In this document: positions 1 through 64,000 of the stretch, piece by piece | Layout of the letters: each line of letters begins with the position of its first letter | How positions within the stretch are numbered: position 1 is the stretch's first letter | NCBI GenBank assembly: GCA_025964675.1 | Contig: JAOPYI010000193.1 | Span: 53,029-117,028 of the forward strand | DNA: 64,000 nucleotides | DNA from: Sphaerisporangium sp. | GTDB lineage: Bacteria > Actinomycetota > Actinomycetes > Streptosporangiales > Streptosporangiaceae | Reading direction: 5' to 3' | Made by a program: the position numbers and the translations under genes | The notes under the pieces: model-generated | Seen by the model: only the letters and a program-made list of their open reading frames with translations | The model's database searches: none | Told to the model about the DNA's origin: nothing

Positions 1-160
1 GGGTGCACCCAGCCGGGGCCGTAAGCGCGGCGGTGGCCAGCGCCCGTCCCGCGAAAAGAGCTCGGAGATCCGGGCTTGGGCGAAGGCTCACGGGATCTCC
101 GTCAGCGAGCGCGGTCGTATTGCCTCCTCCGTGGTCGAGCAGTACGAAGCGGCACACTGA
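1..160 (+). CDS. lsr2: Lsr2 nucleoid-associated protein, C-terminal part (5' end outside window)
   Basis: Frame from nt 2 reads ...RGRKRGGGQRPSREKSSEIRAWAKAHGISVSERGRIASSVVEQYEAAH*; IRAWA...RGRI is the Lsr2 DNA-binding domain. Lies directly upstream of clpC, as in other actinobacteria. Confidence 0.93.
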   Translation, partial: GAPSRGRKRGGGQRPSREKSSEIRAWAKAHGISVSERGRIASSVVEQYEAAH

Positions 161-314
161 CGCCCCTTTGTGATCACCTGGCTATGGCGGCGACGGGCCC
201 ATCAATCGCCGCCATAGCCGCATGATCGTGTTATCCGAGCGTGATCGTCCCGGGCGCGGCCGGGGGGTTCACGGAAAGCGGCGAAGTTAAACGTCGTTCG
301 CTTGCGGCGTAGCG

Positions 315-342
315 GGAACATGTGACCCCCCAACAGTAGTTG
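315..342 (+). promoter_or_regulatory. Candidate SigR/SigH-type promoter for clpC
   Basis: GGAAC (315-319), 19 nt, GTTG (339-342), about 130 nt upstream of the clpC ATG; matches GGAAY-N18/19-GTT. Confidence 0.5.
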
Positions 343-471
343 GATGGAGCGTGAACGCCCTGCTCTCGGGGAACGTCTCCTGTATAGAGCGGTCACCGGT
401 CGGGGCTAGCATGCGGATGCGGCGGGCCCGGATATCCCGAGCTGCCTGACCGCTCTGTGAGGAGCGACGAG

Positions 472-3021
<2,550 letters not shown>

Positions 3022-3066
3022 GGGCACGCACCGGCCGTCCGCAAGGATCCGTGCCGGCAAGGTTCG

Positions 3067-3105
3067 GAAGGACCCCTCGTGAGAGCACCTCACGAGGGGT
3101 CCTTC
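3067..3105 (+). terminator. Intrinsic terminator after clpC
   Basis: Perfect 17-bp stem GAAGGACCCCTCGTGAG / CTCACGAGGGGTCCTTC, 5-nt loop, followed by GTATTTTG. Confidence 0.85.
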
Positions 3106-3421
3106 GTATTTTGTGAGATCACTTTCGCCGGATTCGCTATGCCACCACCGTAGGTAGTACTACACTCCGTAGAGCGAATCAGGCCAAGTCTCGACCAAGT
3201 GGTTCCACAAACTCCACTTAGTACGGTGAACATCATCGACGTCCTCCCGCCGGTGTAGCGGGGGATCCGCTGCAGGGTGGACGCGGGAGTCGGTGCGCAC
3301 CGGGCAGACTCGGGCGGGCCAGGCCGGATTCCCGGCAGGGAGGGGACCTCCTGCCTCATGTGACCGCCACTGGCCATGTGAAGTCATGAGGTTCGAAGCG
3401 GAGTACGCCTGGAGGGACCCA

Positions 3422-4366
3422 ATGCGCCTGTCTCATGAGGACGGCACGCTCGTCCACCTGTCCTACAACGCGGGCGTGCACCCCGCCGAGGACCTGGAGA
3501 ACCTCATCGCCCATCTGACGCGCTACGCCGTTCCCGTTCGCAAGCGGCTCGGCGTCGACCGGCTCGGCATCGGTCTCTGGCTGGCTCCCTCCGTCGCCGA
3601 CCACCTCACCGCCGACCGCATCGAGCTGGTAAGGCTGCGCCGCTCCCTGGAGGAGCGCGGCCTGGAGGTCGTCAGCCTGAACGGCGCGGGCGGCCGGGGA
3701 ATGGGGCAGGACAGCCCCGGCCCCGACTGGGCCAAGCCCGAGCGTTACCGCTACACGATGGCCCTGGCGAAGATCCTCGCCTTCCTGCTCCCCGAGGACG
3801 TCCGGTTCGGCAGCATCTCCACGATCCCCATCGGCTGGCGGCGTGACTGGCCGTCCGACCTGCACGCCATCGCGTCCCGGCGGCTCGACCGGCTCTCGCG
3901 CGAGCTGCGCGGCCTGCACAGCGTGACCGGCAAGACCATCAGGGTGGGCTTCCAGCCGTGGCCCGGCTGCGTGCTGGAGACCACCCAGCAGGCCGTGGAG
4001 CGCGTGTGCGGCATCGACTCGGAGTATCTCGGGGTCTGCCTGGACGCCTGCCACCTGACCTGCGGCGTCGAGGAGCCCGGTGCCGCCCTGCGCGGCGTGG
4101 CCGCCGCCGGGGCCTCCGTGGTCAAGCTGGGCCACGTGCACAACCACACCGGCGAGGTCCCGGGCACCGAGTCGATCCTGGAGAACACCCTGGCCGCGAT
4201 CATGTCGGGCCCCACGATCGGCGGCGCCCACATCGAGGTCGAGGCCCACGGCCTGGCGACTCCCGCCAAGGGCAAGGGCCCCGCCGCGCTCGTGGCCGCG
4301 CTCGCCGACGAGCTCGACTGGACCCGCCGCAATCTCACCGCCCTCGGCCTCAAACTTGCCGCCTGA
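3422..4366 (+). CDS. EboE-like TIM-barrel protein (xylose-isomerase-like fold), shortened and degenerate
   Basis: MRLSHEDGTLVHLSYNAGVHPAED, GIGLWL, PDW..PER, GSISTIP, PGCVLET, GVCLDACH and HIEVE resemble actinobacterial EboE. Confidence 0.75.
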   Translation: MRLSHEDGTLVHLSYNAGVHPAEDLENLIAHLTRYAVPVRKRLGVDRLGIGLWLAPSVADHLTADRIELVRLRRSLEERGLEVVSLNGAGGRGMGQDSPGPDWAKPERYRYTMALAKILAFLLPEDVRFGSISTIPIGWRRDWPSDLHAIASRRLDRLSRELRGLHSVTGKTIRVGFQPWPGCVLETTQQAVERVCGIDSEYLGVCLDACHLTCGVEEPGAALRGVAAAGASVVKLGHVHNHTGEVPGTESILENTLAAIMSGPTIGGAHIEVEAHGLATPAKGKGPAALVAALADELDWTRRNLTALGLKLAA

Positions 4367-4398
4367 GCCGCCCCACCACGGGCGGGGCAGGTAATAGG

Positions 4399-5265
4399 TC
4401 AGACCGGGAGCCGGTAGGTGCCCTCGTCCAGCGCTTCGGCGAGGCCGTCGGCGACCAGGCCGTCGAGTGCCCGCTCCCGCTGGATCGGATCGGCCCAGAC
4501 GGCGTCGAGCGCGGCCTTGGGAACCGCGCCGTGGGCCTCCCTGAGCACCGCGAGCAGCCGCCCCCTGCACTGCCGGTCAGTGCCCGCGTACGTCTGCCCG
4601 CGCCGCTCCGGGCCGTCGTAGGCAGGCCGGCCCGCCAGGCGCCACGCGCACGAGGATGCCACGGGGCAGTCGGCGCAGCGGGGCGTGCGAGCCGTGCAGA
4701 CGAGCGCCCCGAGCTCCATGACGGCGACCGCCCATCGGGGGGCGTCCAGGGCGGGGAGCAGCGACTCGGCGAGCCGTCGCTCGGCCGTCGTGGTGGCCTT
4801 CGGCGGGTACTCCTCGCCACGCACGGCGCGGGCCAGCACCCGCCGGACGTTGGTGTCCAGCACGGCGTGGCTGCGGCCGTACGCGAAGCTCGCGACCGCC
4901 GCCGCTGTGTAGTCGCCGATGCCCGGAAGCTTCCGCAGCTGGTCGTAGGACGACGGCACCTGACCGGCGTGCTCGGTGGTGACGGCTCTGGCGCACGCGT
5001 GCAGGTTGAGGGCACGTCGAGGGTATCCGAGGCGTCCCCAGTGGCGTACGGCCTCGCCGGGGGGCTCGGCCGCGAGTGCCTCGGGTGTCGGCCAGCGATC
5101 CATCCACTCCGTCCAGACCGGCAGGACGCGGACCACGGGGGTCTGCTGCAGCATGATCTCGCTGACCAGGATCGCCCAGGGTCCTGTGCCGGGCCGCCGC
5201 CAAGGAAGATCTCTGGCCTTCTCGGCGTACCAGTCGAGGATGGGGGCATGAAGTCCGGTTCCCAC
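4399..5265 (-). CDS. mutY: A/G-specific adenine glycosylase MutY
   Basis: WAILVSEIMLQQTPV, WGRLGYPRRA, HhH motif LPGIGDYTA, VLDTNVRRV, FeS loop CTARTPRCADCPVASSC. Start estimated at GTG 5265. Confidence 0.95.
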   Translation of the reverse strand: MGTGLHAPILDWYAEKARDLPWRRPGTGPWAILVSEIMLQQTPVVRVLPVWTEWMDRWPTPEALAAEPPGEAVRHWGRLGYPRRALNLHACARAVTTEHAGQVPSSYDQLRKLPGIGDYTAAAVASFAYGRSHAVLDTNVRRVLARAVRGEEYPPKATTTAERRLAESLLPALDAPRWAVAVMELGALVCTARTPRCADCPVASSCAWRLAGRPAYDGPERRGQTYAGTDRQCRGRLLAVLREAHGAVPKAALDAVWADPIQRERALDGLVADGLAEALDEGTYRLPV

Positions 5266-5312
5266 GACGTCGAGCCTAGATCCTGTCCGCCGCCTGTTCC
5301 GCCCACTCGCGC

Positions 5313-5339
5313 CACCTTCCCGCCGAAGGCGGGAAGGTG
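5313..5339 (-). terminator. Hairpin downstream of the ABC permease
   Basis: CACCTTCCCGCC-GAA-GGCGGGAAGGTG, perfect 12-bp stem. Confidence 0.65.
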
Positions 5340-5356
5340 AGGCGCTCGTCCGGCGG

Positions 5357-7996
5357 TCACAGGTCCCGCAGGACGGTGAGGGGAGGCCGCTTGGCCGTCT
5401 GTACGGCGGCCGCGCCGGCCAGCAGGAGGGCGAGGAGCCCGACAGCGGCGAGAACGCCCAGGTAGGCCCACGGGACGCTGAGTGCGCTGGGCGGTGGGTC
5501 GAAGACACCGGTCAGCACCGAGACGAGCATCTGGGAGAGCGCCCACCCGGCCAGCGTGCCGAAGATCGCCGTACCGAGCCCCACCACCATCACCTCGGTC
5601 CACACGAAGGCCCCGAGCTGGCGTGGCCGGGCGCCGAGCACGCTCGCCAGGGCGAACGTCCGGCGCCGCTCGGTGAACCCGAGGATCAGCAGCAGTCCCG
5701 TCGCGGCCACGGCCAGCGCCACGGCGAAGGTCAGCTCGATCCTCGTGAGCCCGCCGAGGTCGACGGCGGTGAGGCTGGTGCCGATGACCCGGCGGGTGGT
5801 GTCGAGGTCGGTGATCTGGGGCTGCGCGCCCAGCTGCGCCCGCAGCCGGTCCGCTACCGCCCGGGAGGCGGTCCCGTCGGTGGAGACGAGGAACGCGCCG
5901 ACGGTGTCGGAGCCGGTCTGCTGGGCGACGTAGGCCGCGTTGGCCACGAGGAAGCTGTCCCTCGGCGCCGTGGGGAACTCCCCCACGATGCCCGCGTAGT
6001 GGAAGGCCACCGTGTGGAACTGTTTCGTACGGCCGTCCTGGAGACGCAGGCGGAGCAGGTCCCCCGGGCGGAGCTGGAAGTCGTGCACGGTCTCCTGGCT
6101 GACCAGGATCGCGTCCGGCTGATGGGCGAGCCGGTCCACGATGGCCCGCGCCGTGCCACCGGTGAAGTAGGCGTCCTGGAGGCGTGTCGTGCCGAGCAGG
6201 GTGGACGGCCGCACGCCGTACAGATCCTGCAGGTCGGAGCCGACGTACGCGAACCGGTGCTGGAGCGGCTCCACCGCCTTGACGCCGGGCACGGCGGCGA
6301 TCGACCGCTCCTGCGACGGCGGCACGTACGTGCCCGGGGACTCGGTCACGGTGACGTCGGCGCCGTTGGTGAGCTGCGCGTCGGCAAGGCCCTGCTGCTC
6401 GTATGTCGAGTTGAAGGTGGCGGTGGAGATGGCGAACGCGAGGGCCAGCGCGGCGATCGCCACCGCCCGGCTGACCAGGCGCCGCTGCCGGGACAGGGTG
6501 GCGGCCACGGTGGAGGCCATCCCGGTCGCCAGCGGCTGGGCCATCCGCCTGACCAGCGGACGCCCGGGGCCGAGGAACAGCCAGATGATCCGCCAGATGA
6601 GCAGGCCCGCCCCCGCCCACAACAGCGCGGGTCCGGCGAAGGCCCAGTAGTTCACCGAGATCTGCGGGACGCCCTCGGGGACCAGGACCAGCTGGTAGCC
6701 GTTCTGGCTGGAGATCCAGAACACCGTGATCGACCCGGCGATCAGCCACACGTCCAGCCCGTAGCGCATCCACCACGGAGACTTGGTCGCGCCGATGGCG
6801 CGGCGCGCGGAGACGACGCTGAGCCGGCGCGAGTCGCGTACGGCCGGCAGGAGGATCGTGGCGATCGCGATGAGTAGCCCGGCGACGGCTGCCGTGACAC
6901 CCCAGCCCGCCGCCGTCGCCGCAGTCGCGCCGAAGCGGGCCGACCCGAAGGCGAGCCAGCCGGTGAGCGCGGCGAGCGCCAGCCCGGCGAGCGCGCCCGC
7001 GACCCCGACCACGAGTGCCTCCGCCAGGGCCAGCCTGATCAGGACCCCGGTGCTCGCCCCCCGGGCGCGCAGCAGCGCCTGCTCGGAGCGGCGCCTGCTC
7101 GCCCCCGACTCGGCGATGGACGAGGTGAGCAGCGCCGCGAGGGCGGCTCCCGGCAGTCCCAGGAACAGGAAGAGGATCTGGGCGTAGAGCGAGTCTCCCC
7201 GGGCGGCGTCGAGGGCCGCGCCGAGGTTGTTGCCGACCAGCGCCGCCCCGGAGAGCCGTGCCTCGAAGTTGCGGGCCGCCCCGGTGACCTGCTCGAAGGC
7301 AGCCGCCGGGTCGGGAGGGAGCTGGTGCTGGAACCGCACGTGGAACTGCAGGCGCGCGGCTTGGCCGCCGTACAGCTTCTTCCACTGGTCTGTGGGCATC
7401 AGGAGCAGGTTGTCCGGCGGGGCCTGCGGCTGCGCGCCGGGCGGGGCGCCCACCTTCTGGAATAGCGAGTCCGCCTCGGGAAGGTCGGCCACGCCCGCCA
7501 CCAGCACGGAGGCGTCCGGCAGCCCCGCACGGTGCAGGATGATCGTGTCACCGGGCCCGGCGTGCAGGTTCGCCGCCGTCTGCTGGGCGATGAGCACGCC
7601 CTGCGAGGTGCCGGTCAGGAACCTCAGCTCGCCGGGGAAGGCCGTGGCGTAGTCGGCGGGGATGCCGAGCACCTGCCCGGGACCCGTGGTGAGCACCTGG
7701 CCGCCCGTGCTGGACTCGAAGCCCGTCACGGTGCCGAAGTCGACCTCACGGGACATGGCGAGCCGGGGAACGCGCTGTATGGCCTGCGCCACCTGGGCCG
7801 GGTCGGCACCGTTCTGGACCTCCACCTGCCAGTCCACGGGGACCCGCTGCACCGAGCGGTCGGTCATGGTCGACTTTGCCGCGGCGAGGAAGGCGCCGAG
7901 CGAGGCAAGCAGGGCGACCGCCACGGCGACGCCTCCGGCCGAGGCCGACAGCCGCCCAGAGCGGCGGGCCAGCAGGCCGCGCAACCAGATCATCAT
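5357..7996 (-). CDS. MacB/FtsX-like ABC transporter permease with duplicated architecture
   Basis: 879 aa with two TM clusters and two large extracytoplasmic domains; ALLRARGAS and ERRRTFALASVLGA FtsX-type motifs; start overlaps the ATPase stop. Confidence 0.88.
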   Translation of the reverse strand: MMIWLRGLLARRSGRLSASAGGVAVAVALLASLGAFLAAAKSTMTDRSVQRVPVDWQVEVQNGADPAQVAQAIQRVPRLAMSREVDFGTVTGFESSTGGQVLTTGPGQVLGIPADYATAFPGELRFLTGTSQGVLIAQQTAANLHAGPGDTIILHRAGLPDASVLVAGVADLPEADSLFQKVGAPPGAQPQAPPDNLLLMPTDQWKKLYGGQAARLQFHVRFQHQLPPDPAAAFEQVTGAARNFEARLSGAALVGNNLGAALDAARGDSLYAQILFLFLGLPGAALAALLTSSIAESGASRRRSEQALLRARGASTGVLIRLALAEALVVGVAGALAGLALAALTGWLAFGSARFGATAATAAGWGVTAAVAGLLIAIATILLPAVRDSRRLSVVSARRAIGATKSPWWMRYGLDVWLIAGSITVFWISSQNGYQLVLVPEGVPQISVNYWAFAGPALLWAGAGLLIWRIIWLFLGPGRPLVRRMAQPLATGMASTVAATLSRQRRLVSRAVAIAALALAFAISTATFNSTYEQQGLADAQLTNGADVTVTESPGTYVPPSQERSIAAVPGVKAVEPLQHRFAYVGSDLQDLYGVRPSTLLGTTRLQDAYFTGGTARAIVDRLAHQPDAILVSQETVHDFQLRPGDLLRLRLQDGRTKQFHTVAFHYAGIVGEFPTAPRDSFLVANAAYVAQQTGSDTVGAFLVSTDGTASRAVADRLRAQLGAQPQITDLDTTRRVIGTSLTAVDLGGLTRIELTFAVALAVAATGLLLILGFTERRRTFALASVLGARPRQLGAFVWTEVMVVGLGTAIFGTLAGWALSQMLVSVLTGVFDPPPSALSVPWAYLGVLAAVGLLALLLAGAAAVQTAKRPPLTVLRDL

Positions 7997-8649
7997 GTCT
8001 GACTCCGTACTACGCCGTCGCGCATATCCCAGCGCCGGGGGAACCGGTCGGCGATGGATCGGTCATGGGTGGCGACCACCAGCCCCGCGCCGAGATCGGA
8101 CGCGAGGCCGATGAGCAGGTCGATCACGTGGTCCGCCTGGACGGAGTCGAGCTGTCCCGTCGGCTCGTCGGCGATGATCAGGCGGGGTTTGGCGGCGAGG
8201 ACGCGGGCGAGGGCCACGCGCTGGGCCTGACCGCCTGACAGCTCCTCGGGGAGCCGGTCGGCGAGGTCGGCTATGCCTACCGCCTCCAGCGCCAGCAGTG
8301 CCTCGCTCCTGGCTTGGGCGTCGTCGCGTCCGGCTATCAGCAGCGGCAGGGCGACGTTCTCTGTGACGTCCAGCGGCGGGAGCAGGCTTGGGCCCTGGAA
8401 GACGATCCCGATCGTGGCCGCCCCCCGGTGGATCTTTCCGGTGGTCGGCCGGTCGAGCCCGGCGAGCAGGTGAAGCAGGGTGGTCTTTCCGGAGCCGGAC
8501 GATCCGGTGAGGGCGATCTGGTCGCCTTCACCGACCGTGCAGGTCACCCCGTGGACGGCCACGACGGCGTCCTGTCCCTGCCCGTAGGTGCGCGCCACGT
8601 CGACGCACCGCACGAGTTCGCCCACGCTCTCTATCAGTGGGGTGGTCAT
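7993..8649 (-). CDS. ABC transporter ATP-binding protein (LolD/MacB type)
   Basis: GSSGSGKTT, LSGGQAQRV, IIADEPTGQLD. Confidence 0.93.
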   Translation of the reverse strand: MTTPLIESVGELVRCVDVARTYGQGQDAVVAVHGVTCTVGEGDQIALTGSSGSGKTTLLHLLAGLDRPTTGKIHRGAATIGIVFQGPSLLPPLDVTENVALPLLIAGRDDAQARSEALLALEAVGIADLADRLPEELSGGQAQRVALARVLAAKPRLIIADEPTGQLDSVQADHVIDLLIGLASDLGAGLVVATHDRSIADRFPRRWDMRDGVVRSQT

Positions 8650-9338
8650 GTCGTCCGCCCGTCCTTGAGGGTGATCACTCGGTCGGCGAAGCGGCGTACG
8701 GCGGGGCTGTGGGAGGCCACGACGACTGCCATGTGCTCCGATGCCCGGTCGCGCAGCAGCTGCAGCACGGTCGCCTCGGTGACGCGGTCCAGCTCGCCGG
8801 TGGGCTCGTCCGCGAGCAGGACGGCCGGGCGGTTCGCCAGGGCCACGGCGAGGCCGGCCCGCGCGGCCTCGCCGCCGGACAGGGTGCTCGGCCTGGCCCC
8901 GGCCCGCGAGGTCAGGCCCACCAGCGCGAGAATGTGATCACGCCAGCGGGTGTCGGCGTGCCTCGCCAGCCGCTGGGCCATGTCGACGTTCTGCCGCACG
9001 GTGAGGTGCTCGATGAGGTTGTTCGACTGGAACAGGACGCCGACCAGGCGGGCGCGCAGCGCCGCCCGTTCCGGCTCGGGCCGGTGGCTGATGCGGTCGC
9101 CGGCCACGCGGACGGCCCCGCCGTCCGGCTCGTCCAGCCCGGCCAGGCAGGCGAGTAGCGTCGACTTGCCGGACCCGGACGGCCCAGTGACCGCGACGAC
9201 CTCGCCGGCCGACACCTCTAGGGACACTCCGCGCAGGGCGCGGACCTCCTCATCTCCCGAGCGGTGAAACCGGTAGAGCTCCTCGGCCCGCAGGATCGCG
9301 CCTGTCTGTGATGTCACGCTTACCGCCATGTGCGTCAC
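8646..9338 (-). CDS. ABC transporter ATP-binding protein (LolD/MacB type)
   Basis: [29 protein letters not shown]; exact start uncertain. Confidence 0.93.
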   Translation of the reverse strand: MTHMAVSVTSQTGAILRAEELYRFHRSGDEEVRALRGVSLEVSAGEVVAVTGPSGSGKSTLLACLAGLDEPDGGAVRVAGDRISHRPEPERAALRARLVGVLFQSNNLIEHLTVRQNVDMAQRLARHADTRWRDHILALVGLTSRAGARPSTLSGGEAARAGLAVALANRPAVLLADEPTGELDRVTEATVLQLLRDRASEHMAVVVASHSPAVRRFADRVITLKDGRTT

Positions 9339-9365
9339 CGTAGAGAGGGGGTCGTGAGTGTCGGC

Positions 9366-10664
9366 TCAATCCCTGGTTATCGTGACCCTTACCTTTTTTC
9401 CGCGCCCTCCCCCTGGTCCCGCTCCCGCCAGCAGGTTCATCCGGTCCAGCAGCATGACCGCGAGCGCGCAGCACGCGCCCACGAGCGCCAGACCCGCCCA
9501 TGGGAGCCACGTCAGCCCCGCGCGGGCCGCGGCGTCCCAGATCGTGCCGGTCACCAGGCTGCCGACCGTGATCGCGACGCCGGAGACCGTGGCGTACAGG
9601 CCGTAGTGCGTGGCGACGAGGTGGCCGCCCGAGAGCCGGACTATCACATCCATCTCGAAGGGGCAGATGAGCATGCTGCCCAGCGCCAGCAGCGCGGCGG
9701 CGGCCAGCATCGGCAGGATGGCGACGTGCTCGGCGAGCTCCTCGGACGCCATGATGGGCGGCGTGGGAGCGGAGATCACCACCAGCGGCGCGAATGCCAG
9801 GGCCATGACGACCAGACCCCGCACCATCGACTGCACCGCCGACCACCGGCGCCGCGCCCAGGTGGCGACCCGGCTCTGGAACAAGATCACCAGCACCGCC
9901 GACATGGCGAACATCTCTCCCATGCCGATGTTCTGTTCGGGCCCGAGGGCATGCCCCATCACGAGGGGAAGCGCGAGGTACACCTGGAACGACAGGATGT
10001 ACGACCCGGCCATCGCCACCGAGAAGCAGATGAACGGCTTGTCGCGCAGCAGGGGACCCCAGCCGCGGAGGGCCTCCACGGCCGCGTCCGCCGTGCGGGG
10101 CAGGGCCACCGCCTGCAGGACGGTGAGCACCGCGAAGACCCCCGCCGCCGTCATGGCCACCGCGGGGAAGTTCAGGCCGGACAGGGCGAGGCCGAGGAGT
10201 GGGCCGATCAGCAGGCCCGCCTGCCCGGCGACGTTGAATAGCGCGAAAGCCTCGACCCGTCGCTCCCCGGCGGCGTTCGAGAGCAGCACGCGTACCCCCG
10301 GGTCGAACAGCGCTCCAGCGAAACCGGTCGCCGCTGCCGCCACCACGAGGGCGGGCAGGTCGGTGGCGAAGCCGAGCAGGGCGAAGCCCCCCGTGCGCAG
10401 GGCGCACCCGGCCACCACGGCGGTACGGCAGCCCAGGCGGTCGGTGAGGTAGCCGCCGACCAGGCACATGCCCCGCTGGCTGACGTTGCGAACCCCGAGG
10501 ACCAGACCGAGCGCCCAGGCCGCCATGCCAAGGCCCTGACTGAGGTGCCCGGCCAGGTACGGTATGAGCAGGTTAAAGCCCATTTTGATGGTGAATTGGT
10601 TGACCAACATGAGGCGAACACGACCGTCGAAGGTCCGCCACTGCCTCCATATATTGTCACTCAT
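9366..10664 (-). CDS. MFS transporter
   Basis: About 12 hydrophobic segments; motif A-like GGYLTDRLGCR; ATG at 10664 (MSDNIWRQWRTFD). Confidence 0.88.
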   Translation of the reverse strand: MSDNIWRQWRTFDGRVRLMLVNQFTIKMGFNLLIPYLAGHLSQGLGMAAWALGLVLGVRNVSQRGMCLVGGYLTDRLGCRTAVVAGCALRTGGFALLGFATDLPALVVAAAATGFAGALFDPGVRVLLSNAAGERRVEAFALFNVAGQAGLLIGPLLGLALSGLNFPAVAMTAAGVFAVLTVLQAVALPRTADAAVEALRGWGPLLRDKPFICFSVAMAGSYILSFQVYLALPLVMGHALGPEQNIGMGEMFAMSAVLVILFQSRVATWARRRWSAVQSMVRGLVVMALAFAPLVVISAPTPPIMASEELAEHVAILPMLAAAALLALGSMLICPFEMDVIVRLSGGHLVATHYGLYATVSGVAITVGSLVTGTIWDAAARAGLTWLPWAGLALVGACCALAVMLLDRMNLLAGAGPGGGRGKKVRVTITRD

Positions 10665-10793
10665 AGTGATGACAACATTACGAAGGGTGAGTGAGTGGTG
10701 ACGCAGCGGCGGGTTAGCGGCACGCTTACCCGGGCTCTGCGAGCCTGGCCCGATGAAGCCCGCCGCGTCCCCCCGCCCTCCAGGCGTGGGCCG

Positions 10794-12110
10794 ATGAGGA
10801 GTGCCGCGCGTGAGCCTCACGGCACCTCACTGCGCCGCAGGGTCCTCGTCGCGATCGTGGGCATCGCCGCGCTCGCCGTGGCGCTGTTCGCGGTCCCGCT
10901 CGCGCTGTCCGTCGAGCGGCTCTACCACGACGAGACCGCCGGGGCCCTGAGCCGCGACGCCGCCTGGATCGCCGCCGCCATCCCCGACGACGTGATGAAG
11001 AAGGGCCCGGCGTCGGTGTCCCTGCCCAAGGGGGTGCCCTCGGGCCTGCGCGTCGGCGTCTACACCACCGACGGCGCGCTGCTGTTCGGCGACGGACCGA
11101 AGCGATCGGACCTCGCCGTCCACTCCCGCGACGGTCACGTACACGAGGCCGTCGAGAACGGTTTCCTGGCGGTCTCCGCGCCGATCCCCTCCGACGAGTC
11201 GCGCAAGGGTCTGGTGCGGGTGGCCACGCCGTACGACGAGGTCTCCGACCGGGTGCACGATGCATGGCTGCTCATGGCCGGCCTCTCGGTGGTCGTCGTC
11301 AGCCTGGCGGTCGGGCTCGCTCTGCGCCAGAGCAGCCGTCTCGCCGCGCCGCTCGAGCATCTGACGCGGGCGGCCCTGAGCCTCGGCGCGGGTGACTTCT
11401 CGATCCGCGCCCCCCGTTCGGACGTACGCGAGGCCGACGTCGCCGGGCTCGCCCTGGAGTCGACCGCCCGCAGGCTCGGCGAGGTGCTCGAACGCGAGCG
11501 GGCCTTCAGCGCCGACGTCTCCCACCAGCTCCGCACCCGCCTCACCGGCATGCTGCTCGGTCTTGAGTCCGCGCTCGCCCGCCCGGACGCGCACCGCGAA
11601 GACGCGATCCGTACGGCGCTCGCCCGAGGCGAGCAACTCCGCACGGTCATCGAAGATCTCGTACGGCTCTCGCGGGAGAGCGGGGACCAGAGCCTGTGCC
11701 TGGACGTGCGCACGTTCCTCGACGAGCTCCGCGGCGAGTGGTACGGAGGTCTGGCCGCGCAGGGACGTTTCCTGAGCCTCAACCTGCCCGACCAGCTTCC
11801 CTCCGTCGCCGCGTCACCGGCGGCGCTCCGGCAGATCCTCCAGGTGCTTCTGGACAACGCCGTCGCGCACGGAAAGGGAGAGATCACTGTGGACGTGGCC
11901 GACCTCGGCGACGGGATCGCGATCGAGGTGGCCGACCAGGGCGTGGGCATCCCCGAGGGGCTCGACGTGTTCACGCGCCGCTCCGGGAACGAGGAGGGAC
12001 ACGGGATCGGCCTGGCGCTTGCCCGGTCGCTCGCCGAGGCGGAAGGCGGCCGCCTCATCCTCCGCCGCCCCTCGCCCCCGGTCTTCAGCCTCCTGCTCCC
12101 GACCGCCTGA
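10794..12110 (+). CDS. HAMP-domain sensor histidine kinase
   Basis: Two TM segments, HAMP, H-box FSADVSHQLRT, N-box LLDNAVAHG, G-boxes DQGVGI and GIGLALA; start estimated. Confidence 0.92.
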   Translation: MRSAAREPHGTSLRRRVLVAIVGIAALAVALFAVPLALSVERLYHDETAGALSRDAAWIAAAIPDDVMKKGPASVSLPKGVPSGLRVGVYTTDGALLFGDGPKRSDLAVHSRDGHVHEAVENGFLAVSAPIPSDESRKGLVRVATPYDEVSDRVHDAWLLMAGLSVVVVSLAVGLALRQSSRLAAPLEHLTRAALSLGAGDFSIRAPRSDVREADVAGLALESTARRLGEVLERERAFSADVSHQLRTRLTGMLLGLESALARPDAHREDAIRTALARGEQLRTVIEDLVRLSRESGDQSLCLDVRTFLDELRGEWYGGLAAQGRFLSLNLPDQLPSVAASPAALRQILQVLLDNAVAHGKGEITVDVADLGDGIAIEVADQGVGIPEGLDVFTRRSGNEEGHGIGLALARSLAEAEGGRLILRRPSPPVFSLLLPTA

Positions 12111-12114
12111 CCCG

Positions 12115-12798
<684 letters not shown>

Positions 12799-12969
12799 GC
12801 CTCGATGGTAGGCGAGCCGCCCTGCCCGCGTGACGGGCCGCGAGTTGTACGAGGCTCGGGTTACGCATAAATGTCGAGGGGTCTGTCCGGATCTGTCGGA
12901 TCTCGTTGACCAGCACGTTCTCCGCGATCGGCGGGTCGACACTCTGGGGGGGCCACAACTCTCCATACT

Positions 12970-13689
12970 GTGGGTATGGATCCGGACACGTTCCGTGGCG
13001 ACGTCGGCGTAGAGGGGCCGGACGTCTATTGGCGCCGCAGGGTGTCGGTGCTGACCGGCGCCCTTGTCGTGGTCGCCGTCGTGGCATGGGCCTGCACGAG
13101 CGCGTCCGGGGGGTCGGGGCCGAGCCCCGGAGGGCACCACGCGCCCGTGGGGTCGAAGGACCCGGGCTCCCACGCGAGCGCGACACCCTCGACGTCGCAG
13201 ACACCCACCGCGACCTCCACCACGACGGGGAAGTCGGTGGCCTCGCGGCCTCCGGTGACCCTGACGCCCTCGCCGGCTCCCAGCCGCACGAGGCGCCCAG
13301 GCGACCCCTGTGAGAAGGCCGACCTCGTCGTCAGCCTCCGGGGCGAGTCCGAGGTCTACTCCAGCAAGGGAGCGCCGAGGTTCCTGCTGACCATCGTCAA
13401 CCTCGGCCGCGTCGACTGCACGGTGGACGTCGGGCCCCGTGCGGTGGAGGTGCGCATCACCTCAGGGGACGACCGGGTCTGGTCGACCGCCGACTGCGTG
13501 AGCGGTGACGGCACCGACGTCCGGCGGATGGCACGCGGGGTGCCCCACGTGAGAATGGTCAACTGGGACCGGCGCCGGTCGGCGCCCGACTGCCGGGCCG
13601 CCCGTCCGAAGGCCCATGACGGCACCTACGTCGCCATGGCACGCCTGGGCGCCGCGAAGAGCTCCAAGGTGGTCTTCCACCTACGCTGA
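12970..13689 (+). CDS. Conserved actinobacterial membrane-anchored protein (Rv3587c-like)
   Basis: VYWRRRV plus a single TM, Ser/Thr/Pro linker, C-terminal Cys-containing domain (RVWSTADC, WDRRRSAPDC); convergent with disA, as in Mycobacterium. Confidence 0.8.
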   Translation: MGMDPDTFRGDVGVEGPDVYWRRRVSVLTGALVVVAVVAWACTSASGGSGPSPGGHHAPVGSKDPGSHASATPSTSQTPTATSTTTGKSVASRPPVTLTPSPAPSRTRRPGDPCEKADLVVSLRGESEVYSSKGAPRFLLTIVNLGRVDCTVDVGPRAVEVRITSGDDRVWSTADCVSGDGTDVRRMARGVPHVRMVNWDRRRSAPDCRAARPKAHDGTYVAMARLGAAKSSKVVFHLR

Positions 13690-13710
13690 CGGGCCGGCGC
13701 GGCGCGCCGC

Positions 13711-14799
13711 TCAGACATACCGCTCCAGGATGGACGCCTCGGCGAGGCGGGACAGGCCCTCCCGCACGTTGCGCGCCCGGGACTCGCCGACGCCGCCCAC
13801 CGACTGGAGGTCGTCGGTGCTCGCCGCCAGGAGCTTCTGGAGGCCTCCGAAATGGTCGACAAGGCGGTCGACGACGCTGCCGGGGAGCCGGGGCACCTTG
13901 GCCAGCAGCCGGAACCCCCGGGGGCTCACCGGCCCGTCCAGAGCCTCCGCTCCCGCGTGGCCGAGGACACGCGCGACGGCCATCAGATCGAGCAGGTCGC
14001 CGGGGGACAGGCGGTCGAGCTCCGCGAGCGACTCGGCCACCCTGCGAGGCCGGCGGCCGGGGGCGGCCGGCAGGTAGTCACGCATGATCAGGTCGCGGTC
14101 CTCCTCGACGCCGGCGACCAGCTCCGCCAGCTGCAGCGAGAGCAGCCGGCCGTCGGTACCGAGCTCGACGACGTAGCCCTCTATCTCGCCGGCGATGCGG
14201 CGCACCATCTCGAGCCGCTGCACCACGACGGCGACGTCCCGCGCGGTGACCAGGTCCTCGATCTCGAGGGCCGACAGCGTGCCGGAGACCTCGTCGAGAC
14301 GCATCTTGTAGCGCTCGAGGGTCGCGAGGGCCTGGTTGGCCTTGGACAGGATCGCCGCCGACTCCTCCATGACGTAGCGGACGCCGTCGAGGTAGAGCGC
14401 GATGATGCGCATGGACTTGCTGATCGAGATCACCGGGAAGCCGGTCTGGCGTGCCACCCGCTGGGCGGTGCGGTGGCGGGTGCCGGACTCGTTCGTGGGG
14501 ATGCTGGAGTCGGGGACCAGATGGACCGCCGCTCGCACGATCTTGTTGATGGGGTGGGCCAGCACGATGGCGCCGTCCATCTTGGCCAGCTCGCGAAGGC
14601 GCGTCGCGGAGAACTCCACGTCGAGCATGAACCCGCCCGTGCAGACCTCCTCCACCCTCTCGTCATAGCCGAGGACGATCAGGGCGCCGGTGTGCCCACG
14701 GAGAATGCGCTCCAGGCCGTCACGCAGCTCGGTGCCCGGAGCGAGCGTGGCAAGGGTGGATCTTCGCCGCTCGTCGATCCCCTTGCTGGTGTTTGCCAC
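13711..14799 (-). CDS. disA: DNA integrity scanning diadenylate cyclase DisA
   Basis: [16 protein letters not shown] motifs MDGAI and [10 protein letters not shown]-terminal HhH; downstream of radA. Confidence 0.97.
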
Positions 14800-14866
14800 A
14801 TGGCCCCCGCTGGTCGCTGACGTCGCCCAGTTTACCGGCGAAGTGGCGACCGGACCCGGACAGTGC

Positions 14867-16300
14867 TCAGGTGACGTGCGTGAGCGCGTCCCAGACGTTC
14901 TCAGCCTCTGTGACGTCGAAACCCTGGGAAAAGTTCGTGGTGTGGATGGACGACCTGCTCACCGGCACCGGATGATGGTCGTCGCGCCCGCCGGCGCCCG
15001 CCAATGCGGACGGATCCTGGTCGAGGGAGCCGGCGGGGACCAGCGCGTGGGTGAAGCCCAGCCTGGCGGCCTCGGCCACCCGCCGCCGGACGTCTCTGAC
15101 CGGGCGCAGCTCTCCGGCCAGGCCCACCTCGCCGAGCACGACCAGGCCGGGTGGCAGCGGCCGGTCGCCCGCCGCGCTCGCCACGGCGAGCATCACCGCG
15201 AGGTCGACCGCCGGGTCGCCCAGCCGGATGCCGCCCACGGTGGCGGTGAAGACGTCGCACCCGCTCAGCCGGGCGTTCAGCCGGCGCTCCAGCACCGCGA
15301 GGATCATCGTGACGCGGAAGGGGTCGAGGCCGGAGGACGAGCGGCGCGGCTGCTGGGCCTCGGTCGGGCCGACGAGCGCCTGCACCTCGGCGGGGAGCGG
15401 GCGGGTGCCCTCGACCGTGACGGTGACGCACGTGCCTGGCACGGGCTCCGAGCGCCTCGAGAGGAACAGCCCGCTCGGGTCGGGCAGCCCCACGATGCCG
15501 CTCTCGTTGAGGTCGAAGCAGCCGACCTCCTCAGTGGGGCCGTAGCGGTTCTTGATGGACCTGACCATGCGCAGCCGGGAGTGGCGGTCGCCCTCGAAGT
15601 GCAGCACCACGTCGACCAGATGCTCGAGGACGCGGGGGCCGGCGATCGAGCCGTCCTTCGTCACGTGGCCCACCAGGACGGTGGACATGCCGCGCTCCTT
15701 GGCCAGGCGTACGAGGTTGCCCGTGACCTCGCGCACCTGCGTGACCCCGCCCGGCACCCCTGTGGCGGCGGAGGAGCCGATGGTCTGCACCGAGTCGACG
15801 ATGAGGAGCCGGGGCTGCACCTTCTCGACGTGGCTGACCAGCGCGGCGAGGTCGGTCTCCGCGGCGAGGTAGAGCTGGTCCTGGATGGCGCCGATGCGGT
15901 CGGCGCGCATACGCACCTGGGCGGTCGACTCCTCACCCGTGACATAGAGCACCGTGTCGTGACGCGCCATGCTGGCGGCGGCCTCCAGCAGCAGCGTGGA
16001 CTTGCCGATGCCCGGCTCCCCGGCCAGCAGGACGACGGCGCCGGGCACGAGGCCGCCCCCGAGCACCCGGTCGAGCTCGCCCACGCCGGTGGTGCGCGCC
16101 CGGGCGAACTCGGCCTTGACCTGGCCGATCGGCAGCGCGGGCGAGGAGACCGCGCCGCCCTGGACCACGTGGACCCCCGCGCGGGCGCCCTCCTCGTCGA
16201 CCGTGCCCCACGCCTGGCACTCGCCGCAGCGGCCCACCCATTTGGCGGCCCGCCACCCGCACTCGGCACAGCGGTAACCGAGCTTCTGCGTCTTGGTCAT
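14867..16300 (-). CDS. radA: DNA repair protein RadA/Sms
   Basis: Zn finger [28 protein letters not shown] motif, Lon-like C-terminus. Confidence 0.97.
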
Positions 16301-16345
16301 GCGGGGCACGTTATCGGCCCGAGCCGACAAACTTCATCGCCCGCC

Positions 16346-16660
16346 TTAGAACTGGCCCTCCAGCTCCGCGAGGAGCAGGCGCTTGGGCTTGGCGCCGATG
16401 ACCTGGCGGACGACCTCGCCGTCCCGGTAGAGGTTGAGGGTGGGGAAGCCCATCACCCCGTAGCGGGCCGCGATCTGCGGGTAGTCATCGGCGTTCAGCT
16501 TGGCGACCGTCAGGCGCTGGACGTACTCGGCGGCGATCTCTTCCAGGATCGGCGCCACCATGCGGCAGGGGGGGCACCACTCGGTCCAGAAGTCCACGAG
16601 CACGGGCTTGTCGCTCGCCAGGACCCGCTCGGCGAAGTTCTCCTCGGTCAGTATGATCAT
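16346..16660 (-). CDS. trxA: Thioredoxin
   Basis: VLVDFWTEWCPPCRMVAP and YGVMGFPTL; start overlaps the MerR stop. Confidence 0.92.
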   Translation of the reverse strand: MIILTEENFAERVLASDKPVLVDFWTEWCPPCRMVAPILEEIAAEYVQRLTVAKLNADDYPQIAARYGVMGFPTLNLYRDGEVVRQVIGAKPKRLLLAELEGQF

Positions 16661-17037
16661 TTCGTTCCTCCGGTTCTCAGCACGCATCCCGGGCAGGCGT
16701 CGGCGAGCTGCGCCTCGACCTCGGCCCGGCGGTGGAGCAGGGTGCGGACCTGCTCGTCGATCTGGGCCAGCTTGCGCCGGTAGACCTCGACCGATTCGGG
16801 GCAGGCGTTTCCGGCGTGGTTGCCGGCCCGCAGGCAGTCCACGAACGGCCGGGCGTCCTCAAGCGTGAAGCCCACCGTGAGAAGAGAGCGGATCTCGGTG
16901 ACCAGCCTGACATCGGACTCGTCGTACTCCCGGTAGCCGTTCGTCGACCGCCGGGCCGAGAGCAGCCCTTGCTGCTCGTAGTAGCGCAGCGCCCGGGTGC
17001 TCACCCCCGCCCGCCTGGCGAGCTCTCCGATCCGCAT
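16657..17037 (-). CDS. MerR-family transcriptional regulator with four C-terminal cysteines
   Basis: MRIGELARRAGVSTRALRYYEQQGLL; DCLRAGNHAGNACP and ACPGC. Confidence 0.93.
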   Translation of the reverse strand: MRIGELARRAGVSTRALRYYEQQGLLSARRSTNGYREYDESDVRLVTEIRSLLTVGFTLEDARPFVDCLRAGNHAGNACPESVEVYRRKLAQIDEQVRTLLHRRAEVEAQLADACPGCVLRTGGTK

Positions 17038-17060
17038 CGGCCCTCCCTGGTACGAGCTCA

Positions 17061-17091
17061 CGCTAACCCTTGACGTCAACGTCAAGGTCAA
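17061..17091 (-). promoter_or_regulatory. MerR-type promoter/operator
   Basis: Minus strand: TTGACC, a 19-20 nt spacer, then TTAGCG/TAGCGT. The spacer contains the dyad CCTTGACG-TCAA-CGTCAAGG (17068-17087). Confidence 0.8.
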
Positions 17092-17121
17092 GCCGATGTG
17101 TCCCTGAGATAGGGGGAAGGG

Positions 17122-17820
17122 TCAAAAGTGGCGCCAGCGCAGGACGTTGGGATAGTCGAGCTCGAGTCCCCGGGTGCGCTCGATCGCCTCCTCGGCCACG
17201 GCGGGGACGAACTCGATGCGAAGGACGTCCTCCAGATCGGCCCGGGAGGAGAAGACCATGCGCAGGTCCAGCTCGCGGCGCTGCCATCCTTGCCGCGACC
17301 AGAACGCCTCCACGGCCGGCGCGGAGTAGGCGGGCACCGTGCGGCTGAACCAGCCGCCGAACGCCCCCCGGGCCGCGTCCAGGTCGACGACGAAAGCGGC
17401 GCCGCCTCGCCGTACGACCCGGGACAGCTCGCGCAGGCCGGGCTCGCAGCCGGGGCCGAAGAAGTAGGCCCACCGGGCCACCGCGACGTCCACGGAGGCG
17501 TCGGGTACCGGGAGTGCCTGGGCGGTGGCCGTGCGCACCGTGACGCCGGGGAGCCCTCGGCAGCGGTCGGCGGCGAGCGCGGCCAGACCCGAGTGCGGCT
17601 CGACGCCCACGACCTCGCGGGCCGTGGCGGCGAAGGCGGGCAGGTGGAAGCCGGTGCCGCAGCCGATGTCGAGGACGACGCCCCCCGTCCATGGCCGGAT
17701 CGCCGAGATGGCGGCGTCCACGACCCCGTCGGGATCGACGGCCCGGTTCTCCAGCTCGTAGGTCCGGGGGGAGTTCCAGATGTTCGGACTGGGGATTGCC
17801 CCGTCCACGATCCGCGCCAT
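17122..17820 (-). CDS. Class I SAM-dependent methyltransferase
   Basis: [29 protein letters not shown]; start estimated. Confidence 0.88.
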
Positions 17821-17926
17821 GGGACACACGCTAAACCAGCCAGAATGCGTACCGGACGGTTGTGATCTTTGTTGCATCCGGGTTGCGGAGCGCCACCTGG
17901 CCGTGACCCGGCTTAGGCTGGCAGAT

Positions 17927-18742
17927 GTGACCGACGTCATCCGAGTCCCGAACGCCAAGATCGCGTTGTCAACCGCGTCGGTGTATCCAGAGCGCACTCC
18001 GGACGCCTTCGAGCTGGCCGCGCGCCTCGGCTACGACGGCGTCGAGGTCATGGTCGGCGCCGACCCCGTGAGCCAGGACATCGACGTGCTGGAGCGCCTT
18101 TCCGACCACTACCAGCTTCCGGTGCTGGCCGTGCACGCTCCGTGCCTCCTCGTCACCCAGCGGGTTTGGGGCCGTGACCCCTGGGCCAAGCTGGTCAAGG
18201 CGCAGAAGGCCGCCGAGCGGCTCGGCGCGCGCACCGTGGTGGTGCACCCCCCCTTCCGCTGGCAGCGCGACTACGCCCGTGACTTCGAGACCGGGCTCGC
18301 CCGCATGCGCGACGAGACCGACGTGACATTCGCGGTGGAGAACATGTTCCCGCTGCGCGCCCGGGGCGCCGAGGTCGTGCCGTACGCCCCGGGGTGGGAC
18401 CCCGTCGACGAGGACTTCCCGCAGGTCACGCTCGACCTGTCGCACACCGCCGTCTCGGGTTCCGACGCGCTTGAGATGGCGGAGAAGCTCGGCGACCGGC
18501 TCGCCCACCTGCATCTCGCCGACGGTGTCGGCACCACGAACAAGGACGAGCACCTCGTGCCCGGCCGGGGCGGCCAGCCCTGCGCGCGCATCCTTGAGCG
18601 TCTGGCCACCGCCGGATACGGTGGCCTCATCGTGCTCGAGATCAACACGCGCAAGGCCGCCGGGCGCACCGAGCGGATCGACGACCTGGCCGAAGGCCTG
18701 GCGTTCGCCCGGCTGCACTTCGCCGCCTCGTCCACGACATGA
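17927..18742 (+). CDS. Sugar phosphate isomerase/epimerase (AP endonuclease 2-like TIM barrel)
   Basis: [51 protein letters not shown]. Confidence 0.88.
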
Positions 18743-18755
18743 TCCAATCGACGCC

Positions 18756-19535
18756 ATGAGCCACGAGGTGTTCAACCGGGTCGCCGAGGCCTACGACGCG
18801 GCGCGGCCGGGATATCCCGAAGGTCTCTACGACGCGCTCTCCACTCTTTCCTCCATCTCGCTGGCCGGTGCGACGGTCGTCGACGTGGGAGCGGGCACGG
18901 GCATCTCGACGCGCGGCCTGCTGTCCAGGGGCGCCCGTGTCGTCGCGGTGGATCCCGGCGAGCGCATGCTGGCCCGCCTCGTGGCCCGCACGGCTTCGGC
19001 CGGCGTGGTCGTGGGTGACGGTAACGCCCTGCCGCTGCGTTCCGGGGTCGCCGACATGGTCTGCTACGCGCAGGCGTGGCACTGGCTGCGTCCCGAGGAG
19101 TCGTTCAAGGAGGCGCTCCGGGTCGTGCGCCCGGGCGGCGCCGTCGCGGCCTGGTGGAACAGCGTCGACCTCGGCACGACCGCGTCCACGAGCGCCGCCG
19201 ACTGGCTGGTGGCCTACGAAGTGCGGCTCGCCGAGACCTGCCCCGGCTACTGGGGGCCGGCCCTGCCCCACTGGAGCATCCCTCCGGTCGCGGCGGTGAT
19301 GACCGATGAGGGGCTGGAGGTCCGCGAGGCGTGGATCCCCTGGACCCGCGACGTGAGCGTCGACGAGTTCCTGCTCGACCTGCGATCCCATTCCTTCGTC
19401 GCGTCGCTGGACGACGGTGCTGTGGAACGCCTGCTGCGGCGGGAGCGCACCCAGTTGCTGAAGGTCTTCGCCGACGGTGAGCTCACGGTGCCGATGCGCG
19501 TATATCTCGCCATCGCCCGGAAGGCGGACGGGTGA
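18756..19535 (+). CDS. Class I SAM-dependent methyltransferase
   Basis: AYDAARPGYP, VVDVGAGTGISTR, CYAQAWHW. Confidence 0.88.
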   Translation: MSHEVFNRVAEAYDAARPGYPEGLYDALSTLSSISLAGATVVDVGAGTGISTRGLLSRGARVVAVDPGERMLARLVARTASAGVVVGDGNALPLRSGVADMVCYAQAWHWLRPEESFKEALRVVRPGGAVAAWWNSVDLGTTASTSAADWLVAYEVRLAETCPGYWGPALPHWSIPPVAAVMTDEGLEVREAWIPWTRDVSVDEFLLDLRSHSFVASLDDGAVERLLRRERTQLLKVFADGELTVPMRVYLAIARKADG

Positions 19536-20158
19536 GCACCACGGGGAACGGCGGCGGCGAAGACGGAGGGGTGAGGACCGAGCGGCGACGTCCGGGCCGG
19601 CGGCCGGGGTCGGCCGACACGCGTGGCGACATCATCACCGCCGCTCGCAAGATCTTCTCCGAGAAGGGCTTCGACAAGGCCACGATCCGGGGCATCGCCC
19701 GCGAGGCCGGGGTCGACCCGGCACTGGTCCACCATTACTTCGACACCAAAGAGGGCATCTTCGTCGCGGCGCTGCGGCTGCCGGTGGACCCTGGCAAGGC
19801 GATCCCCGCCATCATCGAGGGGCCGCGGGATGAGGTCGGCGAGCGCCTGGTGCGGTTCGTGCTGACCATGACGGCCGATCCGCAGGCCCGCGAGCCGATC
19901 ATCGCCCTGATGCGCAGCGCGATGACCAACGAGCAGATCGTCACGATGATCCGTGAGTTCCTCACCAGGGCGGTGCTGGACAGGGTGGTGGAGGGGCTCG
20001 GCATCCCGCCGATCCGCATGGAGATCGCGTTCGCGCAGATGTTCGGCGTGATCCTCGTGCGGTACGTCCTCCGCCTGGAGCCGCTGGCGTCCGTCGAGGT
20101 CGAGGAGCTGGTGGATATCCTGGCCCCCACCATCCAGCGCTATATCGGCGGCAATTGA
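19532..20158 (+). CDS. TetR-family transcriptional regulator
   Basis: HTH ARKIFSEKGFDKATIRGIAREAGVDPALVHHYFDTKEGIF. Confidence 0.93.
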   Translation: MSTTGNGGGEDGGVRTERRRPGRRPGSADTRGDIITAARKIFSEKGFDKATIRGIAREAGVDPALVHHYFDTKEGIFVAALRLPVDPGKAIPAIIEGPRDEVGERLVRFVLTMTADPQAREPIIALMRSAMTNEQIVTMIREFLTRAVLDRVVEGLGIPPIRMEIAFAQMFGVILVRYVLRLEPLASVEVEELVDILAPTIQRYIGGN

Positions 20159-20226
20159 CCGACGCGGACGAGCTTTGGCCAGAGCATTGTTCTAGCATCA
20201 GTCCGACCGATGAGGGGCCATCCCGT

Positions 20227-20256
20227 GTACGCCGGTAAGTTACCGGCGGGTACTAT
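20227..20256 (+). promoter_or_regulatory. Palindromic operator candidate and -10 element upstream of the Fe-S oxidoreductase
   Basis: CGCCGGTAA-G-TTACCGGCG perfect dyad (20230-20248), directly upstream of a -10-like TACTAT (20251-20256). Confidence 0.5.
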
Positions 20257-20332
20257 TCGGAGTGGTCTAGCCGTCACCGTGGATGACCGGTGTGTCTACG
20301 CTGGGCAGCCAACGCCATAGTTTGGAGGACCC

Positions 20333-22480
20333 GTGCTCCTTGTAGCGATCATCGGGCTCGTGATGACCGCCGTGGCGCTCGCGCTCGCGGGTCGTCGCGT
20401 GCTCTGGCTTTACAGCCTGGCCACCAGCGGCCAGCCCGCTCCCGAACGGGTGCGGTACGCCAAGGAGAACATCGGCGCAGAGCTCAAGGCGCAGCTCGTC
20501 GAGGTGTTCGCGCAGAAGAAGCTGCTGAAGTGGACACCCTCGGGTGTCGCGCACTTCGTGGTGTTCTGGGCCTTCGTGATCCTGGCGACGGTCTACCTGG
20601 AGGCGTACGGCTCGCTGATCCAGGGGGCGGTCACAGGGAAGCCCGACTTCCACATCCCTCTCGTCGGCACCTGGCCCGTTCTCGGGTTCCTCCAGGATTT
20701 CATCGCCATCGCTTGCGTCCTCGGCCTGGCGTCCTTCGCGGCCATCCGCATCGCGAACTCGCCGAAGAAGCTGGGACGGGAGTCCCGCTTCGCGGGCTCG
20801 CACCTGGGCGGCGCCTGGCTGATCCTGTTCATGATCTTCAACGTGATCTGGTCGCTGTTCCTGTTCCGCGGCGCGGCGGTCAACACCGGCAACTTCCCGT
20901 ACGGCTCCGGCGCCTTCGGGTCCGAGGCCGCCGCCGCGCTGCTGCGCCCCCTCGGCGCCTCCGTCAACGAGGCCCTCGAGAAGGTCGGCCTGCTGCTGCA
21001 CCTCGGCGTCATGCTGGTGTTCCTCGTGATCGTGGTGAACTCCAAGCACCTGCACATCTTCACGGCGCCCCTGAACGTCATGTTCTCGCGCCGGCCCGAC
21101 GGCCTGGGCGCGGTGCCGGAGATGCGCAGCAACGGCAAGGTGCTCGACTTCGAGGAGGCCGACCCCGACACCGACGTCTTCGGCCGGGGCAAGATCGAGG
21201 ACACGACCTGGAAGGGCTTCCTCGACTTCTACACCTGCACGGAGTGCGGCCGGTGCCAGTCGCAGTGCCCCGCCTGGAACACCGACAAGCCGCTGTCGCC
21301 CAAGATGCTCATCCTCGACCAGCGCGACCACGCCATGGCCATCGCGCCCTACCTGCTCGCCAGCGAGGAAGAGCGGGCCAACCTGCCCGAGGACGTCCTC
21401 GCGCTGGCGGGCAAGCCCCTGGTCGGCGAGAACGGCGTCATCCACCCCGACGTGCTGTGGTCCTGCACCAACTGCGGCGCGTGCGTCGAGCAGTGCCCGG
21501 TCGACATCGAGCACATCGACCACATCATCGACATGCGCCGCTACCAGGTCATGATCGAGTCGAACTTCCCTTCCGAGGCGGGCGTCATGCTCAAGAACCT
21601 CGAGAACAAGGGCAACCCGTGGGGTGTGTCCGAGATGAAGCGGGCCGAGTGGATCGAGGAGCTGGCCTCGCGTGAGGTCGACCCGATCGAGGTCCAGGTC
21701 ATCGACGAGAAGGTCCCCGACGACCTCGAATACCTCTTCTGGGTCGGCTGCGCGGGCGCCCTGGAGGACCGCGCGAAGAAGACCACCAAGGCCGTCGCCG
21801 AGCTGCTCGACATCGCCGGTGTGAAGTTCGGGGTGCTCGGGCCGATGGAGGCGTGCACGGGTGACCCCGCACGCCGTCTGGGCATGGAGTTCCTGTTCAA
21901 CATGCTCGCCCAGCAGAACATCGAGACGCTCAACGAGGCCGGGGTCAAGAAGATCGTGGCCACCTGCCCCCACTGCTTCAACACCCTCGCCAACGAATAC
22001 CCTCAGCTCGGCGGCATGTTCGAGGTGGTGCACCACACCCAGCTCCTGGCCAAGCTGGTCGAGGAGGGCAGGCTCACCCCGATCACCCCCATCGAGGAGA
22101 AGATCACCTACCACGACCCGTGCTTCCTCGGCCGCCACAACAAGGTGTACGCCCAGCCGCGGGACATCATGGCGAAGGTCCCCGGGGTCCAGACCCAGGA
22201 GATGCACCGCTGCAAGGATCGGGGCTTCTGCTGCGGAGCGGGCGGCGCGCGCATGTGGATGGAGGAACGCATCGGCAAGCGCATCAACACCGAGCGCGTG
22301 GACGAGGCCCTGACCACCGACCCGGACACCGTCTCCACCGCCTGCCCGTTCTGCCTGGTCATGCTCGGGGACGCCATCAACGAGAAGAAGAACAGCGGCC
22401 AGGCCAAGGAGTCGCTTGAGGTCGTGGACGTCGCGCAGCTCCTCATCACCTCGGTGAAGGGCCGGCCCGTCAAGGTCTGA
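20333..22480 (+). CDS. Membrane Fe-S oxidoreductase (HdrD/GlpC CCG-domain; EtfD/Rv0338c/FadF-like)
   Basis: N-terminal TM helices, CTECGRCQSQCP, CTNCGACVEQCP, two CCG domains (WVGC...CTG...TCPHC; HDPC...CCG...ACPFC). Confidence 0.9.
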   Translation: MLLVAIIGLVMTAVALALAGRRVLWLYSLATSGQPAPERVRYAKENIGAELKAQLVEVFAQKKLLKWTPSGVAHFVVFWAFVILATVYLEAYGSLIQGAVTGKPDFHIPLVGTWPVLGFLQDFIAIACVLGLASFAAIRIANSPKKLGRESRFAGSHLGGAWLILFMIFNVIWSLFLFRGAAVNTGNFPYGSGAFGSEAAAALLRPLGASVNEALEKVGLLLHLGVMLVFLVIVVNSKHLHIFTAPLNVMFSRRPDGLGAVPEMRSNGKVLDFEEADPDTDVFGRGKIEDTTWKGFLDFYTCTECGRCQSQCPAWNTDKPLSPKMLILDQRDHAMAIAPYLLASEEERANLPEDVLALAGKPLVGENGVIHPDVLWSCTNCGACVEQCPVDIEHIDHIIDMRRYQVMIESNFPSEAGVMLKNLENKGNPWGVSEMKRAEWIEELASREVDPIEVQVIDEKVPDDLEYLFWVGCAGALEDRAKKTTKAVAELLDIAGVKFGVLGPMEACTGDPARRLGMEFLFNMLAQQNIETLNEAGVKKIVATCPHCFNTLANEYPQLGGMFEVVHHTQLLAKLVEEGRLTPITPIEEKITYHDPCFLGRHNKVYAQPRDIMAKVPGVQTQEMHRCKDRGFCCGAGGARMWMEERIGKRINTERVDEALTTDPDTVSTACPFCLVMLGDAINEKKNSGQAKESLEVVDVAQLLITSVKGRPVKV

Positions 22481-22495
22481 CGCGCGACCAGCGAA

Positions 22496-22525
22496 GGCCT
22501 TGCCTAACCGGTGATAGGCAAGGCC
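22496..22525 (+). terminator. Hairpin after the Fe-S oxidoreductase
   Basis: GGCCTTGCCTA-ACCGGTGA-TAGGCAAGGCC. Confidence 0.7.
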
Positions 22526-22603
22526 CGAAAACGTTTCTCCACATAACAGGAAAATCACGGTAACCTCAACGTCGCGGGGCTCATTCGACGGGGAGGGGGC
22601 GCG

Positions 22604-23407
22604 GTGCGCGTTGTCGTGACCGATGCCGAGGTCACTTTGGCCGATGTCCTCTCGCTCCGCCTGGCCATCGAGGAGCCCTTGGCGGAGGGCACGCGGCTCA
22701 TCCTGCGGCAGCGGGGCGTCGGCACCGAGAGCAAGGTGGTGCTGGGCACTCCGGGCGCGGAGGTTCGCGAGGCCTCCGTCGCGGTGTCGCTGGCACCGCT
22801 CGGGCTCAGCCCCGGCCGCTGGGACGCCTACCTCCAGCACGGTGAGAGCGGCACGCGCACCCGCATCCAGTGCGTCGATCCCGGCTTCTCCCTCGACCGG
22901 CTCGACGCCTACGCGCTGAGCCGGCGCACCCTCGCCTACCGGGCCTACCGCACGCTCAACGGCTACCTCGCCGTCAAGATCTCCGGCGCGGAGCCCGTGG
23001 CCGACGTCCGGGCGGTGTGGTTCCGCGAGGGCCGCTTCGAGGTCACCGGACTGCTGGCCTACACCGGGTTCGACGACGACGACTCCCACCACGCGGCCCG
23101 CCTCGCCCTGCGCCGTACGGCGGGCCCGGAGACGGCGGTGACGGCGGCCGCGACCGTGAACGGGGTGCGGTTCCACGCCGCCCTGTCCCTGTGCGACGTG
23201 ATCGCCGCGACGCCGGAGTACGAAGGGCTGTGGGAGCCGTCACTGGAGGTCGACGGCATCGACGTGCCGCTGCCCCTCGGCGCGCGGATCGACGACGTCG
23301 ACGGTAAGCGGCGCCGGGTGCAGTACCCCGACACCAAGGTGGACGGCGTGCCGGTCCGCCCGTGCTACACCGTGGACGACGAGCTGCGTCTTGAGGTGGG
23401 TGGATGA
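22604..23407 (+). CDS. Hypothetical beta-rich protein, probably linked to cell-wall glycopolymer synthesis
   Basis: Strong GC3 codon bias; PGRWDAYL, AYRAYRT.NGYLAVK and RPCYT.DDEL motifs recall domains fused to actinomycete wall-polymer glycosyltransferases; overlaps the GT4 start. Confidence 0.7.
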   Translation: MRVVVTDAEVTLADVLSLRLAIEEPLAEGTRLILRQRGVGTESKVVLGTPGAEVREASVAVSLAPLGLSPGRWDAYLQHGESGTRTRIQCVDPGFSLDRLDAYALSRRTLAYRAYRTLNGYLAVKISGAEPVADVRAVWFREGRFEVTGLLAYTGFDDDDSHHAARLALRRTAGPETAVTAAATVNGVRFHAALSLCDVIAATPEYEGLWEPSLEVDGIDVPLPLGARIDDVDGKRRRVQYPDTKVDGVPVRPCYTVDDELRLEVGG

Positions 23408-24486
23408 AGTTCTGCTTCCTGATCCCCTCGGCGTACGGCATGCGTGGCGACACGCGCGCCGTGCTCAACCTCGCCACGGAGCTGGCGTCCCGGCACGAGG
23501 TCGAGATCGTCAGCGTCAGGAGGGTGCGTGAGACCCCGTTCTTCCCTGTGGACCCGAGGATCTCGCTGCGCTGGCTGATCGACGCGAGGCCTGGTGTCCG
23601 TCACCTGCTGCCCCGCGGCCAGATACGCACAGAAGTGGCCCTCTGGCGCACCCTGCGCGGGCTGCGCTGCGACGTGCTGGTCACCACCAGGCCGGGTCTC
23701 AGCGTCCAGGCCGCCAGGCACGTACCCCGCGAGATCGTGCGCATCGCGCGCGACTGGAGCCGCCCGTCCGTGCCCGGGCCCGTCCGCCGGTTCTATCCCA
23801 AGCTGGACGCGGTCGTCACCTCCACGGAGACCACCAGGGAGGAGTTCGCCCGGCTCCTCGAGGGCGCGGGCAAGCCGCCCGTGGAGGTCATCCCCGACGC
23901 CCTTCCCCCGGAGCCGTGGCCGCGCTCCCGCATGGACAACCGCATCGTCTCGGCGGGAGGCCGGTGGCTGCCCGGCAAGGCGTTCGACCGGCTCATCCAC
24001 GCCTTCGCCGTCGTGGCGGACAAGCGCCCCGACTGGGGGCTTCGCCTGTACGGCGGCGGTCCGGAGGAGAAGCGGCTGCGGGCGCTGGTCGGCGAGCTGA
24101 ACCTCCACAACAACGTGTACTTCATGGGCACCACACCGGACCTGCAAGGGGAGTTCGCCAAGGCGTCTCTCGTGGCAGTCACCTCGCACGCCGAGACGCC
24201 CGGCATGACGGTGATCGAGGCGCTCGGGTGCGGCGTCCCCGTGGTCGGGTTCGAGGGGTCGCGCGGGCCGGGCGAGTTCGTGACGCCGGGCCATGACAGC
24301 GTGCTGGTGCCGCAGGGGGAGCACGAGATCGAGTTGTACGCGTCGGCGCTGCTCGGGCTGATAGACGACGAGCGCCGCCGTATGGTGCTGGCCGCCGGCG
24401 CGCTGGAGTCGGCCGCCGGGCATGCCGCGCCCGCCGTCGCCGCCCGCTGGGAGAGGCTGGTCGAAACACTGCGTCCGGGGATCTGA
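23404..24486 (+). CDS. Glycosyltransferase family 4
   Basis: GT-B fold features: GRWLPGKAFD, LRLYGGG, EX7E motif ETPGMTVIEALGCGVPVV. Confidence 0.9.
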   Translation: MKFCFLIPSAYGMRGDTRAVLNLATELASRHEVEIVSVRRVRETPFFPVDPRISLRWLIDARPGVRHLLPRGQIRTEVALWRTLRGLRCDVLVTTRPGLSVQAARHVPREIVRIARDWSRPSVPGPVRRFYPKLDAVVTSTETTREEFARLLEGAGKPPVEVIPDALPPEPWPRSRMDNRIVSAGGRWLPGKAFDRLIHAFAVVADKRPDWGLRLYGGGPEEKRLRALVGELNLHNNVYFMGTTPDLQGEFAKASLVAVTSHAETPGMTVIEALGCGVPVVGFEGSRGPGEFVTPGHDSVLVPQGEHEIELYASALLGLIDDERRRMVLAAGALESAAGHAAPAVAARWERLVETLRPGI

Positions 24487-24532
24487 GGCGCGGGCCGACG
24501 TCCGGGAGCTGAGATGCGGCGTCCCATCGAGG

Positions 24533-24553
24533 GATACCCCGAAGAGGTATCGT
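24533..24553 (+). promoter_or_regulatory. CsoR-type operator overlapping a -10 element (likely leaderless transcript)
   Basis: GATACC-CCGAAGA-GGTATC (24533-24551); TATCGT (24548-24553) lies 7 nt before the ATG, with no RBS. Confidence 0.7.
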
Positions 24554-24560
24554 AGACATT

Positions 24561-24842
24561 ATGCATGGGTACAGCGGAGACAAGCAGGCTTATCTAACCA
24601 GGCTTCGGCGGATCGAGGGACAGATCCGAGGTCTGCAGCGCATGGTCGAGGAGGATTCGTACTGCATCGATATCCTCACCCAGGTGTCGGCCGCCACGCG
24701 CGCCCTGCAGGCCGTGGCGCTCGGGCTCTTGGAAGACCACATCGGCCACTGCGTGGCGGACGCGATCAACACCGGCGGGCCGGAGGCCGAGGAGAAGGTC
24801 AAGGAGGCCTCGGCGGCCATAGCGAGGCTAGTGCGCTCGTAG
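24561..24842 (+). CDS. csoR: CsoR/RicR-family metal-sensitive repressor
   Basis: RLRRIEGQIRGLQRMVEEDSYCIDILTQVSA...EDHIGHCV; C-H-C ligand set present. Confidence 0.93.
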   Translation: MHGYSGDKQAYLTRLRRIEGQIRGLQRMVEEDSYCIDILTQVSAATRALQAVALGLLEDHIGHCVADAINTGGPEAEEKVKEASAAIARLVRS

Positions 24843-24956
24843 CGGTTTTCCACGCTTTACCGGCCCGGCCGGACTAGTCCCTGAGATCGGCCAGGAGTCG
24901 TTTCGCAAAACCGTCCCGAACCCGGGAGGAGTCCGGGACCAGTTCCGCGAGCTTCT

Positions 24957-25118
24957 TCATCGACTCATCGACGTTCGTAATCCGAGCGCGTTGTCGAGCT
25001 CATCCAAGGTCAGCTGTTGCTCGCTGACAGCGACGGCGCTGAGCACCTCCGCGTAGAGCGCGATCTCGTCCAACGCGACACGGTCATGGACCCGTGAGTC
25101 CAGGTAATCGTGCCCCAC
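24957..25118 (-). CDS. Small hypothetical protein (53 aa)
   Basis: GTG start preceded by an AAGGAAGGA RBS-like sequence; HDYLDSRVHDRVALDEIALYAEVL...LTLDELDNALGL reads as an amphipathic protein. Confidence 0.65.
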   Translation of the reverse strand: MGHDYLDSRVHDRVALDEIALYAEVLSAVAVSEQQLTLDELDNALGLRTSMSR

Positions 25119-25348
25119 CGCGTCGTCCTTCCTTCCGCAGCCCACACCCACTTCGAGGTTACGACCGGGTTGCCTGCGATGACATGGCCCATCGGGACCA
25201 TTCGCGAGGGCAATCCGTGTCCCCGTGGAACCATTTCCCCGTTCCGAGATCACAATTCAGCCAAATCCCCATAAGGCTGGACCGGGAATGATATACGCGA
25301 AGTAAGTATGGAATAACCCAATAAAGCGTTTAGATCATGGCACCTTGG

Positions 25349-26701
25349 TCAGGTGTGACGAATCCATTCCGATGAGGTACCTGGGACTCCAGGCAGTGGG
25401 TCGTCGCGCTCGTGGATCAAGCAGCTCACCGTCGCCGCGGACGTGGGGAAGCCGCGGGGAGGCGGCGCCGTACCCGTCAGGGCGCACCAGGCGAGGCCCG
25501 TCGCGTAGCCCGCCCCCAGCAGCGCCGCCGCCGAGCCCCGGTCGGGCGGCCGGAGCGCGTCCGGCGGCTCGCCGGCCCGCGGCCAGCAGCCGCGCAGCGG
25601 GTGGCGGGGCTCGGCGAGGGTCACGTAGTACGTCTGCCGCAACTCGAAGTCGAGCCACGGGTAGAGCTGTGTCGCGACCTCGGGCGCCACGTCGTGGACG
25701 TCGGCGGCGAGCAGCGACGCGGCCACCGCCCGGGGATCGGCGCCCTGGGCGGTCACGAACGACAGCGCCCCCACCAGGTCGTAGACCGTGTGCCGGAAGT
25801 GCTCGCCCGCGGAGGTCTCAGCCAGCAGGGCGGCCCTGAGGTGGGCCGGGCAGCGCGCGAGCCAGGCCTGCCGGATGGCCGGGGCGTCCCAGGCGGGGTG
25901 GTCGAGCCACGGCCGGGCCCGGAGGGGCTCCACCATCGCGAGCAGGGCGGCGGCGCGGGGCCCGAACCGGGGATCGGCGAGCAGCACGCGGGCCGTGTCG
26001 GCCACCAGCCCGGCCAGGCGCAGCGCGGCGCCCTGCGCTCCCCGCCCCAGCCGCTCGGTGTAGAGGGCGATCAGCGCCTCCAGCGGCGTCGGCGGCAGCC
26101 ACCGCACCCACTCGTCCCCGGGCAGCGGGCGCGCGAGGAACTCCCCGAACATCGACAGCAGCACCTCGTTGCCGTCGAACGCCGGGGCGTAGGCGCACCA
26201 CATGATGGTGCCCCACACCGCCGCCACCGTCGCCGTGACGTCCGAGTAGAAGAGTGTGCTGAGCGGCCCCACCACAAAGGCGAACTCCGGCTCAGGGACG
26301 CGGTTGGCGTGCAGCAGCGCCCGTATCTGCTCGGTGACCTGGCGGGGCACGTCCGGGCCGACGAAGGCCTGGGTGGATCCGCGGTCGTAGGCCAAGTCGG
26401 CGGCCGTGGGAAGCAGATGTGCGGGGACCGGCGGCGCCGGATGGACGGGACGCGCGGCGGCCCGTGCGCGGGGGTCGGCGGGCGGGGCCGACAGATGCCA
26501 CTCCCCGTCCGCCCGGTCGTGGCGGTGCCAGCGGGCGTGCGAGCCGTACAGCCAGCATCCGCCGTCCGGGGTCAGCAGAAGGCGGGCCGCCATGGCCTGG
26601 GCCTGAGTGGGTGCGGACACGTCGGCCCAGCGCGGGTCCGCGACCATGGCGCGGACATCCCGCTCGATCGCGTCGAAAGGGTCCCACTGCACGGCCGCCA
26701 T
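25349..26701 (-). CDS. Hypothetical protein (about 450 aa) with a Trp-rich N-terminal module
   Basis: Long ORF with codon bias; LTPDGGCWLYGSHARWHRHD..DGEWHLSAPP followed by a Pro-rich linker; no family recognised. Confidence 0.7.
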   Translation of the reverse strand: MAAVQWDPFDAIERDVRAMVADPRWADVSAPTQAQAMAARLLLTPDGGCWLYGSHARWHRHDRADGEWHLSAPPADPRARAAARPVHPAPPVPAHLLPTAADLAYDRGSTQAFVGPDVPRQVTEQIRALLHANRVPEPEFAFVVGPLSTLFYSDVTATVAAVWGTIMWCAYAPAFDGNEVLLSMFGEFLARPLPGDEWVRWLPPTPLEALIALYTERLGRGAQGAALRLAGLVADTARVLLADPRFGPRAAALLAMVEPLRARPWLDHPAWDAPAIRQAWLARCPAHLRAALLAETSAGEHFRHTVYDLVGALSFVTAQGADPRAVAASLLAADVHDVAPEVATQLYPWLDFELRQTYYVTLAEPRHPLRGCWPRAGEPPDALRPPDRGSAAALLGAGYATGLAWCALTGTAPPPRGFPTSAATVSCLIHERDDPLPGVPGTSSEWIRHT

Positions 26702-26792
26702 GCTACTGGTGGGACCCCACGGGTTCCGGCATGTCCCACCGGCGCCACACATCCGGTACCGAAGGCAAGGACCCGTGCGCTCGCGGGGGCGA

Positions 26793-27356
26793 TCAGGCGG
26801 CGGGCAGCGGCGAGGCGGCGCGGTGGAGCGCGGCCTTCGCCATGTAGTTGTCCGGCGTGCGGGCGAACGTCGCGCGGTCGCGGTCGGTCAGCTCGCGGAC
26901 GATCGTGCCGGGGACCCCGGCCACCAGCACCCCGGCCGGGATCTTCTTTCCCGGGGTGACCACGCATCCGGCCGCGACCAGCGAGCCCGCGCCGATCCTG
27001 GCGCCGTTCAGCACGATGGCGCCGATGCCGACCAGCACGCCGCTCTCGATGTGGGCGCCGTGCACCATGGCACGGTGGCCGAGGCTCACCCGGCTCTCCA
27101 GCACGGCGGGCAGGCCGGGGTCGGAGTGCAGGCAGCACAGATCCTGGATGTTGCACTCCTCGTCGACCTCGATGGCCTCGTCGTCGCCGCGCAGCACCGA
27201 GCCGTACCAGACGCTCGTGGCCCGCCCGAGGCGCACCCGGCCCACCACGACGGCGGTCGGCGCCACGTAGGCTTCGGGATGGATGGACGGCACGCACTCG
27301 TCCAGCGCCGCGATATACGGCGAGGCCGCGGGGCCCGGGAAGGTCGGCTCGCTCAT
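26793..27356 (-). CDS. Gamma carbonic anhydrase family (hexapeptide repeat) protein
   Basis: SVWYGSVLRGD, NIQDLCCLH, SLGHRAMVHGA, GVPGTIVREL. Confidence 0.93.
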   Translation of the reverse strand: MSEPTFPGPAASPYIAALDECVPSIHPEAYVAPTAVVVGRVRLGRATSVWYGSVLRGDDEAIEVDEECNIQDLCCLHSDPGLPAVLESRVSLGHRAMVHGAHIESGVLVGIGAIVLNGARIGAGSLVAAGCVVTPGKKIPAGVLVAGVPGTIVRELTDRDRATFARTPDNYMAKAALHRAASPLPAA

Positions 27357-27539
27357 GTCATCGATGATCTCACGGGGCCTCCGCCGGTTTCCCGGCCTTA
27401 CTACTGGTAGGCACTCATCCGACCGGAAGAGGTCAGGCGTTCGGGTTGCGGACTTCGGCAGATGGCAGGAAAGTCGTGTCCTGACGTGTCGTTACCAAAG
27501 CACTACCCCCACTCGAATCCAGACCCCCAGGGCTCAGCC

Positions 27540-28781
27540 ATGACGAACCAGCACGACAGCTTTCCCGACATGATGCACGAGGACCTCGGTTTCGAGGTGG
27601 TGATGCGTGGATACAGCCGCCGCCAGGTCCACGATCACATGGTCCGAACTCGTAACCAGATCCGTGACCTAGAGGAACGGCTGGCGCGGGCCATCGATCA
27701 GGCCGAGCAGGGTCGCGTCGAGCTCTCGGAGGCCCGCCGCCGCCTGGCCGAGGCACCCCAGGACTACGACGAGCTGGGCCAGCGGCTGAGCCAGATCCTC
27801 AAGCTCGCCGAGGAGGAGGCGATCTCCAAGCGCGAGACCGCCGACATTGATGCGGCCAAGACCCGTGAGGACGCCGCCGCCGAGTGTGAACGCATCCTCG
27901 CGGCCGCTCAGGGCGAGGCGGAGCGTTTGGTCCGCGAGGCGACCGCCGATGCCGAGCGCCTGCTGGCGCAGGCGGGCTCCGACGCCGAGGAGACGCTCGG
28001 CGCCGCGCGTGCCGAGTCGGACGACACGCTGCGCAACGCCCGCGCCGAGGCCGACAGGGCACTCACCGCCGCCCAGAACGAGGCCGAGCGGCTGATGGCC
28101 GAGGCCAACGCCCACGCCGAGGCGACCCTGGAGTCCGCCAGGACCGAGTCCGAGGCGACGCTGAAGGTCGCGAGGGCCGAGGCCACCGACGCGCTGACCG
28201 CCGCGCAGGAGCGCGCCGTGTCGCTGGACGAGCACACCGGCCGCCGGGTGACGTTCCTCACCGACACCCATACCGAGGTCATGCGCCGCCTCAGCGAGAT
28301 GGGCTCCGTGCTCACCGACCTGCTGCACCGCGAGGGCACGGCAGGGGCGCTGATCGACGAGTCCGCCGTGCTGCCCATCCGCCCCGAGGTCGGCTCTGTC
28401 GACGACCTGCGCCAGGGTGAGGGGCCCGCGGCCGAGGAGCTCGAGTCGGTGCGTGTGGTCCTCGACGACGCGGACGACGACGAGTACGGCTCCGCCGACG
28501 ATGTCCACCTCGCCGACGGCGTGCGCGCGGGGAACGACGTCCATCAGCCCCACGACGACGCGGACGAGGATCCCTACGCCCCGCATGTCCTGCACGACGC
28601 CCATGAGCTTCAGGGGCCGCAGGACACCATCGAGGTCAGGGACCGTGACGACCACCATGGGAACGACCACGAGGTGCCCGCGAAGGGCCGGATCCGTGGT
28701 TTTTTCGAGGACAGCGAGGTCCACGTGACCCAGGCGCCGGACCCCGCCGCCGGTGACGGGCTGCCCGCCCACCGGCAGTAG
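27540..28781 (+). CDS. DivIVA-domain coiled-coil protein (FilP/Scy-like) with an Asp/His-rich tail
   Basis: GFEVVMRGYSRRQV DivIVA motif, long Ala/Glu repeats (AEA.R...A...A), acidic disordered C-terminus. Confidence 0.8.
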   Translation: MTNQHDSFPDMMHEDLGFEVVMRGYSRRQVHDHMVRTRNQIRDLEERLARAIDQAEQGRVELSEARRRLAEAPQDYDELGQRLSQILKLAEEEAISKRETADIDAAKTREDAAAECERILAAAQGEAERLVREATADAERLLAQAGSDAEETLGAARAESDDTLRNARAEADRALTAAQNEAERLMAEANAHAEATLESARTESEATLKVARAEATDALTAAQERAVSLDEHTGRRVTFLTDTHTEVMRRLSEMGSVLTDLLHREGTAGALIDESAVLPIRPEVGSVDDLRQGEGPAAEELESVRVVLDDADDDEYGSADDVHLADGVRAGNDVHQPHDDADEDPYAPHVLHDAHELQGPQDTIEVRDRDDHHGNDHEVPAKGRIRGFFEDSEVHVTQAPDPAAGDGLPAHRQ

Positions 28782-28806
28782 ACGATCACCCAGGCGGCGT
28801 CGCCTG

Positions 28807-28845
28807 GCGGAAACCTCCGCCCCCGATCGGGTCGGAGGTTTCCGC
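28807..28845. terminator. Hairpin between convergent genes
   Basis: GCGGAAACCTCCG...CGGAGGTTTCCGC, 13-bp stem. Confidence 0.75.
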
Positions 28846-28872
28846 GCCCCTGTCGCCGGCGTCGCCCGCCGA

Positions 28873-29097
28873 TCACGTCTCGCGGTCGATTGAGGAGATG
28901 CACTCCTGCTGCTCCAGCAGCCTTTCGCGCAACCCCTCCGGATCATCGGCGTCGATCGTCATCGCGCCACCCGCGTCGCGTTCCTTTTCGGTGAGCAGGT
29001 GATGACGGGTGGCCCACCATCGCCCCGCGTCGCTCCTCCAGATCGTCCAATCGGGGAACTCCCGGGCGATTTCGGCGAGGTGCCGGTCAAACGACAT
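28873..29097 (-). CDS. Small Trp-rich hypothetical protein (74 aa)
   Basis: MSFDRHLAEIAREFPDWTIWRSDAGRWWATR...TIDADDPEGLRERL; GGAAGGG RBS-like sequence upstream. Confidence 0.75.
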   Translation of the reverse strand: MSFDRHLAEIAREFPDWTIWRSDAGRWWATRHHLLTEKERDAGGAMTIDADDPEGLRERLLEQQECISSIDRET

Positions 29098-29222
29098 CCC
29101 GTCCACCCTTCCCGCGACGAGGGCCAGGTTTGTACCGTTCCCCCTCACGTTGAGGGACATCTCTAGAGAAATCAATGTTCGAGGTAGACAGGTCAACCTA
29201 ACGCTTGATGTCGTGGCTTGAC

Positions 29223-29975
29223 TCAGGCGTCGAAGTCGTACTGAAGTACGTACGACGCGGCATCCATGATCATGGTGTTGAGCTCGACCGCCATGCCTGC
29301 CGAGGCGAAGGCCGACCGGCACACCAGGATCACCGGGGTGCCCGCCGGCAGGTCGAGCCTGGCGGCTTCCTCGGGCGTGGGCATCCTGGCACGGACCTCT
29401 TCGGTGAAGTGCACGGGCGCGTGCCCGAGGTCGCGGAGCCGGGCGTAGACGCCGCCGGGGCCGGTGTCGGCCGCCGTGATCGGTGACCCGGCCACGAGAT
29501 CGGCCGGAAAGTGGGAGGCCGAGAGCTGCACCGGACGGCCGTCGACCGAGTAGCGCCGCCGCCGCACCCAGACCTCGTCGCAGGACAGCACCCGCGCCGC
29601 GTCCTCGGCGGCCGTCTCCAGCGTGATGGTGACGTCGTCCACGGCGTACGGCCGGCCGGTCGTGTCGGAGTCCCAGATGGCCCTGCCGCTGCCCCACTGC
29701 TCCCGTGACAGGCGGCGGGAGCCGTGCCGCCGGATCGGCCTGAACTGCCGTACGTAGACCCCTGACCCGCGCCTGGGCACGGCCACGCCCTCGTTGATGA
29801 GGACGGCCAGCGCCTGCCGCGCCGTGGCGCGGGCTATGCCGTACTCGCTCATGATGGCGTTCTCGCCCGGCAGCCGGTCCCCATCACGGAACTCGCCGGC
29901 CAGGATCGCCTGGCGCAGGCGATCGGCGATCCGGCGATAGATCGGGGGTTCGTGAGGTATAGGGGATTCCATCAC
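29223..29975 (-). CDS. GntR-family regulator with UTRA domain (HutC/KorSA-like)
   Basis: PIYRRIADRLRQAI..G.RLPGE...YGIARATARQAL..L..EG...RRGSGVYV plus UTRA (RRRRYSVDGRPVQL). Confidence 0.92.
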   Translation of the reverse strand: MMESPIPHEPPIYRRIADRLRQAILAGEFRDGDRLPGENAIMSEYGIARATARQALAVLINEGVAVPRRGSGVYVRQFRPIRRHGSRRLSREQWGSGRAIWDSDTTGRPYAVDDVTITLETAAEDAARVLSCDEVWVRRRRYSVDGRPVQLSASHFPADLVAGSPITAADTGPGGVYARLRDLGHAPVHFTEEVRARMPTPEEAARLDLPAGTPVILVCRSAFASAGMAVELNTMIMDAASYVLQYDFDA

Positions 29976-30123
29976 GCTCTATCACCCTCAGTCACGAAAG
30001 CGGTCCGCGTCTCCAGAGAACTTGCCCCGCCTTGTCCACGATCGCACAGATACTCAGGTTGGTCCCGTGCTTCTTTTGAGTGGATCGTACCCATGTGGTG
30101 ATCTTCGGGCTTTTCGTACTTCG

Positions 30124-30663
30124 TTACTGTGGACCGGTCCCAGCCGGCGCCGGGGTGGCATGCCAGGGCCTGGTGACCAGGCTCGCCAGTACGGCTCCCG
30201 CCGCGTTGAGGAGCACATCGTCGCTCGACGACACGCGTCCGAGGCTCAGGCCGTACTGCAGCGCCTCCACCGTGACCGAGAGGGAGGCGGCGAGTAGGGC
30301 GACGCGCCAGAGGCGGGTGAAGCGCGGCGAGCGGATCGGCAGCAGCGCGCCCAGCGCGGCGAACACCAGAAGGTTGCCTCCGACCTGCGCGAACGCCGCC
30401 CCGGCCGGTCCCTTCACCAGCTCGGCGAGATCGCGCAGGGGTACGAGGCTGACGCCCGGCGCCGCTCCGGGAGTGAGGATCATCCACAGCCAGGGGACGG
30501 TGCCGGCGACGATGAACACGTCGGCGTAAGCCGTGCGAGCCGGGTGCGGACGGCCCCGCCTGGCACGCCGTCCGGCCAGCGGGCGCGCCGCGAGAAGCGC
30601 GGCAGGCAGGCACAGAAATGTGGCGAGGACGATATATCCCCAAAGATGCCATTCGAGCCGCAT
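30124..30663 (-). CDS. VanZ-like membrane protein
   Basis: SLVPLRDL, QVGGNLLVFAALG, VEALQY, GRVSSSDDVLLNAAGA. Confidence 0.88.
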   Translation of the reverse strand: MRLEWHLWGYIVLATFLCLPAALLAARPLAGRRARRGRPHPARTAYADVFIVAGTVPWLWMILTPGAAPGVSLVPLRDLAELVKGPAGAAFAQVGGNLLVFAALGALLPIRSPRFTRLWRVALLAASLSVTVEALQYGLSLGRVSSSDDVLLNAAGAVLASLVTRPWHATPAPAGTGPQ

Positions 30664-30780
30664 GGCGGACATCTTTCCGGATGGCGTTCTGTCGCCGGGA
30701 AGAAATCCCGGCCTGCGCAGGTGACAGGAAGCTGGCTCTGGAGGAAGGCCGCTCGCTCCGCCGCCTGCCCTCGAGGTGTA

Positions 30781-30846
30781 TTGACAGGGGCCTCACCTGG
30801 GACGCAATCTGTTGCGCATGGCGAGTCCCGTTCCGTCATTCACAAC
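30781..30846 (+). promoter_or_regulatory. Promoter with tandem operator upstream of the Rieske genes
   Basis: TTGACA (30781)-N18-CAATCT; GTTGCG-CATGG-CGAGTC (30811-30827) and GTTCCG-TCATT-CACAAC (30830-30846). Confidence 0.7.
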
Positions 30847-30861
30847 TGAGGGGTAGTCGCG

Positions 30862-31221
30862 GTGATTCCAGCGTGTCCTCTCGCGGCTCTGCCGCGGGGC
30901 GAGGCCTACCGGCTCGACATCGATCCACCCGTCGCCGTCTTCCACACCGACGACGGCGAGATCTACGCCGTCGACGACACCTGCACGCACCAGGACGCAT
31001 CACTCTCCGACGGGTGGCTGGAAGGCTGCGAGATCGAGTGCCCCCTGCACTCCAGCCGCTTCGACCTGCGGACCGGCCAGGTGGACAGCCCGCCCGCCAA
31101 GCTCGCCGTGCGTACCCATGGCGTCGTGGTTCAGGACGGCATGGTCTACGTCGTGCCGTCCGGCGCGCCCCCCAACCTCCCGCCTGGCGTCACGGCGGGG
31201 CGACCGAGGAGTGACTCGTGA
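30862..31221 (+). CDS. Rieske [2Fe-2S] ferredoxin
   Basis: DTCTHQDASL...IECPLHSSRFDL (CXH...CXXH). Confidence 0.93.
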   Translation: MIPACPLAALPRGEAYRLDIDPPVAVFHTDDGEIYAVDDTCTHQDASLSDGWLEGCEIECPLHSSRFDLRTGQVDSPPAKLAVRTHGVVVQDGMVYVVPSGAPPNLPPGVTAGRPRSDS

Positions 31222-32327
31222 GCAGCCTGCTCGCCACCCTTTCCGGCGGTCTTTACACCGACGAGAAGGTCTTCGCCCTCGAACAGCAGCGCATCTTCGA
31301 GTCGATGTGGTTCTGCGTGGCCAGGGCAGGCGACCTGCCGAAGCCCGGGGCCTTCCGCACCGTCCAGGTCGGGCGTGAGAGCGTCATCGTGAGCCGGGCC
31401 AGGGACGGCTCGATCCGCGCGTTCCTCAACGTCTGCCGCCACCGCGGCGCCCGTCTGTGCACGGAGGAGTCCGGCGAGGTCCGGCGGGCCTTCCAGTGCG
31501 CCTACCACGCCTGGACGTACGACCTCGAGGGCAAGCTCATCGCGGCGCCGAACCTCACGAAGATGCCCGACGTCGACCGGGTGGAGTACGGGCTGGTCAA
31601 CGTGCACGTGCGCGAGTGGATCGGTTACGTCTGGGTGTGCCTGGCCGACGAGCCTCCCTCCTTCGAGGAGGACGTGCTAGGCGCGGTCGTGACCCGGCTC
31701 GGCGACCTCGCCTCCATCGACAACTACGGCATCGAGAACCTCCAGGTCGGCCGCAGGATCGTCTACGACGTCAAGGCCAACTGGAAGCTGATCGTCGAGA
31801 ACTTCATGGAGTGCTACCACTGCGCGACGATCCACCCCGAGCTGACCGAGGTGCTACCCGAGTTCGCCGACGGGTACGCCGCGCAGTACTTCGTCGGCCA
31901 CGGCGCCGCCTTCGGCAACGGCGTCGAGGGCTTCACCCTCGACGGCTCGCCGGGGGTCGACCGCATCCCGGGCCTCAGCGAGGACCAGGACCGGCGCTAC
32001 TACGCGATCACCATCAAGCCGCAGGTCTTCATCAACCTCGTGCCCGACCACGCGATCGTGCACCGGATGTTCCCCATGGCGGCCGATCGCACGGTCGTGG
32101 AGTGCGACTGGCTTTTCCTGCCGGAGGTCGTGGCGAGCGGCAAGGACCTCGGCCCGTCCGTCGAGCTGTTCCACAAGGTCAACGCGCAGGACTTCGACGC
32201 GTGCGAGCGCTGCCAGCCGGCGATGAGCTCCCGGGCGTACGCGAACGGCGGCGTGCTGGTGCCGAGCGAGCACCACATCGCGGGCTTCCACGACTGGGTC
32301 GCGGGCCGGCTCGGCCTGAGCCGGTGA
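31218..32327 (+). CDS. Rieske oxygenase alpha subunit, probable glycine betaine/N-methyl amine N-demethylase (GbcA/BmoA-like)
   Basis: NVCRHRG...CAYHAW, NWKLIVENFMECYHCATIHPEL, QDFDACE; context of betA and sox genes. Confidence 0.88.
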   Translation: MSSLLATLSGGLYTDEKVFALEQQRIFESMWFCVARAGDLPKPGAFRTVQVGRESVIVSRARDGSIRAFLNVCRHRGARLCTEESGEVRRAFQCAYHAWTYDLEGKLIAAPNLTKMPDVDRVEYGLVNVHVREWIGYVWVCLADEPPSFEEDVLGAVVTRLGDLASIDNYGIENLQVGRRIVYDVKANWKLIVENFMECYHCATIHPELTEVLPEFADGYAAQYFVGHGAAFGNGVEGFTLDGSPGVDRIPGLSEDQDRRYYAITIKPQVFINLVPDHAIVHRMFPMAADRTVVECDWLFLPEVVASGKDLGPSVELFHKVNAQDFDACERCQPAMSSRAYANGGVLVPSEHHIAGFHDWVAGRLGLSR

Positions 32328-32339
32328 CCGGGGAGGCGC

Positions 32340-33110
32340 TCAGCCGGCGAACCCCAGGCGGTGGCTGATGTCGGCGGCGCCGCCGACCAGGACGGGAGCG
32401 AGCTCGTGCATGCGCTTCTCGCTGAAGCGGTAGGCCGGTCCGGAGGCGCTGACGGCCGCCACCACCTCACCGTCGTAGGAGCGGACGGCGGCGGCCACGG
32501 CGTTCAGCCCGATCTCGTACTCCTCCAGCGTGACGGCGTACCCCCGCGTCCTCGCCTCGTCGAGCTGTGGCCGCAGCTCGTCGGCCGAGGTGATCGTCGC
32601 GGGGGTGAAGCGGGCGAGCCCCGCGGCGGACAGGAGCTGGTCGCGGTGCCGGTCGTCGAGGTGGGCCAGCAGGACCTTGCCGCTGGAGGTGGCGTGGAGC
32701 GGGGTGAGCTGCCCGACCCAGTTGTGCGCCGTGACCGCCGACGGGCCGCGCACCTGGTCGAGGTTGACGGCGTAGTGGGAGCGGACGACGGCGATGTTCA
32801 CGGTCTCGCCGAGCTCCCCCGCAAGGCGGCGGCAGACCGGGCGCCCCTGCTGGGTGAGGTCGAGGCGGGAGGCGACACCGCCTGCGAGTCGGATCACCCC
32901 GAAGCCGAGCCGGTACTTCCCCCGGTCCTCGGCCTGCTCGACCAGGTTCCTGGCCTCCAGGGCGCCGAGGAGCCGGAAGGCCGTCGACTTGTGGACGCCG
33001 ATCTCCGCAGCGATCTCGCTGACGCCGGCCTCGCCGCGCTGGGAGAGGATCTCCAGCACGCTGATGGCCCGGTCGACCGACTGCACGCCGGCCGAGGAAT
33101 CGTTGCCCAT
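32340..33110 (-). CDS. IclR-family regulator (copy 1)
   Basis: GVQSVDRAISVL, GVHKSTAFRLL, PLHATSSGKVLLA, RGYAVTLEEYE. Confidence 0.95.
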   Translation of the reverse strand: MGNDSSAGVQSVDRAISVLEILSQRGEAGVSEIAAEIGVHKSTAFRLLGALEARNLVEQAEDRGKYRLGFGVIRLAGGVASRLDLTQQGRPVCRRLAGELGETVNIAVVRSHYAVNLDQVRGPSAVTAHNWVGQLTPLHATSSGKVLLAHLDDRHRDQLLSAAGLARFTPATITSADELRPQLDEARTRGYAVTLEEYEIGLNAVAAAVRSYDGEVVAAVSASGPAYRFSEKRMHELAPVLVGGAADISHRLGFAG

Positions 33111-33179
33111 AGCTCGGGACTGTAGGGGGTCGGCATGGCGGCGTCCATGTGCACGACCGGTTCCAGGTGATCGGCGATG

Positions 33180-33215
33180 GTTGCGGAGAATGCAACGTTG
33201 TGCGTCAATCGCTAC
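33180..33215. promoter_or_regulatory. Tandem operator between IclR1 and betA
   Basis: GTTGCG-GAGAA-TGCAAC (33180-33196) and TGTGCG-TCAAT-CGCTAC (33199-33215). Confidence 0.7.
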
Positions 33216-33271
33216 CAACGAATGCACGCTACCCCTCCGCGTGAGCGAGACGAGAGCGAGACGAGGAAGAA

Positions 33272-34918
33272 ATGTACGACTTCGTCATCGTCGGTGGTGG
33301 ATCGGCCGGGAGCGCTCTGGCGAACCGGCTGTCCGCCGACCCTTCCGTCCGGGTGCTGGTCCTGGAGGCCGGGCGCTCGGACTTCCCGTGGGACGTCTTC
33401 ATCCACATGCCCGCCGCGCTGATGTTCCCGATCGGCAGCCGGTTCTACGACTGGAAGTACGAGTCCGAGCCGGAGCCCCACATGAACGGCCGCCGCATCT
33501 ACCACGCGCGCGGCAAGGTGCTGGGCGGGTCGAGCAGCATCAACGGCATGATCTTCCAGCGTGGCAACCCCCTCGACTACGAGCGCTGGGGCGCCGACCC
33601 CGGCATGGAGACCTGGGACTACGCGCACTGCCTGCCGTACTTCAAGCGCATGGAGAACGCCACGGCTGACCCGGGCACTGCCTTCCGAGGCCACGACGGG
33701 CCTCTCGTACTGGAGCGGGGGCCCGCGTCCGGCCCGCTGTTCGGCGCGTTCTTCGAGGCCGTGCAACAGGCGGGGTACCCCCTGACCGACGACGTCAACG
33801 GCTTCCGCCAGGAGGGCTTCGCGGCGTTCGACCGGAACATCCGCCGGGGGCGCCGCCTGTCGGCCGCCCGCGCGTACCTGCATCCGGTCAAGCGGCGCCC
33901 CAACCTGGAGATCAGGACGCGGGCGTTCGTGACGAAGATCCTCTTCGAGGGGAAGCGTGCCGTCGGCGTCGAGTACAACGGCCGGACCGTTCGGGCCGGC
34001 GAGGTGATCCTGTGCGGCGGGTCGATCAACTCGCCGCAGCTCCTCCAGCTCTCCGGGGTGGGCGACGCCGCGGAGCTGAAGGCCGTGGGCGTCCAGCCCG
34101 TCCACGACCTGCCAGCCGTGGGAGAGAACCTCCAGGATCACCTGGAGGTCTACGTCCAGTACGGGTGCAAGCAGCCGGTGTCGATGCAGCCCGCGATGAA
34201 GTGGCGCAACCGCCCGTGGGTCGGGGCGCAGTGGCTGTTCCTGCGCAGGGGACCGGGGGCCACCAACCACTTCGAGGCGGGCGGCTTCACCCGGAGCAAC
34301 GAGGACGTCGCCTACCCGAACCTGATGTTCCACTTCCTGCCCGTCGCCGTGCGCTACGACGGCTCGGCTCCGGCGGGCGGGCACGGCTACCAGGTGCACA
34401 TCGGCCCGATGTACTCCGACGCGCGAGGCTCGGTGAAGATCCGCAGCGCCGACCCCGGGGTGCGCCCGGCGCTGCGCTTCAACTACCTGTCCACCGACCA
34501 GGACCGCCGCGAATGGGTGGAGGCCGTACGCGTCGCGCGCGACATCCTCAACCAGCCGGCCATGGAAGCCTTCAACGCGGGCGAGCTTTCGCCCGGGCCG
34601 TCGGTTCAGACCGACAAGGAGATCCTCGACTGGGTGGCGCGCGACGGCGAGACCGCCCTGCATCCTTCGTGCACGGCCCGGATGGGCGTGGGCGAGGACT
34701 CCGTGGTGGACCCGGCCAGCATGCGCGTGCACGGGCTCCGGGGTCTACGCGTGGTCGACGCCTCGGTCATGCCGTACGTCACCAACGGCAACATCTACGC
34801 GCCCGTGATGATGGTCGCCGAGAAGTCCGCCGACCTCATCCTCGGCAACACTCCTCTGCCGCCGGAGCGGGTCGAGTTCTACCGGCATCCAGGACGGTCC
34901 TCCGCGATCACCGAGTAG
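33272..34918 (+). CDS. betA: Choline dehydrogenase (GMC oxidoreductase)
   Basis: [54 protein letters not shown]. Confidence 0.95.
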
Positions 34919-34947
34919 TCGGTCAGACCTCTGAATAGGGTTGTGCC

Positions 34948-35763
34948 ATGGGCAACGAGGTGGAGCGTGAGGGCGGTGGCGTGCAGTCCGTCGACCGCGC
35001 GCTGTCGGTTCTCAAACTGCTTGCCCGCCACGGCGAGCTCGGCGTCAGCGAGCTGGCCGCCGAGCTCGGTGTGCACCGCTCCACGGCGTTCCGGCTCGTC
35101 GCCACCCTGGAGAACCACGACCTCGTCCACCAGAACGGCGATCGCGGGCGCTACCGGCTCGGGGTCGGCGTGCTGCGGCTCGCGGGCGCGACCACCGCGA
35201 GGCTCGACGTCGTGCAGGAGGGGCGCCCGGTCGGCAGCCGGCTCGCCGCGGAGGTCGGCGAGACCGTCAACATCGCCATCCTCGACCGCGACGAGGCGCT
35301 CTACCTCGACCAGATGGCCGGCACCTCGGCTCTCCAGGCCCACAACTGGACGGGCCGGCGCATCGCGCTGCACGCCACCTCCAACGGCAAGGTGCTGCTC
35401 GCCCATGCTCCCGAAGGGCGGTTCGAGGAGGTGACGGCCGGGCGGCTCGCCCGGTACACAGACCGCACCGTCACCGACGCCGCCCGGCTCCGCGAGGAGC
35501 TCGACGCCGTGCGCGAGCGCGGCTACGCCACGGCCGTCGACGAGCTGGAGGTGGGCCTGACCGCCGTCGCCGCGCCGGTCTTCGGCGCCGACGGCAGGGT
35601 GGTCGCCTCGCTCAGCGCCTCGGGGCCGACGTTCCGGCTTGCCGCAGAGCGGCTTCCCGCCGTGGCGGATCAGGTCATGGCCGCCGCCGTGGAGATTTCT
35701 TCACGTCTCGGGTGGTACGGCCGTGCGCGTTTCGGTCAGCAAGGGAAACGCGACAAGTCTTGA
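34948..35763 (+). CDS. IclR-family regulator (copy 2)
   Basis: GVQSVDRALSVL, GVHRSTAFRLV, ALHATSNGKVLLA; clearly paralogous to copy 1. Confidence 0.95.
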   Translation: MGNEVEREGGGVQSVDRALSVLKLLARHGELGVSELAAELGVHRSTAFRLVATLENHDLVHQNGDRGRYRLGVGVLRLAGATTARLDVVQEGRPVGSRLAAEVGETVNIAILDRDEALYLDQMAGTSALQAHNWTGRRIALHATSNGKVLLAHAPEGRFEEVTAGRLARYTDRTVTDAARLREELDAVRERGYATAVDELEVGLTAVAAPVFGADGRVVASLSASGPTFRLAAERLPAVADQVMAAAVEISSRLGWYGRARFGQQGKRDKS

Positions 35764-35825
35764 CGGGGCTCACGCCAGGGGTCGATTCTGTTCCTCGTTA
35801 AGCATTGTGGTGCGTGATACGCAAC
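35760..35825 (+). promoter_or_regulatory. Promoter with operator upstream of the betaine ABC transporter
   Basis: TTGACG (35760)-N18-GATTCT; weak site at 35790-35806 and GGTGCG-TGATA-CGCAAC (35809-35825). Confidence 0.65.
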
Positions 35826-35909
35826 TGGAGAGGTCCGAGGCAGATTCCTGCCCCGGTGGCAACTGGAGGGTGTGACCAGCCTCCATCCCCCTCGAACCGC
35901 GAGGTGACC

Positions 35910-36971
35910 ATGACGGCGACGTCGCCGGCCGAGCTCTCGCAGCCCTCCACGGCCGAGGAGCCTGTGATCCTCGACGTGCGCGGCCTGTGGAAGGTCTTCG
36001 GTCCCCGGGCCGACCGGGTGGCCGGCACGCCACTCGCCGAGCTCTCCCCGGCCGAGCTGAAGGAGCGCACCGGCTGCGTCGCCGCCGTGCGCGACGCGTC
36101 GTTCTCCGTACGGCGTGGTGAGGTGTTCGTCGTCATGGGCCTGTCGGGCTCCGGCAAGTCGACCCTCGTCCGCTGCCTGACGCGGCTGGTCGAGCCGACC
36201 GCGGGCGAGGTGCTGCTGGACGGGCAGGACATACGCGGGGCCGGCGACAAGCAGCTACGCGAGCTGCGCCGCCACCGGTTCGCGATGGTGTTCCAGCACT
36301 TCGGCCTACTGCCGCACCGGAGGGTGCTGGACAACATCGCCTACGGCCTCGAGATCCAGGGCATGAACAAGGAGTCCCGCTACCGGCGGTCCACCGAGAT
36401 GCTCGACCTCGTCGGGCTGTCCGGATACGCCGACTCCTACCCCGACCAGCTCTCCGGCGGCATGCAGCAGCGGGTGGGCCTGGCCCGCGCCCTGGCGGTC
36501 GACCCCGAGGTGCTGTTCTTCGACGAGCCCTTCTCGGCCCTCGACCCGCTGATCCGCCGTGACATGCAGAACGAGGTAATCCGGCTGCACCACGAGGTCG
36601 GCAAGACGATGATCTTCATCACGCACGACCTCAGCGAGGCGCTGAAGCTCGGTGACCGCATCCTGGTCATGCGCGACGGCCGGATCGTCCAGACCGGGAC
36701 CCCGGACGAGGTGGTGGGCGCCCCGGCCGACGACTACGTACGGGACTTCGTGCGCGACGTCTCCCGCTCCCACGTCCTCACCCTCCGGTGGATCATGAGG
36801 CCGCCCGTCGCCGACGACGTGCTGGACGGGCCGGAGCTGGGGCCCGACGTCGTCATCAAGGACGCCGTGCACACCGTCCTGCACGCCGACCGTCCCGTGC
36901 GGGTCGTGTCGGACGGCGAGCTTCTCGGCGTGGTCGGAAGCGCCGAGATCCTCGCGGTGATCGCGGAATGA
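35910..36971 (+). CDS. proV: Glycine betaine/choline ABC transporter ATP-binding protein
   Basis: [43 protein letters not shown]. Confidence 0.93.
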
Positions 36972-36999
36972 CGGCGACCTTCGAAGGGGTGACCGTCAC

Positions 37000-38979
37000 G
37001 TGACCGCCACCGTGGCGGTGCGCCGGCCCGCATGGTCACGCCCGTACCTGCTCGGCGGGATCCTCGCCGCCTGGGTGCTGCTGTGGATCGCCTTCCGCGG
37101 CCAGGCCACCCTGCCGCTCGGCGGCGCTGAGCTCACCCCGCTGCACGAGCGGATCAGCCAGGCCGCGAACGCCATCGACGACAGCCGGAACTCCAATCCC
37201 TTCTTCCTGTACTTCATCAACTACATCCGCCTCTTCATCGACGAGTTCGTGACGTTGGTCCAGTCGATGATCAGCCGGCCGTCCTTCGGCCGCCCGGTCC
37301 CCGTGATCGGCTGGCTGGGCGTGGTCGGCATCGCCACGGCCGTCGCCTGGCTCTACGGGAACCTCAGGGTCGCGCTGCTGACCCTGGCCGGGTTCGTCTC
37401 CTTCGGGCTGCTCGGCCTGTGGCAGGAGAGCATGGACACGCTGGCGCTGACGCTGTCGGCCGTCGTGCTGTCGCTCGCCGTCGGCATCCCGCTCGGCGTC
37501 TGGGCGGGGCTGAGCGACCGGTTCAACCGGCTGGTCAACCCGGTGCTCGACTTCATGCAGACGATGCCGACGTTCGTGTACCTGGCGCCGCTCACGCTGT
37601 TCTTCCTCATCGGCCCGGCGAGCGCCACCGTGGCGACGATGATCTACGCGATCCCGCCCGCGATCCGCATCACCGCGCACGCGATCAGGGAGGTGCCGGG
37701 GGCGACCGTGGAGGCGGGCACCTCGCTCGGGTCGACTCCGTGGCAGCTCCTCAGCAAGGTGCGGCTCCCGCTGGCCAAGCGGACCATCGTCGTCGGCGTC
37801 AACCAGACCATCATGGCCGCGCTTTCCATGGCGACGATCGCCGCGCTCATCGACGCGCCCGGGCTCGGCAAGACCGTGCTCAAGGCCCTGGAGACGCTCG
37901 ACGTCGGCACCTCGTTCAACGCGGGTCTGGCCATCGTGATCATGGCCATCGTGCTCGACCGGGTCACCTCGGCGGCCGGTCGCCGTGTCGAGACGGCACA
38001 CCGTGCCGGACGCGCCCGGGGGCCGCTCTGGCGGCGCGTCCAGGTGGCCGTGGTCCTCGCCGTCATGGCGGTGCTCGTGTACCTGTCGTACGTCTACGTG
38101 TGGGCCGCGGAGTTCCCCGGCGAGGCGGACGCGGGCTCGTACGTCCGCAGGGCGGCCGACGCGGCGAGCCAGTGGGCGCAGACCAACCTGTACACCTACA
38201 CCAACGGCTTCAAGAACCTTGTCACCTACGGCCTGCTCAACCCGTTCGAAGCGGTGCTCACCGGGTCGCCGTGGTGGCTCGTGCTGCTGGTGGTGACCGT
38301 GACCGCGCTCGTGCTCGCCACCGTACGGGTCGCCGTAGTGTGCGCCGTGTGCCTCGCCCTTCTCGTGGTGCTCGGGCTCTGGCAGGACAGCATGGTGACG
38401 CTGGCGGCGACGCTCGTGGCCACCGTGCTCGTGATGGCGCTGGGCATCGCGGTAGGGGTGTGGATGGGGCGCGACGACCGTGCCGACCGGGTGATACGCC
38501 CGGTGCTGGACGCCGGCCAGACCATGCCCGCCTTCGTGTACCTCGTACCGATCCTCGGCCTGTTCGGCGCGACCCGGTTCACGGCCATCATCGCGGCCGT
38601 CGTCTACGCCGCGCCCGTGGCCACCAAGCTCGTCGCGGACGGCATCAGGGGCGTCTCCGCGAGCGCGGTCGAGGCCGCCACGGCCGCCGGGTCGAGCACG
38701 TGGCAGACCATCTCCAAGGTGCAGGTGCCGATGGCGCGCAGCGCGGTCACCCTCGCCGCGAGCCAGGGGCTGTGCTACGTGCTGGCCATGGTCGTGGTGG
38801 GCGGCCTGGTGGGCGCGGGCGCGCTCGGCTACGACGTGGTTTCTGGCTTCTCCCAGCTCCAGCTACGCGGCAAAGGACTGGCCGCGGGCCTCGCGATCGT
38901 GGTGCTCGGCACCATGCTGGCCGCGCTCACCAAGGCGGCGGCGAGGCGCGCCGACGCCGCCGCCCACGGGCGGAGTTGA
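37000..38979 (+). CDS. proW: Glycine betaine/choline ABC permease with two fused ProW domains
   Basis: PVLDFMQTMPTFVYL and PVLDAGQTMPAFVYL, each followed by an EAA-like loop. Confidence 0.92.
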   Translation: MTATVAVRRPAWSRPYLLGGILAAWVLLWIAFRGQATLPLGGAELTPLHERISQAANAIDDSRNSNPFFLYFINYIRLFIDEFVTLVQSMISRPSFGRPVPVIGWLGVVGIATAVAWLYGNLRVALLTLAGFVSFGLLGLWQESMDTLALTLSAVVLSLAVGIPLGVWAGLSDRFNRLVNPVLDFMQTMPTFVYLAPLTLFFLIGPASATVATMIYAIPPAIRITAHAIREVPGATVEAGTSLGSTPWQLLSKVRLPLAKRTIVVGVNQTIMAALSMATIAALIDAPGLGKTVLKALETLDVGTSFNAGLAIVIMAIVLDRVTSAAGRRVETAHRAGRARGPLWRRVQVAVVLAVMAVLVYLSYVYVWAAEFPGEADAGSYVRRAADAASQWAQTNLYTYTNGFKNLVTYGLLNPFEAVLTGSPWWLVLLVVTVTALVLATVRVAVVCAVCLALLVVLGLWQDSMVTLAATLVATVLVMALGIAVGVWMGRDDRADRVIRPVLDAGQTMPAFVYLVPILGLFGATRFTAIIAAVVYAAPVATKLVADGIRGVSASAVEAATAAGSSTWQTISKVQVPMARSAVTLAASQGLCYVLAMVVVGGLVGAGALGYDVVSGFSQLQLRGKGLAAGLAIVVLGTMLAALTKAAARRADAAAHGRS

Positions 38980-39061
38980 TCGTGCGGGAGAGCATCGGGG
39001 ATTTCACAAACGCCTATGCACATCCGCCGTCTTCGGCGGCTTTCGATTCAGGAGGACCTTT

Positions 39062-40048
39062 GTGAGAGTTTCGAGGATCGCGCGGCCCCGGGCCGTCGTG
39101 CTCGTGGCGGCCGTCGGCCTCCTCGTCTCCGCGTGCGGTGGCGCGAAGGTGGGAGACAGCCCGTCCGGGTCGGGAGCGGCAGCACCCGCGAAGAAGGCAT
39201 GCGGCGCCGTCAACATCGCGATCAACCCCTGGGTCGGGTACGAGGCCAACGCGGCGGTCATCGCGTACGTCGCCGAGAAGGAACTGGGCTGCCAGGTCAC
39301 GAAGAAGGACCTCAAGGAGGAGGTCGCCTGGCAGGGGTTCGCGACCGGTGAGGTCGACGCGGTCGTGGAGAACTGGGGCCACGCCGACCTGAAGAAGAAG
39401 TACATCGAGGACCAGAAAGTCGCGGTAGAGCTCGGCACGACCGGGAACAAGGGCGTCATCGGCTGGTACGTGCCGCCGTGGATGGCCGAGAAGTACCCCG
39501 ACATCACCGACTGGAAGAACCTCGACAAGTACGCCGGCCTGTTCAAGACCTCCGAGTCCGGCGGCAAGGGGCAGATCCTCGACGGCGACCCGTCCTTCGT
39601 CACCAACGACGCCGCCCTGGTGAAGAACCTCAACCTGAACTACAAGGTGGTGTACGCCGGGAGTGAGGCGGCGCTGATCACCGGGTTCCGGCAGGCCGAG
39701 GCCCAGAAGAAGCCGATGATCGGATACTTCTACGAGCCGCAGTGGTTCCTGTCCGAGATCAAGCTGGTCAAGGTCAACCTGCCCGCGTACACCGATGGGT
39801 GCGACACCGACGCCGCGAAGGTGGCGTGCGACTACCCGCCGTACGCGCTGGACAAGATCGTGAGCAAGAAGTTCGCCGACTCGGGCAGCCCGGCGTACGG
39901 CCTGGTCAAGAACTTCACGTGGACCAACGACGACCAGAACCTCGTGGCGAAGTACATCTCCGAGGACAAGATGACGGCCGATGACGCCGCCAAGAAGTGG
40001 GTCACCGACAACCCCGACAAGGTGAAGGCCTGGCTTCCCACGAGCTGA
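39062..40048 (+). CDS. proX: Glycine betaine ABC substrate-binding lipoprotein
   Basis: AGGAGG RBS, lipobox LVSAC, VVENW, IGWYVPPW, FYEPQW. Confidence 0.92.
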   Translation: MRVSRIARPRAVVLVAAVGLLVSACGGAKVGDSPSGSGAAAPAKKACGAVNIAINPWVGYEANAAVIAYVAEKELGCQVTKKDLKEEVAWQGFATGEVDAVVENWGHADLKKKYIEDQKVAVELGTTGNKGVIGWYVPPWMAEKYPDITDWKNLDKYAGLFKTSESGGKGQILDGDPSFVTNDAALVKNLNLNYKVVYAGSEAALITGFRQAEAQKKPMIGYFYEPQWFLSEIKLVKVNLPAYTDGCDTDAAKVACDYPPYALDKIVSKKFADSGSPAYGLVKNFTWTNDDQNLVAKYISEDKMTADDAAKKWVTDNPDKVKAWLPTS

Positions 40049-40061
40049 GACGCACCGCGAC

Positions 40062-40096
40062 ACGCCGCGCCCGCACATCGTCCGCGGGCGCGGCGT
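40062..40096 (+). terminator. Hairpin after the ABC operon
   Basis: ACGCCGCGCCCGC-N9-GCGGGCGCGGCGT. Confidence 0.7.
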
Positions 40097-40168
40097 CGCC
40101 ATGCCCCGACCCGCTTTCTCCAGCCTCCTCCACACACGTGGTGGTCGAGGTCGTGACCCGTCACGGTC

Positions 40169-40234
40169 TTGACACCCCCTCCCCGGCGGGTCACGCTTGT
40201 TGCGGCAAGCGCACTACGGTTCATCATGCGCAAC
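40169..40234 (+). promoter_or_regulatory. Promoter with tandem operator upstream of the dmg-sox operon
   Basis: TTGACA (40169)-N17-CACGCT; GTTGCG-GCAAG-CGCACT (40199-40215) and GGTTCA-TCATG-CGCAAC (40218-40234). Confidence 0.72.
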
Positions 40235-40245
40235 GGAGGTGGCGG

Positions 40246-42663
40246 ATGGCAGGCCCCCGGGTCGTCGTCATCGGAGCGGGTGTGGTGGGCGCGGCGCTCG
40301 CCGAGGAGCTCTCGGCCAGAGGCTGGGACGACATCACCGTGGTCGACCAGGGCGAGGTCCCGGCGCCCGGCGGATCGTCCACACACGCGCCCGGCCTGGT
40401 CTTCCAGACCAACCCGTCCAAGACCATGACCGAGATGGCCCGCTACACCGTCGAGAAGCTCATGGCGCTCGAATGCTTCCTGCAGGTCGGCGGCTTGGAG
40501 GTCGCCACGACCCCCGAGAGGTACGCGGAGCTGCGCAGGCGGCACGGCTGGGCCACCGCGTGGGGCGTCGAGGCACGGCTGCTGACCACCGAGGAGTGCG
40601 TGGAACGCCACTCGCTGCTCGACCCCGACCGGGTGCTCGGCGGCCTGTACGTCCCGACCGACGGCATCGCCAAGGCCGTACGCGCCGTCGAGGCGCAGCT
40701 CCGGCTCGCCCGCGAGCGCGGCGTGCGCGTACTCGACCGCCACGAGGTGCTGGACATCCGCGTCGAGGACGATCGCGTGACCGCCGTCGTCACCGACCAG
40801 GGGGAGATCCCCGCCGACGTCGTCGTGTGCTGCGCCGGCATCTGGGGGCCCAAGGTGGCCGGCATGGTGGGGATGGCGCTCCCGCTCACGCCGCTCGCCC
40901 ACCAGCTCGCCTGGACCGGCCCGGTGCCCGCGCTGAGCGGGCAGTCGGAGGAGGCGACCCACCCGATCCTGCGCCACCAGGACGCCGACCTGTACTACCG
41001 CGAGCGGTACGACCGGCTGGCCGTCGGCTACTACGGTCACCGCCCGATGCCGGTGCGGCCCGAGGACATCCTTTCGGTGGACGCGGCCGAGGTGATGCCG
41101 TCGGTGACGCCGTTCACCCCCGGCGACTTCGCCGACGCGTGGAACGAGACCCTCTCCCTGCTGCCCCCGGCCAGGGACGCCAAGGTCGAGGAGGGCATCA
41201 ACGGACTCTTCTCGTTCACCACCGACAACATGCCTCTGCTCGGCGAGTCTTCCGAGGTCAAGGGGTTCTGGGTCGCCGAGGCGGTGTGGGTGACCCACTC
41301 GGCGGGCGTGGCGCGGGCCATGGCGGAGTGGCTGGTCGACGGGCACTGCTCGTCGTTCGACCTGCACGAGTGTGACGTGAACCGCTTCGAGCCGCACCAG
41401 CTCTCCCCGGAGTACGTCCTCACGCGCGACTGCCAGAACTTCGTCGAGGTCTACGACATCATCCATCCGCTCCAGCCGCCGGAGAACCTCCGCCCGCTGC
41501 GGGTGAGCCCCTTCCACCCGCGCCAGCGCGAGCTGGACGCCTTCCCCCTGGAGGCGTCCGGGTGGGAACGCCCCCAGTGGTACGGCGCAAACGCCGGGCT
41601 GGCCGACGGCCGTGACGTCCCCTCGCCCGGCGATTGGGCGGCGCGCTACTGGTCGCCCATCGTCGGCGCCGAGGCGCAGGCGTCCCGGGAGGGCGTCGCG
41701 CTGTACGACATGACGGCGCTCAAGCGGCTCGAGGTCAGCGGGCCGGGCGCGGCGGCGTTCCTGCAACGGGTCTCGACCGGTGACGTGGAGAAGTCAGTCG
41801 GCTCGGTGACGTACTGCCTGCTGCTCGACGACGACGGCGGCATCCGCAGCGACATCACGGTCGCCCGGCTCGGCCGCGACCTGTTCCAGATCGGGGCCAA
41901 CGGCAACCTCGACCTCGACTGGCTGGCCCGGCGCAGCCCCCCGTCGGTGTCGGTCAGGGACATCACGCCCGGCACCTGCTGTGTCGGCGTCTGGGGCCCG
42001 CGCGCCCGTGACCTCGTCGCGCCGCTCACCGAGGACGACTTCTCGGCCCAGGGCTTCCGCTACTTCCGCGCGAAGCGGGCGTACATCGGATCTGTGCCGG
42101 TCACCGCCCTGCGCCTCTCGTACATCGGCGAGCTCGGCTGGGAGCTCTACACGACCGCGGACATGGGTCTCAAACTGTGGGACACGCTGTGGGAGGCCGG
42201 GCAGGCGTACGGGATCGTCGCCGGTGGGCGCGGCGCGTTCAACAGCCTGCGCCTGGAGAAGGGCTACCGCTCCTTCGGCACCGACATGACCTACGAGCAC
42301 GACCCCTACGAGGCGGGCCTCGGGTTCGCCGTGAAGATGGACAAGGGCGACTTCACCGGCAGGGCCGCGCTGCAGGAGCGCAGAGCCTCGGTCAGCCGCC
42401 GCCTGACCTGCCTGACGATCGACGACCCCTCCGGCGTGGTGATGGGCAAGGAGCCGGTCTACGACGGTGACGCCTGCGTGGGGTATGTCACGAGTGCCGC
42501 GTACGGCTACACCGTCGGCAAGGCCATCGCCTATGCCTGGCTGCCCGCCGGGCTGTCGGCCCCGGGGCAGGTGGTCCACATCGGCTACTTCGGCGAGCGA
42601 GTCGCCGCCGTCGTGGCGGAGGAACCGCTCTTCGACCCCGCGATGAAGCGGCTGCGCGCATGA
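40246..42663 (+). CDS. GcvT-family FAD-dependent dimethylglycine oxidase/dehydrogenase
   Basis: [42 protein letters not shown]-terminal folate-binding GcvT domain (LRLEKGYR). Confidence 0.92.
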
Positions 42664-42691
42664 CGTACGGATCGCGGCGGATGGGAGCACC

Positions 42692-43894
42692 ATGACCGAC
42701 CCGGACCGGCTGTGGGACAGCCCCGAGCCCGAGAGCTCCTACGACGTCGTGATCGTCGGTGGGGGAGGGCACGGCATCGCCACCGCCTACTACCTGGCGA
42801 AGAACCACGGGATCACCAACGTCGCCGTGCTGGAGAAGGGCTGGCTGGCCGGCGGCAACATGGCGCGCAACACCACCATCATCCGGTCCAACTACCTGTG
42901 GGACGAGAGCGCGGGCATCTACGAGCACGCGCTGAAGCTGTGGGAGGGGCTGGAGGAAGACCTCGGCTACGACGTGCTCTTCAGCCAGCGCGGCGTGCTC
43001 AACCTCGCCCACAGCCTCCAGGACGTGCGTGACAGCGTGCGGCGCGTCAACGCCAACCGGCTCAACGGCGTGGACGCCGAATGGCTGGACCCGGCGCAGG
43101 TCAAGGAGGTCTGCCCGATCGTCGACATCAGGCAGGACTCCCGTTACCCGGTGCTCGGCGCCACCTACCAGCCCCGTGCGGGCATCGCCAAGCACGACTA
43201 CGTCGCCTGGGGGTACGCCAGGGCGGCCTCCGCGATGGGCGTCCACTTCATCGAGCACTGCGAGGTCACCGGCATCGAGGTGGTGGACGGCCGGGTGCGA
43301 GCCGTGCACACCACACGCGGACGGATCGCGGCGGGCCGTGTGGCGCTCTCGGCGGCAGGCCACTCGTCGGTCGTCGCCGGGATGGCCGGGCTGCGGCTGC
43401 CGGTGCAGAGCCACCCGCTCCAGGCACTGGTCTCCGAGCTCCTCGAACCCGTACACCCGACCGTCGTCATGTCCAACGCCGTGCACGTCTACGTCAGCCA
43501 GGCGCACAAGGGGGAGCTGGTCATGGGCGCGGGCATCGACACGTACAACTCCTATCGCCAGCGCGGGGCCTTCCACATCATCGAGCAGCAGATGGCGGCG
43601 GCGCTGGAGCTGTTCCCGATCTTCGCCCGCGCGCACGTCCTGCGTACCTGGGGCGGGGTGGTCGACGTCACGCCCGACGCGTCGCCGATCGTCGGGCTCA
43701 CCCCGGTCGGCGGCATGTACGTCAACTGCGGCTGGGGCACGGGCGGGTTCAAGGCGACTCCCGGCGTCGGATGGTGCTACGCCCACACGATCGCTCACGA
43801 CGAGCCGCATCCGCTCAACGCGCCGTTCACCCTCGAACGATTCACCACCGGCGCGCTCGTGGACGAGCACGGCGCGGCCGCCGTGGCCCACTGA
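42692..43894 (+). CDS. soxB: Sarcosine oxidase beta subunit
   Basis: [53 protein letters not shown] end. Confidence 0.97.
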
Positions 43895-43907
43895 AGGAGC
43901 CCGACCG

Positions 43908-44210
43908 ATGCTGCTGATCCCCTGTCCGTGGTGCGGGCCGCGCGACGAGGCCGAGTTCCGGTACGGCGGGCAGGCCCACGTCGCGTACCCAGGCGACCCG
44001 GGCGCCCTCACCGACGAGGAGTGGGCGCACTACCTCTTCTTCCGCGACAACCCCAAGGGCCCGTTCGAGGAACGGTGGAACCACACCTCCGGCTGCCGCC
44101 GCTGGTTCAACCTCACCCGGGACACGGCCACCAACGAGATATGGCCCACCACCTCGGCCGGGGCCCGGCCAGGGACCGGGACCGTGGCGACCGGCGGGGG
44201 TTCGCGATGA
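43908..44210 (+). CDS. soxD: Sarcosine oxidase delta subunit
   Basis: MLLIPCPWCGPRDEAEF...W.HTSGCRRWFN. Confidence 0.96.
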   Translation: MLLIPCPWCGPRDEAEFRYGGQAHVAYPGDPGALTDEEWAHYLFFRDNPKGPFEERWNHTSGCRRWFNLTRDTATNEIWPTTSAGARPGTGTVATGGGSR

Positions 44211-46900
44211 CGGGCCGCCGTGCCGGGTACGCGGGCGAGGTGCTGCGGTTCACCTTCGACGGCCGGGCCTATGAGGGATACCGAGGCGACACGCTGGCCG
44301 CCGCCCTGCTTGCCAACGGCGTGCGGCGGGTCGGGACCAGCGTCACGCTCGGCCGCCCGCGCGGGGTCTTCGGCGCGTGGACCGAGGAGCCGAACGCCGT
44401 CGTCCAGATCGAGCGGCCCTTCCCCGAGCCCATGGTCCAGGCCACCACGATCCCGCTGTACGAGGGGCTCGTCGCATCCAGCGTCGCAGGCCGGGGAAGG
44501 CTGTCGCCGGAGCCCGATCCGGCTCGCTACGACGCCACGCACGCGCACTGCGACGTCCTCGTGGTGGGGGCGGGCCCCGCGGGGCTTTCCGCGGCGCGGG
44601 CCGCCGCGCGTACCGGCGCCAGGGTCATCCTCGCCGACGACCGGCCCTCGCCCGGAGGCGGCCTGCCGGACACCGCGGAGACCGTCGACGGCCGCCCCGG
44701 CGCCGAATGGGCGCTCGCCGTGGCCGCCGAACTGGAAGCCTTGCCTGACGTGCGAGTGCTGTGCCGTACGAGCGTCATCGGGTACTACGACCACAACTAC
44801 CTCGTCGCCGTCGAGCGCCGGGGCGAGGACGCGGTGACACGGGAGCGGGTCTGGCGCATCCGGGCCCGCAGGGTCGTGCTCGCGACGGGGGCGCACGAGC
44901 GGCCGATCGCCTTCGCGGGCAACGACCTTCCCGGGGTGATGCTGGCGTCCGCCGCACGGGCCTACGCGAACCGGTACGGCGTGCTGCCCGGCCGCCGGGC
45001 GGTCGTCTTCACCACGGGCGACAGCGCGTACGACGCCGCCCACGACCTCGCCGAGGCGGGTGTGGAGATCGTGGAGATCGCCGACGCCCGGAAGGGCGGG
45101 CTCGTCACGGGTGTCGCCGGCGGCGCGGAGGACCAGGGTGTGCGCGCGGTCGTGATCGGCTCCCGCGAGGTCGAAGCCGACCTCCTCCTGGTCTCCGGCG
45201 GCTGGAACCCCCTCGTCAACCTGTTCAGCCAGTCCGGAGGCGAACTCCGCTACGACGAGACCCTCACCACGTTCGTTCCCGGACATTCCGCTCAGGCGGT
45301 CGAGGTGGCGGGGGCGGCGCGGGGGGTGTTCACTCTGGCGGGGTGCCTGGCCGACGGCGAGGCCGCCGGGTCCGGCTCGCCACTGCCCGCGCTTCCATCG
45401 GAGGAGACCGGCACCCGTTCACAGGACCTGTGGGTCGTCCCCTCCGACGACTACACGAGCCACTTCGTGGACCTCCAGCGGGACGTCACCGTGGCCGACC
45501 TCCAGCGGGCCACCGGGGCAGGGCTCCGCTCGGTCGAGCACATCAAGCGGTACACCACGGCCGGCACGGCGCACGACCAGGGCAAGACCTCCGGCGTGCT
45601 GACCAGCGCCGTCGTCGCCCGGCTGCTCGGGGTCGGCATCGCCGAGCTCGGCACGACCACGTTCCGGGCGCCGTACGTCCCGGTGTCCTTCGCCGCCCTG
45701 GCGGGACGCGATCGGGGCGCCCTGCACGACCCCGTACGGGTCACCGCGACGCACGACTGGCACGCGTCCCACGGCGCCCTCTTCGAGAACGTCGGACAGT
45801 GGAAAAGAGCCTGGTACTACCCGAGACCGGGGGAGGACATGGAGGCCGCGGTCCTGCGCGAGTGCCGGGCCGTACGGCAGGCCACGGGCGCCATGGACGC
45901 ATCCACCCTGGGAAAGATCGACGTCCAGGGCCCCGACGCGGCCGAGCTGCTCGACCGCCTCTACACCAACATGATGAGCACGCTGAAGGTGGGCGCGATC
46001 CGCTACGGCCTGATGTGCAGGCCCGACGGGATGGTCTTCGACGACGGCACCGTCATCCGCCTGGCACCGGACCGCTTCCTCGTGACCACGACCACGGGCA
46101 ACGCGGCGGCCGTACTCGACTGGATGGAGGAATGGCTCCAGACCGAGTGGCCCGACCTGCGAGCCCGCTGCACCTCGGTCACCGAGCAGTGGGCGACGGT
46201 AGCGATGGCCGGCCCCGGCTCACGTGACGTGCTGGGCGGGCTCGCTCCTGAGCTGGCGGTCGACGTGGAGAGCTTCCCGTTCATGACCTGGCGGGACACT
46301 GAAGTGGCGGGCATTTCGGCACGGGTCTGCCGGATCAGCTTCTCCGGCGAGCTGGCCTACGAGATCAACGTGAGCTGGTGGCACGGGCCCGCGCTGTGGA
46401 AGGCGATCCTGGCGACCGGTGCCGTCACGCCGTACGGAACCGAGACCATGCACGTCCTCCGGGCCGAGAAGGGGTACCCCATCGTCGGCCAGGACACCGA
46501 TGGCACGGTCACCCCCGCGGACCTCGGTATGGACTGGATCGTCTCCAAGAAGAAGGCCGACTTCATCGGCAGACGTTCCTACGCCCGCGCCGACACCGCC
46601 CGGCCCGACCGCCGTCACCTGGTAGGGCTGCTGCCCGAGGACCCGGAGGTGCTGGTCCCCGAGGGCACCCAGCTCGTCGCCTGCGACCGGCTTCCCGAGC
46701 CCCCGGTACCCATGCTGGGCTACGTGACCTCCAGCTACCGCAGCGCGGCGCTGGGCCGCACCTTCGCCCTCGCCCTTGTGAGCGGCGGCAGGGACCGGAT
46801 CGGCCAGCGCCTGTACGCGCCCATCGGCGACGCCCTGCTACCGGTGACGGTCACCCACCACGTCCTCTACGACCCCGAGGGAACCCGCCGCGATGGCTGA
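44207..46900 (+). CDS. soxA: Sarcosine oxidase alpha subunit
   Basis: GDTLAAALLANG, VVGAGPAGL, HIKRYTTAG..DQGKTS, GQWKRAWYYP, LRAEKGY; ATG at 44207 overlaps the soxD stop. Confidence 0.96.
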   Translation: MTGRRAGYAGEVLRFTFDGRAYEGYRGDTLAAALLANGVRRVGTSVTLGRPRGVFGAWTEEPNAVVQIERPFPEPMVQATTIPLYEGLVASSVAGRGRLSPEPDPARYDATHAHCDVLVVGAGPAGLSAARAAARTGARVILADDRPSPGGGLPDTAETVDGRPGAEWALAVAAELEALPDVRVLCRTSVIGYYDHNYLVAVERRGEDAVTRERVWRIRARRVVLATGAHERPIAFAGNDLPGVMLASAARAYANRYGVLPGRRAVVFTTGDSAYDAAHDLAEAGVEIVEIADARKGGLVTGVAGGAEDQGVRAVVIGSREVEADLLLVSGGWNPLVNLFSQSGGELRYDETLTTFVPGHSAQAVEVAGAARGVFTLAGCLADGEAAGSGSPLPALPSEETGTRSQDLWVVPSDDYTSHFVDLQRDVTVADLQRATGAGLRSVEHIKRYTTAGTAHDQGKTSGVLTSAVVARLLGVGIAELGTTTFRAPYVPVSFAALAGRDRGALHDPVRVTATHDWHASHGALFENVGQWKRAWYYPRPGEDMEAAVLRECRAVRQATGAMDASTLGKIDVQGPDAAELLDRLYTNMMSTLKVGAIRYGLMCRPDGMVFDDGTVIRLAPDRFLVTTTTGNAAAVLDWMEEWLQTEWPDLRARCTSVTEQWATVAMAGPGSRDVLGGLAPELAVDVESFPFMTWRDTEVAGISARVCRISFSGELAYEINVSWWHGPALWKAILATGAVTPYGTETMHVLRAEKGYPIVGQDTDGTVTPADLGMDWIVSKKKADFIGRRSYARADTARPDRRHLVGLLPEDPEVLVPEGTQLVACDRLPEPPVPMLGYVTSSYRSAALGRTFALALVSGGRDRIGQRLYAPIGDALLPVTVTHHVLYDPEGTRRDG

Positions 46901-47399
46901 CCGACTGAGCCCGCTGGCCGGGTTCGAGGGCATTTCGGACGCTCGGCTCCGCGTGCGGGAGATCCCGTTCCTGCGGCAGACCAACGTCCGGGTGGATCCC
47001 GGGCGGCTTCCGTCCTCGTTCCCGGTGCGGTTGCCGGTCTCGCCGGGGACGTGGCTGAGCTCCGGCGAGACCGACGTGCTGTGGCTCGGGCCGGACGAAT
47101 GGCTGGTGATCGGAGATGTCGACCTTCCACGCTCCGAGGACGTCGCCGTGACCGATGTCTCGGCGCAGCGTACGACCCTGCTGGTGGCCGGGCCGGGCGC
47201 ACGCGACCTGCTGGCGCACGGATGCGCCATCGACCTGCACCCATCGGTCTTCGGCCCCGGCCGTTGCGCGCAGACCACGCTGGCACGGGCACAGGTCATC
47301 CTGATCGCCCGCGAGCACGACGAACTCTGGGTACTCGTCCGCGCGTCCTTCGCCCGGTACCTCGCAGCCTGGATCACCGACGCGGCGGTCGACTACTGA
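46893..47399 (+). CDS. soxG: Sarcosine oxidase gamma subunit
   Basis: LWLGPDEWLV, DVSAQRT, GC.IDLHP.VF, VRASFARYL. Confidence 0.95.
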   Translation: MADRLSPLAGFEGISDARLRVREIPFLRQTNVRVDPGRLPSSFPVRLPVSPGTWLSSGETDVLWLGPDEWLVIGDVDLPRSEDVAVTDVSAQRTTLLVAGPGARDLLAHGCAIDLHPSVFGPGRCAQTTLARAQVILIAREHDELWVLVRASFARYLAAWITDAAVDY

Positions 47400-48007
47400 C
47401 GGGCTCGTTCACGGCCCTCGGCGAAGAACGCCGAAACGTCGGGAAGCTCGCTGAGGGAGTGAGCGGCGCCGAAGGATGCGTTCCAGAAGTCGCCGGTCCT
47501 CGGTTCCCAGGGCCCGACGTACGCATAGGGCACATCGAGATAACTGTCACCCAGCGAGACGCCGTAGTTGACCTTGTCGAGGGTTATGCCCAGGTCGAAA
47601 TGCTCCGGCCACAGCACCGGTGTCGCATCGGGGGCAAGCCTGCGCAACGCCTCCTCTCCCAGGGCAAGGCTCCCCGCCAGCTGCTCCGCCGCGGCGGCGT
47701 CGACGCTCAGGATGTCGTCCGGCGAGGCGCCGGAACCGCCGGAGTACAGCTTCTCCGGGGCCTCGGCACCCGCGCCCGTCGCCGTGCCAAGCTCCTGGAT
47801 GGATCTTCCGTCCAAGGGGATCCGTTCGCTTCCCACCACCAGCTCGTCCCCCTCTATCCGAAGGTCGGGATCCGCGACCGTGGCGAAGCCTCCCGGCGTG
47901 ACCCGGAGACGTATGGTGCCGCTTCGCCGGTGCTGCGGCCCTGCCATGATCAACTCTGCGACCGCGTGAAGGGATCTCCGCGTGGCCGCCGGCTGGTTTC
48001 CGTTCAT
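47393..48007 (-). CDS. Conserved hypothetical protein
   Basis: TRRSLHAVAE..AGPQ, IRLRVTPGGF, LWPEHFDL, YGVS.GD....PYAYVGPW, FWNASFGA look like a conserved actinobacterial family; no function recognised. Confidence 0.8.
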   Translation of the reverse strand: MNGNQPAATRRSLHAVAELIMAGPQHRRSGTIRLRVTPGGFATVADPDLRIEGDELVVGSERIPLDGRSIQELGTATGAGAEAPEKLYSGGSGASPDDILSVDAAAAEQLAGSLALGEEALRRLAPDATPVLWPEHFDLGITLDKVNYGVSLGDSYLDVPYAYVGPWEPRTGDFWNASFGAAHSLSELPDVSAFFAEGRERARQ

Positions 48008-48072
48008 ACGTACAGAGTGACGCCCCGCGCGTCACGGGGGTACATGGCCACTGTTGGCCAACCTGCTCACTG

Positions 48073-48087
48073 ACTACTCTGAGTGAT
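48073..48087. promoter_or_regulatory. BldD-box-like site
   Basis: ACTACTCTGAGTGAT, one mismatch to nTnACnCWGnGTnAn, in a divergent intergenic region. Confidence 0.35.
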
Positions 48088-48192
48088 TGCCTGATCACGA
48101 AATAGTGATTAGCCTTGACGCATGGCTACCCCCCAAGCCACTGACAGCTCCACCTCTCACCCCAGCACCATGACCGAAGAGGGTGATCGATC

Positions 48193-48477
48193 ATGCCGGT
48201 GACGATCGTGGAGCTCAAGGCGCGGTACGGCAGGCACTGGCTGGTCTCCGACGCGGTGGGAGGCGGGTGGTACGCCGTACGCCGCCATGGTGTCTCCCGT
48301 GACCTCCTCCAGCGCGGCCTGTCGAACGTGCGCTGCGCGGCCACACTCGACGAGCTCGCGGGCCACCTGACAGCCGAAGTCCAGACCGAGAAACGCCTCC
48401 TTCCGGGGTGCGACCCGGTCGGTCGTCCCCGCGGCGACGCCCACACGCCCGAGGCGCGCAGGAACACGAAGGCCTGA
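48193..48477 (+). CDS. Small Trp-containing hypothetical protein, related to the 28873-29097 protein
   Basis: GAGGGTGA RBS-like sequence; ELKARYGRHWLV...GGWYAVRR...AATLDELAGHL. Confidence 0.7.
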   Translation: MPVTIVELKARYGRHWLVSDAVGGGWYAVRRHGVSRDLLQRGLSNVRCAATLDELAGHLTAEVQTEKRLLPGCDPVGRPRGDAHTPEARRNTKA

Positions 48478-48757
48478 CCGTGACGGACCGAACGTCCTTG
48501 TAGACGCGCCGTCCCGGCTGTCCTGTAGAGGACGACGTTTCTCGCTCAGAGCTGCTGATTCTCGGCGCGACGGCTCGTATGGGCCTACTCCATTCTCGTG
48601 CCGGTCTCAGTGGTGGATCGCCGAGTTCTCATCACCCGCCCCGGTTCGGCATTCGTCTTCCAGGCCGCTCACCTGCCAGGCTTGGTCGATTGTGGGAGCC
48701 GTCACGACGTGGCGGGCGTCACAGCGATCGAATGCTCACTAAAGAGATGAGAACGTC

Positions 48758-49354
48758 GTGGAGAAGCGGCGCAAGGTGGCCAACCCGCTGGGGTTGGCAG
48801 TGCTCGCCGAGCTGCTGACCGGGCCGATGCACCCGTACGAGATGGGACGGCGGCTGCAGGAGCACGGCAAGGACCGCAACATCAAGTACAACCGCGGCTC
48901 GCTGTACATGGTGGTGGAGCAGCTGAGGAAGGCCGGTTTCGTCACCGAGCAGGAGACCGTGCGCGACACTCAACGGCCGGAGCGCACCGTCTACGCGGTC
49001 ACCGCCGAAGGCCGGCACGAGGTCTACGACTGGATGCGCGAGCTGGTCGGAAAGCCACGGCACGAGTATCCGCATTTCGGGGTCGGACTGTCGCTGCTGA
49101 GCGTGCTCTCCCCGGCCGAGTCGGTCGAATTGCTCGGCCGGCGCCTTGCGGCGTTGACCGAAGAGACGGATGACATCCGCGCCACCGTACGTACCACCGT
49201 CGAAGGCGGCGTCCCCTGGGTGTTCCTCGTCGAGGAGGAATACCGCCTCGCCCTACTGGACGCGGAGCGCCACTTCGTCACCGAACTCATCGAGTACCTC
49301 AAGCAGCCGGACTACGTCCAGGCATGGCAGGACATCTTCGGAGAAAAGACCTGA
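48758..49354 (+). CDS. PadR-family transcriptional regulator
   Basis: LAVLAELLTGPMHPYEM, GSLYMVVEQL.KAGFV, RPERTVYAVT.EGR. Confidence 0.93.
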   Translation: MEKRRKVANPLGLAVLAELLTGPMHPYEMGRRLQEHGKDRNIKYNRGSLYMVVEQLRKAGFVTEQETVRDTQRPERTVYAVTAEGRHEVYDWMRELVGKPRHEYPHFGVGLSLLSVLSPAESVELLGRRLAALTEETDDIRATVRTTVEGGVPWVFLVEEEYRLALLDAERHFVTELIEYLKQPDYVQAWQDIFGEKT

Positions 49355-49415
49355 CAGCGCTGCCTCCGTGTGGAGCTTTACCGGGAATGGTGAGTGCCGC
49401 GCTTTAAAGATCAGG

Positions 49416-49640
49416 TTAGGTGGTCACTTCCTGGAGCTGATGCGGCATGTTCCAGCCCATGGCGAGTTTCGACGGATGTACGTTCTGTCCGCCGCCGAAG
49501 AACTCGGGCGAGGCCTGCATGCTGGGCCTCGGTAACAGCGGCCAGACGACGGCGAACCTGCTCCGCGACTCTGTGCATTCTTCCGTCCTTCGCAGTGCTG
49601 AGTCGTGGAAGCTCGCCATGCAGTACGCGAGCAGCCTCAT
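49416..49640 (-). CDS. Possible short ORF or gene fragment (74 aa)
   Basis: AGAGGAGAG immediately before the ATG; protein-like sequence (PEFFGGGQNVHPSKLAMGWN); no family recognised. Confidence 0.3.
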   Translation of the reverse strand: MRLLAYCMASFHDSALRRTEECTESRSRFAVVWPLLPRPSMQASPEFFGGGQNVHPSKLAMGWNMPHQLQEVTT

Positions 49641-49700
49641 CTCTCCTCTGAACGCGCGAAGTACTGCTGGCGGCGATCAGACATCGAACTTAAGCTCCCG

Positions 49701-49721
49701 GCGGCCGCGCTGCGCGGCCGC
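49701..49721 (-). terminator. Perfect GC palindrome downstream of the Mak_N_cap gene
   Basis: GCGGCCGCGC-T-GCGCGGCCGC. Confidence 0.4.
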
Positions 49722-49789
49722 GTTCTCGGTTCATTGGATGGGACTCGTCAAACCTGTCAAGAGACCGATCGGTGTCGCGCCCTTCGGGA

Positions 49790-50494
49790 TTACTCGGTTA
49801 CGGGCTCGAACGCGGCGTCGAGAAGGACGGCGAACATGTCACGCGCCTTGGTGCCGTCCGGCAGAAGCCAGCCGGCGGTGATGTGTCCAAGGAACTGTGT
49901 CGCATGAGTAGATGAAGAGCCGCGGTCAGGTTGGAGAACGCGCTGCACTTGGATGGTCAGTTGCCTGGTCCGCAGCCCAGGTGCGTCGGTGACCTGTACG
50001 AGGAGATCGGTGCCGTCTGGCCCGTTGCTCACGGTCGTGGACTTGATCGCTGCGGTACGGCCGGTCTCCGCGAAGTAACTGGTGACTGACGGGTCAGGGG
50101 TGTTGCTCAGGCTCTGGGCTTGCGCCTTGGTCTCGCCGAGGATGAGAGCGAAGAGCTGTCCGACAACAAGCGGGTCGTGGGTTCCGTCGTAGATCCACCG
50201 TCGTCCCAGCACTCCGTGCTCAGCGGTGCCGACGAGCGCGTGACCGGCTCCATCCAGCGGTGCCCCACGGTAGCTGAGCAGTACGTGGTAGGTGATCAGC
50301 TGGTCGCCGGACCCGTCGGTGACCACGATGAACTCGATCCCGACCTCGCCTTTCGGGTCGTCGAGCCGGAAACCGCCAACCTTGGTCAGTTCCGGTTCGC
50401 GTCCCTTACCGAGATACCAGGGCTGAGCAGGAAGCCATAGCGTAAGAAGCTCCAGCTTGCTCGGCGTCAGCGTCGTGTGGTGGATGACAGCCAT
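49790..50494 (-). CDS. Stand-alone maltokinase N-terminal cap-like domain protein
   Basis: IHHTTLTPSKLELL..WLPAQPWY, GGFRLDDPKGEVGIEF, EHGVLGRRWIYDG.HDP. Confidence 0.85.
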   Translation of the reverse strand: MAVIHHTTLTPSKLELLTLWLPAQPWYLGKGREPELTKVGGFRLDDPKGEVGIEFIVVTDGSGDQLITYHVLLSYRGAPLDGAGHALVGTAEHGVLGRRWIYDGTHDPLVVGQLFALILGETKAQAQSLSNTPDPSVTSYFAETGRTAAIKSTTVSNGPDGTDLLVQVTDAPGLRTRQLTIQVQRVLQPDRGSSSTHATQFLGHITAGWLLPDGTKARDMFAVLLDAAFEPVTE

Positions 50495-50643
50495 GTCTCG
50501 ACTTTCTGCATTGGGGCCGCGTACCTTGCCACCCTCTCATCAGCGTGCCATCCGGTGGAGGGGGCCGATCGCTCTCACCCCGTGGCAAGGCCTGGCCCAC
50601 GTCCGGGTGCGGGCCGGCGCCATCGTCTCAACCTGCGGATCCG

Positions 50644-52818
50644 TCAGGTTTCGTCCTTGCTGTTACGGATCCGGCGGAGGCGTTCCGCGTCTTCGAGGGC
50701 GTTTCTGGTCAAGGTCTGTTCAGGCCCAAGCACCCGTTCGAACCGCTCGGCCACCAGCTCGAACTGGGCGAGCGCTTCAGCGGTCAGCCCCGCCGTCTCA
50801 TAGGCGCGGGCCAGCCCGTGCTGCGTGATCAGCGTGTCGGGATGGTCGGCGCCCAACACCCGTTCCTGATCGGATAGCACTCGTCCGTACAGCCGCACCG
50901 CCTCGTCGGCCCGCATCGCCGCTACGTACGCCCAGGCCAGGCGTCCGCGGATGACCAGCGTCTCGGGATGGTCGGTGCCGTGGAGCCGCTTGTGATCGGC
51001 CACCAGCCCTTGGAACAGGTCGACCGCCTTGTGGGGCAGGCCCGCCTCCACATGGGCATAGGCCTGGAAGTAGCGCGTGGCCAGCCGGGTGGGGTGGTCG
51101 AGGTTCAGTACCCGTTCCTGATCGGCTGTGACCTGCTCCAGCAGCTCCATAGCCTCGAGCGCCCTGCCCGCCATGGTGCACGCCGACGCCAGACCTGCGC
51201 GGGAGCGCAGGGTGTCGGCGTGATCGACACCCAGTACCCGGGCGCGCTGGGCTGCCGTACGTTGGTGCAGTTCGATGGCCTTGGTGGGCTGGCCGGCGTA
51301 CTCATTAGCTTGAGCCAGGGCGTGCAGAGCTTCGAGCGTGTCCGGGTGGTCGGCCCCCAGGAGCTTCTCCCGCCCGTCGACGACGGCTTCGGCGATCGGG
51401 ACGGCCCGGGCGCCGTCGTTGAGATAGATGAGGTGAGAGGCAACAGCGTGGCGGACGCCGAGTATGAGCTCGGCCAGCGCATGGTCCCCGTCGGGAAACC
51501 GCTCGAGGCACCCCCACAGGGCGCTCGCCTGTTCGGACACCGCCATGATGACGGGCAGCATGCGCCAGGTGTCCTCGTCGCCGATGTTCTCGACCAGCAC
51601 CTTGAGACGTCCGGCCGCGTCCCCGATCAGCGTGGTGAGCGTCCCGTCACGCTCCGCCCGATCCCGTATGACCCGGCGCACCAGGCGGTGTACCAGCGCT
51701 GTGGAACCTTCACTGCCGAAAGTCACCAGCGACTTGGACGCCAGTTCGGCCAGCGCCTCATCGATCGACAGCCCGAGCAGGTCGAGGCCCACGCCAGCGG
51801 ATGAGAGCACCGACAGCTCCCCGAGCAGCCGCACCGCCGCCGGATTGGTCTCCCCGGCCGAAAGCGTGATCGCCTGGGCGACCCCGCGCGGGTACGGTTC
51901 GCCTCGCGGGCGGGCCAGCACCACCTCGATCGAGGTGGCGCGCAGCCGCACCAGATACGCCTCGTAGGTAATGGGCGGCGGTCCCACCAGTGCGGCGGCG
52001 GCAATAGACAAGGCCAGCGGCAGGCGGTCCAACTCCTCGGCCAGGAGCCCGGCCGCGTCACCCGGCCCCACGCGCTCGGCGAGATAGGCCAGCGCTTCCT
52101 GAGCGGTGAACCGGTCCACCGGCACCAGCGCGGCGAGCCGCTCGAACGTATGGTCGTTGGTGGTGATCAGCACACGTGTCCGACCGTGGGAGGGCAGCAG
52201 GGGCGCCAGCGTGTCCGGGTCCGTAGCGTTGTCGAATACCACCAGGTACGGCTCGCGTCGCTCCTGCAACCAGGCCTTGACCTTGTTGATCACGACCGTC
52301 GCGTCGTCGGTCTCGCTTCGTATCCCCAGCTCGGTCGCCATCAGGTCGAGCGAGCCATGGAGCTGCTCGATGGTCTCGGCATGCAGCCAGGACACCGGGA
52401 TTCTTTGATCAAGGCAGTGCCTGGCGTAGGCGGCGGCAACGTGGGTCTTGCCCACGCCCCTCGCTCCGGCCAGCGCACACACCGTCGCCGGGCGGCCCGC
52501 GGAGTAGATCTCCTCGACCCGCTTCAGCAGCCCGGCGCGCGGCTGGAAGGCCTTGGCCTCACGTGGCACGTCACCGATCACGCCGGGAACCGGGCGCGGC
52601 GGGTGCTCTTGTGCGAGATCGGCGTTGGTCGCCCCCGTGGTCGGGTCCAGTTGTCCGGCCCAGATGGCCAGCGGCGTGCCGGGCAACAAGACGACCAGTC
52701 CCACGATGATCCCTGTGGTGTCCAGGTTGAGCCCGCGTGCCACGCAGATCCACCAGGCCAGTGCCCCGGCTGCCAAGGGAAGGACCGCGGCCATTGTGAC
52801 CTTCAACCAGCGTGGCAT
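50644..52818 (-). CDS. STAND/NB-ARC NTPase with two N-terminal TM helices and C-terminal TPRs (NLR-like)
   Basis: Two hydrophobic segments in the first ~55 aa, Walker A GARGVGKT, Walker B LVVFDNA, VLITT, LPLALS, VHRLV, six ~42-aa (LG.DHP.TL) repeats. Confidence 0.9.
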   Translation of the reverse strand: MPRWLKVTMAAVLPLAAGALAWWICVARGLNLDTTGIIVGLVVLLPGTPLAIWAGQLDPTTGATNADLAQEHPPRPVPGVIGDVPREAKAFQPRAGLLKRVEEIYSAGRPATVCALAGARGVGKTHVAAAYARHCLDQRIPVSWLHAETIEQLHGSLDLMATELGIRSETDDATVVINKVKAWLQERREPYLVVFDNATDPDTLAPLLPSHGRTRVLITTNDHTFERLAALVPVDRFTAQEALAYLAERVGPGDAAGLLAEELDRLPLALSIAAAALVGPPPITYEAYLVRLRATSIEVVLARPRGEPYPRGVAQAITLSAGETNPAAVRLLGELSVLSSAGVGLDLLGLSIDEALAELASKSLVTFGSEGSTALVHRLVRRVIRDRAERDGTLTTLIGDAAGRLKVLVENIGDEDTWRMLPVIMAVSEQASALWGCLERFPDGDHALAELILGVRHAVASHLIYLNDGARAVPIAEAVVDGREKLLGADHPDTLEALHALAQANEYAGQPTKAIELHQRTAAQRARVLGVDHADTLRSRAGLASACTMAGRALEAMELLEQVTADQERVLNLDHPTRLATRYFQAYAHVEAGLPHKAVDLFQGLVADHKRLHGTDHPETLVIRGRLAWAYVAAMRADEAVRLYGRVLSDQERVLGADHPDTLITQHGLARAYETAGLTAEALAQFELVAERFERVLGPEQTLTRNALEDAERLRRIRNSKDET

Positions 52819-52941
52819 CTTCGCCGTCCCTCCACCGCGCTTGATGAGCCGGTAGCGCCTGCTGCATCCGCAGGGTGTCACATCCGCACGCGACATGTCT
52901 TCCCGCAGCAGGTGGGGGCAGGACCGCCGTACGAATGAAAC

Positions 52942-52965
52942 TGAACCGCCCCAAAGTCCGTGAGG
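52942..52965. mobile_element. Possible isolated IS3-family terminal repeat remnant
   Basis: TGAACCGCCCC..GTCCG resembles IS6110/IS51-type ends as recalled; no transposase nearby. Confidence 0.35.
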
Positions 52966-53179
52966 TTGGTGCTGAACCGACAGATCCTGATCACGGCCGA
53001 CTTGGCGGTAGCTCTCCATCGGTTTGGTTGACATCGCCGAGCTCCGCCCAGGGTGAGCTGCTCCTGCCGACCTTCACTCGTAACGGATGCCTGCGCGTAG
53101 CTGCGTAGTCCTTCCTACAGAGCCCCCGGGCTGCTGCGCCTCCCGGCTCATATGGTCGACTAGCAGGGGGGCTTGCGGG

Positions 53180-54634
53180 ATGAGCGCGCACCGTTTGTCG
53201 ATTACTACGCGCATCGCTTTGTTCGGCGGCGTGGTGGCGGCCCTGCTGTCTGCGCTGCTTGCGACGGTGCTAATGATCGGCATGAGGAATTTCGTCACCG
53301 ATAAGCTCACCCAGGAACTCGCCGCGAACGCCGGCCGCGTGGCCATCCAACTGGAGCAAGGCCAACTGGGGTACCCCCTTGCGCACCATCACGCCCGCAA
53401 TCTGCAGATTGTCGACTCACGGGGTCGGGTCGCCGCCTCGACCGAGGATCTACGGGGCAAGCCGCGAATGGCGAGGTTCACCCCCGGCGTCGAGGACAGC
53501 GCCACCTCTGTCGTATGCGGCGGGGTCTTCCCTCGTGACGAATGCGACATCGTGGTCGCGAAGTGGGCCAACCACGCCGGCGGGAGATGGATCGTCTACA
53601 GCGCCTCCCCGGTAGTCCCTCAGTGGGTCGATCCGCGGCTGGCCGGCCTGGCAGGAGGGGGCGCGGTGGCGCTCGCCGCGGGCGCCACCTATCTCGGCTA
53701 CCGGATCGCCAAGGCATCCCTCAGGCCGGTGAACGCTATGCGAGCCGAACTCGACGAGATCAACGCGACCTCACTCGGCCGCCGGGTACCGGTGCCACCC
53801 AGCGAGGACGAGATCCACCATCTGGCGGACAGCGTCAACAACACGCTGAACCGGCTTCACGCCGCGATAGAACAGCTTCGCCAGTACGTCTCCGACGCCT
53901 CCCACGATCTGCGCAGTCCGATAGCCGCGATGCGGGCCGAGGTAGAGGATGCTCTGGTCGCACCGCAGGAGACCAGTGTGACCAAGGTCGGGCGCGCCGT
54001 TCTCGACAGCCTGGACCGGCTGCAGGCGATCGCGCGCGATCTGCTGATCCTCGCACGGCTGGACGAGGGGATGCCTGGCGCACGCGAGCGGATCGACCTG
54101 GCCGAACTCGTTACCGCGGAGTGCCAGGTCCGCCGCACTTCGGCAAAGAGGGTCGAATGCTCGCTTGAGTTCGGCGTGGTGGTGATCGGCGACCTGTTAC
54201 GGCTGCGCCGGCTGCTCACCAACCTTGTCGACAACGCCGAACGGCATACGGAAACCATGATCACCATCACTCTGCGGCGCGAGCCGAGCGACGAGTCCGG
54301 CGATCAACGCTTCCCGCACGGTGTCGCCGTACTGGAGGTACTCGACGACGGCGACGGCATCGATCCGGACAAGCGTGAACTGGTGTTCCAGCGGTTCATC
54401 CGGCTGGACGCCGCCCGCAACAAGGACGCAGGAGGCACCGGACTGGGCCTGCCGATCGCCAGGCAGATCGCCGAAGCCAGCGAGGGGACCCTCCGGATCG
54501 AGGACAGTCCACGCGGCGCACGCTTCGTCCTCCGTCTGCCGGCCGCCTCGTCAGCGGCGACCATGCCAATGCGACCTCATGAAGGGCCCGATGAGAATGG
54601 ACCTAGCCAAGGGGCCAACCAAAGGTTCATGTAA
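53180..54634 (+). CDS. Orphan sensor histidine kinase (HAMP)
   Basis: Two TMs, H-box DASHDLRSP, NLVDNAERH, DDGDGI, GGTGLGLPIARQI; no response regulator adjacent. Confidence 0.93.
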   Translation: MSAHRLSITTRIALFGGVVAALLSALLATVLMIGMRNFVTDKLTQELAANAGRVAIQLEQGQLGYPLAHHHARNLQIVDSRGRVAASTEDLRGKPRMARFTPGVEDSATSVVCGGVFPRDECDIVVAKWANHAGGRWIVYSASPVVPQWVDPRLAGLAGGGAVALAAGATYLGYRIAKASLRPVNAMRAELDEINATSLGRRVPVPPSEDEIHHLADSVNNTLNRLHAAIEQLRQYVSDASHDLRSPIAAMRAEVEDALVAPQETSVTKVGRAVLDSLDRLQAIARDLLILARLDEGMPGARERIDLAELVTAECQVRRTSAKRVECSLEFGVVVIGDLLRLRRLLTNLVDNAERHTETMITITLRREPSDESGDQRFPHGVAVLEVLDDGDGIDPDKRELVFQRFIRLDAARNKDAGGTGLGLPIARQIAEASEGTLRIEDSPRGARFVLRLPAASSAATMPMRPHEGPDENGPSQGANQRFM

Positions 54635-54646
54635 GAGGGGGGTTTG

Positions 54647-55165
54647 ATGGACCACATTGATCTGGACCGGCGCGCCATATTGATAGCGCCACCGCTGATG
54701 GCGATCTTTGGGTGGCGGGGGAGCCCTTCCGATCTCAACGCACCTCCAGATCCCAACGAGACATTCGTGTTGCCGTATGACAAGATCACGTTCGAGGCTT
54801 GGGGGGATTTGCCACCGCACAGTGGCGAGATGGCCAGGCTCTATGGTGACTTCGACAAACCTGGTCCGTACCTAGTCATGATGAAGTGGAATCCAGGCTG
54901 GTTCAGCGCACCCCACACGTATGCGACCGATCGTATTCAGGTCGTGGTGTTTGGCACTTGGTGGGTGAACAGCGGGAACAATTTCGCGCCCCAGGATGCA
55001 ACGCCTGTTGGAGCCGGCGGCTACGTGAAGCGAACAGCCCGTACCCCTCATTACGACGGCGTGCCGAGGGGTCAAACCGCTCCCGCGGTCATTGCCGTCT
55101 TCGGTGTCGGACCGGTCGGCATGCGGCTGGTCGATCCGACAAAGCCGTCCTGGCGGCAAGCATGA
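54647..55165 (+). CDS. Cupin-domain protein
   Basis: LYGDFDKPGPY, SAPHTY, V..GTWWV, RTARTPHYDG; possible degenerate Tat motif DRRAIL. Confidence 0.8.
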   Translation: MDHIDLDRRAILIAPPLMAIFGWRGSPSDLNAPPDPNETFVLPYDKITFEAWGDLPPHSGEMARLYGDFDKPGPYLVMMKWNPGWFSAPHTYATDRIQVVVFGTWWVNSGNNFAPQDATPVGAGGYVKRTARTPHYDGVPRGQTAPAVIAVFGVGPVGMRLVDPTKPSWRQA

Positions 55166-55301
55166 TGCTGATTGTGCGGGCGTTGTTGTTTCAGGACCTC
55201 GTAGTAGTGGTCCCCTTCTCGATGGGCCAGGACCGGCGGGTTGCCTGCGGCCTCGGCCCGCCCCGCCGGTCCCCCGGAACGCGCCAGCCGCACCAAGGCG
55301 A

Positions 55302-55748
55302 TCAGCAGATCTTGTAGTCGGCCCTTGTCGAGTTGTACGAGCAGGAGTCCACCAGTTTCCCCGACGCGTTGCGCAGGTAGGCGGTGTCCTTGTCGTTGTT
55401 CCAGATGTAGTTGCCGCTGCCCCAGTACCGGGTGCTGGTGCCGCTCTTGCCTGAGCCGGTCCGCACGGTGATGGTCTTCCCGGCGGGGATGGATAACGTG
55501 GGGAACACGTACCGGTGGTTGGACTCATCGGCGAGCGTCCACCCCTTGACGCTGACCGCCGACTTGGACGTGTTCTTGATCCACACGTACTCGGCGTTGA
55601 GGCTCCCGTTCGAACGGGTGTCCTTGCCGGGACTGTCGTAGTAGATCTTTGTGATCTGGATCGCCGGGCCGGCCGCCAGAGCCGGCTGAGAGACGACGAG
55701 CAGGGCGCCAGCCGCGACCGCAGCTGACAGCAGGAAACGAGCACGCAC
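55302..55748 (-). CDS. Secreted lamin tail domain (LTD) protein
   Basis: Signal peptide (..ALA), then IYYDSPG.D...SLNAEYV.IKN...GWTL.D...TGSG...YWG...YIWNNDKDTAYLRN. Confidence 0.9.
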   Translation of the reverse strand: MRARFLLSAAVAAGALLVVSQPALAAGPAIQITKIYYDSPGKDTRSNGSLNAEYVWIKNTSKSAVSVKGWTLADESNHRYVFPTLSIPAGKTITVRTGSGKSGTSTRYWGSGNYIWNNDKDTAYLRNASGKLVDSCSYNSTRADYKIC

Positions 55749-55990
55749 AGGGGAATCCTCACGTGGGGGACATAACAGTAGTGAAGACGGCCGACGCTGC
55801 TGGATGGTTGCCCTGGTCTACTAATTGGAGCTGCAGGACGTGTCGTCATCGGCGCGCTACGCCTGCTCGGCTCCACCGACGTCGCCGAAGGGCCCCGCTG
55901 GGGACGATGTCGAGCACCGCTGATCGCCCTCGGTCTCACGCTGCGAGAATGCGCTCACCCTGCGGTCACGTGGTGATTGCTGTGGCGGAG

Positions 55991-56827
55991 CTACCCCTTC
56001 ACCGCGCCCGAGGTAAGCCCCTGGACGATGTAGCGGCTGGCGAAAGCGAACAGCGCCATGGTGGGCACAATCGTCAGCACGGCCGCCGCTGACATCGAAC
56101 CCCAGTCGATGTTGAAACTAGAGATGAAGCCGTTCAACGCTGTGGGAATGGTTTTGTTCGTGTCACTGTTCATGAGCGTGACCGACAAGAAGAGCTCGTT
56201 CCAGCAGTTCACAAAGTTAAAGATGAACGCGGCGACGATCCCCGGCCTCATCACCGGAAGCAGCACTCGGAAGAGGGCACCGAATCGCGAGCATCCGTCG
56301 ACCATGGCGGCTTCCTCCAGCGCGTCCGGAACATTCTCGAAAAACCCCCGGAGCATTACCGTGCAAAATGGAATGCAGACCGCGATGTACACAAGGATGA
56401 GTCCGAAACGGTTGTCGACCAGACCCAGTTGGGTCATCATCATGTACAAAGGCCCGAGCGCGATAAAGGAGGGGATCATTTGCGTGACCAGGGCAGCCAT
56501 CAGCAGTGCAGTTTTGCTCCGGAACTCGAAGCGTGCCAGCACGTAGGCCGACAGTATCGAGATCGCGGTCGCCACCGTGCCCGCGACCGTCGCGACGATC
56601 AGACTGTTGCCGAGGTAAACGCCGAACTGCGCCTTGCTGAACAGTCCGGCGTAGTTTTGGAGCGAGAATTCATCAGGCCAGTAGGCGATCGGGAATTTGA
56701 AGATCGCACCGGGGATCTTCAATGATGTGATGGTGATCCAGTACAGCGGGAAGACGGTGATGACCAGCCACATCGCGAGGAAGGCGATTCTAACGATACG
56801 TCCCGCAATGGACTCCTTGTTGATCAA
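55991..56827 (-). CDS. Carbohydrate ABC transporter permease
   Basis: LEEAAMVDGCSR EAA loop; TTG start overlaps the upstream TGA. Confidence 0.93.
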   Translation of the reverse strand: MINKESIAGRIVRIAFLAMWLVITVFPLYWITITSLKIPGAIFKFPIAYWPDEFSLQNYAGLFSKAQFGVYLGNSLIVATVAGTVATAISILSAYVLARFEFRSKTALLMAALVTQMIPSFIALGPLYMMMTQLGLVDNRFGLILVYIAVCIPFCTVMLRGFFENVPDALEEAAMVDGCSRFGALFRVLLPVMRPGIVAAFIFNFVNCWNELFLSVTLMNSDTNKTIPTALNGFISSFNIDWGSMSAAAVLTIVPTMALFAFASRYIVQGLTSGAVKG

Positions 56828-57735
56828 GACTTCGCTCCCTTCTTTTCGCGTGTGGCCATAAGGTAGAAGACGGAGAATACGAGGAGCATCGTGACGACGA
56901 TGAGACCGGTCGCGGAAGCCTTCCCGTAGTCGCCCTGCTGGGTGATCGAAATCATCCAAGTGGTCACGATGTGCGTCTCGTTGGACGGTCCGCCACCGGT
57001 CATCCCGAAGATGATGTCCGGGAAGTTGAAGATCCAGATGACCCGGAGCAGCACGGTCAGCGACAGCGTCGCCCGGATGGACGGAACGGTGATCTGAAAC
57101 AGCGTTCGCGCCTTGCCGGCACCGTCGAGCGAGGCCGCTTCGTATAGTTCGTCGGGGATCGACTGCAGGGCGGCCAGGATCATGATGGTGAAGAAGGTGA
57201 CGCCGTACCAGACATTGGCGACGGTGATGGCGATCATCGCCGTTTTCGGATCCGCCAACCAGGGGATCGGCTGGTCGATCAGTCCCGCTTTCGACAACAG
57301 GTCGTTGATGACCCCGAACTCACTGTTGAACATCCAGCGGAACAGGATGCCGATCAGGAATCCGGAGATGGCCCAAGGGAAGAAGATCAACGCTTGGTAG
57401 AGACCGCGGAAACGGAAATGGCGGCGCAACCACAGAGCGATGGCGAAGCCGATTACGAACTGGGGCACGATGGAGCCGGCCACCCAGACTGCGGTGTGGC
57501 CGAGGACGGTGTAGAACACTGGGTCCGCGAACATCGCCTGGAAGTTCTTGAAACCCACCCATGACGTGTCGGTGAGGTCCGTGAGGTTCCAGTTGCGAAA
57601 GGCCATCTGACTGCCCGAGATCATCGGGTAGTAGATGAAGACCACGACAAACAGCACGGCCGGAGCCATGAAAGCGGCGATACCGAGGCCCCGGCGAGTG
57701 GTGAACGCGGGCTTGCGCGGACGCGTGTCTGCCAT
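56824..57735 (-). CDS. Carbohydrate ABC transporter permease
   Basis: LAALQSIPDELYEAASLDGAG, MTGGGP. Confidence 0.93.
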   Translation of the reverse strand: MADTRPRKPAFTTRRGLGIAAFMAPAVLFVVVFIYYPMISGSQMAFRNWNLTDLTDTSWVGFKNFQAMFADPVFYTVLGHTAVWVAGSIVPQFVIGFAIALWLRRHFRFRGLYQALIFFPWAISGFLIGILFRWMFNSEFGVINDLLSKAGLIDQPIPWLADPKTAMIAITVANVWYGVTFFTIMILAALQSIPDELYEAASLDGAGKARTLFQITVPSIRATLSLTVLLRVIWIFNFPDIIFGMTGGGPSNETHIVTTWMISITQQGDYGKASATGLIVVTMLLVFSVFYLMATREKKGAKS

Positions 57736-57812
57736 GTTGGCGGGTGGAGCGCTCCCCAGTCGGGAGGGACGCTCCACCCGCTCGGAAGTTGATCGGGTCA
57801 CTTCCTGCCTTC

Positions 57813-59105
57813 CTATTGGCCTTTCCACTTCTCGGTCCAGTACGTGTCCCAGCTGGCGAGCAGTTCCTCGGGCGTCATCTTGCCGAGCAGCACCTTCTGT
57901 ACCTCGGCATCGGACTTCTGAATCCACTCGGTCCACCAGGACGAACTACGTGGCTGCGTGACGGTGATGTACTTGCTCGGGTTCTCGGTCATCGTCAGAT
58001 AGCTCGCCCACGGGCCGGTCTTGTAGAACGTGTCCTCGCTCGCGCCCTGGAGGATCGGTACCAGGCTGTTCTCCTTGGTAAAGGTGGTCGAGGCTTCACC
58101 CTGCGAAAGGAATTCGATCAGCTTGGCGGTCTCCGCCTTGTGCTTGCTGCTGGCAGCGGTCCCCCAGCCGGCGGTTGCCACCGGCTGGATGGCCTTGCCA
58201 CTGGGACCGGTAAGCAAGGGAGCCGTGGCCCACTGGCTCTTATTGATCACCTGCGATTGTCCCACCGTTGCTATCACCTCGGGGTCCTGCAGCAGAAAAG
58301 CCGTCGAGCCATTCGAGAAGCCCTCAACCATTTCCGGATATCCCCAGGCGACGGACGATGGCGGCGACGCCTGCTTGAACAGCTTGAAATACGTGTTCAG
58401 AGCGTTGAGGGCCTCCGGCGCGGAGAAGATCGTGCGGCCATCGGTGAGCTTGAACCCGTTGTCGAGGTCTATCTTGTCGGCGACGTATGCCTCGATGACC
58501 GCGACCGCGTTGCTGTTGGCGTTGGTTCCGCCCCGGAAGGCGTAACCGTATTGGTGATTTGACGGGTCCTGGATCGCGGTGGCCTGCGTCAAGAGATCGT
58601 CCCAGCTGGCGGGCGGGTTCTTGAAGCCCTTCTTGGCGACCAGGTCGGTGCGGTAGAACAGGCTCAGGCCGTAGAAGCCGTACGGGATGTAGTCGGTCCT
58701 TCCCTTGGCGTCCTTGGAGTACTTGATGGCGTTCTCGGTCAGGTTCTTCCAGCCGCTCCAGCTCTGCAGTTCCTTGCTCATGTCGTACAGCCAGCCGTTG
58801 GTCGACCACGGACCGGCGGTGATGTCCCGCACTTCCAGGGCGTCGATGCCGGTGCCGGATTGGAGCATCTGCTGGATCTTCTGATCGGCCTGGTCGGTCG
58901 GCGGCGAGATGAGATCAACCTTGATCTTGGGGTTCTGCTTCTCGAACTGTGCGATGAGGGTCTTCAGGACTGCTGTGCGAGTGGGGTTCGTGAGGCTCTC
59001 CACCATATGAATGGTGACGGTGCCGTCGCTCACGCCAGCGGCACATCCCGTCAGTGCCATCGCGGTGGCAAGGCCGAGGGCGAATGTTGCCTTCCTTCTT
59101 CTCAT
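57813..59105 (-). CDS. Carbohydrate ABC substrate-binding lipoprotein
   Basis: MRRRK.. lipobox LTGC, FEKQNPKIKV, LFYRTDL, PASWDDL. Confidence 0.92.
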   Translation of the reverse strand: MRRRKATFALGLATAMALTGCAAGVSDGTVTIHMVESLTNPTRTAVLKTLIAQFEKQNPKIKVDLISPPTDQADQKIQQMLQSGTGIDALEVRDITAGPWSTNGWLYDMSKELQSWSGWKNLTENAIKYSKDAKGRTDYIPYGFYGLSLFYRTDLVAKKGFKNPPASWDDLLTQATAIQDPSNHQYGYAFRGGTNANSNAVAVIEAYVADKIDLDNGFKLTDGRTIFSAPEALNALNTYFKLFKQASPPSSVAWGYPEMVEGFSNGSTAFLLQDPEVIATVGQSQVINKSQWATAPLLTGPSGKAIQPVATAGWGTAASSKHKAETAKLIEFLSQGEASTTFTKENSLVPILQGASEDTFYKTGPWASYLTMTENPSKYITVTQPRSSSWWTEWIQKSDAEVQKVLLGKMTPEELLASWDTYWTEKWKGQ

Positions 59106-59175
59106 CGCTGTCCTCTTCCATGGGTATGGGTGCGCTATCAGGAGCGTCTGGATCAGGAACTTGTGGTGCGCGTCG

Positions 59176-60408
59176 CTATGGTGCGACGTTCGGCGTGCGT
59201 GCCCATTCCACGAGCACCGGGACACAGCGCTCGGCGAAGTATTCGAAGTCGGCGGCCGTGTTGTACACGTGCGTCGACGGGCGGAAGTAACCGACGCCGT
59301 TGAAACTGGTGAAGGCGGCTTCAACGCCCAACTCCTGCGCGACCCGATCGCGCAGCGCGTCGGCATCGGCATGGCTTGCACCCAGACCGTCGGGGAGCCG
59401 CACCAGACGCAGGGCGTTGACCGGCATACCGACGTCGACGGCGGCGCTCTCACCCGTTAGCTCGGCGAAGGCGTCGCCGACAATGCGCTCCGCGTAGTCG
59501 GCCAGGCTCCGCATGTACGTGCGCGCCGCCTCCCAACCCCAGGTGCTCTCGATAAAATCGAGAGAAGTCGGCGCTGCCAAGTAGCTCGTGACGTCGACTG
59601 TCCCCTGGGTGTCGAAGCGGTTGGGGAACGGATCGGCAGCGCCCCAGGAGTCGATCAAGGGGTATAGCCCATCGCGCAATTCAGTGCGGGCGACTAGGGC
59701 CGAAGTGCCGCGCGGTGCGCAGCCGAACTTGTGGAGATTGCCGATCCAGAAATCGCACTCCAGCCCCGAGAGGGGATCTTCGACCAGGCCGGGAACGTGT
59801 GCCCCGTCCACGAGTATCGGAATGCCTCGGTACTGCGCTTCCGCGCCGATCCGCTCCACAGGCATCCAACGTGCGGTTGTCGAGGTGATATGGTCCAGGA
59901 CAATCAGACCCGTCGCAGCGCTGAGTTCGGCCACCACAGCGGCATATGCCTGGTCCGCGTCCGCATCAAGAGGGACCTTCACCGTGCGGACAGTGCCGCC
60001 CCACCGTCTCGCGAGGCGTTCGGCTCCCATGGTCACGGCTCCGTAACCATGGTCGGTCACGATGATTTCGCCGCCGCGTCTGACAGGCACATTTGAATAG
60101 ACGACGCTCGCGCCGCCACTTGCATTCGGTACAAGAGCGAGATCTTCCACACCGATACGCAGAAACGCGGCGATCGAGGCCCGGGCAGCCGCGACCTGGG
60201 CCGGAAGCGCCGGAAACCACACTCCCGGAGACCGGTCCATCTCCATGCGCAGTCGGTTCTGCTCGCGCTGTGCCACGACCGGAACCGCCCCGAATGATCC
60301 GTGATTGAGGTGTTTTTGCGCGGGGTCCAGGGACCACGCTTCCGCGACCGGCCGGCCGTCCGCGAGGAGCAGGGGGCGCGGTGCTGTGGTGATGTCGGTC
60401 TCGCTCAC
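59176..60408 (-). CDS. PLP-dependent class V enzyme (CefD isopenicillin N epimerase / Egt2-type C-S lyase-like)
   Basis: HLNHGSFGAVP, VPNASGG, TDHGYGA, LDHITS, LVDGAHVPG, GNLHKFGCAPRG (PLP lysine). Confidence 0.88.
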   Translation of the reverse strand: MSETDITTAPRPLLLADGRPVAEAWSLDPAQKHLNHGSFGAVPVVAQREQNRLRMEMDRSPGVWFPALPAQVAAARASIAAFLRIGVEDLALVPNASGGASVVYSNVPVRRGGEIIVTDHGYGAVTMGAERLARRWGGTVRTVKVPLDADADQAYAAVVAELSAATGLIVLDHITSTTARWMPVERIGAEAQYRGIPILVDGAHVPGLVEDPLSGLECDFWIGNLHKFGCAPRGTSALVARTELRDGLYPLIDSWGAADPFPNRFDTQGTVDVTSYLAAPTSLDFIESTWGWEAARTYMRSLADYAERIVGDAFAELTGESAAVDVGMPVNALRLVRLPDGLGASHADADALRDRVAQELGVEAAFTSFNGVGYFRPSTHVYNTAADFEYFAERCVPVLVEWARTPNVAP

Positions 60409-60448
60409 GTGTCAATATCTCCCGTGATCCTCGAAATCACTTCGATCA

Positions 60449-60773
60449 CATCAGACAGTCGCCACAATAGGTATGATGACTTGTGCATCCTGGCACGCCG
60501 CTCACAGCGAGAGCAATAGTCTCCGCCCGCCACCTTGACGACCTATCGATGATCGGCAGACCGGGTGGCGCTTACCGCACTGATCCCTCAGACAAGGGTT
60601 GAGCTGGGGAGATGGAAGCGACGTGCACCGTCGCACCGTCGCGCAGGCCGTCGTCACCGATCGCGGATCGCCGACTCCCACCCTAACGGCGGCCCCGCCC
60701 GTGTGACCATCCAGCCGCATCCATCCTGTGAGCCATCCAATGACTTGTGGTCAGACAGATGAGATGTCCGATG
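60449..60773. promoter_or_regulatory. Repeated motifs in the divergent aminotransferase/FadR intergenic region
   Basis: CATCAGACAG (60449), GGTCAGACAG (60749), TGTCCGATG (60765, inverted); ATGACTTGTG twice (60476, 60740). Confidence 0.45.
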
Positions 60774-60833
60774 ACTCTGTAGGCTGAAAGCCTGCGGCCG
60801 GGCAAGGCTGCCTGGCTACCCGGAGGGGAAACA

Positions 60834-61544
60834 ATGTCCGCAGTCGACAAGGCCTTCCACGGCCTACGGCACATGATCGCTACAGGACGTCTCGTCGCCG
60901 GGCAGCGGATTCCGCCGGAGAAGGACCTGTGCGAGGAACTCGGCGTCTCCCGGGGCTCCCTCCGCGAGGCAGTGCGAATGCTCGCGGCCCTGCGTGTCAT
61001 CGAACCACGCCACGGATCGGGTACCTACGTATCCCAACTGCGACCGGAAGACATCGTCGGCAGCTTGTCGCTCACCGTCGACCTTCTCCCACTGACCGGT
61101 CTGTTGCAGATGTACGAACTCCGTCGCGTGCTGGAAGCTCACGCCGCAGCACAAGCAGCCGCCCGTTTGACTCCCGAAACTCTGCGGGTGATTTTTGAGC
61201 ATATGGAAGCCATGGAGGCCACCGAAGACCCGTCCAACGTGTCCGCTCTCGACCACAGTTTCCACGCGGAGATCGCCCGGATCGGCGGAAACCCCACCCT
61301 GGAATCGCTGCTGGGTGTTTTCCGCGCACGCTCCCGCGCCTACCAGGTGTTCACCCTTCCCGAAGGCCCTCACATTAAGCGCGCCAGCGACGAGGACCAC
61401 CGGGCGATCGCCACCGCGATCGCCAATCGCGACCCTGTCGCCGCCGCCGCCGCGGCGTCGGCCCACGTCGCTCACACGGAGAAGTGGCTGCACGCCTTCC
61501 TGTCACATGTCACGGAAGCCGACAGGTTGAGCACTTCGGATTGA
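60834..61544 (+). CDS. FadR-subfamily GntR regulator (FCD domain)
   Basis: RIPPEKDLCEELGVSRGSLREAVRML, HGSGTYV, ELRRVLE, DHSFHAEI. Confidence 0.94.
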   Translation: MSAVDKAFHGLRHMIATGRLVAGQRIPPEKDLCEELGVSRGSLREAVRMLAALRVIEPRHGSGTYVSQLRPEDIVGSLSLTVDLLPLTGLLQMYELRRVLEAHAAAQAAARLTPETLRVIFEHMEAMEATEDPSNVSALDHSFHAEIARIGGNPTLESLLGVFRARSRAYQVFTLPEGPHIKRASDEDHRAIATAIANRDPVAAAAAASAHVAHTEKWLHAFLSHVTEADRLSTSD

Positions 61545-61572
61545 CTGCCGCCTGTGGGACCCTTGCGCTTGC

Positions 61573-61606
61573 CTAGTGCTGTGACCGCATAGGTTCACCG
61601 GGTTGG
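61573..61606. mobile_element. Probable IS630-family terminus
   Basis: CTAGTGCTGTGACCGCATAGGTTCACCGGGTTGG matches, from recall, the ends of actinomycete IS630 elements; begins with CTAG/TA; orientation fits the 3' end of the minus-strand transposase. Confidence 0.6.
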
Positions 61607-61611
61607 ATGAT

Positions 61612-62526
61612 TTACAGGTTGTTCAAGTAAAAGTTGACGAGCCGGTCGACGGCGGCGTCGACGTACTCGGGCTCGTCGTACATCTCGTAGTGGCCGGCGC
61701 CGTCGATCACCATGAGGTCGACCGGGTTGGGTGCCAGCTTCCACAACTGCATGCCGGACTCGTAGGAGCCGGTGTTGCCTATGCGTCCGGCGAGGATGAG
61801 CTGCAGCGGCTGGGTCATGAGCTGGTCGACCAGGTGATACGCGTCGTAGCCCAGCAGCAGCGAGTCGCCGCGCGCGAGACGGCGGTTCGTGGAGTGTTCG
61901 TTCCTGCCCCGCTCGGTGCGGTAGTAGGTGATTGCCTGGGTCGTGTCGATATCGGTCAGCCCGACTGCTGTGGCTTCCTCCAAGGTGTCGGGCAGCCAGT
62001 TCACGCGGGTCAGCTCGCCGGAGCGGGTCTCTTCGATGCGCGCGTCGGCCATGGTGTCGAGTGCGGCCGCCGCGCCATCCGGCTGGAAGCTGCGGAACGA
62101 CGTGCCCATGTTGCCTGGGACGACCGTGCCGACCGCCTTGATGCGATGGTCCGTGCGGGCGGTGTGCACTGCGTAGCCTCCGCCGGCGCAGATGCCGAGG
62201 ACGCCGATGCGCTCCGGGTCGATGCCGGGGATCGTGCTGAGCGCGTCGATCGCGTAGGAGATGTCCTCACCGCGGCGGTAGGGGTCTTCGAGGTCGCGGG
62301 GCTTTCCGCCGCTCTGACCTTGATGGGCGGGGTCGAACACGAGCGCCGCGACGCCGCGGGCGGCGAGACGGGATGCGTAGTTCTCCCCGATCTGCTCCTT
62401 CACGCTGCTGCCGGGCGTGGAGAGCACCACGGCGCGCAGCGGCGCCGCATCGTCGATGCTGTCGGGCAGGTAGAGGCCGGCCGCGAGATCGATCGGTCCG
62501 CGCGGGATCGTGATGTGCTGAAGCAT
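61612..62526 (-). CDS. Alpha/beta hydrolase (DLH/FrsA-like, YcjY-type)
   Basis: PGSSVKEQ, FDPAHQGQSGGKPR.LEDP, nucleophile elbow GICAGGGY, GAGHYEMYD. Confidence 0.92.
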   Translation of the reverse strand: MLQHITIPRGPIDLAAGLYLPDSIDDAAPLRAVVLSTPGSSVKEQIGENYASRLAARGVAALVFDPAHQGQSGGKPRDLEDPYRRGEDISYAIDALSTIPGIDPERIGVLGICAGGGYAVHTARTDHRIKAVGTVVPGNMGTSFRSFQPDGAAAALDTMADARIEETRSGELTRVNWLPDTLEEATAVGLTDIDTTQAITYYRTERGRNEHSTNRRLARGDSLLLGYDAYHLVDQLMTQPLQLILAGRIGNTGSYESGMQLWKLAPNPVDLMVIDGAGHYEMYDEPEYVDAAVDRLVNFYLNNL

Positions 62527-62586
62527 CTGATGGCGCCTTTCGCGTCGGTGTTTGTTCCACAGCTGTCCAGTACGAAACACCCTCTG

Positions 62587-62616
62587 GTACAATTTGGAAC
62601 TAATTCAGAACTGTAC
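62587..62616. promoter_or_regulatory. MarR operator candidate
   Basis: AT-rich imperfect 30-bp dyad GTACAATTTGGAACTAATTCAGAACTGTAC between the divergent hydrolase and MarR genes. Confidence 0.6.
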
Positions 62617-62641
62617 CACCTGGACCGATGGAGGGGCTTGC

Positions 62642-63058
62642 GTGGCGGTTGACGGGGCGCAACTGTGGACACTGAACCAGCGTCTGCTGAGCGTCGTGAT
62701 GGATGCCTGCAGCGCTGAACTGGCCGAGCTTGGGCTGGAGACGAAGGAGTTCTTCGTGCTGGCCGAGGTGGCCGCGTCGCCGTACCCTGCCGAACTCGCG
62801 GCGGCGCTGATGATCCCTAAAGCGAGCGTGACGGTCTACGTCCGCAACCTCGTCGCAAAGGGGTTCATACGGCGCGAGATCGACGACGAGGACCTGCGGC
62901 GGCATCGGCTCATACTGACTGCCGAGGGCGAGGCGGCGCGGGACCGCGCGCTCTCAGCGCTCGCGGCGGAGTTCGACCGCAGGCTGGCGAGGATTACCCC
63001 GCAGGACCGCACCGATCTGCAGCGCATCCTTCTGGAGATGCTCAAGTCGCCAGAATGA
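62642..63058 (+). CDS. MarR-family regulator
   Basis: PAELAAALMIPKASVT..VRNLVAKGFIRRE.D.EDLRR..L.LT.EG. Confidence 0.92.
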   Translation: MAVDGAQLWTLNQRLLSVVMDACSAELAELGLETKEFFVLAEVAASPYPAELAAALMIPKASVTVYVRNLVAKGFIRREIDDEDLRRHRLILTAEGEAARDRALSALAAEFDRRLARITPQDRTDLQRILLEMLKSPE

Positions 63059-63810
63059 GGCCATGACGACGAGCGGTTGGTCTTCCCGGCGAATGCCTTG
63101 CCCGTTGGCGTCCGCCCCAGCGAATGCCCTTCTCGCTTCGGATGCGAGCGCGTTCCTTGCGTTCGGCAGCCAGGACGTCGCGGTGACGGGCGTTGGCGTT
63201 GCGCCAACGCAGGTAGGCGTGCAAGGCCCGGGTCTGCACGGTGTGGTTGGGGTGGTTGGAATTGGCGATGGTGAACTGCCTCGGCGGTTCGAAGTGCGCC
63301 TCGATCGGGTTCGCCCACGAGGCGTAGGTTGGGGTGAAGCACAACTCGACCTTGTTCTTCTTCGCTCAGCGCCGGATAGCGGTGCCCTTGTGGGCGGACA
63401 GGTTGTCCATGATCACGTAGATCGGTGCGCCGTCGGGCCGGGCGGCGCGGCTCGACTTCAGCGCGGCCAGCGTGTTCGCGGCACCTTTTCTGCGGCGGTT
63501 GACACCCCACAGGCGGTCGTCGCCGACCGAGTAGCAGCCGTGGAAGTAGCGCACTCCGTGGGTGCGGTGGTAGGTGGCGGGCACTCGGTCGGGGTGCTTC
63601 CGCTCGGCCCAGCACGAGCCTGCGGTGGGCCGGATTCCGAGCGGGCCAAACTCGTCGAAGGCGAACACCCGGTCCGGGAAGCGGTCCAGGACCTTCTCGA
63701 TCCGGTCCAGCTTCGCCTCGCGGTCAGGGTCGGGAGATTCCTTCCAGGTCTTGGTGCGCTGGAAGGTGACATCGCGGCGGGCGAGCAGGCCGCGTAACGC
63801 CTCGCGGCCG
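63042..63810 (-). pseudogene. IS630-family transposase, 5'-truncated, with an in-frame nonsense codon
   Basis: TFQRTKTWKESPDP, FAFDEFGPL, YVIMDNLSAHK, then TGA at 63366-63368 where Trp is expected (RR*AKKNKVELCFTPTYASWANPIE). The HTH N-terminus is not recognisable upstream of about 63810. Confidence 0.92.
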
Positions 63811-64000
63811 AGTGCCCAGCTACGGGTCGATGTCGCCGGTTGCCGGTTGCCGCAGCCATGACGGGGGGCCGAATCGGAAGCACAGCGCGTGCTCCGCGGC
63901 CTGGCTCCGCTCCCGCTCATCGGCCGGGATGTGGCTCGGGCTGAGCTGGGGCTATGCCAATTCGATCGCGCGTAGTGCAAGGGCCCTCCCAGCGAACGCC

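Follow-up and report, generated by a model that had tools for sequence, protein, structure and literature searches.

A tandem palindromic operator shared by the operons of a choline and glycine betaine catabolic island with two IclR-type regulators in Sphaerisporangium

Introduction

In Proteobacteria, the pathway leading from choline through glycine betaine, dimethylglycine (DMG) and sarcosine to glycine is controlled by BetI, a member of the TetR family, and by GbdR and SouR, members of the AraC family that act as activators. These proteins serve the same pathway as the genes described here but belong to other protein families and have no sequence or motif relationship to the regulators and sites of the present locus. 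We found no experimentally characterised regulator of choline/glycine betaine catabolism in Actinomycetota in the literature searched and, with most subscription journals lying outside the search, no experimental study of IclR-type betaine regulation.

The closest described system is a computational prediction. For 94 IclR orthologous groups, Suvorova and Gelfand (2021, Front Microbiol 12:675815, PMC8222616) reported tandem palindromes 18-22 nt apart, mainly 19-21, and their abstract gives the IclR type-1 motif as GKTYCRYW3-4RYGRAMC. One group in their Table S1, ROP_14880, has sites of the type TGTTGCGCA-T-TGCGCAACA, with 19-nt pairs at Streptosporangium roseum Sros_3853/3854/3855 and in Streptomyces, Mycobacterium, Rhodococcus, Geodermatophilus and others. 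The model of an IclR-type tetramer on two sites comes from TtgV (Lu et al. 2010, as cited in PMC8222616). In that model, a dimer of dimers occupies two neighbouring pseudo-palindromes separated by about two turns of the helix, covers part of the promoter and keeps it repressed until an effector binds. The design predicted here resembles it, with binding at our locus a prediction, but TtgV has an unrelated operator sequence and controls an unrelated pathway.

Results

A sequence-only reading of this DNA had described eight 17-mers with starts 19 bp apart within each pair and a weak copy at 35790, and all of these were verified in the sequence. They form four tandem operators, each made of two 17-bp palindromes GTTGCG-N5-CGCAAC, in the 64-kb window (the whole stretch of DNA that was analysed). 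Table 1 gives their positions, their mismatches to this consensus and the genes that surround them. In each pair the outer half-sites (5' GTTGCG and 3' CGCAAC) are strong and the inner ones are degenerate, an arrangement that would fit cooperative binding by a tetramer. When the half-site is set against the type-1 half-site GKTYCRY, six of seven positions fit; the exception is position 4, where 74-79% of sites have G, not Y. Operator 1 sits between the -10 region and the Shine-Dalgarno sequence (SD) of the Rieske ferredoxin/oxygenase operon. A fifth operator, the single site at 34940-34956, had been missed by the earlier reading.

Table 1. Coordinates of the operators, promoter elements and genes of the island and its border
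Feature	Position	Strand	Basis and remarks
GntR/HutC-type gene adjoining the island	29223-29975	-	
-35 TTGACA, Rieske operon promoter	30781-30786	+	Sequence; same offset in same-genus orthologues; -10-like CAATCT 30805-30810
Tandem operator 1	30811-30846	.	17-mers 30811 (3 mismatches) and 30830 (2); pair score 31.3 bits, genome rank 1
Rieske [2Fe-2S] ferredoxin	30862-31221	+	Pfam
Rieske oxygenase alpha subunit, GbcA-related	31218-32327	+	Pfam
iclR1	32340-33110	-	Likely start ATG 33110 (MGND...); Pfam; N-terminus aligns with IclR2 and orthologues
Predicted iclR1 promoter	-10 TACAGT 33124-33119; -35 TGGACG 33147-33142	-	GTCCAT and ACTGTAGG conserved
Tandem operator 2, iclR1-betA divergent region	33180-33215	.	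17-mers 33180 (1 mismatch) and 33199 (3); pair score 27.9 bits
betA, choline dehydrogenase (GMC oxidoreductase)	33272-34918	+	TIGR01810, 826 bits, over cut-off
Single operator GTTGTGCCATGGGCAAC over iclR2 start	34940-34956	.	12.1 bits; ATG 34948 in the palindrome's spacer
iclR2, paralogue of iclR1	34948-35763	+	55% identity; clade widespread in Actinomycetota
-35 TTGACG, ABC transporter promoter	35760-35765	+	-10-like GATTCT 35784-35789
Tandem operator 3	35790-35825	.	17-mers 35790 (5 mismatches, weak) and 35809 (1, strong); pair score 27.2 bits
Betaine/choline-type ABC importer	35911-40048	+	Pfam; weak NCBIfam choline-SBP match
ATPase of importer	35911 (probable ATG)-36971	+	
Fused permease of importer	37000-38979	+	
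Substrate-binding protein of importer	39062-40048	+	
-35 TTGACA, dmg-sox promoter	40169-40174	+	-10-like CACGCT 40192-40197
Tandem operator 4	40199-40234	.	17-mers 40199 (2 mismatches) and 40218 (3); pair score 29.9 bits; SD GGAGG directly after, ATG 40246
Dimethylglycine oxidase (DAO-GcvT fusion)	40246-42663	+	
soxB	42692-43894	+	
soxD/A	43895-46900 (stop to stop)	+	
soxG	46848-47399	+	

Single sites were not enriched: a plain consensus search returned 39 lone 17-mers in the window at no more than 3 mismatches against 53 expected, and the whole genome holds 4210 such sites. Because this search does not rise above chance, the regulon is defined by the pair geometry and cannot be defined by single sites. 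Genome-wide, only three pairs combine the 19-bp spacing with both members at no more than 3 mismatches, and all three lie within the island. With a weight matrix built from the sites of other genomes only, the four island pairs outrank all others in 7.77 Mb, scoring 27.2-31.3 bits against 17.7 bits for the next pair in the genome. The seven highest-scoring single sites of the window are likewise all inside the island. Two strong single sites elsewhere (C10:15778 and C12:30507) fall within ORFs and were taken as chance occurrences; three others (C181:25770, C14:3240 and C15:9883) are located beyond the called ORFs or on their margins.

Three of the promoters (Rieske, ABC and dmg-sox) have a TTGAC(A/G) -35 element that starts exactly 30 bp before the operator, which puts the start of the pair directly behind the -10 position, where a repressor would be expected to sit. 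The earlier reading had placed a complete promoter just before the pair. Its -35 part stands, these elements being strong and kept at the same offset in same-genus orthologous loci, but its -10 part does not fare as well: the -10-like hexamers retain only A2 and T6, and a strict sigma-70 scan of 30600-40400 returned no promoter. The predicted overlap of the operator with +1 rests on the conserved -35 element plus the spacing. TTGAC stands at -30 relative to the operator in Streptosporangiaceae; Nocardioides-type loci have it at -37 or -44. From the fixed offset it follows that the operator always lies just downstream of the -10 position. In the iclR1-betA divergent region, the predicted iclR1 -35 element would follow the operator at a distance of about 30 bp in the direction of iclR1 transcription, and a search for a convincing betA promoter located none. 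At iclR2, a -10-like TAGGGT (34936-34941) covers the first two bases of the single operator, which suggests a leaderless, autorepressed gene; this single operator is kept in the distant genomes L036-L039, L053, L054, L069 and L075.

Both regulators carry the N-terminal winged helix-turn-helix (HTH) domain PF09339 (1.4e-14 for IclR1 and 2.4e-16 for IclR2) and the C-terminal effector-binding domain PF01614 (7.6e-44 and 9.2e-43), and the closest solved structures are the IclR-family entries 1MKM, 3R4K and 2G7U. TetR_N and AraC HTH domains were sought in both and were absent, only IclR-type and generic winged HTH domains being found. The recognition helix GVH(K/R)STAFRL is near-invariant in IclR1, IclR2 and distant homologues of both paralogue clades. 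The best-scoring named NCBIfam family is BhcR (NF045644), which shares the IclR fold and senses glyoxylate; the scores of the two proteins (196 and 200 bits) are below its 350-bit cut-off and the gene context differs, so that the island regulators are not BhcR equivalogs. As for the enzymes, the Rieske pair is a probable glycine betaine N-demethylating monooxygenase, with an oxygenase score of 236 bits for NCBIfam GbcA, under the 670 cut-off. A betB orthologue was sought in the genome and none was found, the best aldehyde dehydrogenase (ALDH) being 42-43% identical to the operator-led ALDH of Streptosporangium subroseum.

The motif had been expected to recur in orthologous upstream regions, and it does. 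All four pairs are kept in at least 13 same-genus loci, seven of which have iclR1 only. We also analysed 80 more distant loci (1.2 Mb) that encode a homologous IclR protein, drawn from diverse Actinomycetota including Streptosporangium, Microbispora, Nocardioides, Rhodococcus, Dactylosporangium, Kineosporia and many metagenome-assembled genomes (MAGs). A tandem site lies no more than 8 kb away in 79 of the 80, and among these loci 162 pairs are spaced at 19 bp and 32 at 20 bp, compared with 0-8 at most other spacings from 14 to 29 bp. Behind the operators stand iclR with a divergent purU, a betB-like ALDH, DMG oxidase/dehydrogenase, betA, the ABC importer, Rieske genes, fhs, BCCT and a class-III alcohol dehydrogenase (ADH). 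The genes downstream of the operators form one pathway. Conversely, same-genus genomes without the IclR protein are also without the orthologous island, including its DMG oxidase, and the DMG oxidase paralogues (39%) of these genomes show no motif.

Discussion

The domains, the recognition helix, the co-occurrence and the IclR-less genomes together support the proposal, already made from the sequence, of a shared operator in a repressor-type position in an IclR-regulated choline/betaine/DMG/sarcosine island. The sites, their conservation and geometry, their confinement to this island within the genome and their co-occurrence with the IclR protein are observed, and the binding protein, the sign of regulation and the ligand are inferred as follows. 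The paired palindromes are probably composite 36-bp operators of the island's IclR regulators, acting by repression until a metabolite releases them, and they are almost certainly bound by the two IclR-type repressors encoded within the island. IclR1 alone would be enough for all four operators, since many same-genus genomes retain the full set with iclR1 as their only copy, and IclR2 very probably binds them too, a single residue (K to R) separating the two recognition helices. One dimer would occupy each palindrome, and two dimers 19 bp (about two helical turns) apart would make up the tetramer typical of the family. At the Rieske, ABC and dmg-sox operons, the operator would span from just past the -10 region to the ribosome-binding site, and the bound tetramer may repress by blocking open-complex formation or promoter escape. 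Candidate releasing ligands are metabolites of the pathway (choline, glycine betaine, DMG or sarcosine). In addition, iclR2 may be autoregulated through the single site that holds its own start codon. It is conceivable, though less likely than not, that IclR1 and IclR2 share the 36-bp operators and sense different intermediates, giving an AND/OR logic of two metabolites, possibly with mixed tetramers. The two signals might be, for example, choline or betaine on one side and DMG or sarcosine on the other; on this reading the paralogues are ancient, with near-identical helices and ligand domains that bring their overall identity down to 55%.

The IclR family includes activators and dual regulators, such as PobR, PcaU and PcaR, and the same two proteins might act in this way, with weak -10 elements that need a bound tetramer plus inducer. 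We regard this as unlikely. The poor -10 hexamers and the failure of the scan to return a sigma-70 consensus promoter would suit an activator, as would the iclR1-betA divergent region, where the pair precedes the -35 element predicted for iclR1. At the three other promoters, however, and at those of the Nocardioides-type ALDH and DMG oxidase genes, the pair is downstream of a conserved -35 element and its spacer and abuts the SD, a position that is incompatible with class I or class II activation.

Provided that the promoter predictions hold, the sites are part of the transcript and invariably adjoin the SD, and the repeats might then be read as two hairpins in the 5'-UTR (GUUGCG-loop-CGCAAC) that control translation or mRNA stability. 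This is very improbable. In a set of 153 distinct 36-mers, a change in one arm usually has no counterpart in the other (16-79 such cases per arm pair) and mostly destroys the pairing, and changes in both arms are no commoner than under independence. The folding is no better than that of shuffled sequences (z -0.46 to -1.29), with minimum free energy structures that lack the two hairpins. The absence of covariation and the shuffle-like folding therefore indicate a DNA operator rather than an RNA element. Nor is there an Rfam match, and divergently transcribed genes on both strands share these sites. That some other regulator binds the motif is hardly credible, and the neighbouring GntR/HutC-type gene, although kept beside the Rieske operon in all same-genus loci, is rejected as the binder on co-occurrence, with a homologue within 8 kb in none of the 80 distant loci against an IclR protein in all 80. 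The motif itself matches the published ROP_14880 prediction and agrees with six of the seven positions of the IclR type-1 half-site.

Regulation by IclR proteins at paired operators is not a new idea for this motif. The regulon and its fixed double-operator geometry had been thought undescribed, but PMC8222616 already predicts, independently of the present analysis and in agreement with it, the motif, the 19-nt pairs and the transcription factor group (ROP_14880) and so in effect assigns a regulator, by computation only. The DNA-binding domain of IclR1 (GVQSVDRAISVLEILS...GVSEIAAEIGVHKSTAFRLLGALEA) matches that of Sros_3853 (VQSVDRAISILEILSAGVSEVAVEIGVHKSTAFRLLGALES) and is of the group's type (VQSVDRA...GVHKSTAFRL...). 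The island sites also show the group's motif in tandem, 18-19 nt centre-to-centre, upstream of the transcription factor and its neighbours, and the group has sites at -8/-10 over the regulator's own start, as here. Homologous pairs in PMC8222616 are those of the Sros_3853/3854 divergon (compare operator 2) and of Sros_3855 (compare operator 4). In contrast to the present annotation, ROP_14880 is purely computational and confined to supplementary tables, the main text being without choline, betaine or sarcosine, and it is a broad group whose listed regulog (Tables S1 and S2) also takes in, for example, dipeptide ABC transporters. New here are the operators of the Rieske and ABC operons, the IclR1/IclR2 paralogue pair and the promoter geometry.

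Overall, we conclude that this is a real regulon and an ordinary addition to a predicted class: earlier work had already published the motif, the tandem arrangement at 19 nt and tetramer binding, and what is added here is annotation and an experimental design rather than a new mechanism. The result is a testable map of choline/glycine betaine catabolism in Actinomycetota, with five operators, four operons and two regulators. This combination of IclR protein and operator is retained from Streptosporangiaceae through to Nocardioides, in which purU and further one-carbon genes come under it as well. If the two regulators do read two metabolites, this would be the first IclR-type betaine regulon that lends itself to experiment, one that is widespread in Actinomycetota together with purU and C1 genes.

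Results

The paired operators are confined to a choline-to-glycine island

The window belongs to a 7.77-Mb actinomycete genome (68.8% GC, family Streptosporangiaceae), and its genes at 30.8-47.4 kb, assigned by Pfam and NCBIfam, jointly encode the route from choline through glycine betaine, dimethylglycine (DMG), and sarcosine to glycine. Two of these genes, iclR1 and iclR2, are IclR-family paralogues; IclR2 has its closest named relatives in Streptosporangium (76-79%) and Microbispora (71-72%).

Genes of the choline/glycine betaine island (window positions)
Feature	Position	Strand	Assigned by
Rieske ferredoxin + GbcA-related Rieske oxygenase	30862-32327	+	Pfam/NCBIfam
iclR1	32340-33110	-	Pfam/NCBIfam
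betA	33272-34918	+	Pfam/NCBIfam
iclR2	34948-35763	+	Pfam/NCBIfam
Betaine/choline-type ABC importer	about 35911-40048	+	Pfam/NCBIfam
Dimethylglycine oxidase + soxBDAG	40246-47399	+	Pfam/NCBIfam

Measured with the GbcA equivalog model (cut-off 670 bits), the Rieske oxygenase (31218-32327) reached only 236 bits; its substrate may be betaine or another quaternary amine. It is partnered by a Rieske-type ferredoxin, and the operon contains no reductase gene. Between the GntR/HutC gene (29223-29975) and the Rieske promoter, we noted a VanZ-like gene on the minus strand (30124-30672; 182 amino acids; 74-85% amino acid identity across the genus), which makes the Rieske control region a divergent intergenic region.

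The sequence-only reading had placed eight 17-mers resembling GTTGCG-N5-CGCAAC in four tandem pairs, at 30811, 33180, 35790, and 40199. All eight were found there, with starts exactly 19 bp apart, seven of them carrying 1-3 mismatches to the consensus and the copy at 35790 carrying 5. Taken singly, sites matching the consensus are no more frequent than expected (39 versus 53 expected in the window; 4210 sites genome-wide). Pairs with 19-bp spacing and no more than 3 mismatches in either member occur only three times genome-wide, all in the island. When scored with a weight matrix trained solely on orthologous sites from other genomes, the four pairs were the top four of the genome (27.2-31.3 bits; next pair, 17.7), and each of the seven best single sites in the 64-kb window fell within the island. 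The signal resides in the pairing and placement, not in individual sites. The seventh-best site, GTTGTGCCATGGGCAAC (34940-34956), was missed by the earlier reading and overlaps the iclR2 start codon. Isolated perfect or high-scoring single sites elsewhere (C181:25770, C14:3240, and C15:9883; contig:position) are located beyond called ORFs or at ORF edges and have no 19-bp partner.

Operators and regulator are conserved together

We took orthologous 20-kb regions from 20 related genomes. All four pairs are kept in same-genus genomes, while the flanking intergenic sequence differs. Seven same-genus genomes carry iclR1 alone and still keep the operators; therefore, IclR1 suffices for the predicted operator recognition. 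The same-genus genomes with neither IclR gene (G003, G008, G010, G013, and G015) also lack an orthologous DMG oxidase, and the motif is absent at the DMG oxidase paralogues (39% identical, best match) of IclR-less genomes. The whole island is an accessory unit within the genus, in which regulator and operators move together. Another same-genus genome, G018, has three IclR homologues in total; at one locus (L035, contig C8), iclR1 and iclR2 are arranged head to head without an intervening betA, and the catabolic genes are missing from the vicinity.

We then examined 80 homologue-encoding loci (1.2 Mb in total) from one-genome-per-species collections, including Streptosporangium, Microbispora, Nocardioides, Aeromicrobium, Marmoricola, Rhodococcus rhodnii, Dactylosporangium, Kineosporia, and many MAGs. 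At least one pair was present in 79 of the 80, with 162 pairs spaced at 19 bp and 32 at 20 bp, versus 0-8 at the remaining spacings between 14 and 29 bp. The genes immediately 3' of the pairs belong to a single pathway. The regulator's own gene, iclR, follows at 67 sites and is usually divergent from purU, which accounts for 65; a 489-amino acid betB-like aldehyde dehydrogenase (ALDH) follows at 58 sites and a DMG oxidase or dehydrogenase at 35. Others are betA, the Rieske gene, and the genes for the ABC importer, formate-THF ligase, a BCCT transporter, and a class-III alcohol (formaldehyde) dehydrogenase. In Microbispora (L053:203 and L054:1424; locus:position), a tandem operator precedes a 361-amino acid class-III zinc alcohol dehydrogenase, likely a mycothiol-dependent formaldehyde dehydrogenase, and in other loci fhs and a BCCT transporter gene follow such pairs; in some lineages, the regulon thus reaches C1 detoxification.

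At the third site (35790-35911), the ABC ATPase gene comes directly after the operator in the host's genus. In Streptosporangium subroseum and Nocardioides-type loci (L051:8823 and L052:8823), a betB-like ALDH of 485-489 amino acids follows the homologous operator. The best ALDH match in the host genome is only 42-43% identical to the operator-linked ALDH found elsewhere; either BetA carries out the two oxidations itself or an ALDH encoded outside the island is used.

Operator anatomy and promoter geometry

Across 153 distinct 36-mers, conservation is strong in the outer half-sites and the inner ones are degenerate. Per-position conservation is 97, 95, 92, 74, 98, and 85% for the outer 5' GTTGCG and 82, 99, 96, 97, 100, and 99% for the outer 3' CGCAAC. 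This asymmetry fits one protein assembly reading all 36 bp cooperatively.

The placement of the pairs relative to the predicted promoter is a probable repressor position, as the sequence-only reading had proposed. In Streptosporangiaceae, TTGAC begins 30 bp upstream, followed by an 18-nt (or 17-nt) spacer and a hexamer, and the operator starts 0-1 bp past this predicted -10; in the window, TTGAC(A/G) stands exactly 30 bp upstream of three pairs and is kept in same-genus genomes. The hexamers (CAATCT, GATTCT, and CACGCT) retain A2 and T6 but are poor -10 elements, and a strict sigma-70 scan of 30600-40400 found no promoter. In Nocardioides-type loci, TTGAC lies at -44 (ALDH) or about -37 (DMG oxidase), and the operator again starts a few bases past the -10. 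The operator 3' end lies 8-30 nt ahead of the start codon, beside the Shine-Dalgarno sequence. In the iclR1-betA control region, the pair is located some 30 bp upstream of the -35 of a predicted iclR1 promoter (TGGACG-N17-TACAGT, 33147-33119); a betA promoter was not located there.

For iclR2 and its homologues from Streptosporangiaceae to Nocardioides, a TANNGT -10 (TAGGGT, TAGTGT, TACCGT, or TACGGT) lies 6 nt before the start codon (window 34936-34950; L036-L039, L053, L054, L057, L059, L060, L069, and L075), and iclR2-type genes thus appear to be leaderless. The operator encloses the start codon here, in Microbispora, and in Kineosporia, and covers the -35 region in Nocardioides. We note that the iclR2 ATG sits inside the palindrome spacer and that the right half-site encodes Gly-Asn (MGN/MSN N termini).

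IclR1 and IclR2 are the probable binders

IclR1 and IclR2 each contain the IclR HTH and effector domains. Their HTH regions, with the recognition helix GVH(K/R)STAFRL, hardly differ from one another or from those of homologues whose overall identity is as low as about 55%. A maximum-likelihood tree resolved two well-supported clades (100/99 each). The IclR1 clade comprises Streptosporangiaceae and a pair on long branches, made up of the second copy of Rhodococcus rhodnii and a copy from genome G025; the IclR2 clade is widespread. Microbispora and Streptosporangium carry both copies, indicating that the duplication is old.

An RNA element was considered and rejected on covariation, folding, Rfam, and divergent genes. 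Among the 153 36-mers, most changes affect one arm alone and disrupt pairing, and double arm changes do not exceed the independence expectation. Predicted folds of the four leaders are no more stable than those of shuffles (z -0.46 to -1.29), and the two hairpins do not form. Rfam gave no match, and one operator site is common to divergent genes. The GntR/HutC protein was rejected as the binder, its homologue occurring within 8 kb in 0 of 80 motif-bearing loci.

Repression of the island promoters by IclR1/IclR2 tetramers, released by a pathway metabolite, is the most probable mechanism, and we infer binding, sign of regulation, and ligand as follows. Each 36-bp operator would be bound by IclR1, and very probably also by IclR2, as a tetramer, with one dimer per palindrome and centers 19 bp apart. 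The bound tetramer would occlude -10 to about +35 at the three catabolic and transport promoters and would also occupy the shared iclR1-betA control region until a pathway metabolite released the IclR proteins. iclR2 would repress itself via the site holding its own start codon.

Discussion

The analysis shows the sites with their spacing and conservation, their restriction to the island in this genome, and their co-occurrence with the regulator. The betaine-regulon interpretation is right in substance, but the view that the system and its double-operator geometry were undescribed does not hold. For 94 orthologous groups of IclR transcription factors, Suvorova and Gelfand (2021, PMC8222616) reported binding to palindromes in tandem at distances of 18-22 nt, mostly 19-21, an arrangement that fits tetramers, and gave the type-1 consensus GKTYCRYW3-4RYGRAMC. 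Group ROP_14880 of their Table S1 lists TGTTGCGCA-T-TGCGCAACA-type sites in Rhodococcus, Mycobacterium, Saccharomonospora, Saccharopolyspora, Geodermatophilus, Streptomyces avermitilis and scabiei, Stackebrandtia, Rubrobacter, Arthrobacter, and Streptosporangium roseum. The DNA-binding domain of the S. roseum member, Sros_3853, matches that of IclR1; 19-nt pairs are listed at the Sros_3853/3854 divergon and Sros_3855, and so is a site at -8, overlapping the regulator's start (PMC8222616). The motif, transcription factor assignment, and geometry were therefore already predicted, and the system is a further case of a computationally predicted kind. The listed regulog content is heterogeneous, and choline, betaine, sarcosine, and the group name are all absent from the main text of that paper (PMC8222616). 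Our literature search brought up no experimental work on a betaine regulator of the IclR type.

What is new is the explicit link of the motif to the entire choline-to-glycine island, together with the operators of the Rieske and ABC operons, the geometry of the promoters, the asymmetry between outer and inner half-sites, and the picture of the two paralogues. The main value of these findings is a ready experimental design toward the first actinobacterial betaine regulator.

Follow-up and report, generated by a model that had tools for sequence, protein, structure and literature searches.

A hydrolase-MarR gene pair beside an IS630 remnant in Sphaerisporangium is very probably the cargo of a dead transporter insertion sequence

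The classic IS630 of Shigella targets CTAG and generates a TA duplication. Two kinds of elements with passenger genes offer themselves for comparison with the locus presented here: transporter insertion sequences (tIS), for which the paper on IS1595 is said to be the founding one, and mobile insertion cassettes (MICs), of which MIC231 of Bacillus cereus is an example. In the ISfinder concept, tIS are insertion sequences harboring passenger genes between their terminal repeats (PMC3129680, PMC9330008), and MICs consist of IS ends around a passenger gene and are devoid of transposase (PMC3129680). A literature search for IS630 elements with passengers in actinomycetes retrieved nothing specific; the MarR-hydrolase element considered here may already be catalogued in ISfinder or TnCentral. 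The element is a transporter IS, an already known kind. Like other tIS, it encloses one transposase gene and genes foreign to transposition between a single pair of terminal inverted repeats, has a target duplication around the complete unit and can lose its cargo only through non-transposition events. It differs from them by its family (IS630) and its actinomycete hosts, by its cargo, a self-regulated two-gene unit composed of marR and a YcjY-type hydrolase gene, and by a relic internal right end which documents cargo uptake.

The window, i.e. the whole stretch of 64,000 nucleotides of Sphaerisporangium sp. DNA that was analysed, displayed at positions 61573-63812 what is very probably a dead copy of this tIS of family IS630, which would measure ~2.76 kb when complete. 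Its parts are the following:

61573..61606, no strand: right terminal inverted repeat (IRR), CTAGTGCTGTGACCGCATAGGTTCACCGGGTTGG, matching the terminal inverted repeat (TIR) of L002 and the left TIR of L014
61573-61576, no strand: CTAG at the outer end of the IRR, in which TA (61574-61575) is the presumed duplicated target
61612..62526, minus strand: cargo gene 1, intact, encoding a 304-aa YcjY-family alpha/beta hydrolase (Pfam Abhydrolase_6/DLH)
62527..62641, no strand: divergent promoter region with a conserved dyad, candidate MarR operator
62642..63058, plus strand: cargo gene 2, intact, encoding a 138-aa MarR-family regulator (Pfam MarR_2, E 4e-10)
63059..63107, no strand: spacer from the marR stop to the transposase remnant, with a deletion junction inside, at about 63100
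63108..63812, minus strand: remnant of an IS630-family DDE transposase, residues ~143-377 of 383 (tblastn, Pfam DDE_3)

The order is thus right repeat, hydrolase gene, marR and transposase remnant, with the cargo between transposase and right repeat. The TAA stop codon of the hydrolase gene (61612-61614) lies 5 nt beyond CTAGTGCTGTGACCGCATAGGTTCACCGGGTTGG (61573-61606), and marR is divergent from the hydrolase gene and convergent with that of the transposase. Other IS debris was encountered in the neighbourhood, in the form of IS110-type fragments just outside the window.

The 34-mer at the right extremity resembled the perfect 32-bp terminal repeats of L002, a complete 1258-bp Sphaerisporangium IS630 contig, and, once inverted, agreed at 30/30 positions with the left end of the 99 %-identical element L014 (GenBank CP109465.1). 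Judged by its sequence, it is a genuine IS630 right end and no chance match. The preliminary description had already taken it for such an end, and besides these two matches a homologous repeat was found at 41 of 84 other loci harboring the cassette. Two further statements made there agree with the results: that these IS630 elements normally end near the transposase stop, the distance being ~10 nt in cargo-free relatives, and that their target is (C)TA(G), complete units displaying CTAG/TA junctions. Complete copies carried repeats of about 34 bp at both ends, the left and the distal right repeat matching at 24-34 of 34 positions. CTAG was present at both junctions of L049, L052, L056, L062, L076, L079, L082, L086 and L089, as well as in 27 out of 30 cargo-bearing sister elements; the junctions of L072 read TTAG...CTAA.

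Complete elements of 2759-2765 bp (L052, L056, L062, L076, L082, L086 and L089) were delimited by the two repeats, showed CTAG at either junction and lay between unrelated flanks. Their layout of about 2.76 kb, found in several Streptomyces species, was left repeat, transposase, marR, hydrolase and right repeat. Open transposase frames were encountered in L052 (383 aa), in L056, L082, L086 and L089 (401 aa) and in L076; that of L052 scored 162.6 bits against NCBIfam NF033545 transpos_IS630 (cut-off 100) and contained domains HTH_29, HTH_32 and DDE_3. Five Streptomyces species shared the element at unrelated loci with 97-98 % nucleotide identity across all 2764 bp. An empty site was recovered for the copy of L089, whose joined flanks aligned without interruption in 12 related genomes, the entire 2.76 kb being absent, in intergenic DNA that was too diverged for reading the exact TA. 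For the copies of L086 and L076, no relatives close enough to provide empty sites were found, L089 being the only success. As indicated by the near-identical 2.76-kb copies at unrelated loci and by the empty site of L089, the cargo-bearing unit appears to transpose whole. The co-occurrence of end, hydrolase, MarR and transposase, which the preliminary description had proposed to look for at other loci, therefore exists: the four recur as one element with both repeats, unrelated flanks and one empty site. The window copy alone, its left end being gone, cannot show joint movement of cargo and transposase at its own locus.

Decay of the window copy was apparent at several places. An in-frame TGA (63366-63368) was found where relatives, L002 included, have TGG (Trp), and homology to full-length relatives ended at 63811/63812 in all comparisons; the 5' third of the transposase is therefore missing. 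Left repeat, first ~142 codons and N-terminal HTH domains were all absent. These two lesions, the TGG-to-TGA change and the 5' loss, had been named earlier as the cause of immobilisation and were both recovered here, along with the additional loss of ~60 bp. The junction of this last deletion, at about 63100, was read by aligning the window with L052, L062, L076, L082, L086, L089 and L056; both the stop codon of the transposase gene and the relic repeat of the internal right end were lost with it, and an identical deletion of ~60 bp was common to L014, L019, L021 and L024 in the junction alignment. Since the true stop was deleted, the transposase frame is prolonged to a stop at 63042-63044. 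The remnant was 87 % identical to residues 143-377 of the L052 transposase (tblastn) and matched DDE_3 with an E value of 1.7e-13 (Pfam); residues D, D and E were all kept, with 35 residues separating the second D from E. No second element copy, helper transposase or missing 5' part was found in the whole genome from which the window originates. The hexamer GGTTGG, present at 61601-06 and at 63075-80, was considered as a 6-bp direct repeat generated by insertion of a cassette into an IS, thus as a target duplication around the cassette, and rejected as a coincidence, its second occurrence belonging to a conserved cargo-side spacer of complete elements.

The plain IS630 elements used for comparison were the 1258-bp L002 from Sphaerisporangium and the 1242-1243-bp L132 and L141 from Streptomyces. 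The cargo-bearing element shares with them the NCBIfam IS630 equivalog, the HTH and DDE_3 domains, the 35 residues from the second D to E, terminal repeats of about 34 bp beginning with TAGTGCT and CTAG at both junctions. In contrast to plain elements, in which the right repeat lies ~10 nt past the transposase stop, 1.5 kb of cargo intervene here. Shortened forms were also found. A 1640-bp derivative in Nocardia mexicana (L049) was composed of the left repeat, 16 transposase codons, the cassette and the right repeat with CTAG at both junctions, and the anatomy of the shorter derivatives L080, L079, L072 and L094 was as in L049. All of these resemble MICs, but they are deletion products of an autonomous tIS rather than independent constructs; the window copy, without left end, is not one of them. 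Composite transposons and read-out of the ISEcp1 or ISCR type are similar in that the cargo started beside the right end of an IS. They differ from the present element, which displays a single transposase gene, a bare 34-bp repeat as distal end, a fixed position of this end and no variable boundary; no second IS copy was present, so that the cargo was nowhere bracketed by two complete IS copies as in composite transposons.

The way in which the cargo was acquired has left a trace. Directly 3' of the transposase stop codon lies an internal relic right repeat, which reads ACGATCCAACGAATCTACGCGGTCACAGCACTGG in L052 and was deleted in the lineage of the window. Its presence implies that a plain 1.24-kb IS formerly ended just before marR, and hence that the two genes are former flanking DNA. 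In the MarR-hydrolase element this internal repeat has decayed, CTAG having become CTGG or worse, and the outer repeat is therefore the working end. The earlier proposal of a cargo captured within an IS630 stood with respect to its position, which is indeed inside the terminal repeats, but not with respect to its origin, as the relic repeat identifies the cargo as neighbouring DNA that was not inserted into the IS. The cargo abuts the inner side of the distal right end, and this border is not a transposition junction. An origin of the tIS by the landing of an IS beside a mobile insertion cassette was also considered. It predicted a relic left end after the internal right end, of which a weak resemblance in L052 was not sustained, and was rejected; in the less decayed sisters L129, L135, L144 and L147 the cargo adjoined the internal end, and no remnant of a left end lay between them.

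The hydrolase displayed the nucleophile motif GxCxG (GICAGG). Its residues 11-301 matched PDB 5xb6 (YcjY) with an E value of 6e-51 (phmmer), and PDB 2hdw (PA2218) was matched with an E value of 8e-31; GICAGGGY of the hydrolase aligned with GICAGAGY of YcjY and GICGWGG of PA2218, giving the common pattern GIC(A/G)xGG. These similarities class it as a YcjY-type (dienelactone-hydrolase-like) enzyme with a putative Cys nucleophile, the YcjY family itself being uncharacterised. The literature on YcjY function offers just an old guess based on GxCxG. The sole NCBIfam match was to a lactonase family, with 45 bits, far below its cut-off of 400 bits. Relatives of the hydrolase were 80-99 % identical and distributed over more than 14 genera. 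The regulator displayed domains PF12802 (E 4e-10) and PF01047 (E 3.5e-7). In the marR-hydrolase intergenic region, a dyad with arms TGGTACAATT (62585-62594) and AACTGTACCA (62609-62618) was observed, and column conservation across GGTGGTACAGTTCTG.ATTAGTTCCAAATTGTACCAG was at least 90 % in an alignment of 80 loci; the dyad is a candidate MarR operator. The dN/dS ratio was about 0.23 for the hydrolase gene and about 0.17 for marR, and the cargo is under purifying selection. The pair probably still forms a MarR-repressed, ligand-induced hydrolase; we infer both its current expression and its function. A role of the cassette in detoxification is a guess.

The 84 loci holding the hydrolase-MarR cassette were compared for what surrounds it. 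The right repeat was situated at most 5 nt from the hydrolase stop in 41 of them, eight of which displayed in addition a full-length transposase match, 17 a partial transposase and 16 the repeat only. Six more loci showed a partial repeat and the remaining 37 none. Loci which kept the repeat included those from Nocardia, Micromonospora, Saccharomonospora and Nonomuraea; the repeat-free ones, mostly from Promicromonospora, Saccharopolyspora, Lentzea and Pseudonocardia, could be native or predate the capture. Given these 37 loci, the cassette is not always IS-borne, and part of its spread between genera may be due to other vehicles. The two cargo genes were paired in 81 of the 84 loci, and the cassette was intact without transposase at 36. 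It was found in none of 19 other genomes of Sphaerisporangium and is therefore not resident. Streptomyces copies were 94-96 % identical to that of the window at the DNA level (dS 0.07-0.15), and these two genera belong to different orders. The GntR/FadR gene of the window had no close match in 40 related genomes.

Other explanations of this arrangement have to be weighed. It is hardly tenable that two unrelated relics became adjacent by chance, namely a solo IS630 end left by an old insertion on one side of a resident hydrolase-MarR pair and an independently truncated IS630 on the other, the genes never having been cargo. The window copy, which lacks a left end as well as a second genomic copy, would fit such an accident, as would the IS110-type fragments just beyond the window; yet dozens of genomes repeat this order together with its junction sequences, homology stops exactly at the repeat terminus, whole units possess both ends between different flanks, all 2.76 kb are absent from an empty site, and the cassette is missing from the 19 other Sphaerisporangium genomes. 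Loose mobilisation from one end, in the style of ISEcp1, IS1247 or ISCR, would imply an IS that now and then reads beyond its right end and takes up neighbouring DNA of variable length with the help of weak surrogate ends, and hence no fixed element. The internal right repeat directly behind the transposase does indicate that the cargo began as flanking DNA, and L129, L144 and L147 retain internal as well as distal right ends. Against this, a 34-bp repeat of full quality forms the distal end, with 24-34 of 34 positions shared with the left end and a constant location 3-5 nt past the hydrolase stop at 41 loci, and the internal repeat of the MarR-hydrolase element has decayed, all of which makes one-ended mobilisation very unlikely.

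The pair could also be an accessory module of the IS itself rather than adaptive cargo carried selfishly, with MarR, for instance, controlling the transposase and the hydrolase acting on a signal that licenses transposition. The convergence of marR with the transposase gene, against which it is tightly packed, and the purifying selection on the pair inside the element would agree with such a role. This is nevertheless extremely improbable, as cargo-free sisters with 78-93 % identical transposase modules multiply without the pair, unrelated genes occupy the same place in sister elements, the cassette is intact at 36 loci devoid of transposase, and the dyad is located in the marR-hydrolase intergenic region and not upstream of the transposase.

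For the transporter IS, the history would read as follows. The cargo would have been incorporated once a further right end, located past the hydrolase gene, came into use, yielding an element composed of a left repeat, a DDE transposase of 383-401 aa, a decayed internal right repeat, a convergent marR, a divergent promoter/operator, the YcjY-type hydrolase and a functional right repeat 3-5 nt past the hydrolase stop. The transposase would act on the outermost repeats by a cut-and-paste route, which we infer from what is usual for IS630/Tc1-mariner elements; insertion would occur at TA within CTAG, with duplication of TA, and the regulator-enzyme pair would be carried along as one unit. Derivatives which are internally deleted but retain both ends might be mobilised in trans. 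Either the complete unit or the cargo with its attached right end has crossed between actinomycete orders, and the Sphaerisporangium copy very probably arrived horizontally and then decayed through loss of the left end and codons 1-142, gain of the TGG-to-TGA change and loss of the stop codon and the internal repeat, the cargo genes remaining intact.

The wider IS630 clade was surveyed with 40 full-length transposase copies, taken by random rank from 401 Streptomyces species genomes. In about 28 of the 40, a right repeat was found 450-1000 bp past the transposase stop, with a 24-34/34 match to the left repeat, and nearly all of these loaded copies displayed CTAG at both ends; the plain 1.24-kb IS accounted for only about six of the 40. 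At least 20 unrelated groups were distinguished in the extra DNA, each of them amounting to essentially a single gene. Among the products were three different GNAT acetyltransferases, a protein of the glyoxalase/bleomycin-resistance fold, a VanX-like D-Ala-D-Ala dipeptidase, a kinase of the APH(6)/hydroxyurea type, a SAM methyltransferase, an alpha/beta hydrolase and a GDSL hydrolase, together with SnoaL-like, DinB-like and S1-domain proteins, Imm51 and SUKH-4 immunity proteins, DUF6368 and several unknowns. Some sister elements retained internal and distal working right ends. L123 and L124 were two copies of one loaded sister element with other cargo, 99.9 % identical and at different sites of one chromosome. 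By this survey, carrying cargo seems to be usual in this IS630 clade and its absence exceptional. That the MarR-hydrolase element belongs to a large actinomycete IS630 clade acting as a general shuttle for single genes is a proposition on which we are evenly divided.

If undescribed, such a shuttle clade would be a cassette-exchange system built on a transposase of the Tc1/mariner type and, if confirmed, this type of vehicle would join the short list of systems moving single genes between genomes. For annotation, isolated 34-bp ends beside seemingly ordinary actinomycete genes mark transposon cargo, and the transposase alone should not be taken as the extent of IS630 copies exceeding 1.25 kb. 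The hydrolase is 80-99 % identical across actinomycete orders that are otherwise far more different because it is carried, with its own regulator, in a small transposon. Intact units at different places in many actinomycete genomes explain how the pair moves between distant soil bacteria and identify it as a mobile trait under selection in soil bacteria that produce antibiotics; its hydrolase would be worth testing on a natural product, a signal lactone or an ester.

The interval 61573-63812 of the window is a transporter IS of family IS630 that was acquired horizontally and is now dead, but whose cargo, a marR-hydrolase gene pair, is intact. Its features are the following:

60834-61544, + strand: GntR/FCD regulator, preceding the IS630 copy
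61573-61606: 34-mer CTAGTGCTGTGACCGCATAGGTTCACCGGGTTGG, the right terminal inverted repeat
61612-62526, - strand: 304-aa alpha/beta hydrolase, beginning 5 nt past the 34-mer
62527-62641: hydrolase-marR intergenic region, 115 bp
62642-63058, + strand: MarR protein, 138 aa
~63108-63812, - strand: DDE_3 transposase remnant comprising the C-terminal two thirds of the protein and interrupted by an in-frame TGA (63366-63368)

All sequence observations of the preliminary description proved correct. The in-frame TGA corresponds to TGG in L002, a cargo-free relative. When it was read through, the window frame overran the normal protein end (...IRWGGRPLSPAA in L002), continuing beyond IRWGGR until it met a stop codon within the 3' end of marR (63042-63044). 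This is because the window lineage (the window, L014, L019, L021 and L024) underwent an extra deletion of ~60 bp, in which the stop codon was lost together with the inner repeat. At 63812 the transposase abuts other debris (63812-64000 and beyond; C87:116840-120400 on its own contig), composed of two IS110-family transposase fragments, with a weak DEDD_Tnp_IS110 and a clear Transposase_20 match, separated by an ABM-type monooxygenase gene, which makes this end of the contig an IS graveyard.

Among 40 related genomes searched, five from the same genus matched the transposase part at 78-82 % identity, and in two of these a homologue of the 34-mer lay only ~30 bp away from where the match ended. 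L002, a 1258-bp contig, was a whole element bounded by perfect 32-bp terminal inverted repeats (CTAGTGCTGTGACCGGAAACGATCACCGGGTT), with a single frame of 364 aa ending in TGA and a right repeat beginning 10 nt past this stop. The family therefore usually ends just past the transposase, as the preliminary description had stated, whereas 1.5 kb intervene in the window.

Hydrolase relatives of exactly 304 aa and 80-99 % identity were encountered in many genera, among them Streptomyces, Nonomuraea, Saccharomonospora, Saccharopolyspora, Amycolatopsis, Pseudonocardia, Nocardia, Micromonospora, Plantactinospora, Lentzea, Kitasatospora, Actinacidiphila, Promicromonospora and Umezawaea. Among 84 such loci, fetched and aligned to the window, eight gave an unbroken alignment that began at the window truncation point, spanned transposase, marR and hydrolase, and ended with the final base of the 34-mer. 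In seven of these (L052, L056, L062, L076, L082, L086 and L089) repeats were present at the left (CTAGTGCTCTGACCGGGAAGGTTCGCCGGG...) and right (...GGCGAACCTATGCGGTCACAGCACTAG) ends; these elements measured 2759-2765 bp, lay in unrelated DNA and had CTAG at either junction. The transposase frame was open in L052 (383 aa), in L056, L082, L086 and L089 (401 aa) and in L076, while that of L062 carried a 2-nt deletion. The L052 transposase displayed HTH_29, HTH_32 and DDE_3 domains and, at 162.6 bits, scored above the cut-off of 100 for the NCBIfam IS630 equivalog. The full-length element was present in five Streptomyces species at 97-98 % nucleotide identity, as a single copy in each. When the flanks of the Streptomyces sp. 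SM10 copy (L089) were joined in silico, they aligned unbroken in 12 related genomes, so the 2.76-kb unit is an insertion there. L014 (GenBank CP109465.1) was 99.3 % identical to the window version in different flanks, and this homology ended exactly at the repeat terminus; both of its repeats were present, each with a mutated tip, and its transposase was internally deleted. The earlier proposals that the 34-mer is an IS630 end and that the hydrolase and MarR genes are passengers are thus borne out, the former by the repeats of L002 and of the complete elements, the latter by the recurrence of the whole unit at unrelated loci.

By its transposase, repeats and CTAG/TA target the element belongs to family IS630, and it corresponds to the definition of a transporter IS, in which passenger genes lie within the terminal repeats of an IS (PMC3129680, PMC9330008). 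A composite transposon is ruled out by the single transposase gene and the bare distal repeat, and loose one-ended mobilisation by a distal end that is fixed and of full quality. How the cargo was captured may be read from a decayed second right repeat found immediately after the transposase stop of complete elements (ACGATCCAACGAATCTACGCGGTCACAGCACTGG in L052, more eroded in the L086 group), followed by a spacer of ~45 nt and the marR stop. Cargo-free relatives terminate at the homologous position, which argues that a plain 1.24-kb IS once sat beside marR, with marR and the hydrolase gene as its flanking DNA. A right end beyond the hydrolase would then have been taken into use, making both genes internal, and the inner right end would have decayed. 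At the distal right end, the boundary at which the cargo meets the inner side of the repeat is not a transposition junction. A relic left end pointing to a fused second element was looked for and none was found. No description of a passenger-bearing actinomycete IS630 was found in the literature searched, the ISfinder catalogue being outside that search.

The right repeat accompanied a full-length transposase match at 8 of the 84 cassette loci and transposase fragments at 17; it stood alone at 16, was partial at six and was absent from 37. Loci that kept it included Saccharomonospora piscinae, Nonomuraea sp. B12E4, Nocardia mexicana and two Micromonospora species. In the hydrolase tree, repeat-less copies were partly nested within repeat-bearing ones, a topology indicative of decay; others formed deep branches, which may be ancestral, in Promicromonospora, Saccharopolyspora, Lentzea and Pseudonocardia. 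The Nocardia mexicana copy (L049:5314-6954, 1640 bp) ran from the left repeat through the 16 initial transposase codons, joined directly to the cargo, to the right repeat, with CTAG at both ends; this non-autonomous derivative has the anatomy of a mobile insertion cassette. Another was L088 (Micromonospora maritima, about 5360-6950), in which what remains of the left repeat lies immediately next to the internal right repeat, the entire transposase gene thus being gone. Intermediate deletion forms that kept both ends were L072, L079, L080 and L094. The right end of L080:4927-6954 (2027 bp) also carried left-end-type sequence (…CCTTCCCGGTCAGAGCACTAG), while elsewhere the central bases differ between the two ends; this suggests end exchange or conversion. 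L072:4381-6954 was flanked by TTAG…CTAA instead of CTAG…CTAG and therefore inserted at a TA in TTAA, so that CTAG is preferred, not obligatory.

GyrB of the window genome (order Streptosporangiales) was 92-95 % identical to that of named Sphaerisporangium species, which assigns the genome to this genus. The cassette was absent from all 19 other Sphaerisporangium genomes searched; Streptomyces (order Kitasatosporales) copies of the window sub-lineage displayed 94-96 % DNA identity over 1.5-1.65 kb, repeat included, at a synonymous divergence of 0.07-0.15. The element, or at least the cargo with its attached end, therefore arrived horizontally. A search of the window genome found neither another transposase of the same clade nor a copy of the missing 5' part, and the copy is now stranded there. 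In Streptomyces the cassette was found in at least 21 of 401 species genomes, a lower bound as two candidates were scored per genome.

Median dN/dS against other copies was 0.23 for the hydrolase and 0.17 for MarR. The hydrolase was closest to E. coli YcjY (5xb6, E 6e-51) and PA2218 (2hdw), with which it shares a GIC(A/G)xGG elbow; as judged from this motif, the predicted nucleophile is a cysteine, as in dienelactone hydrolases. For the function of YcjY, only an old GxCxG-based suggestion was found in the literature (PMC3709699). The intergenic region was strongly conserved, and its dyad, TGGTACAATT (62585-62594) -N14- AACTGTACCA (62609-62618), was retained in nearly all of 80 aligned loci across genera, making it a likely candidate for the MarR operator. 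Most likely, the hydrolase would be repressed by MarR and released by a ligand; the proposed "detoxification" role is a guess.

The wider clade was sampled through 40 full-length transposase-module matches from the Streptomyces survey (L113-L152; genomes G061-G448). Only ~6 were plain elements of 1242-1243 bp, while ~28 displayed the right repeat 450-1000 bp past the transposase stop (in transposase orientation, e.g. L129:277-2480, L118:292-2237 and L115:189-1882). In these loaded elements, left and right repeats agreed in 24-34 of their 34 positions, and CTAG was present on both sides of almost all of them. Apparent distal ends of L137 and L148 were spurious. Good right ends, both inner and outer, were kept in L129, L144 and L147. 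The extra DNA fell into at least 20 unrelated groups, each basically one gene, usually convergent with the transposase. Pfam matches comprised three different GNAT acetyltransferases, a glyoxalase/bleomycin-resistance fold, a Peptidase_M15 of the D-Ala-D-Ala dipeptidase type (VanX-like), an APH_6_hur kinase (APH(6)-type), a SAM methyltransferase, alpha/beta and GDSL hydrolases, SnoaL_2, DinB/MDMPI_N and S1 domains, Imm51 and SUKH-4 immunity proteins and DUF6368; several groups had no Pfam match. L123 and L124 (G376:C1:5806550-5807741 and 2154537-2155728, plus ~780 bp of cargo each, a 234-aa gene without Pfam match) lie in different flanks on one chromosome and were 99.9 % identical over 1972 bp, which points to recent transposition of a loaded element.

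Streptomyces mutabilis JCM 4400 (L107:501-2439, on G042:C7) harbored a 1939-bp IS630 whose cargo encodes a protein of 190 aa containing two S1 RNA-binding domains, the same cargo being present in three further species (L139, L140 and L150); its contig also holds a MarR-hydrolase element ~105 kb away. Streptomyces canus 299MFChir4.1 harbored a multi-copy variant of ~1.59 kb (L108:~453-2040, on G044:C78 and other contigs), with a ~105-aa ORF (MTHDREALQGSWNQ…) without Pfam match in the cargo position, and many contig ends of this genome break within it.

In this small sample (n = 40), the MarR-hydrolase element appears to be the member with the largest cargo in a clade that usually carries a gene. 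What makes it of interest is its wide spread, a capture history that can still be read, and the suggestion that this IS630 clade may be rich in cargo.
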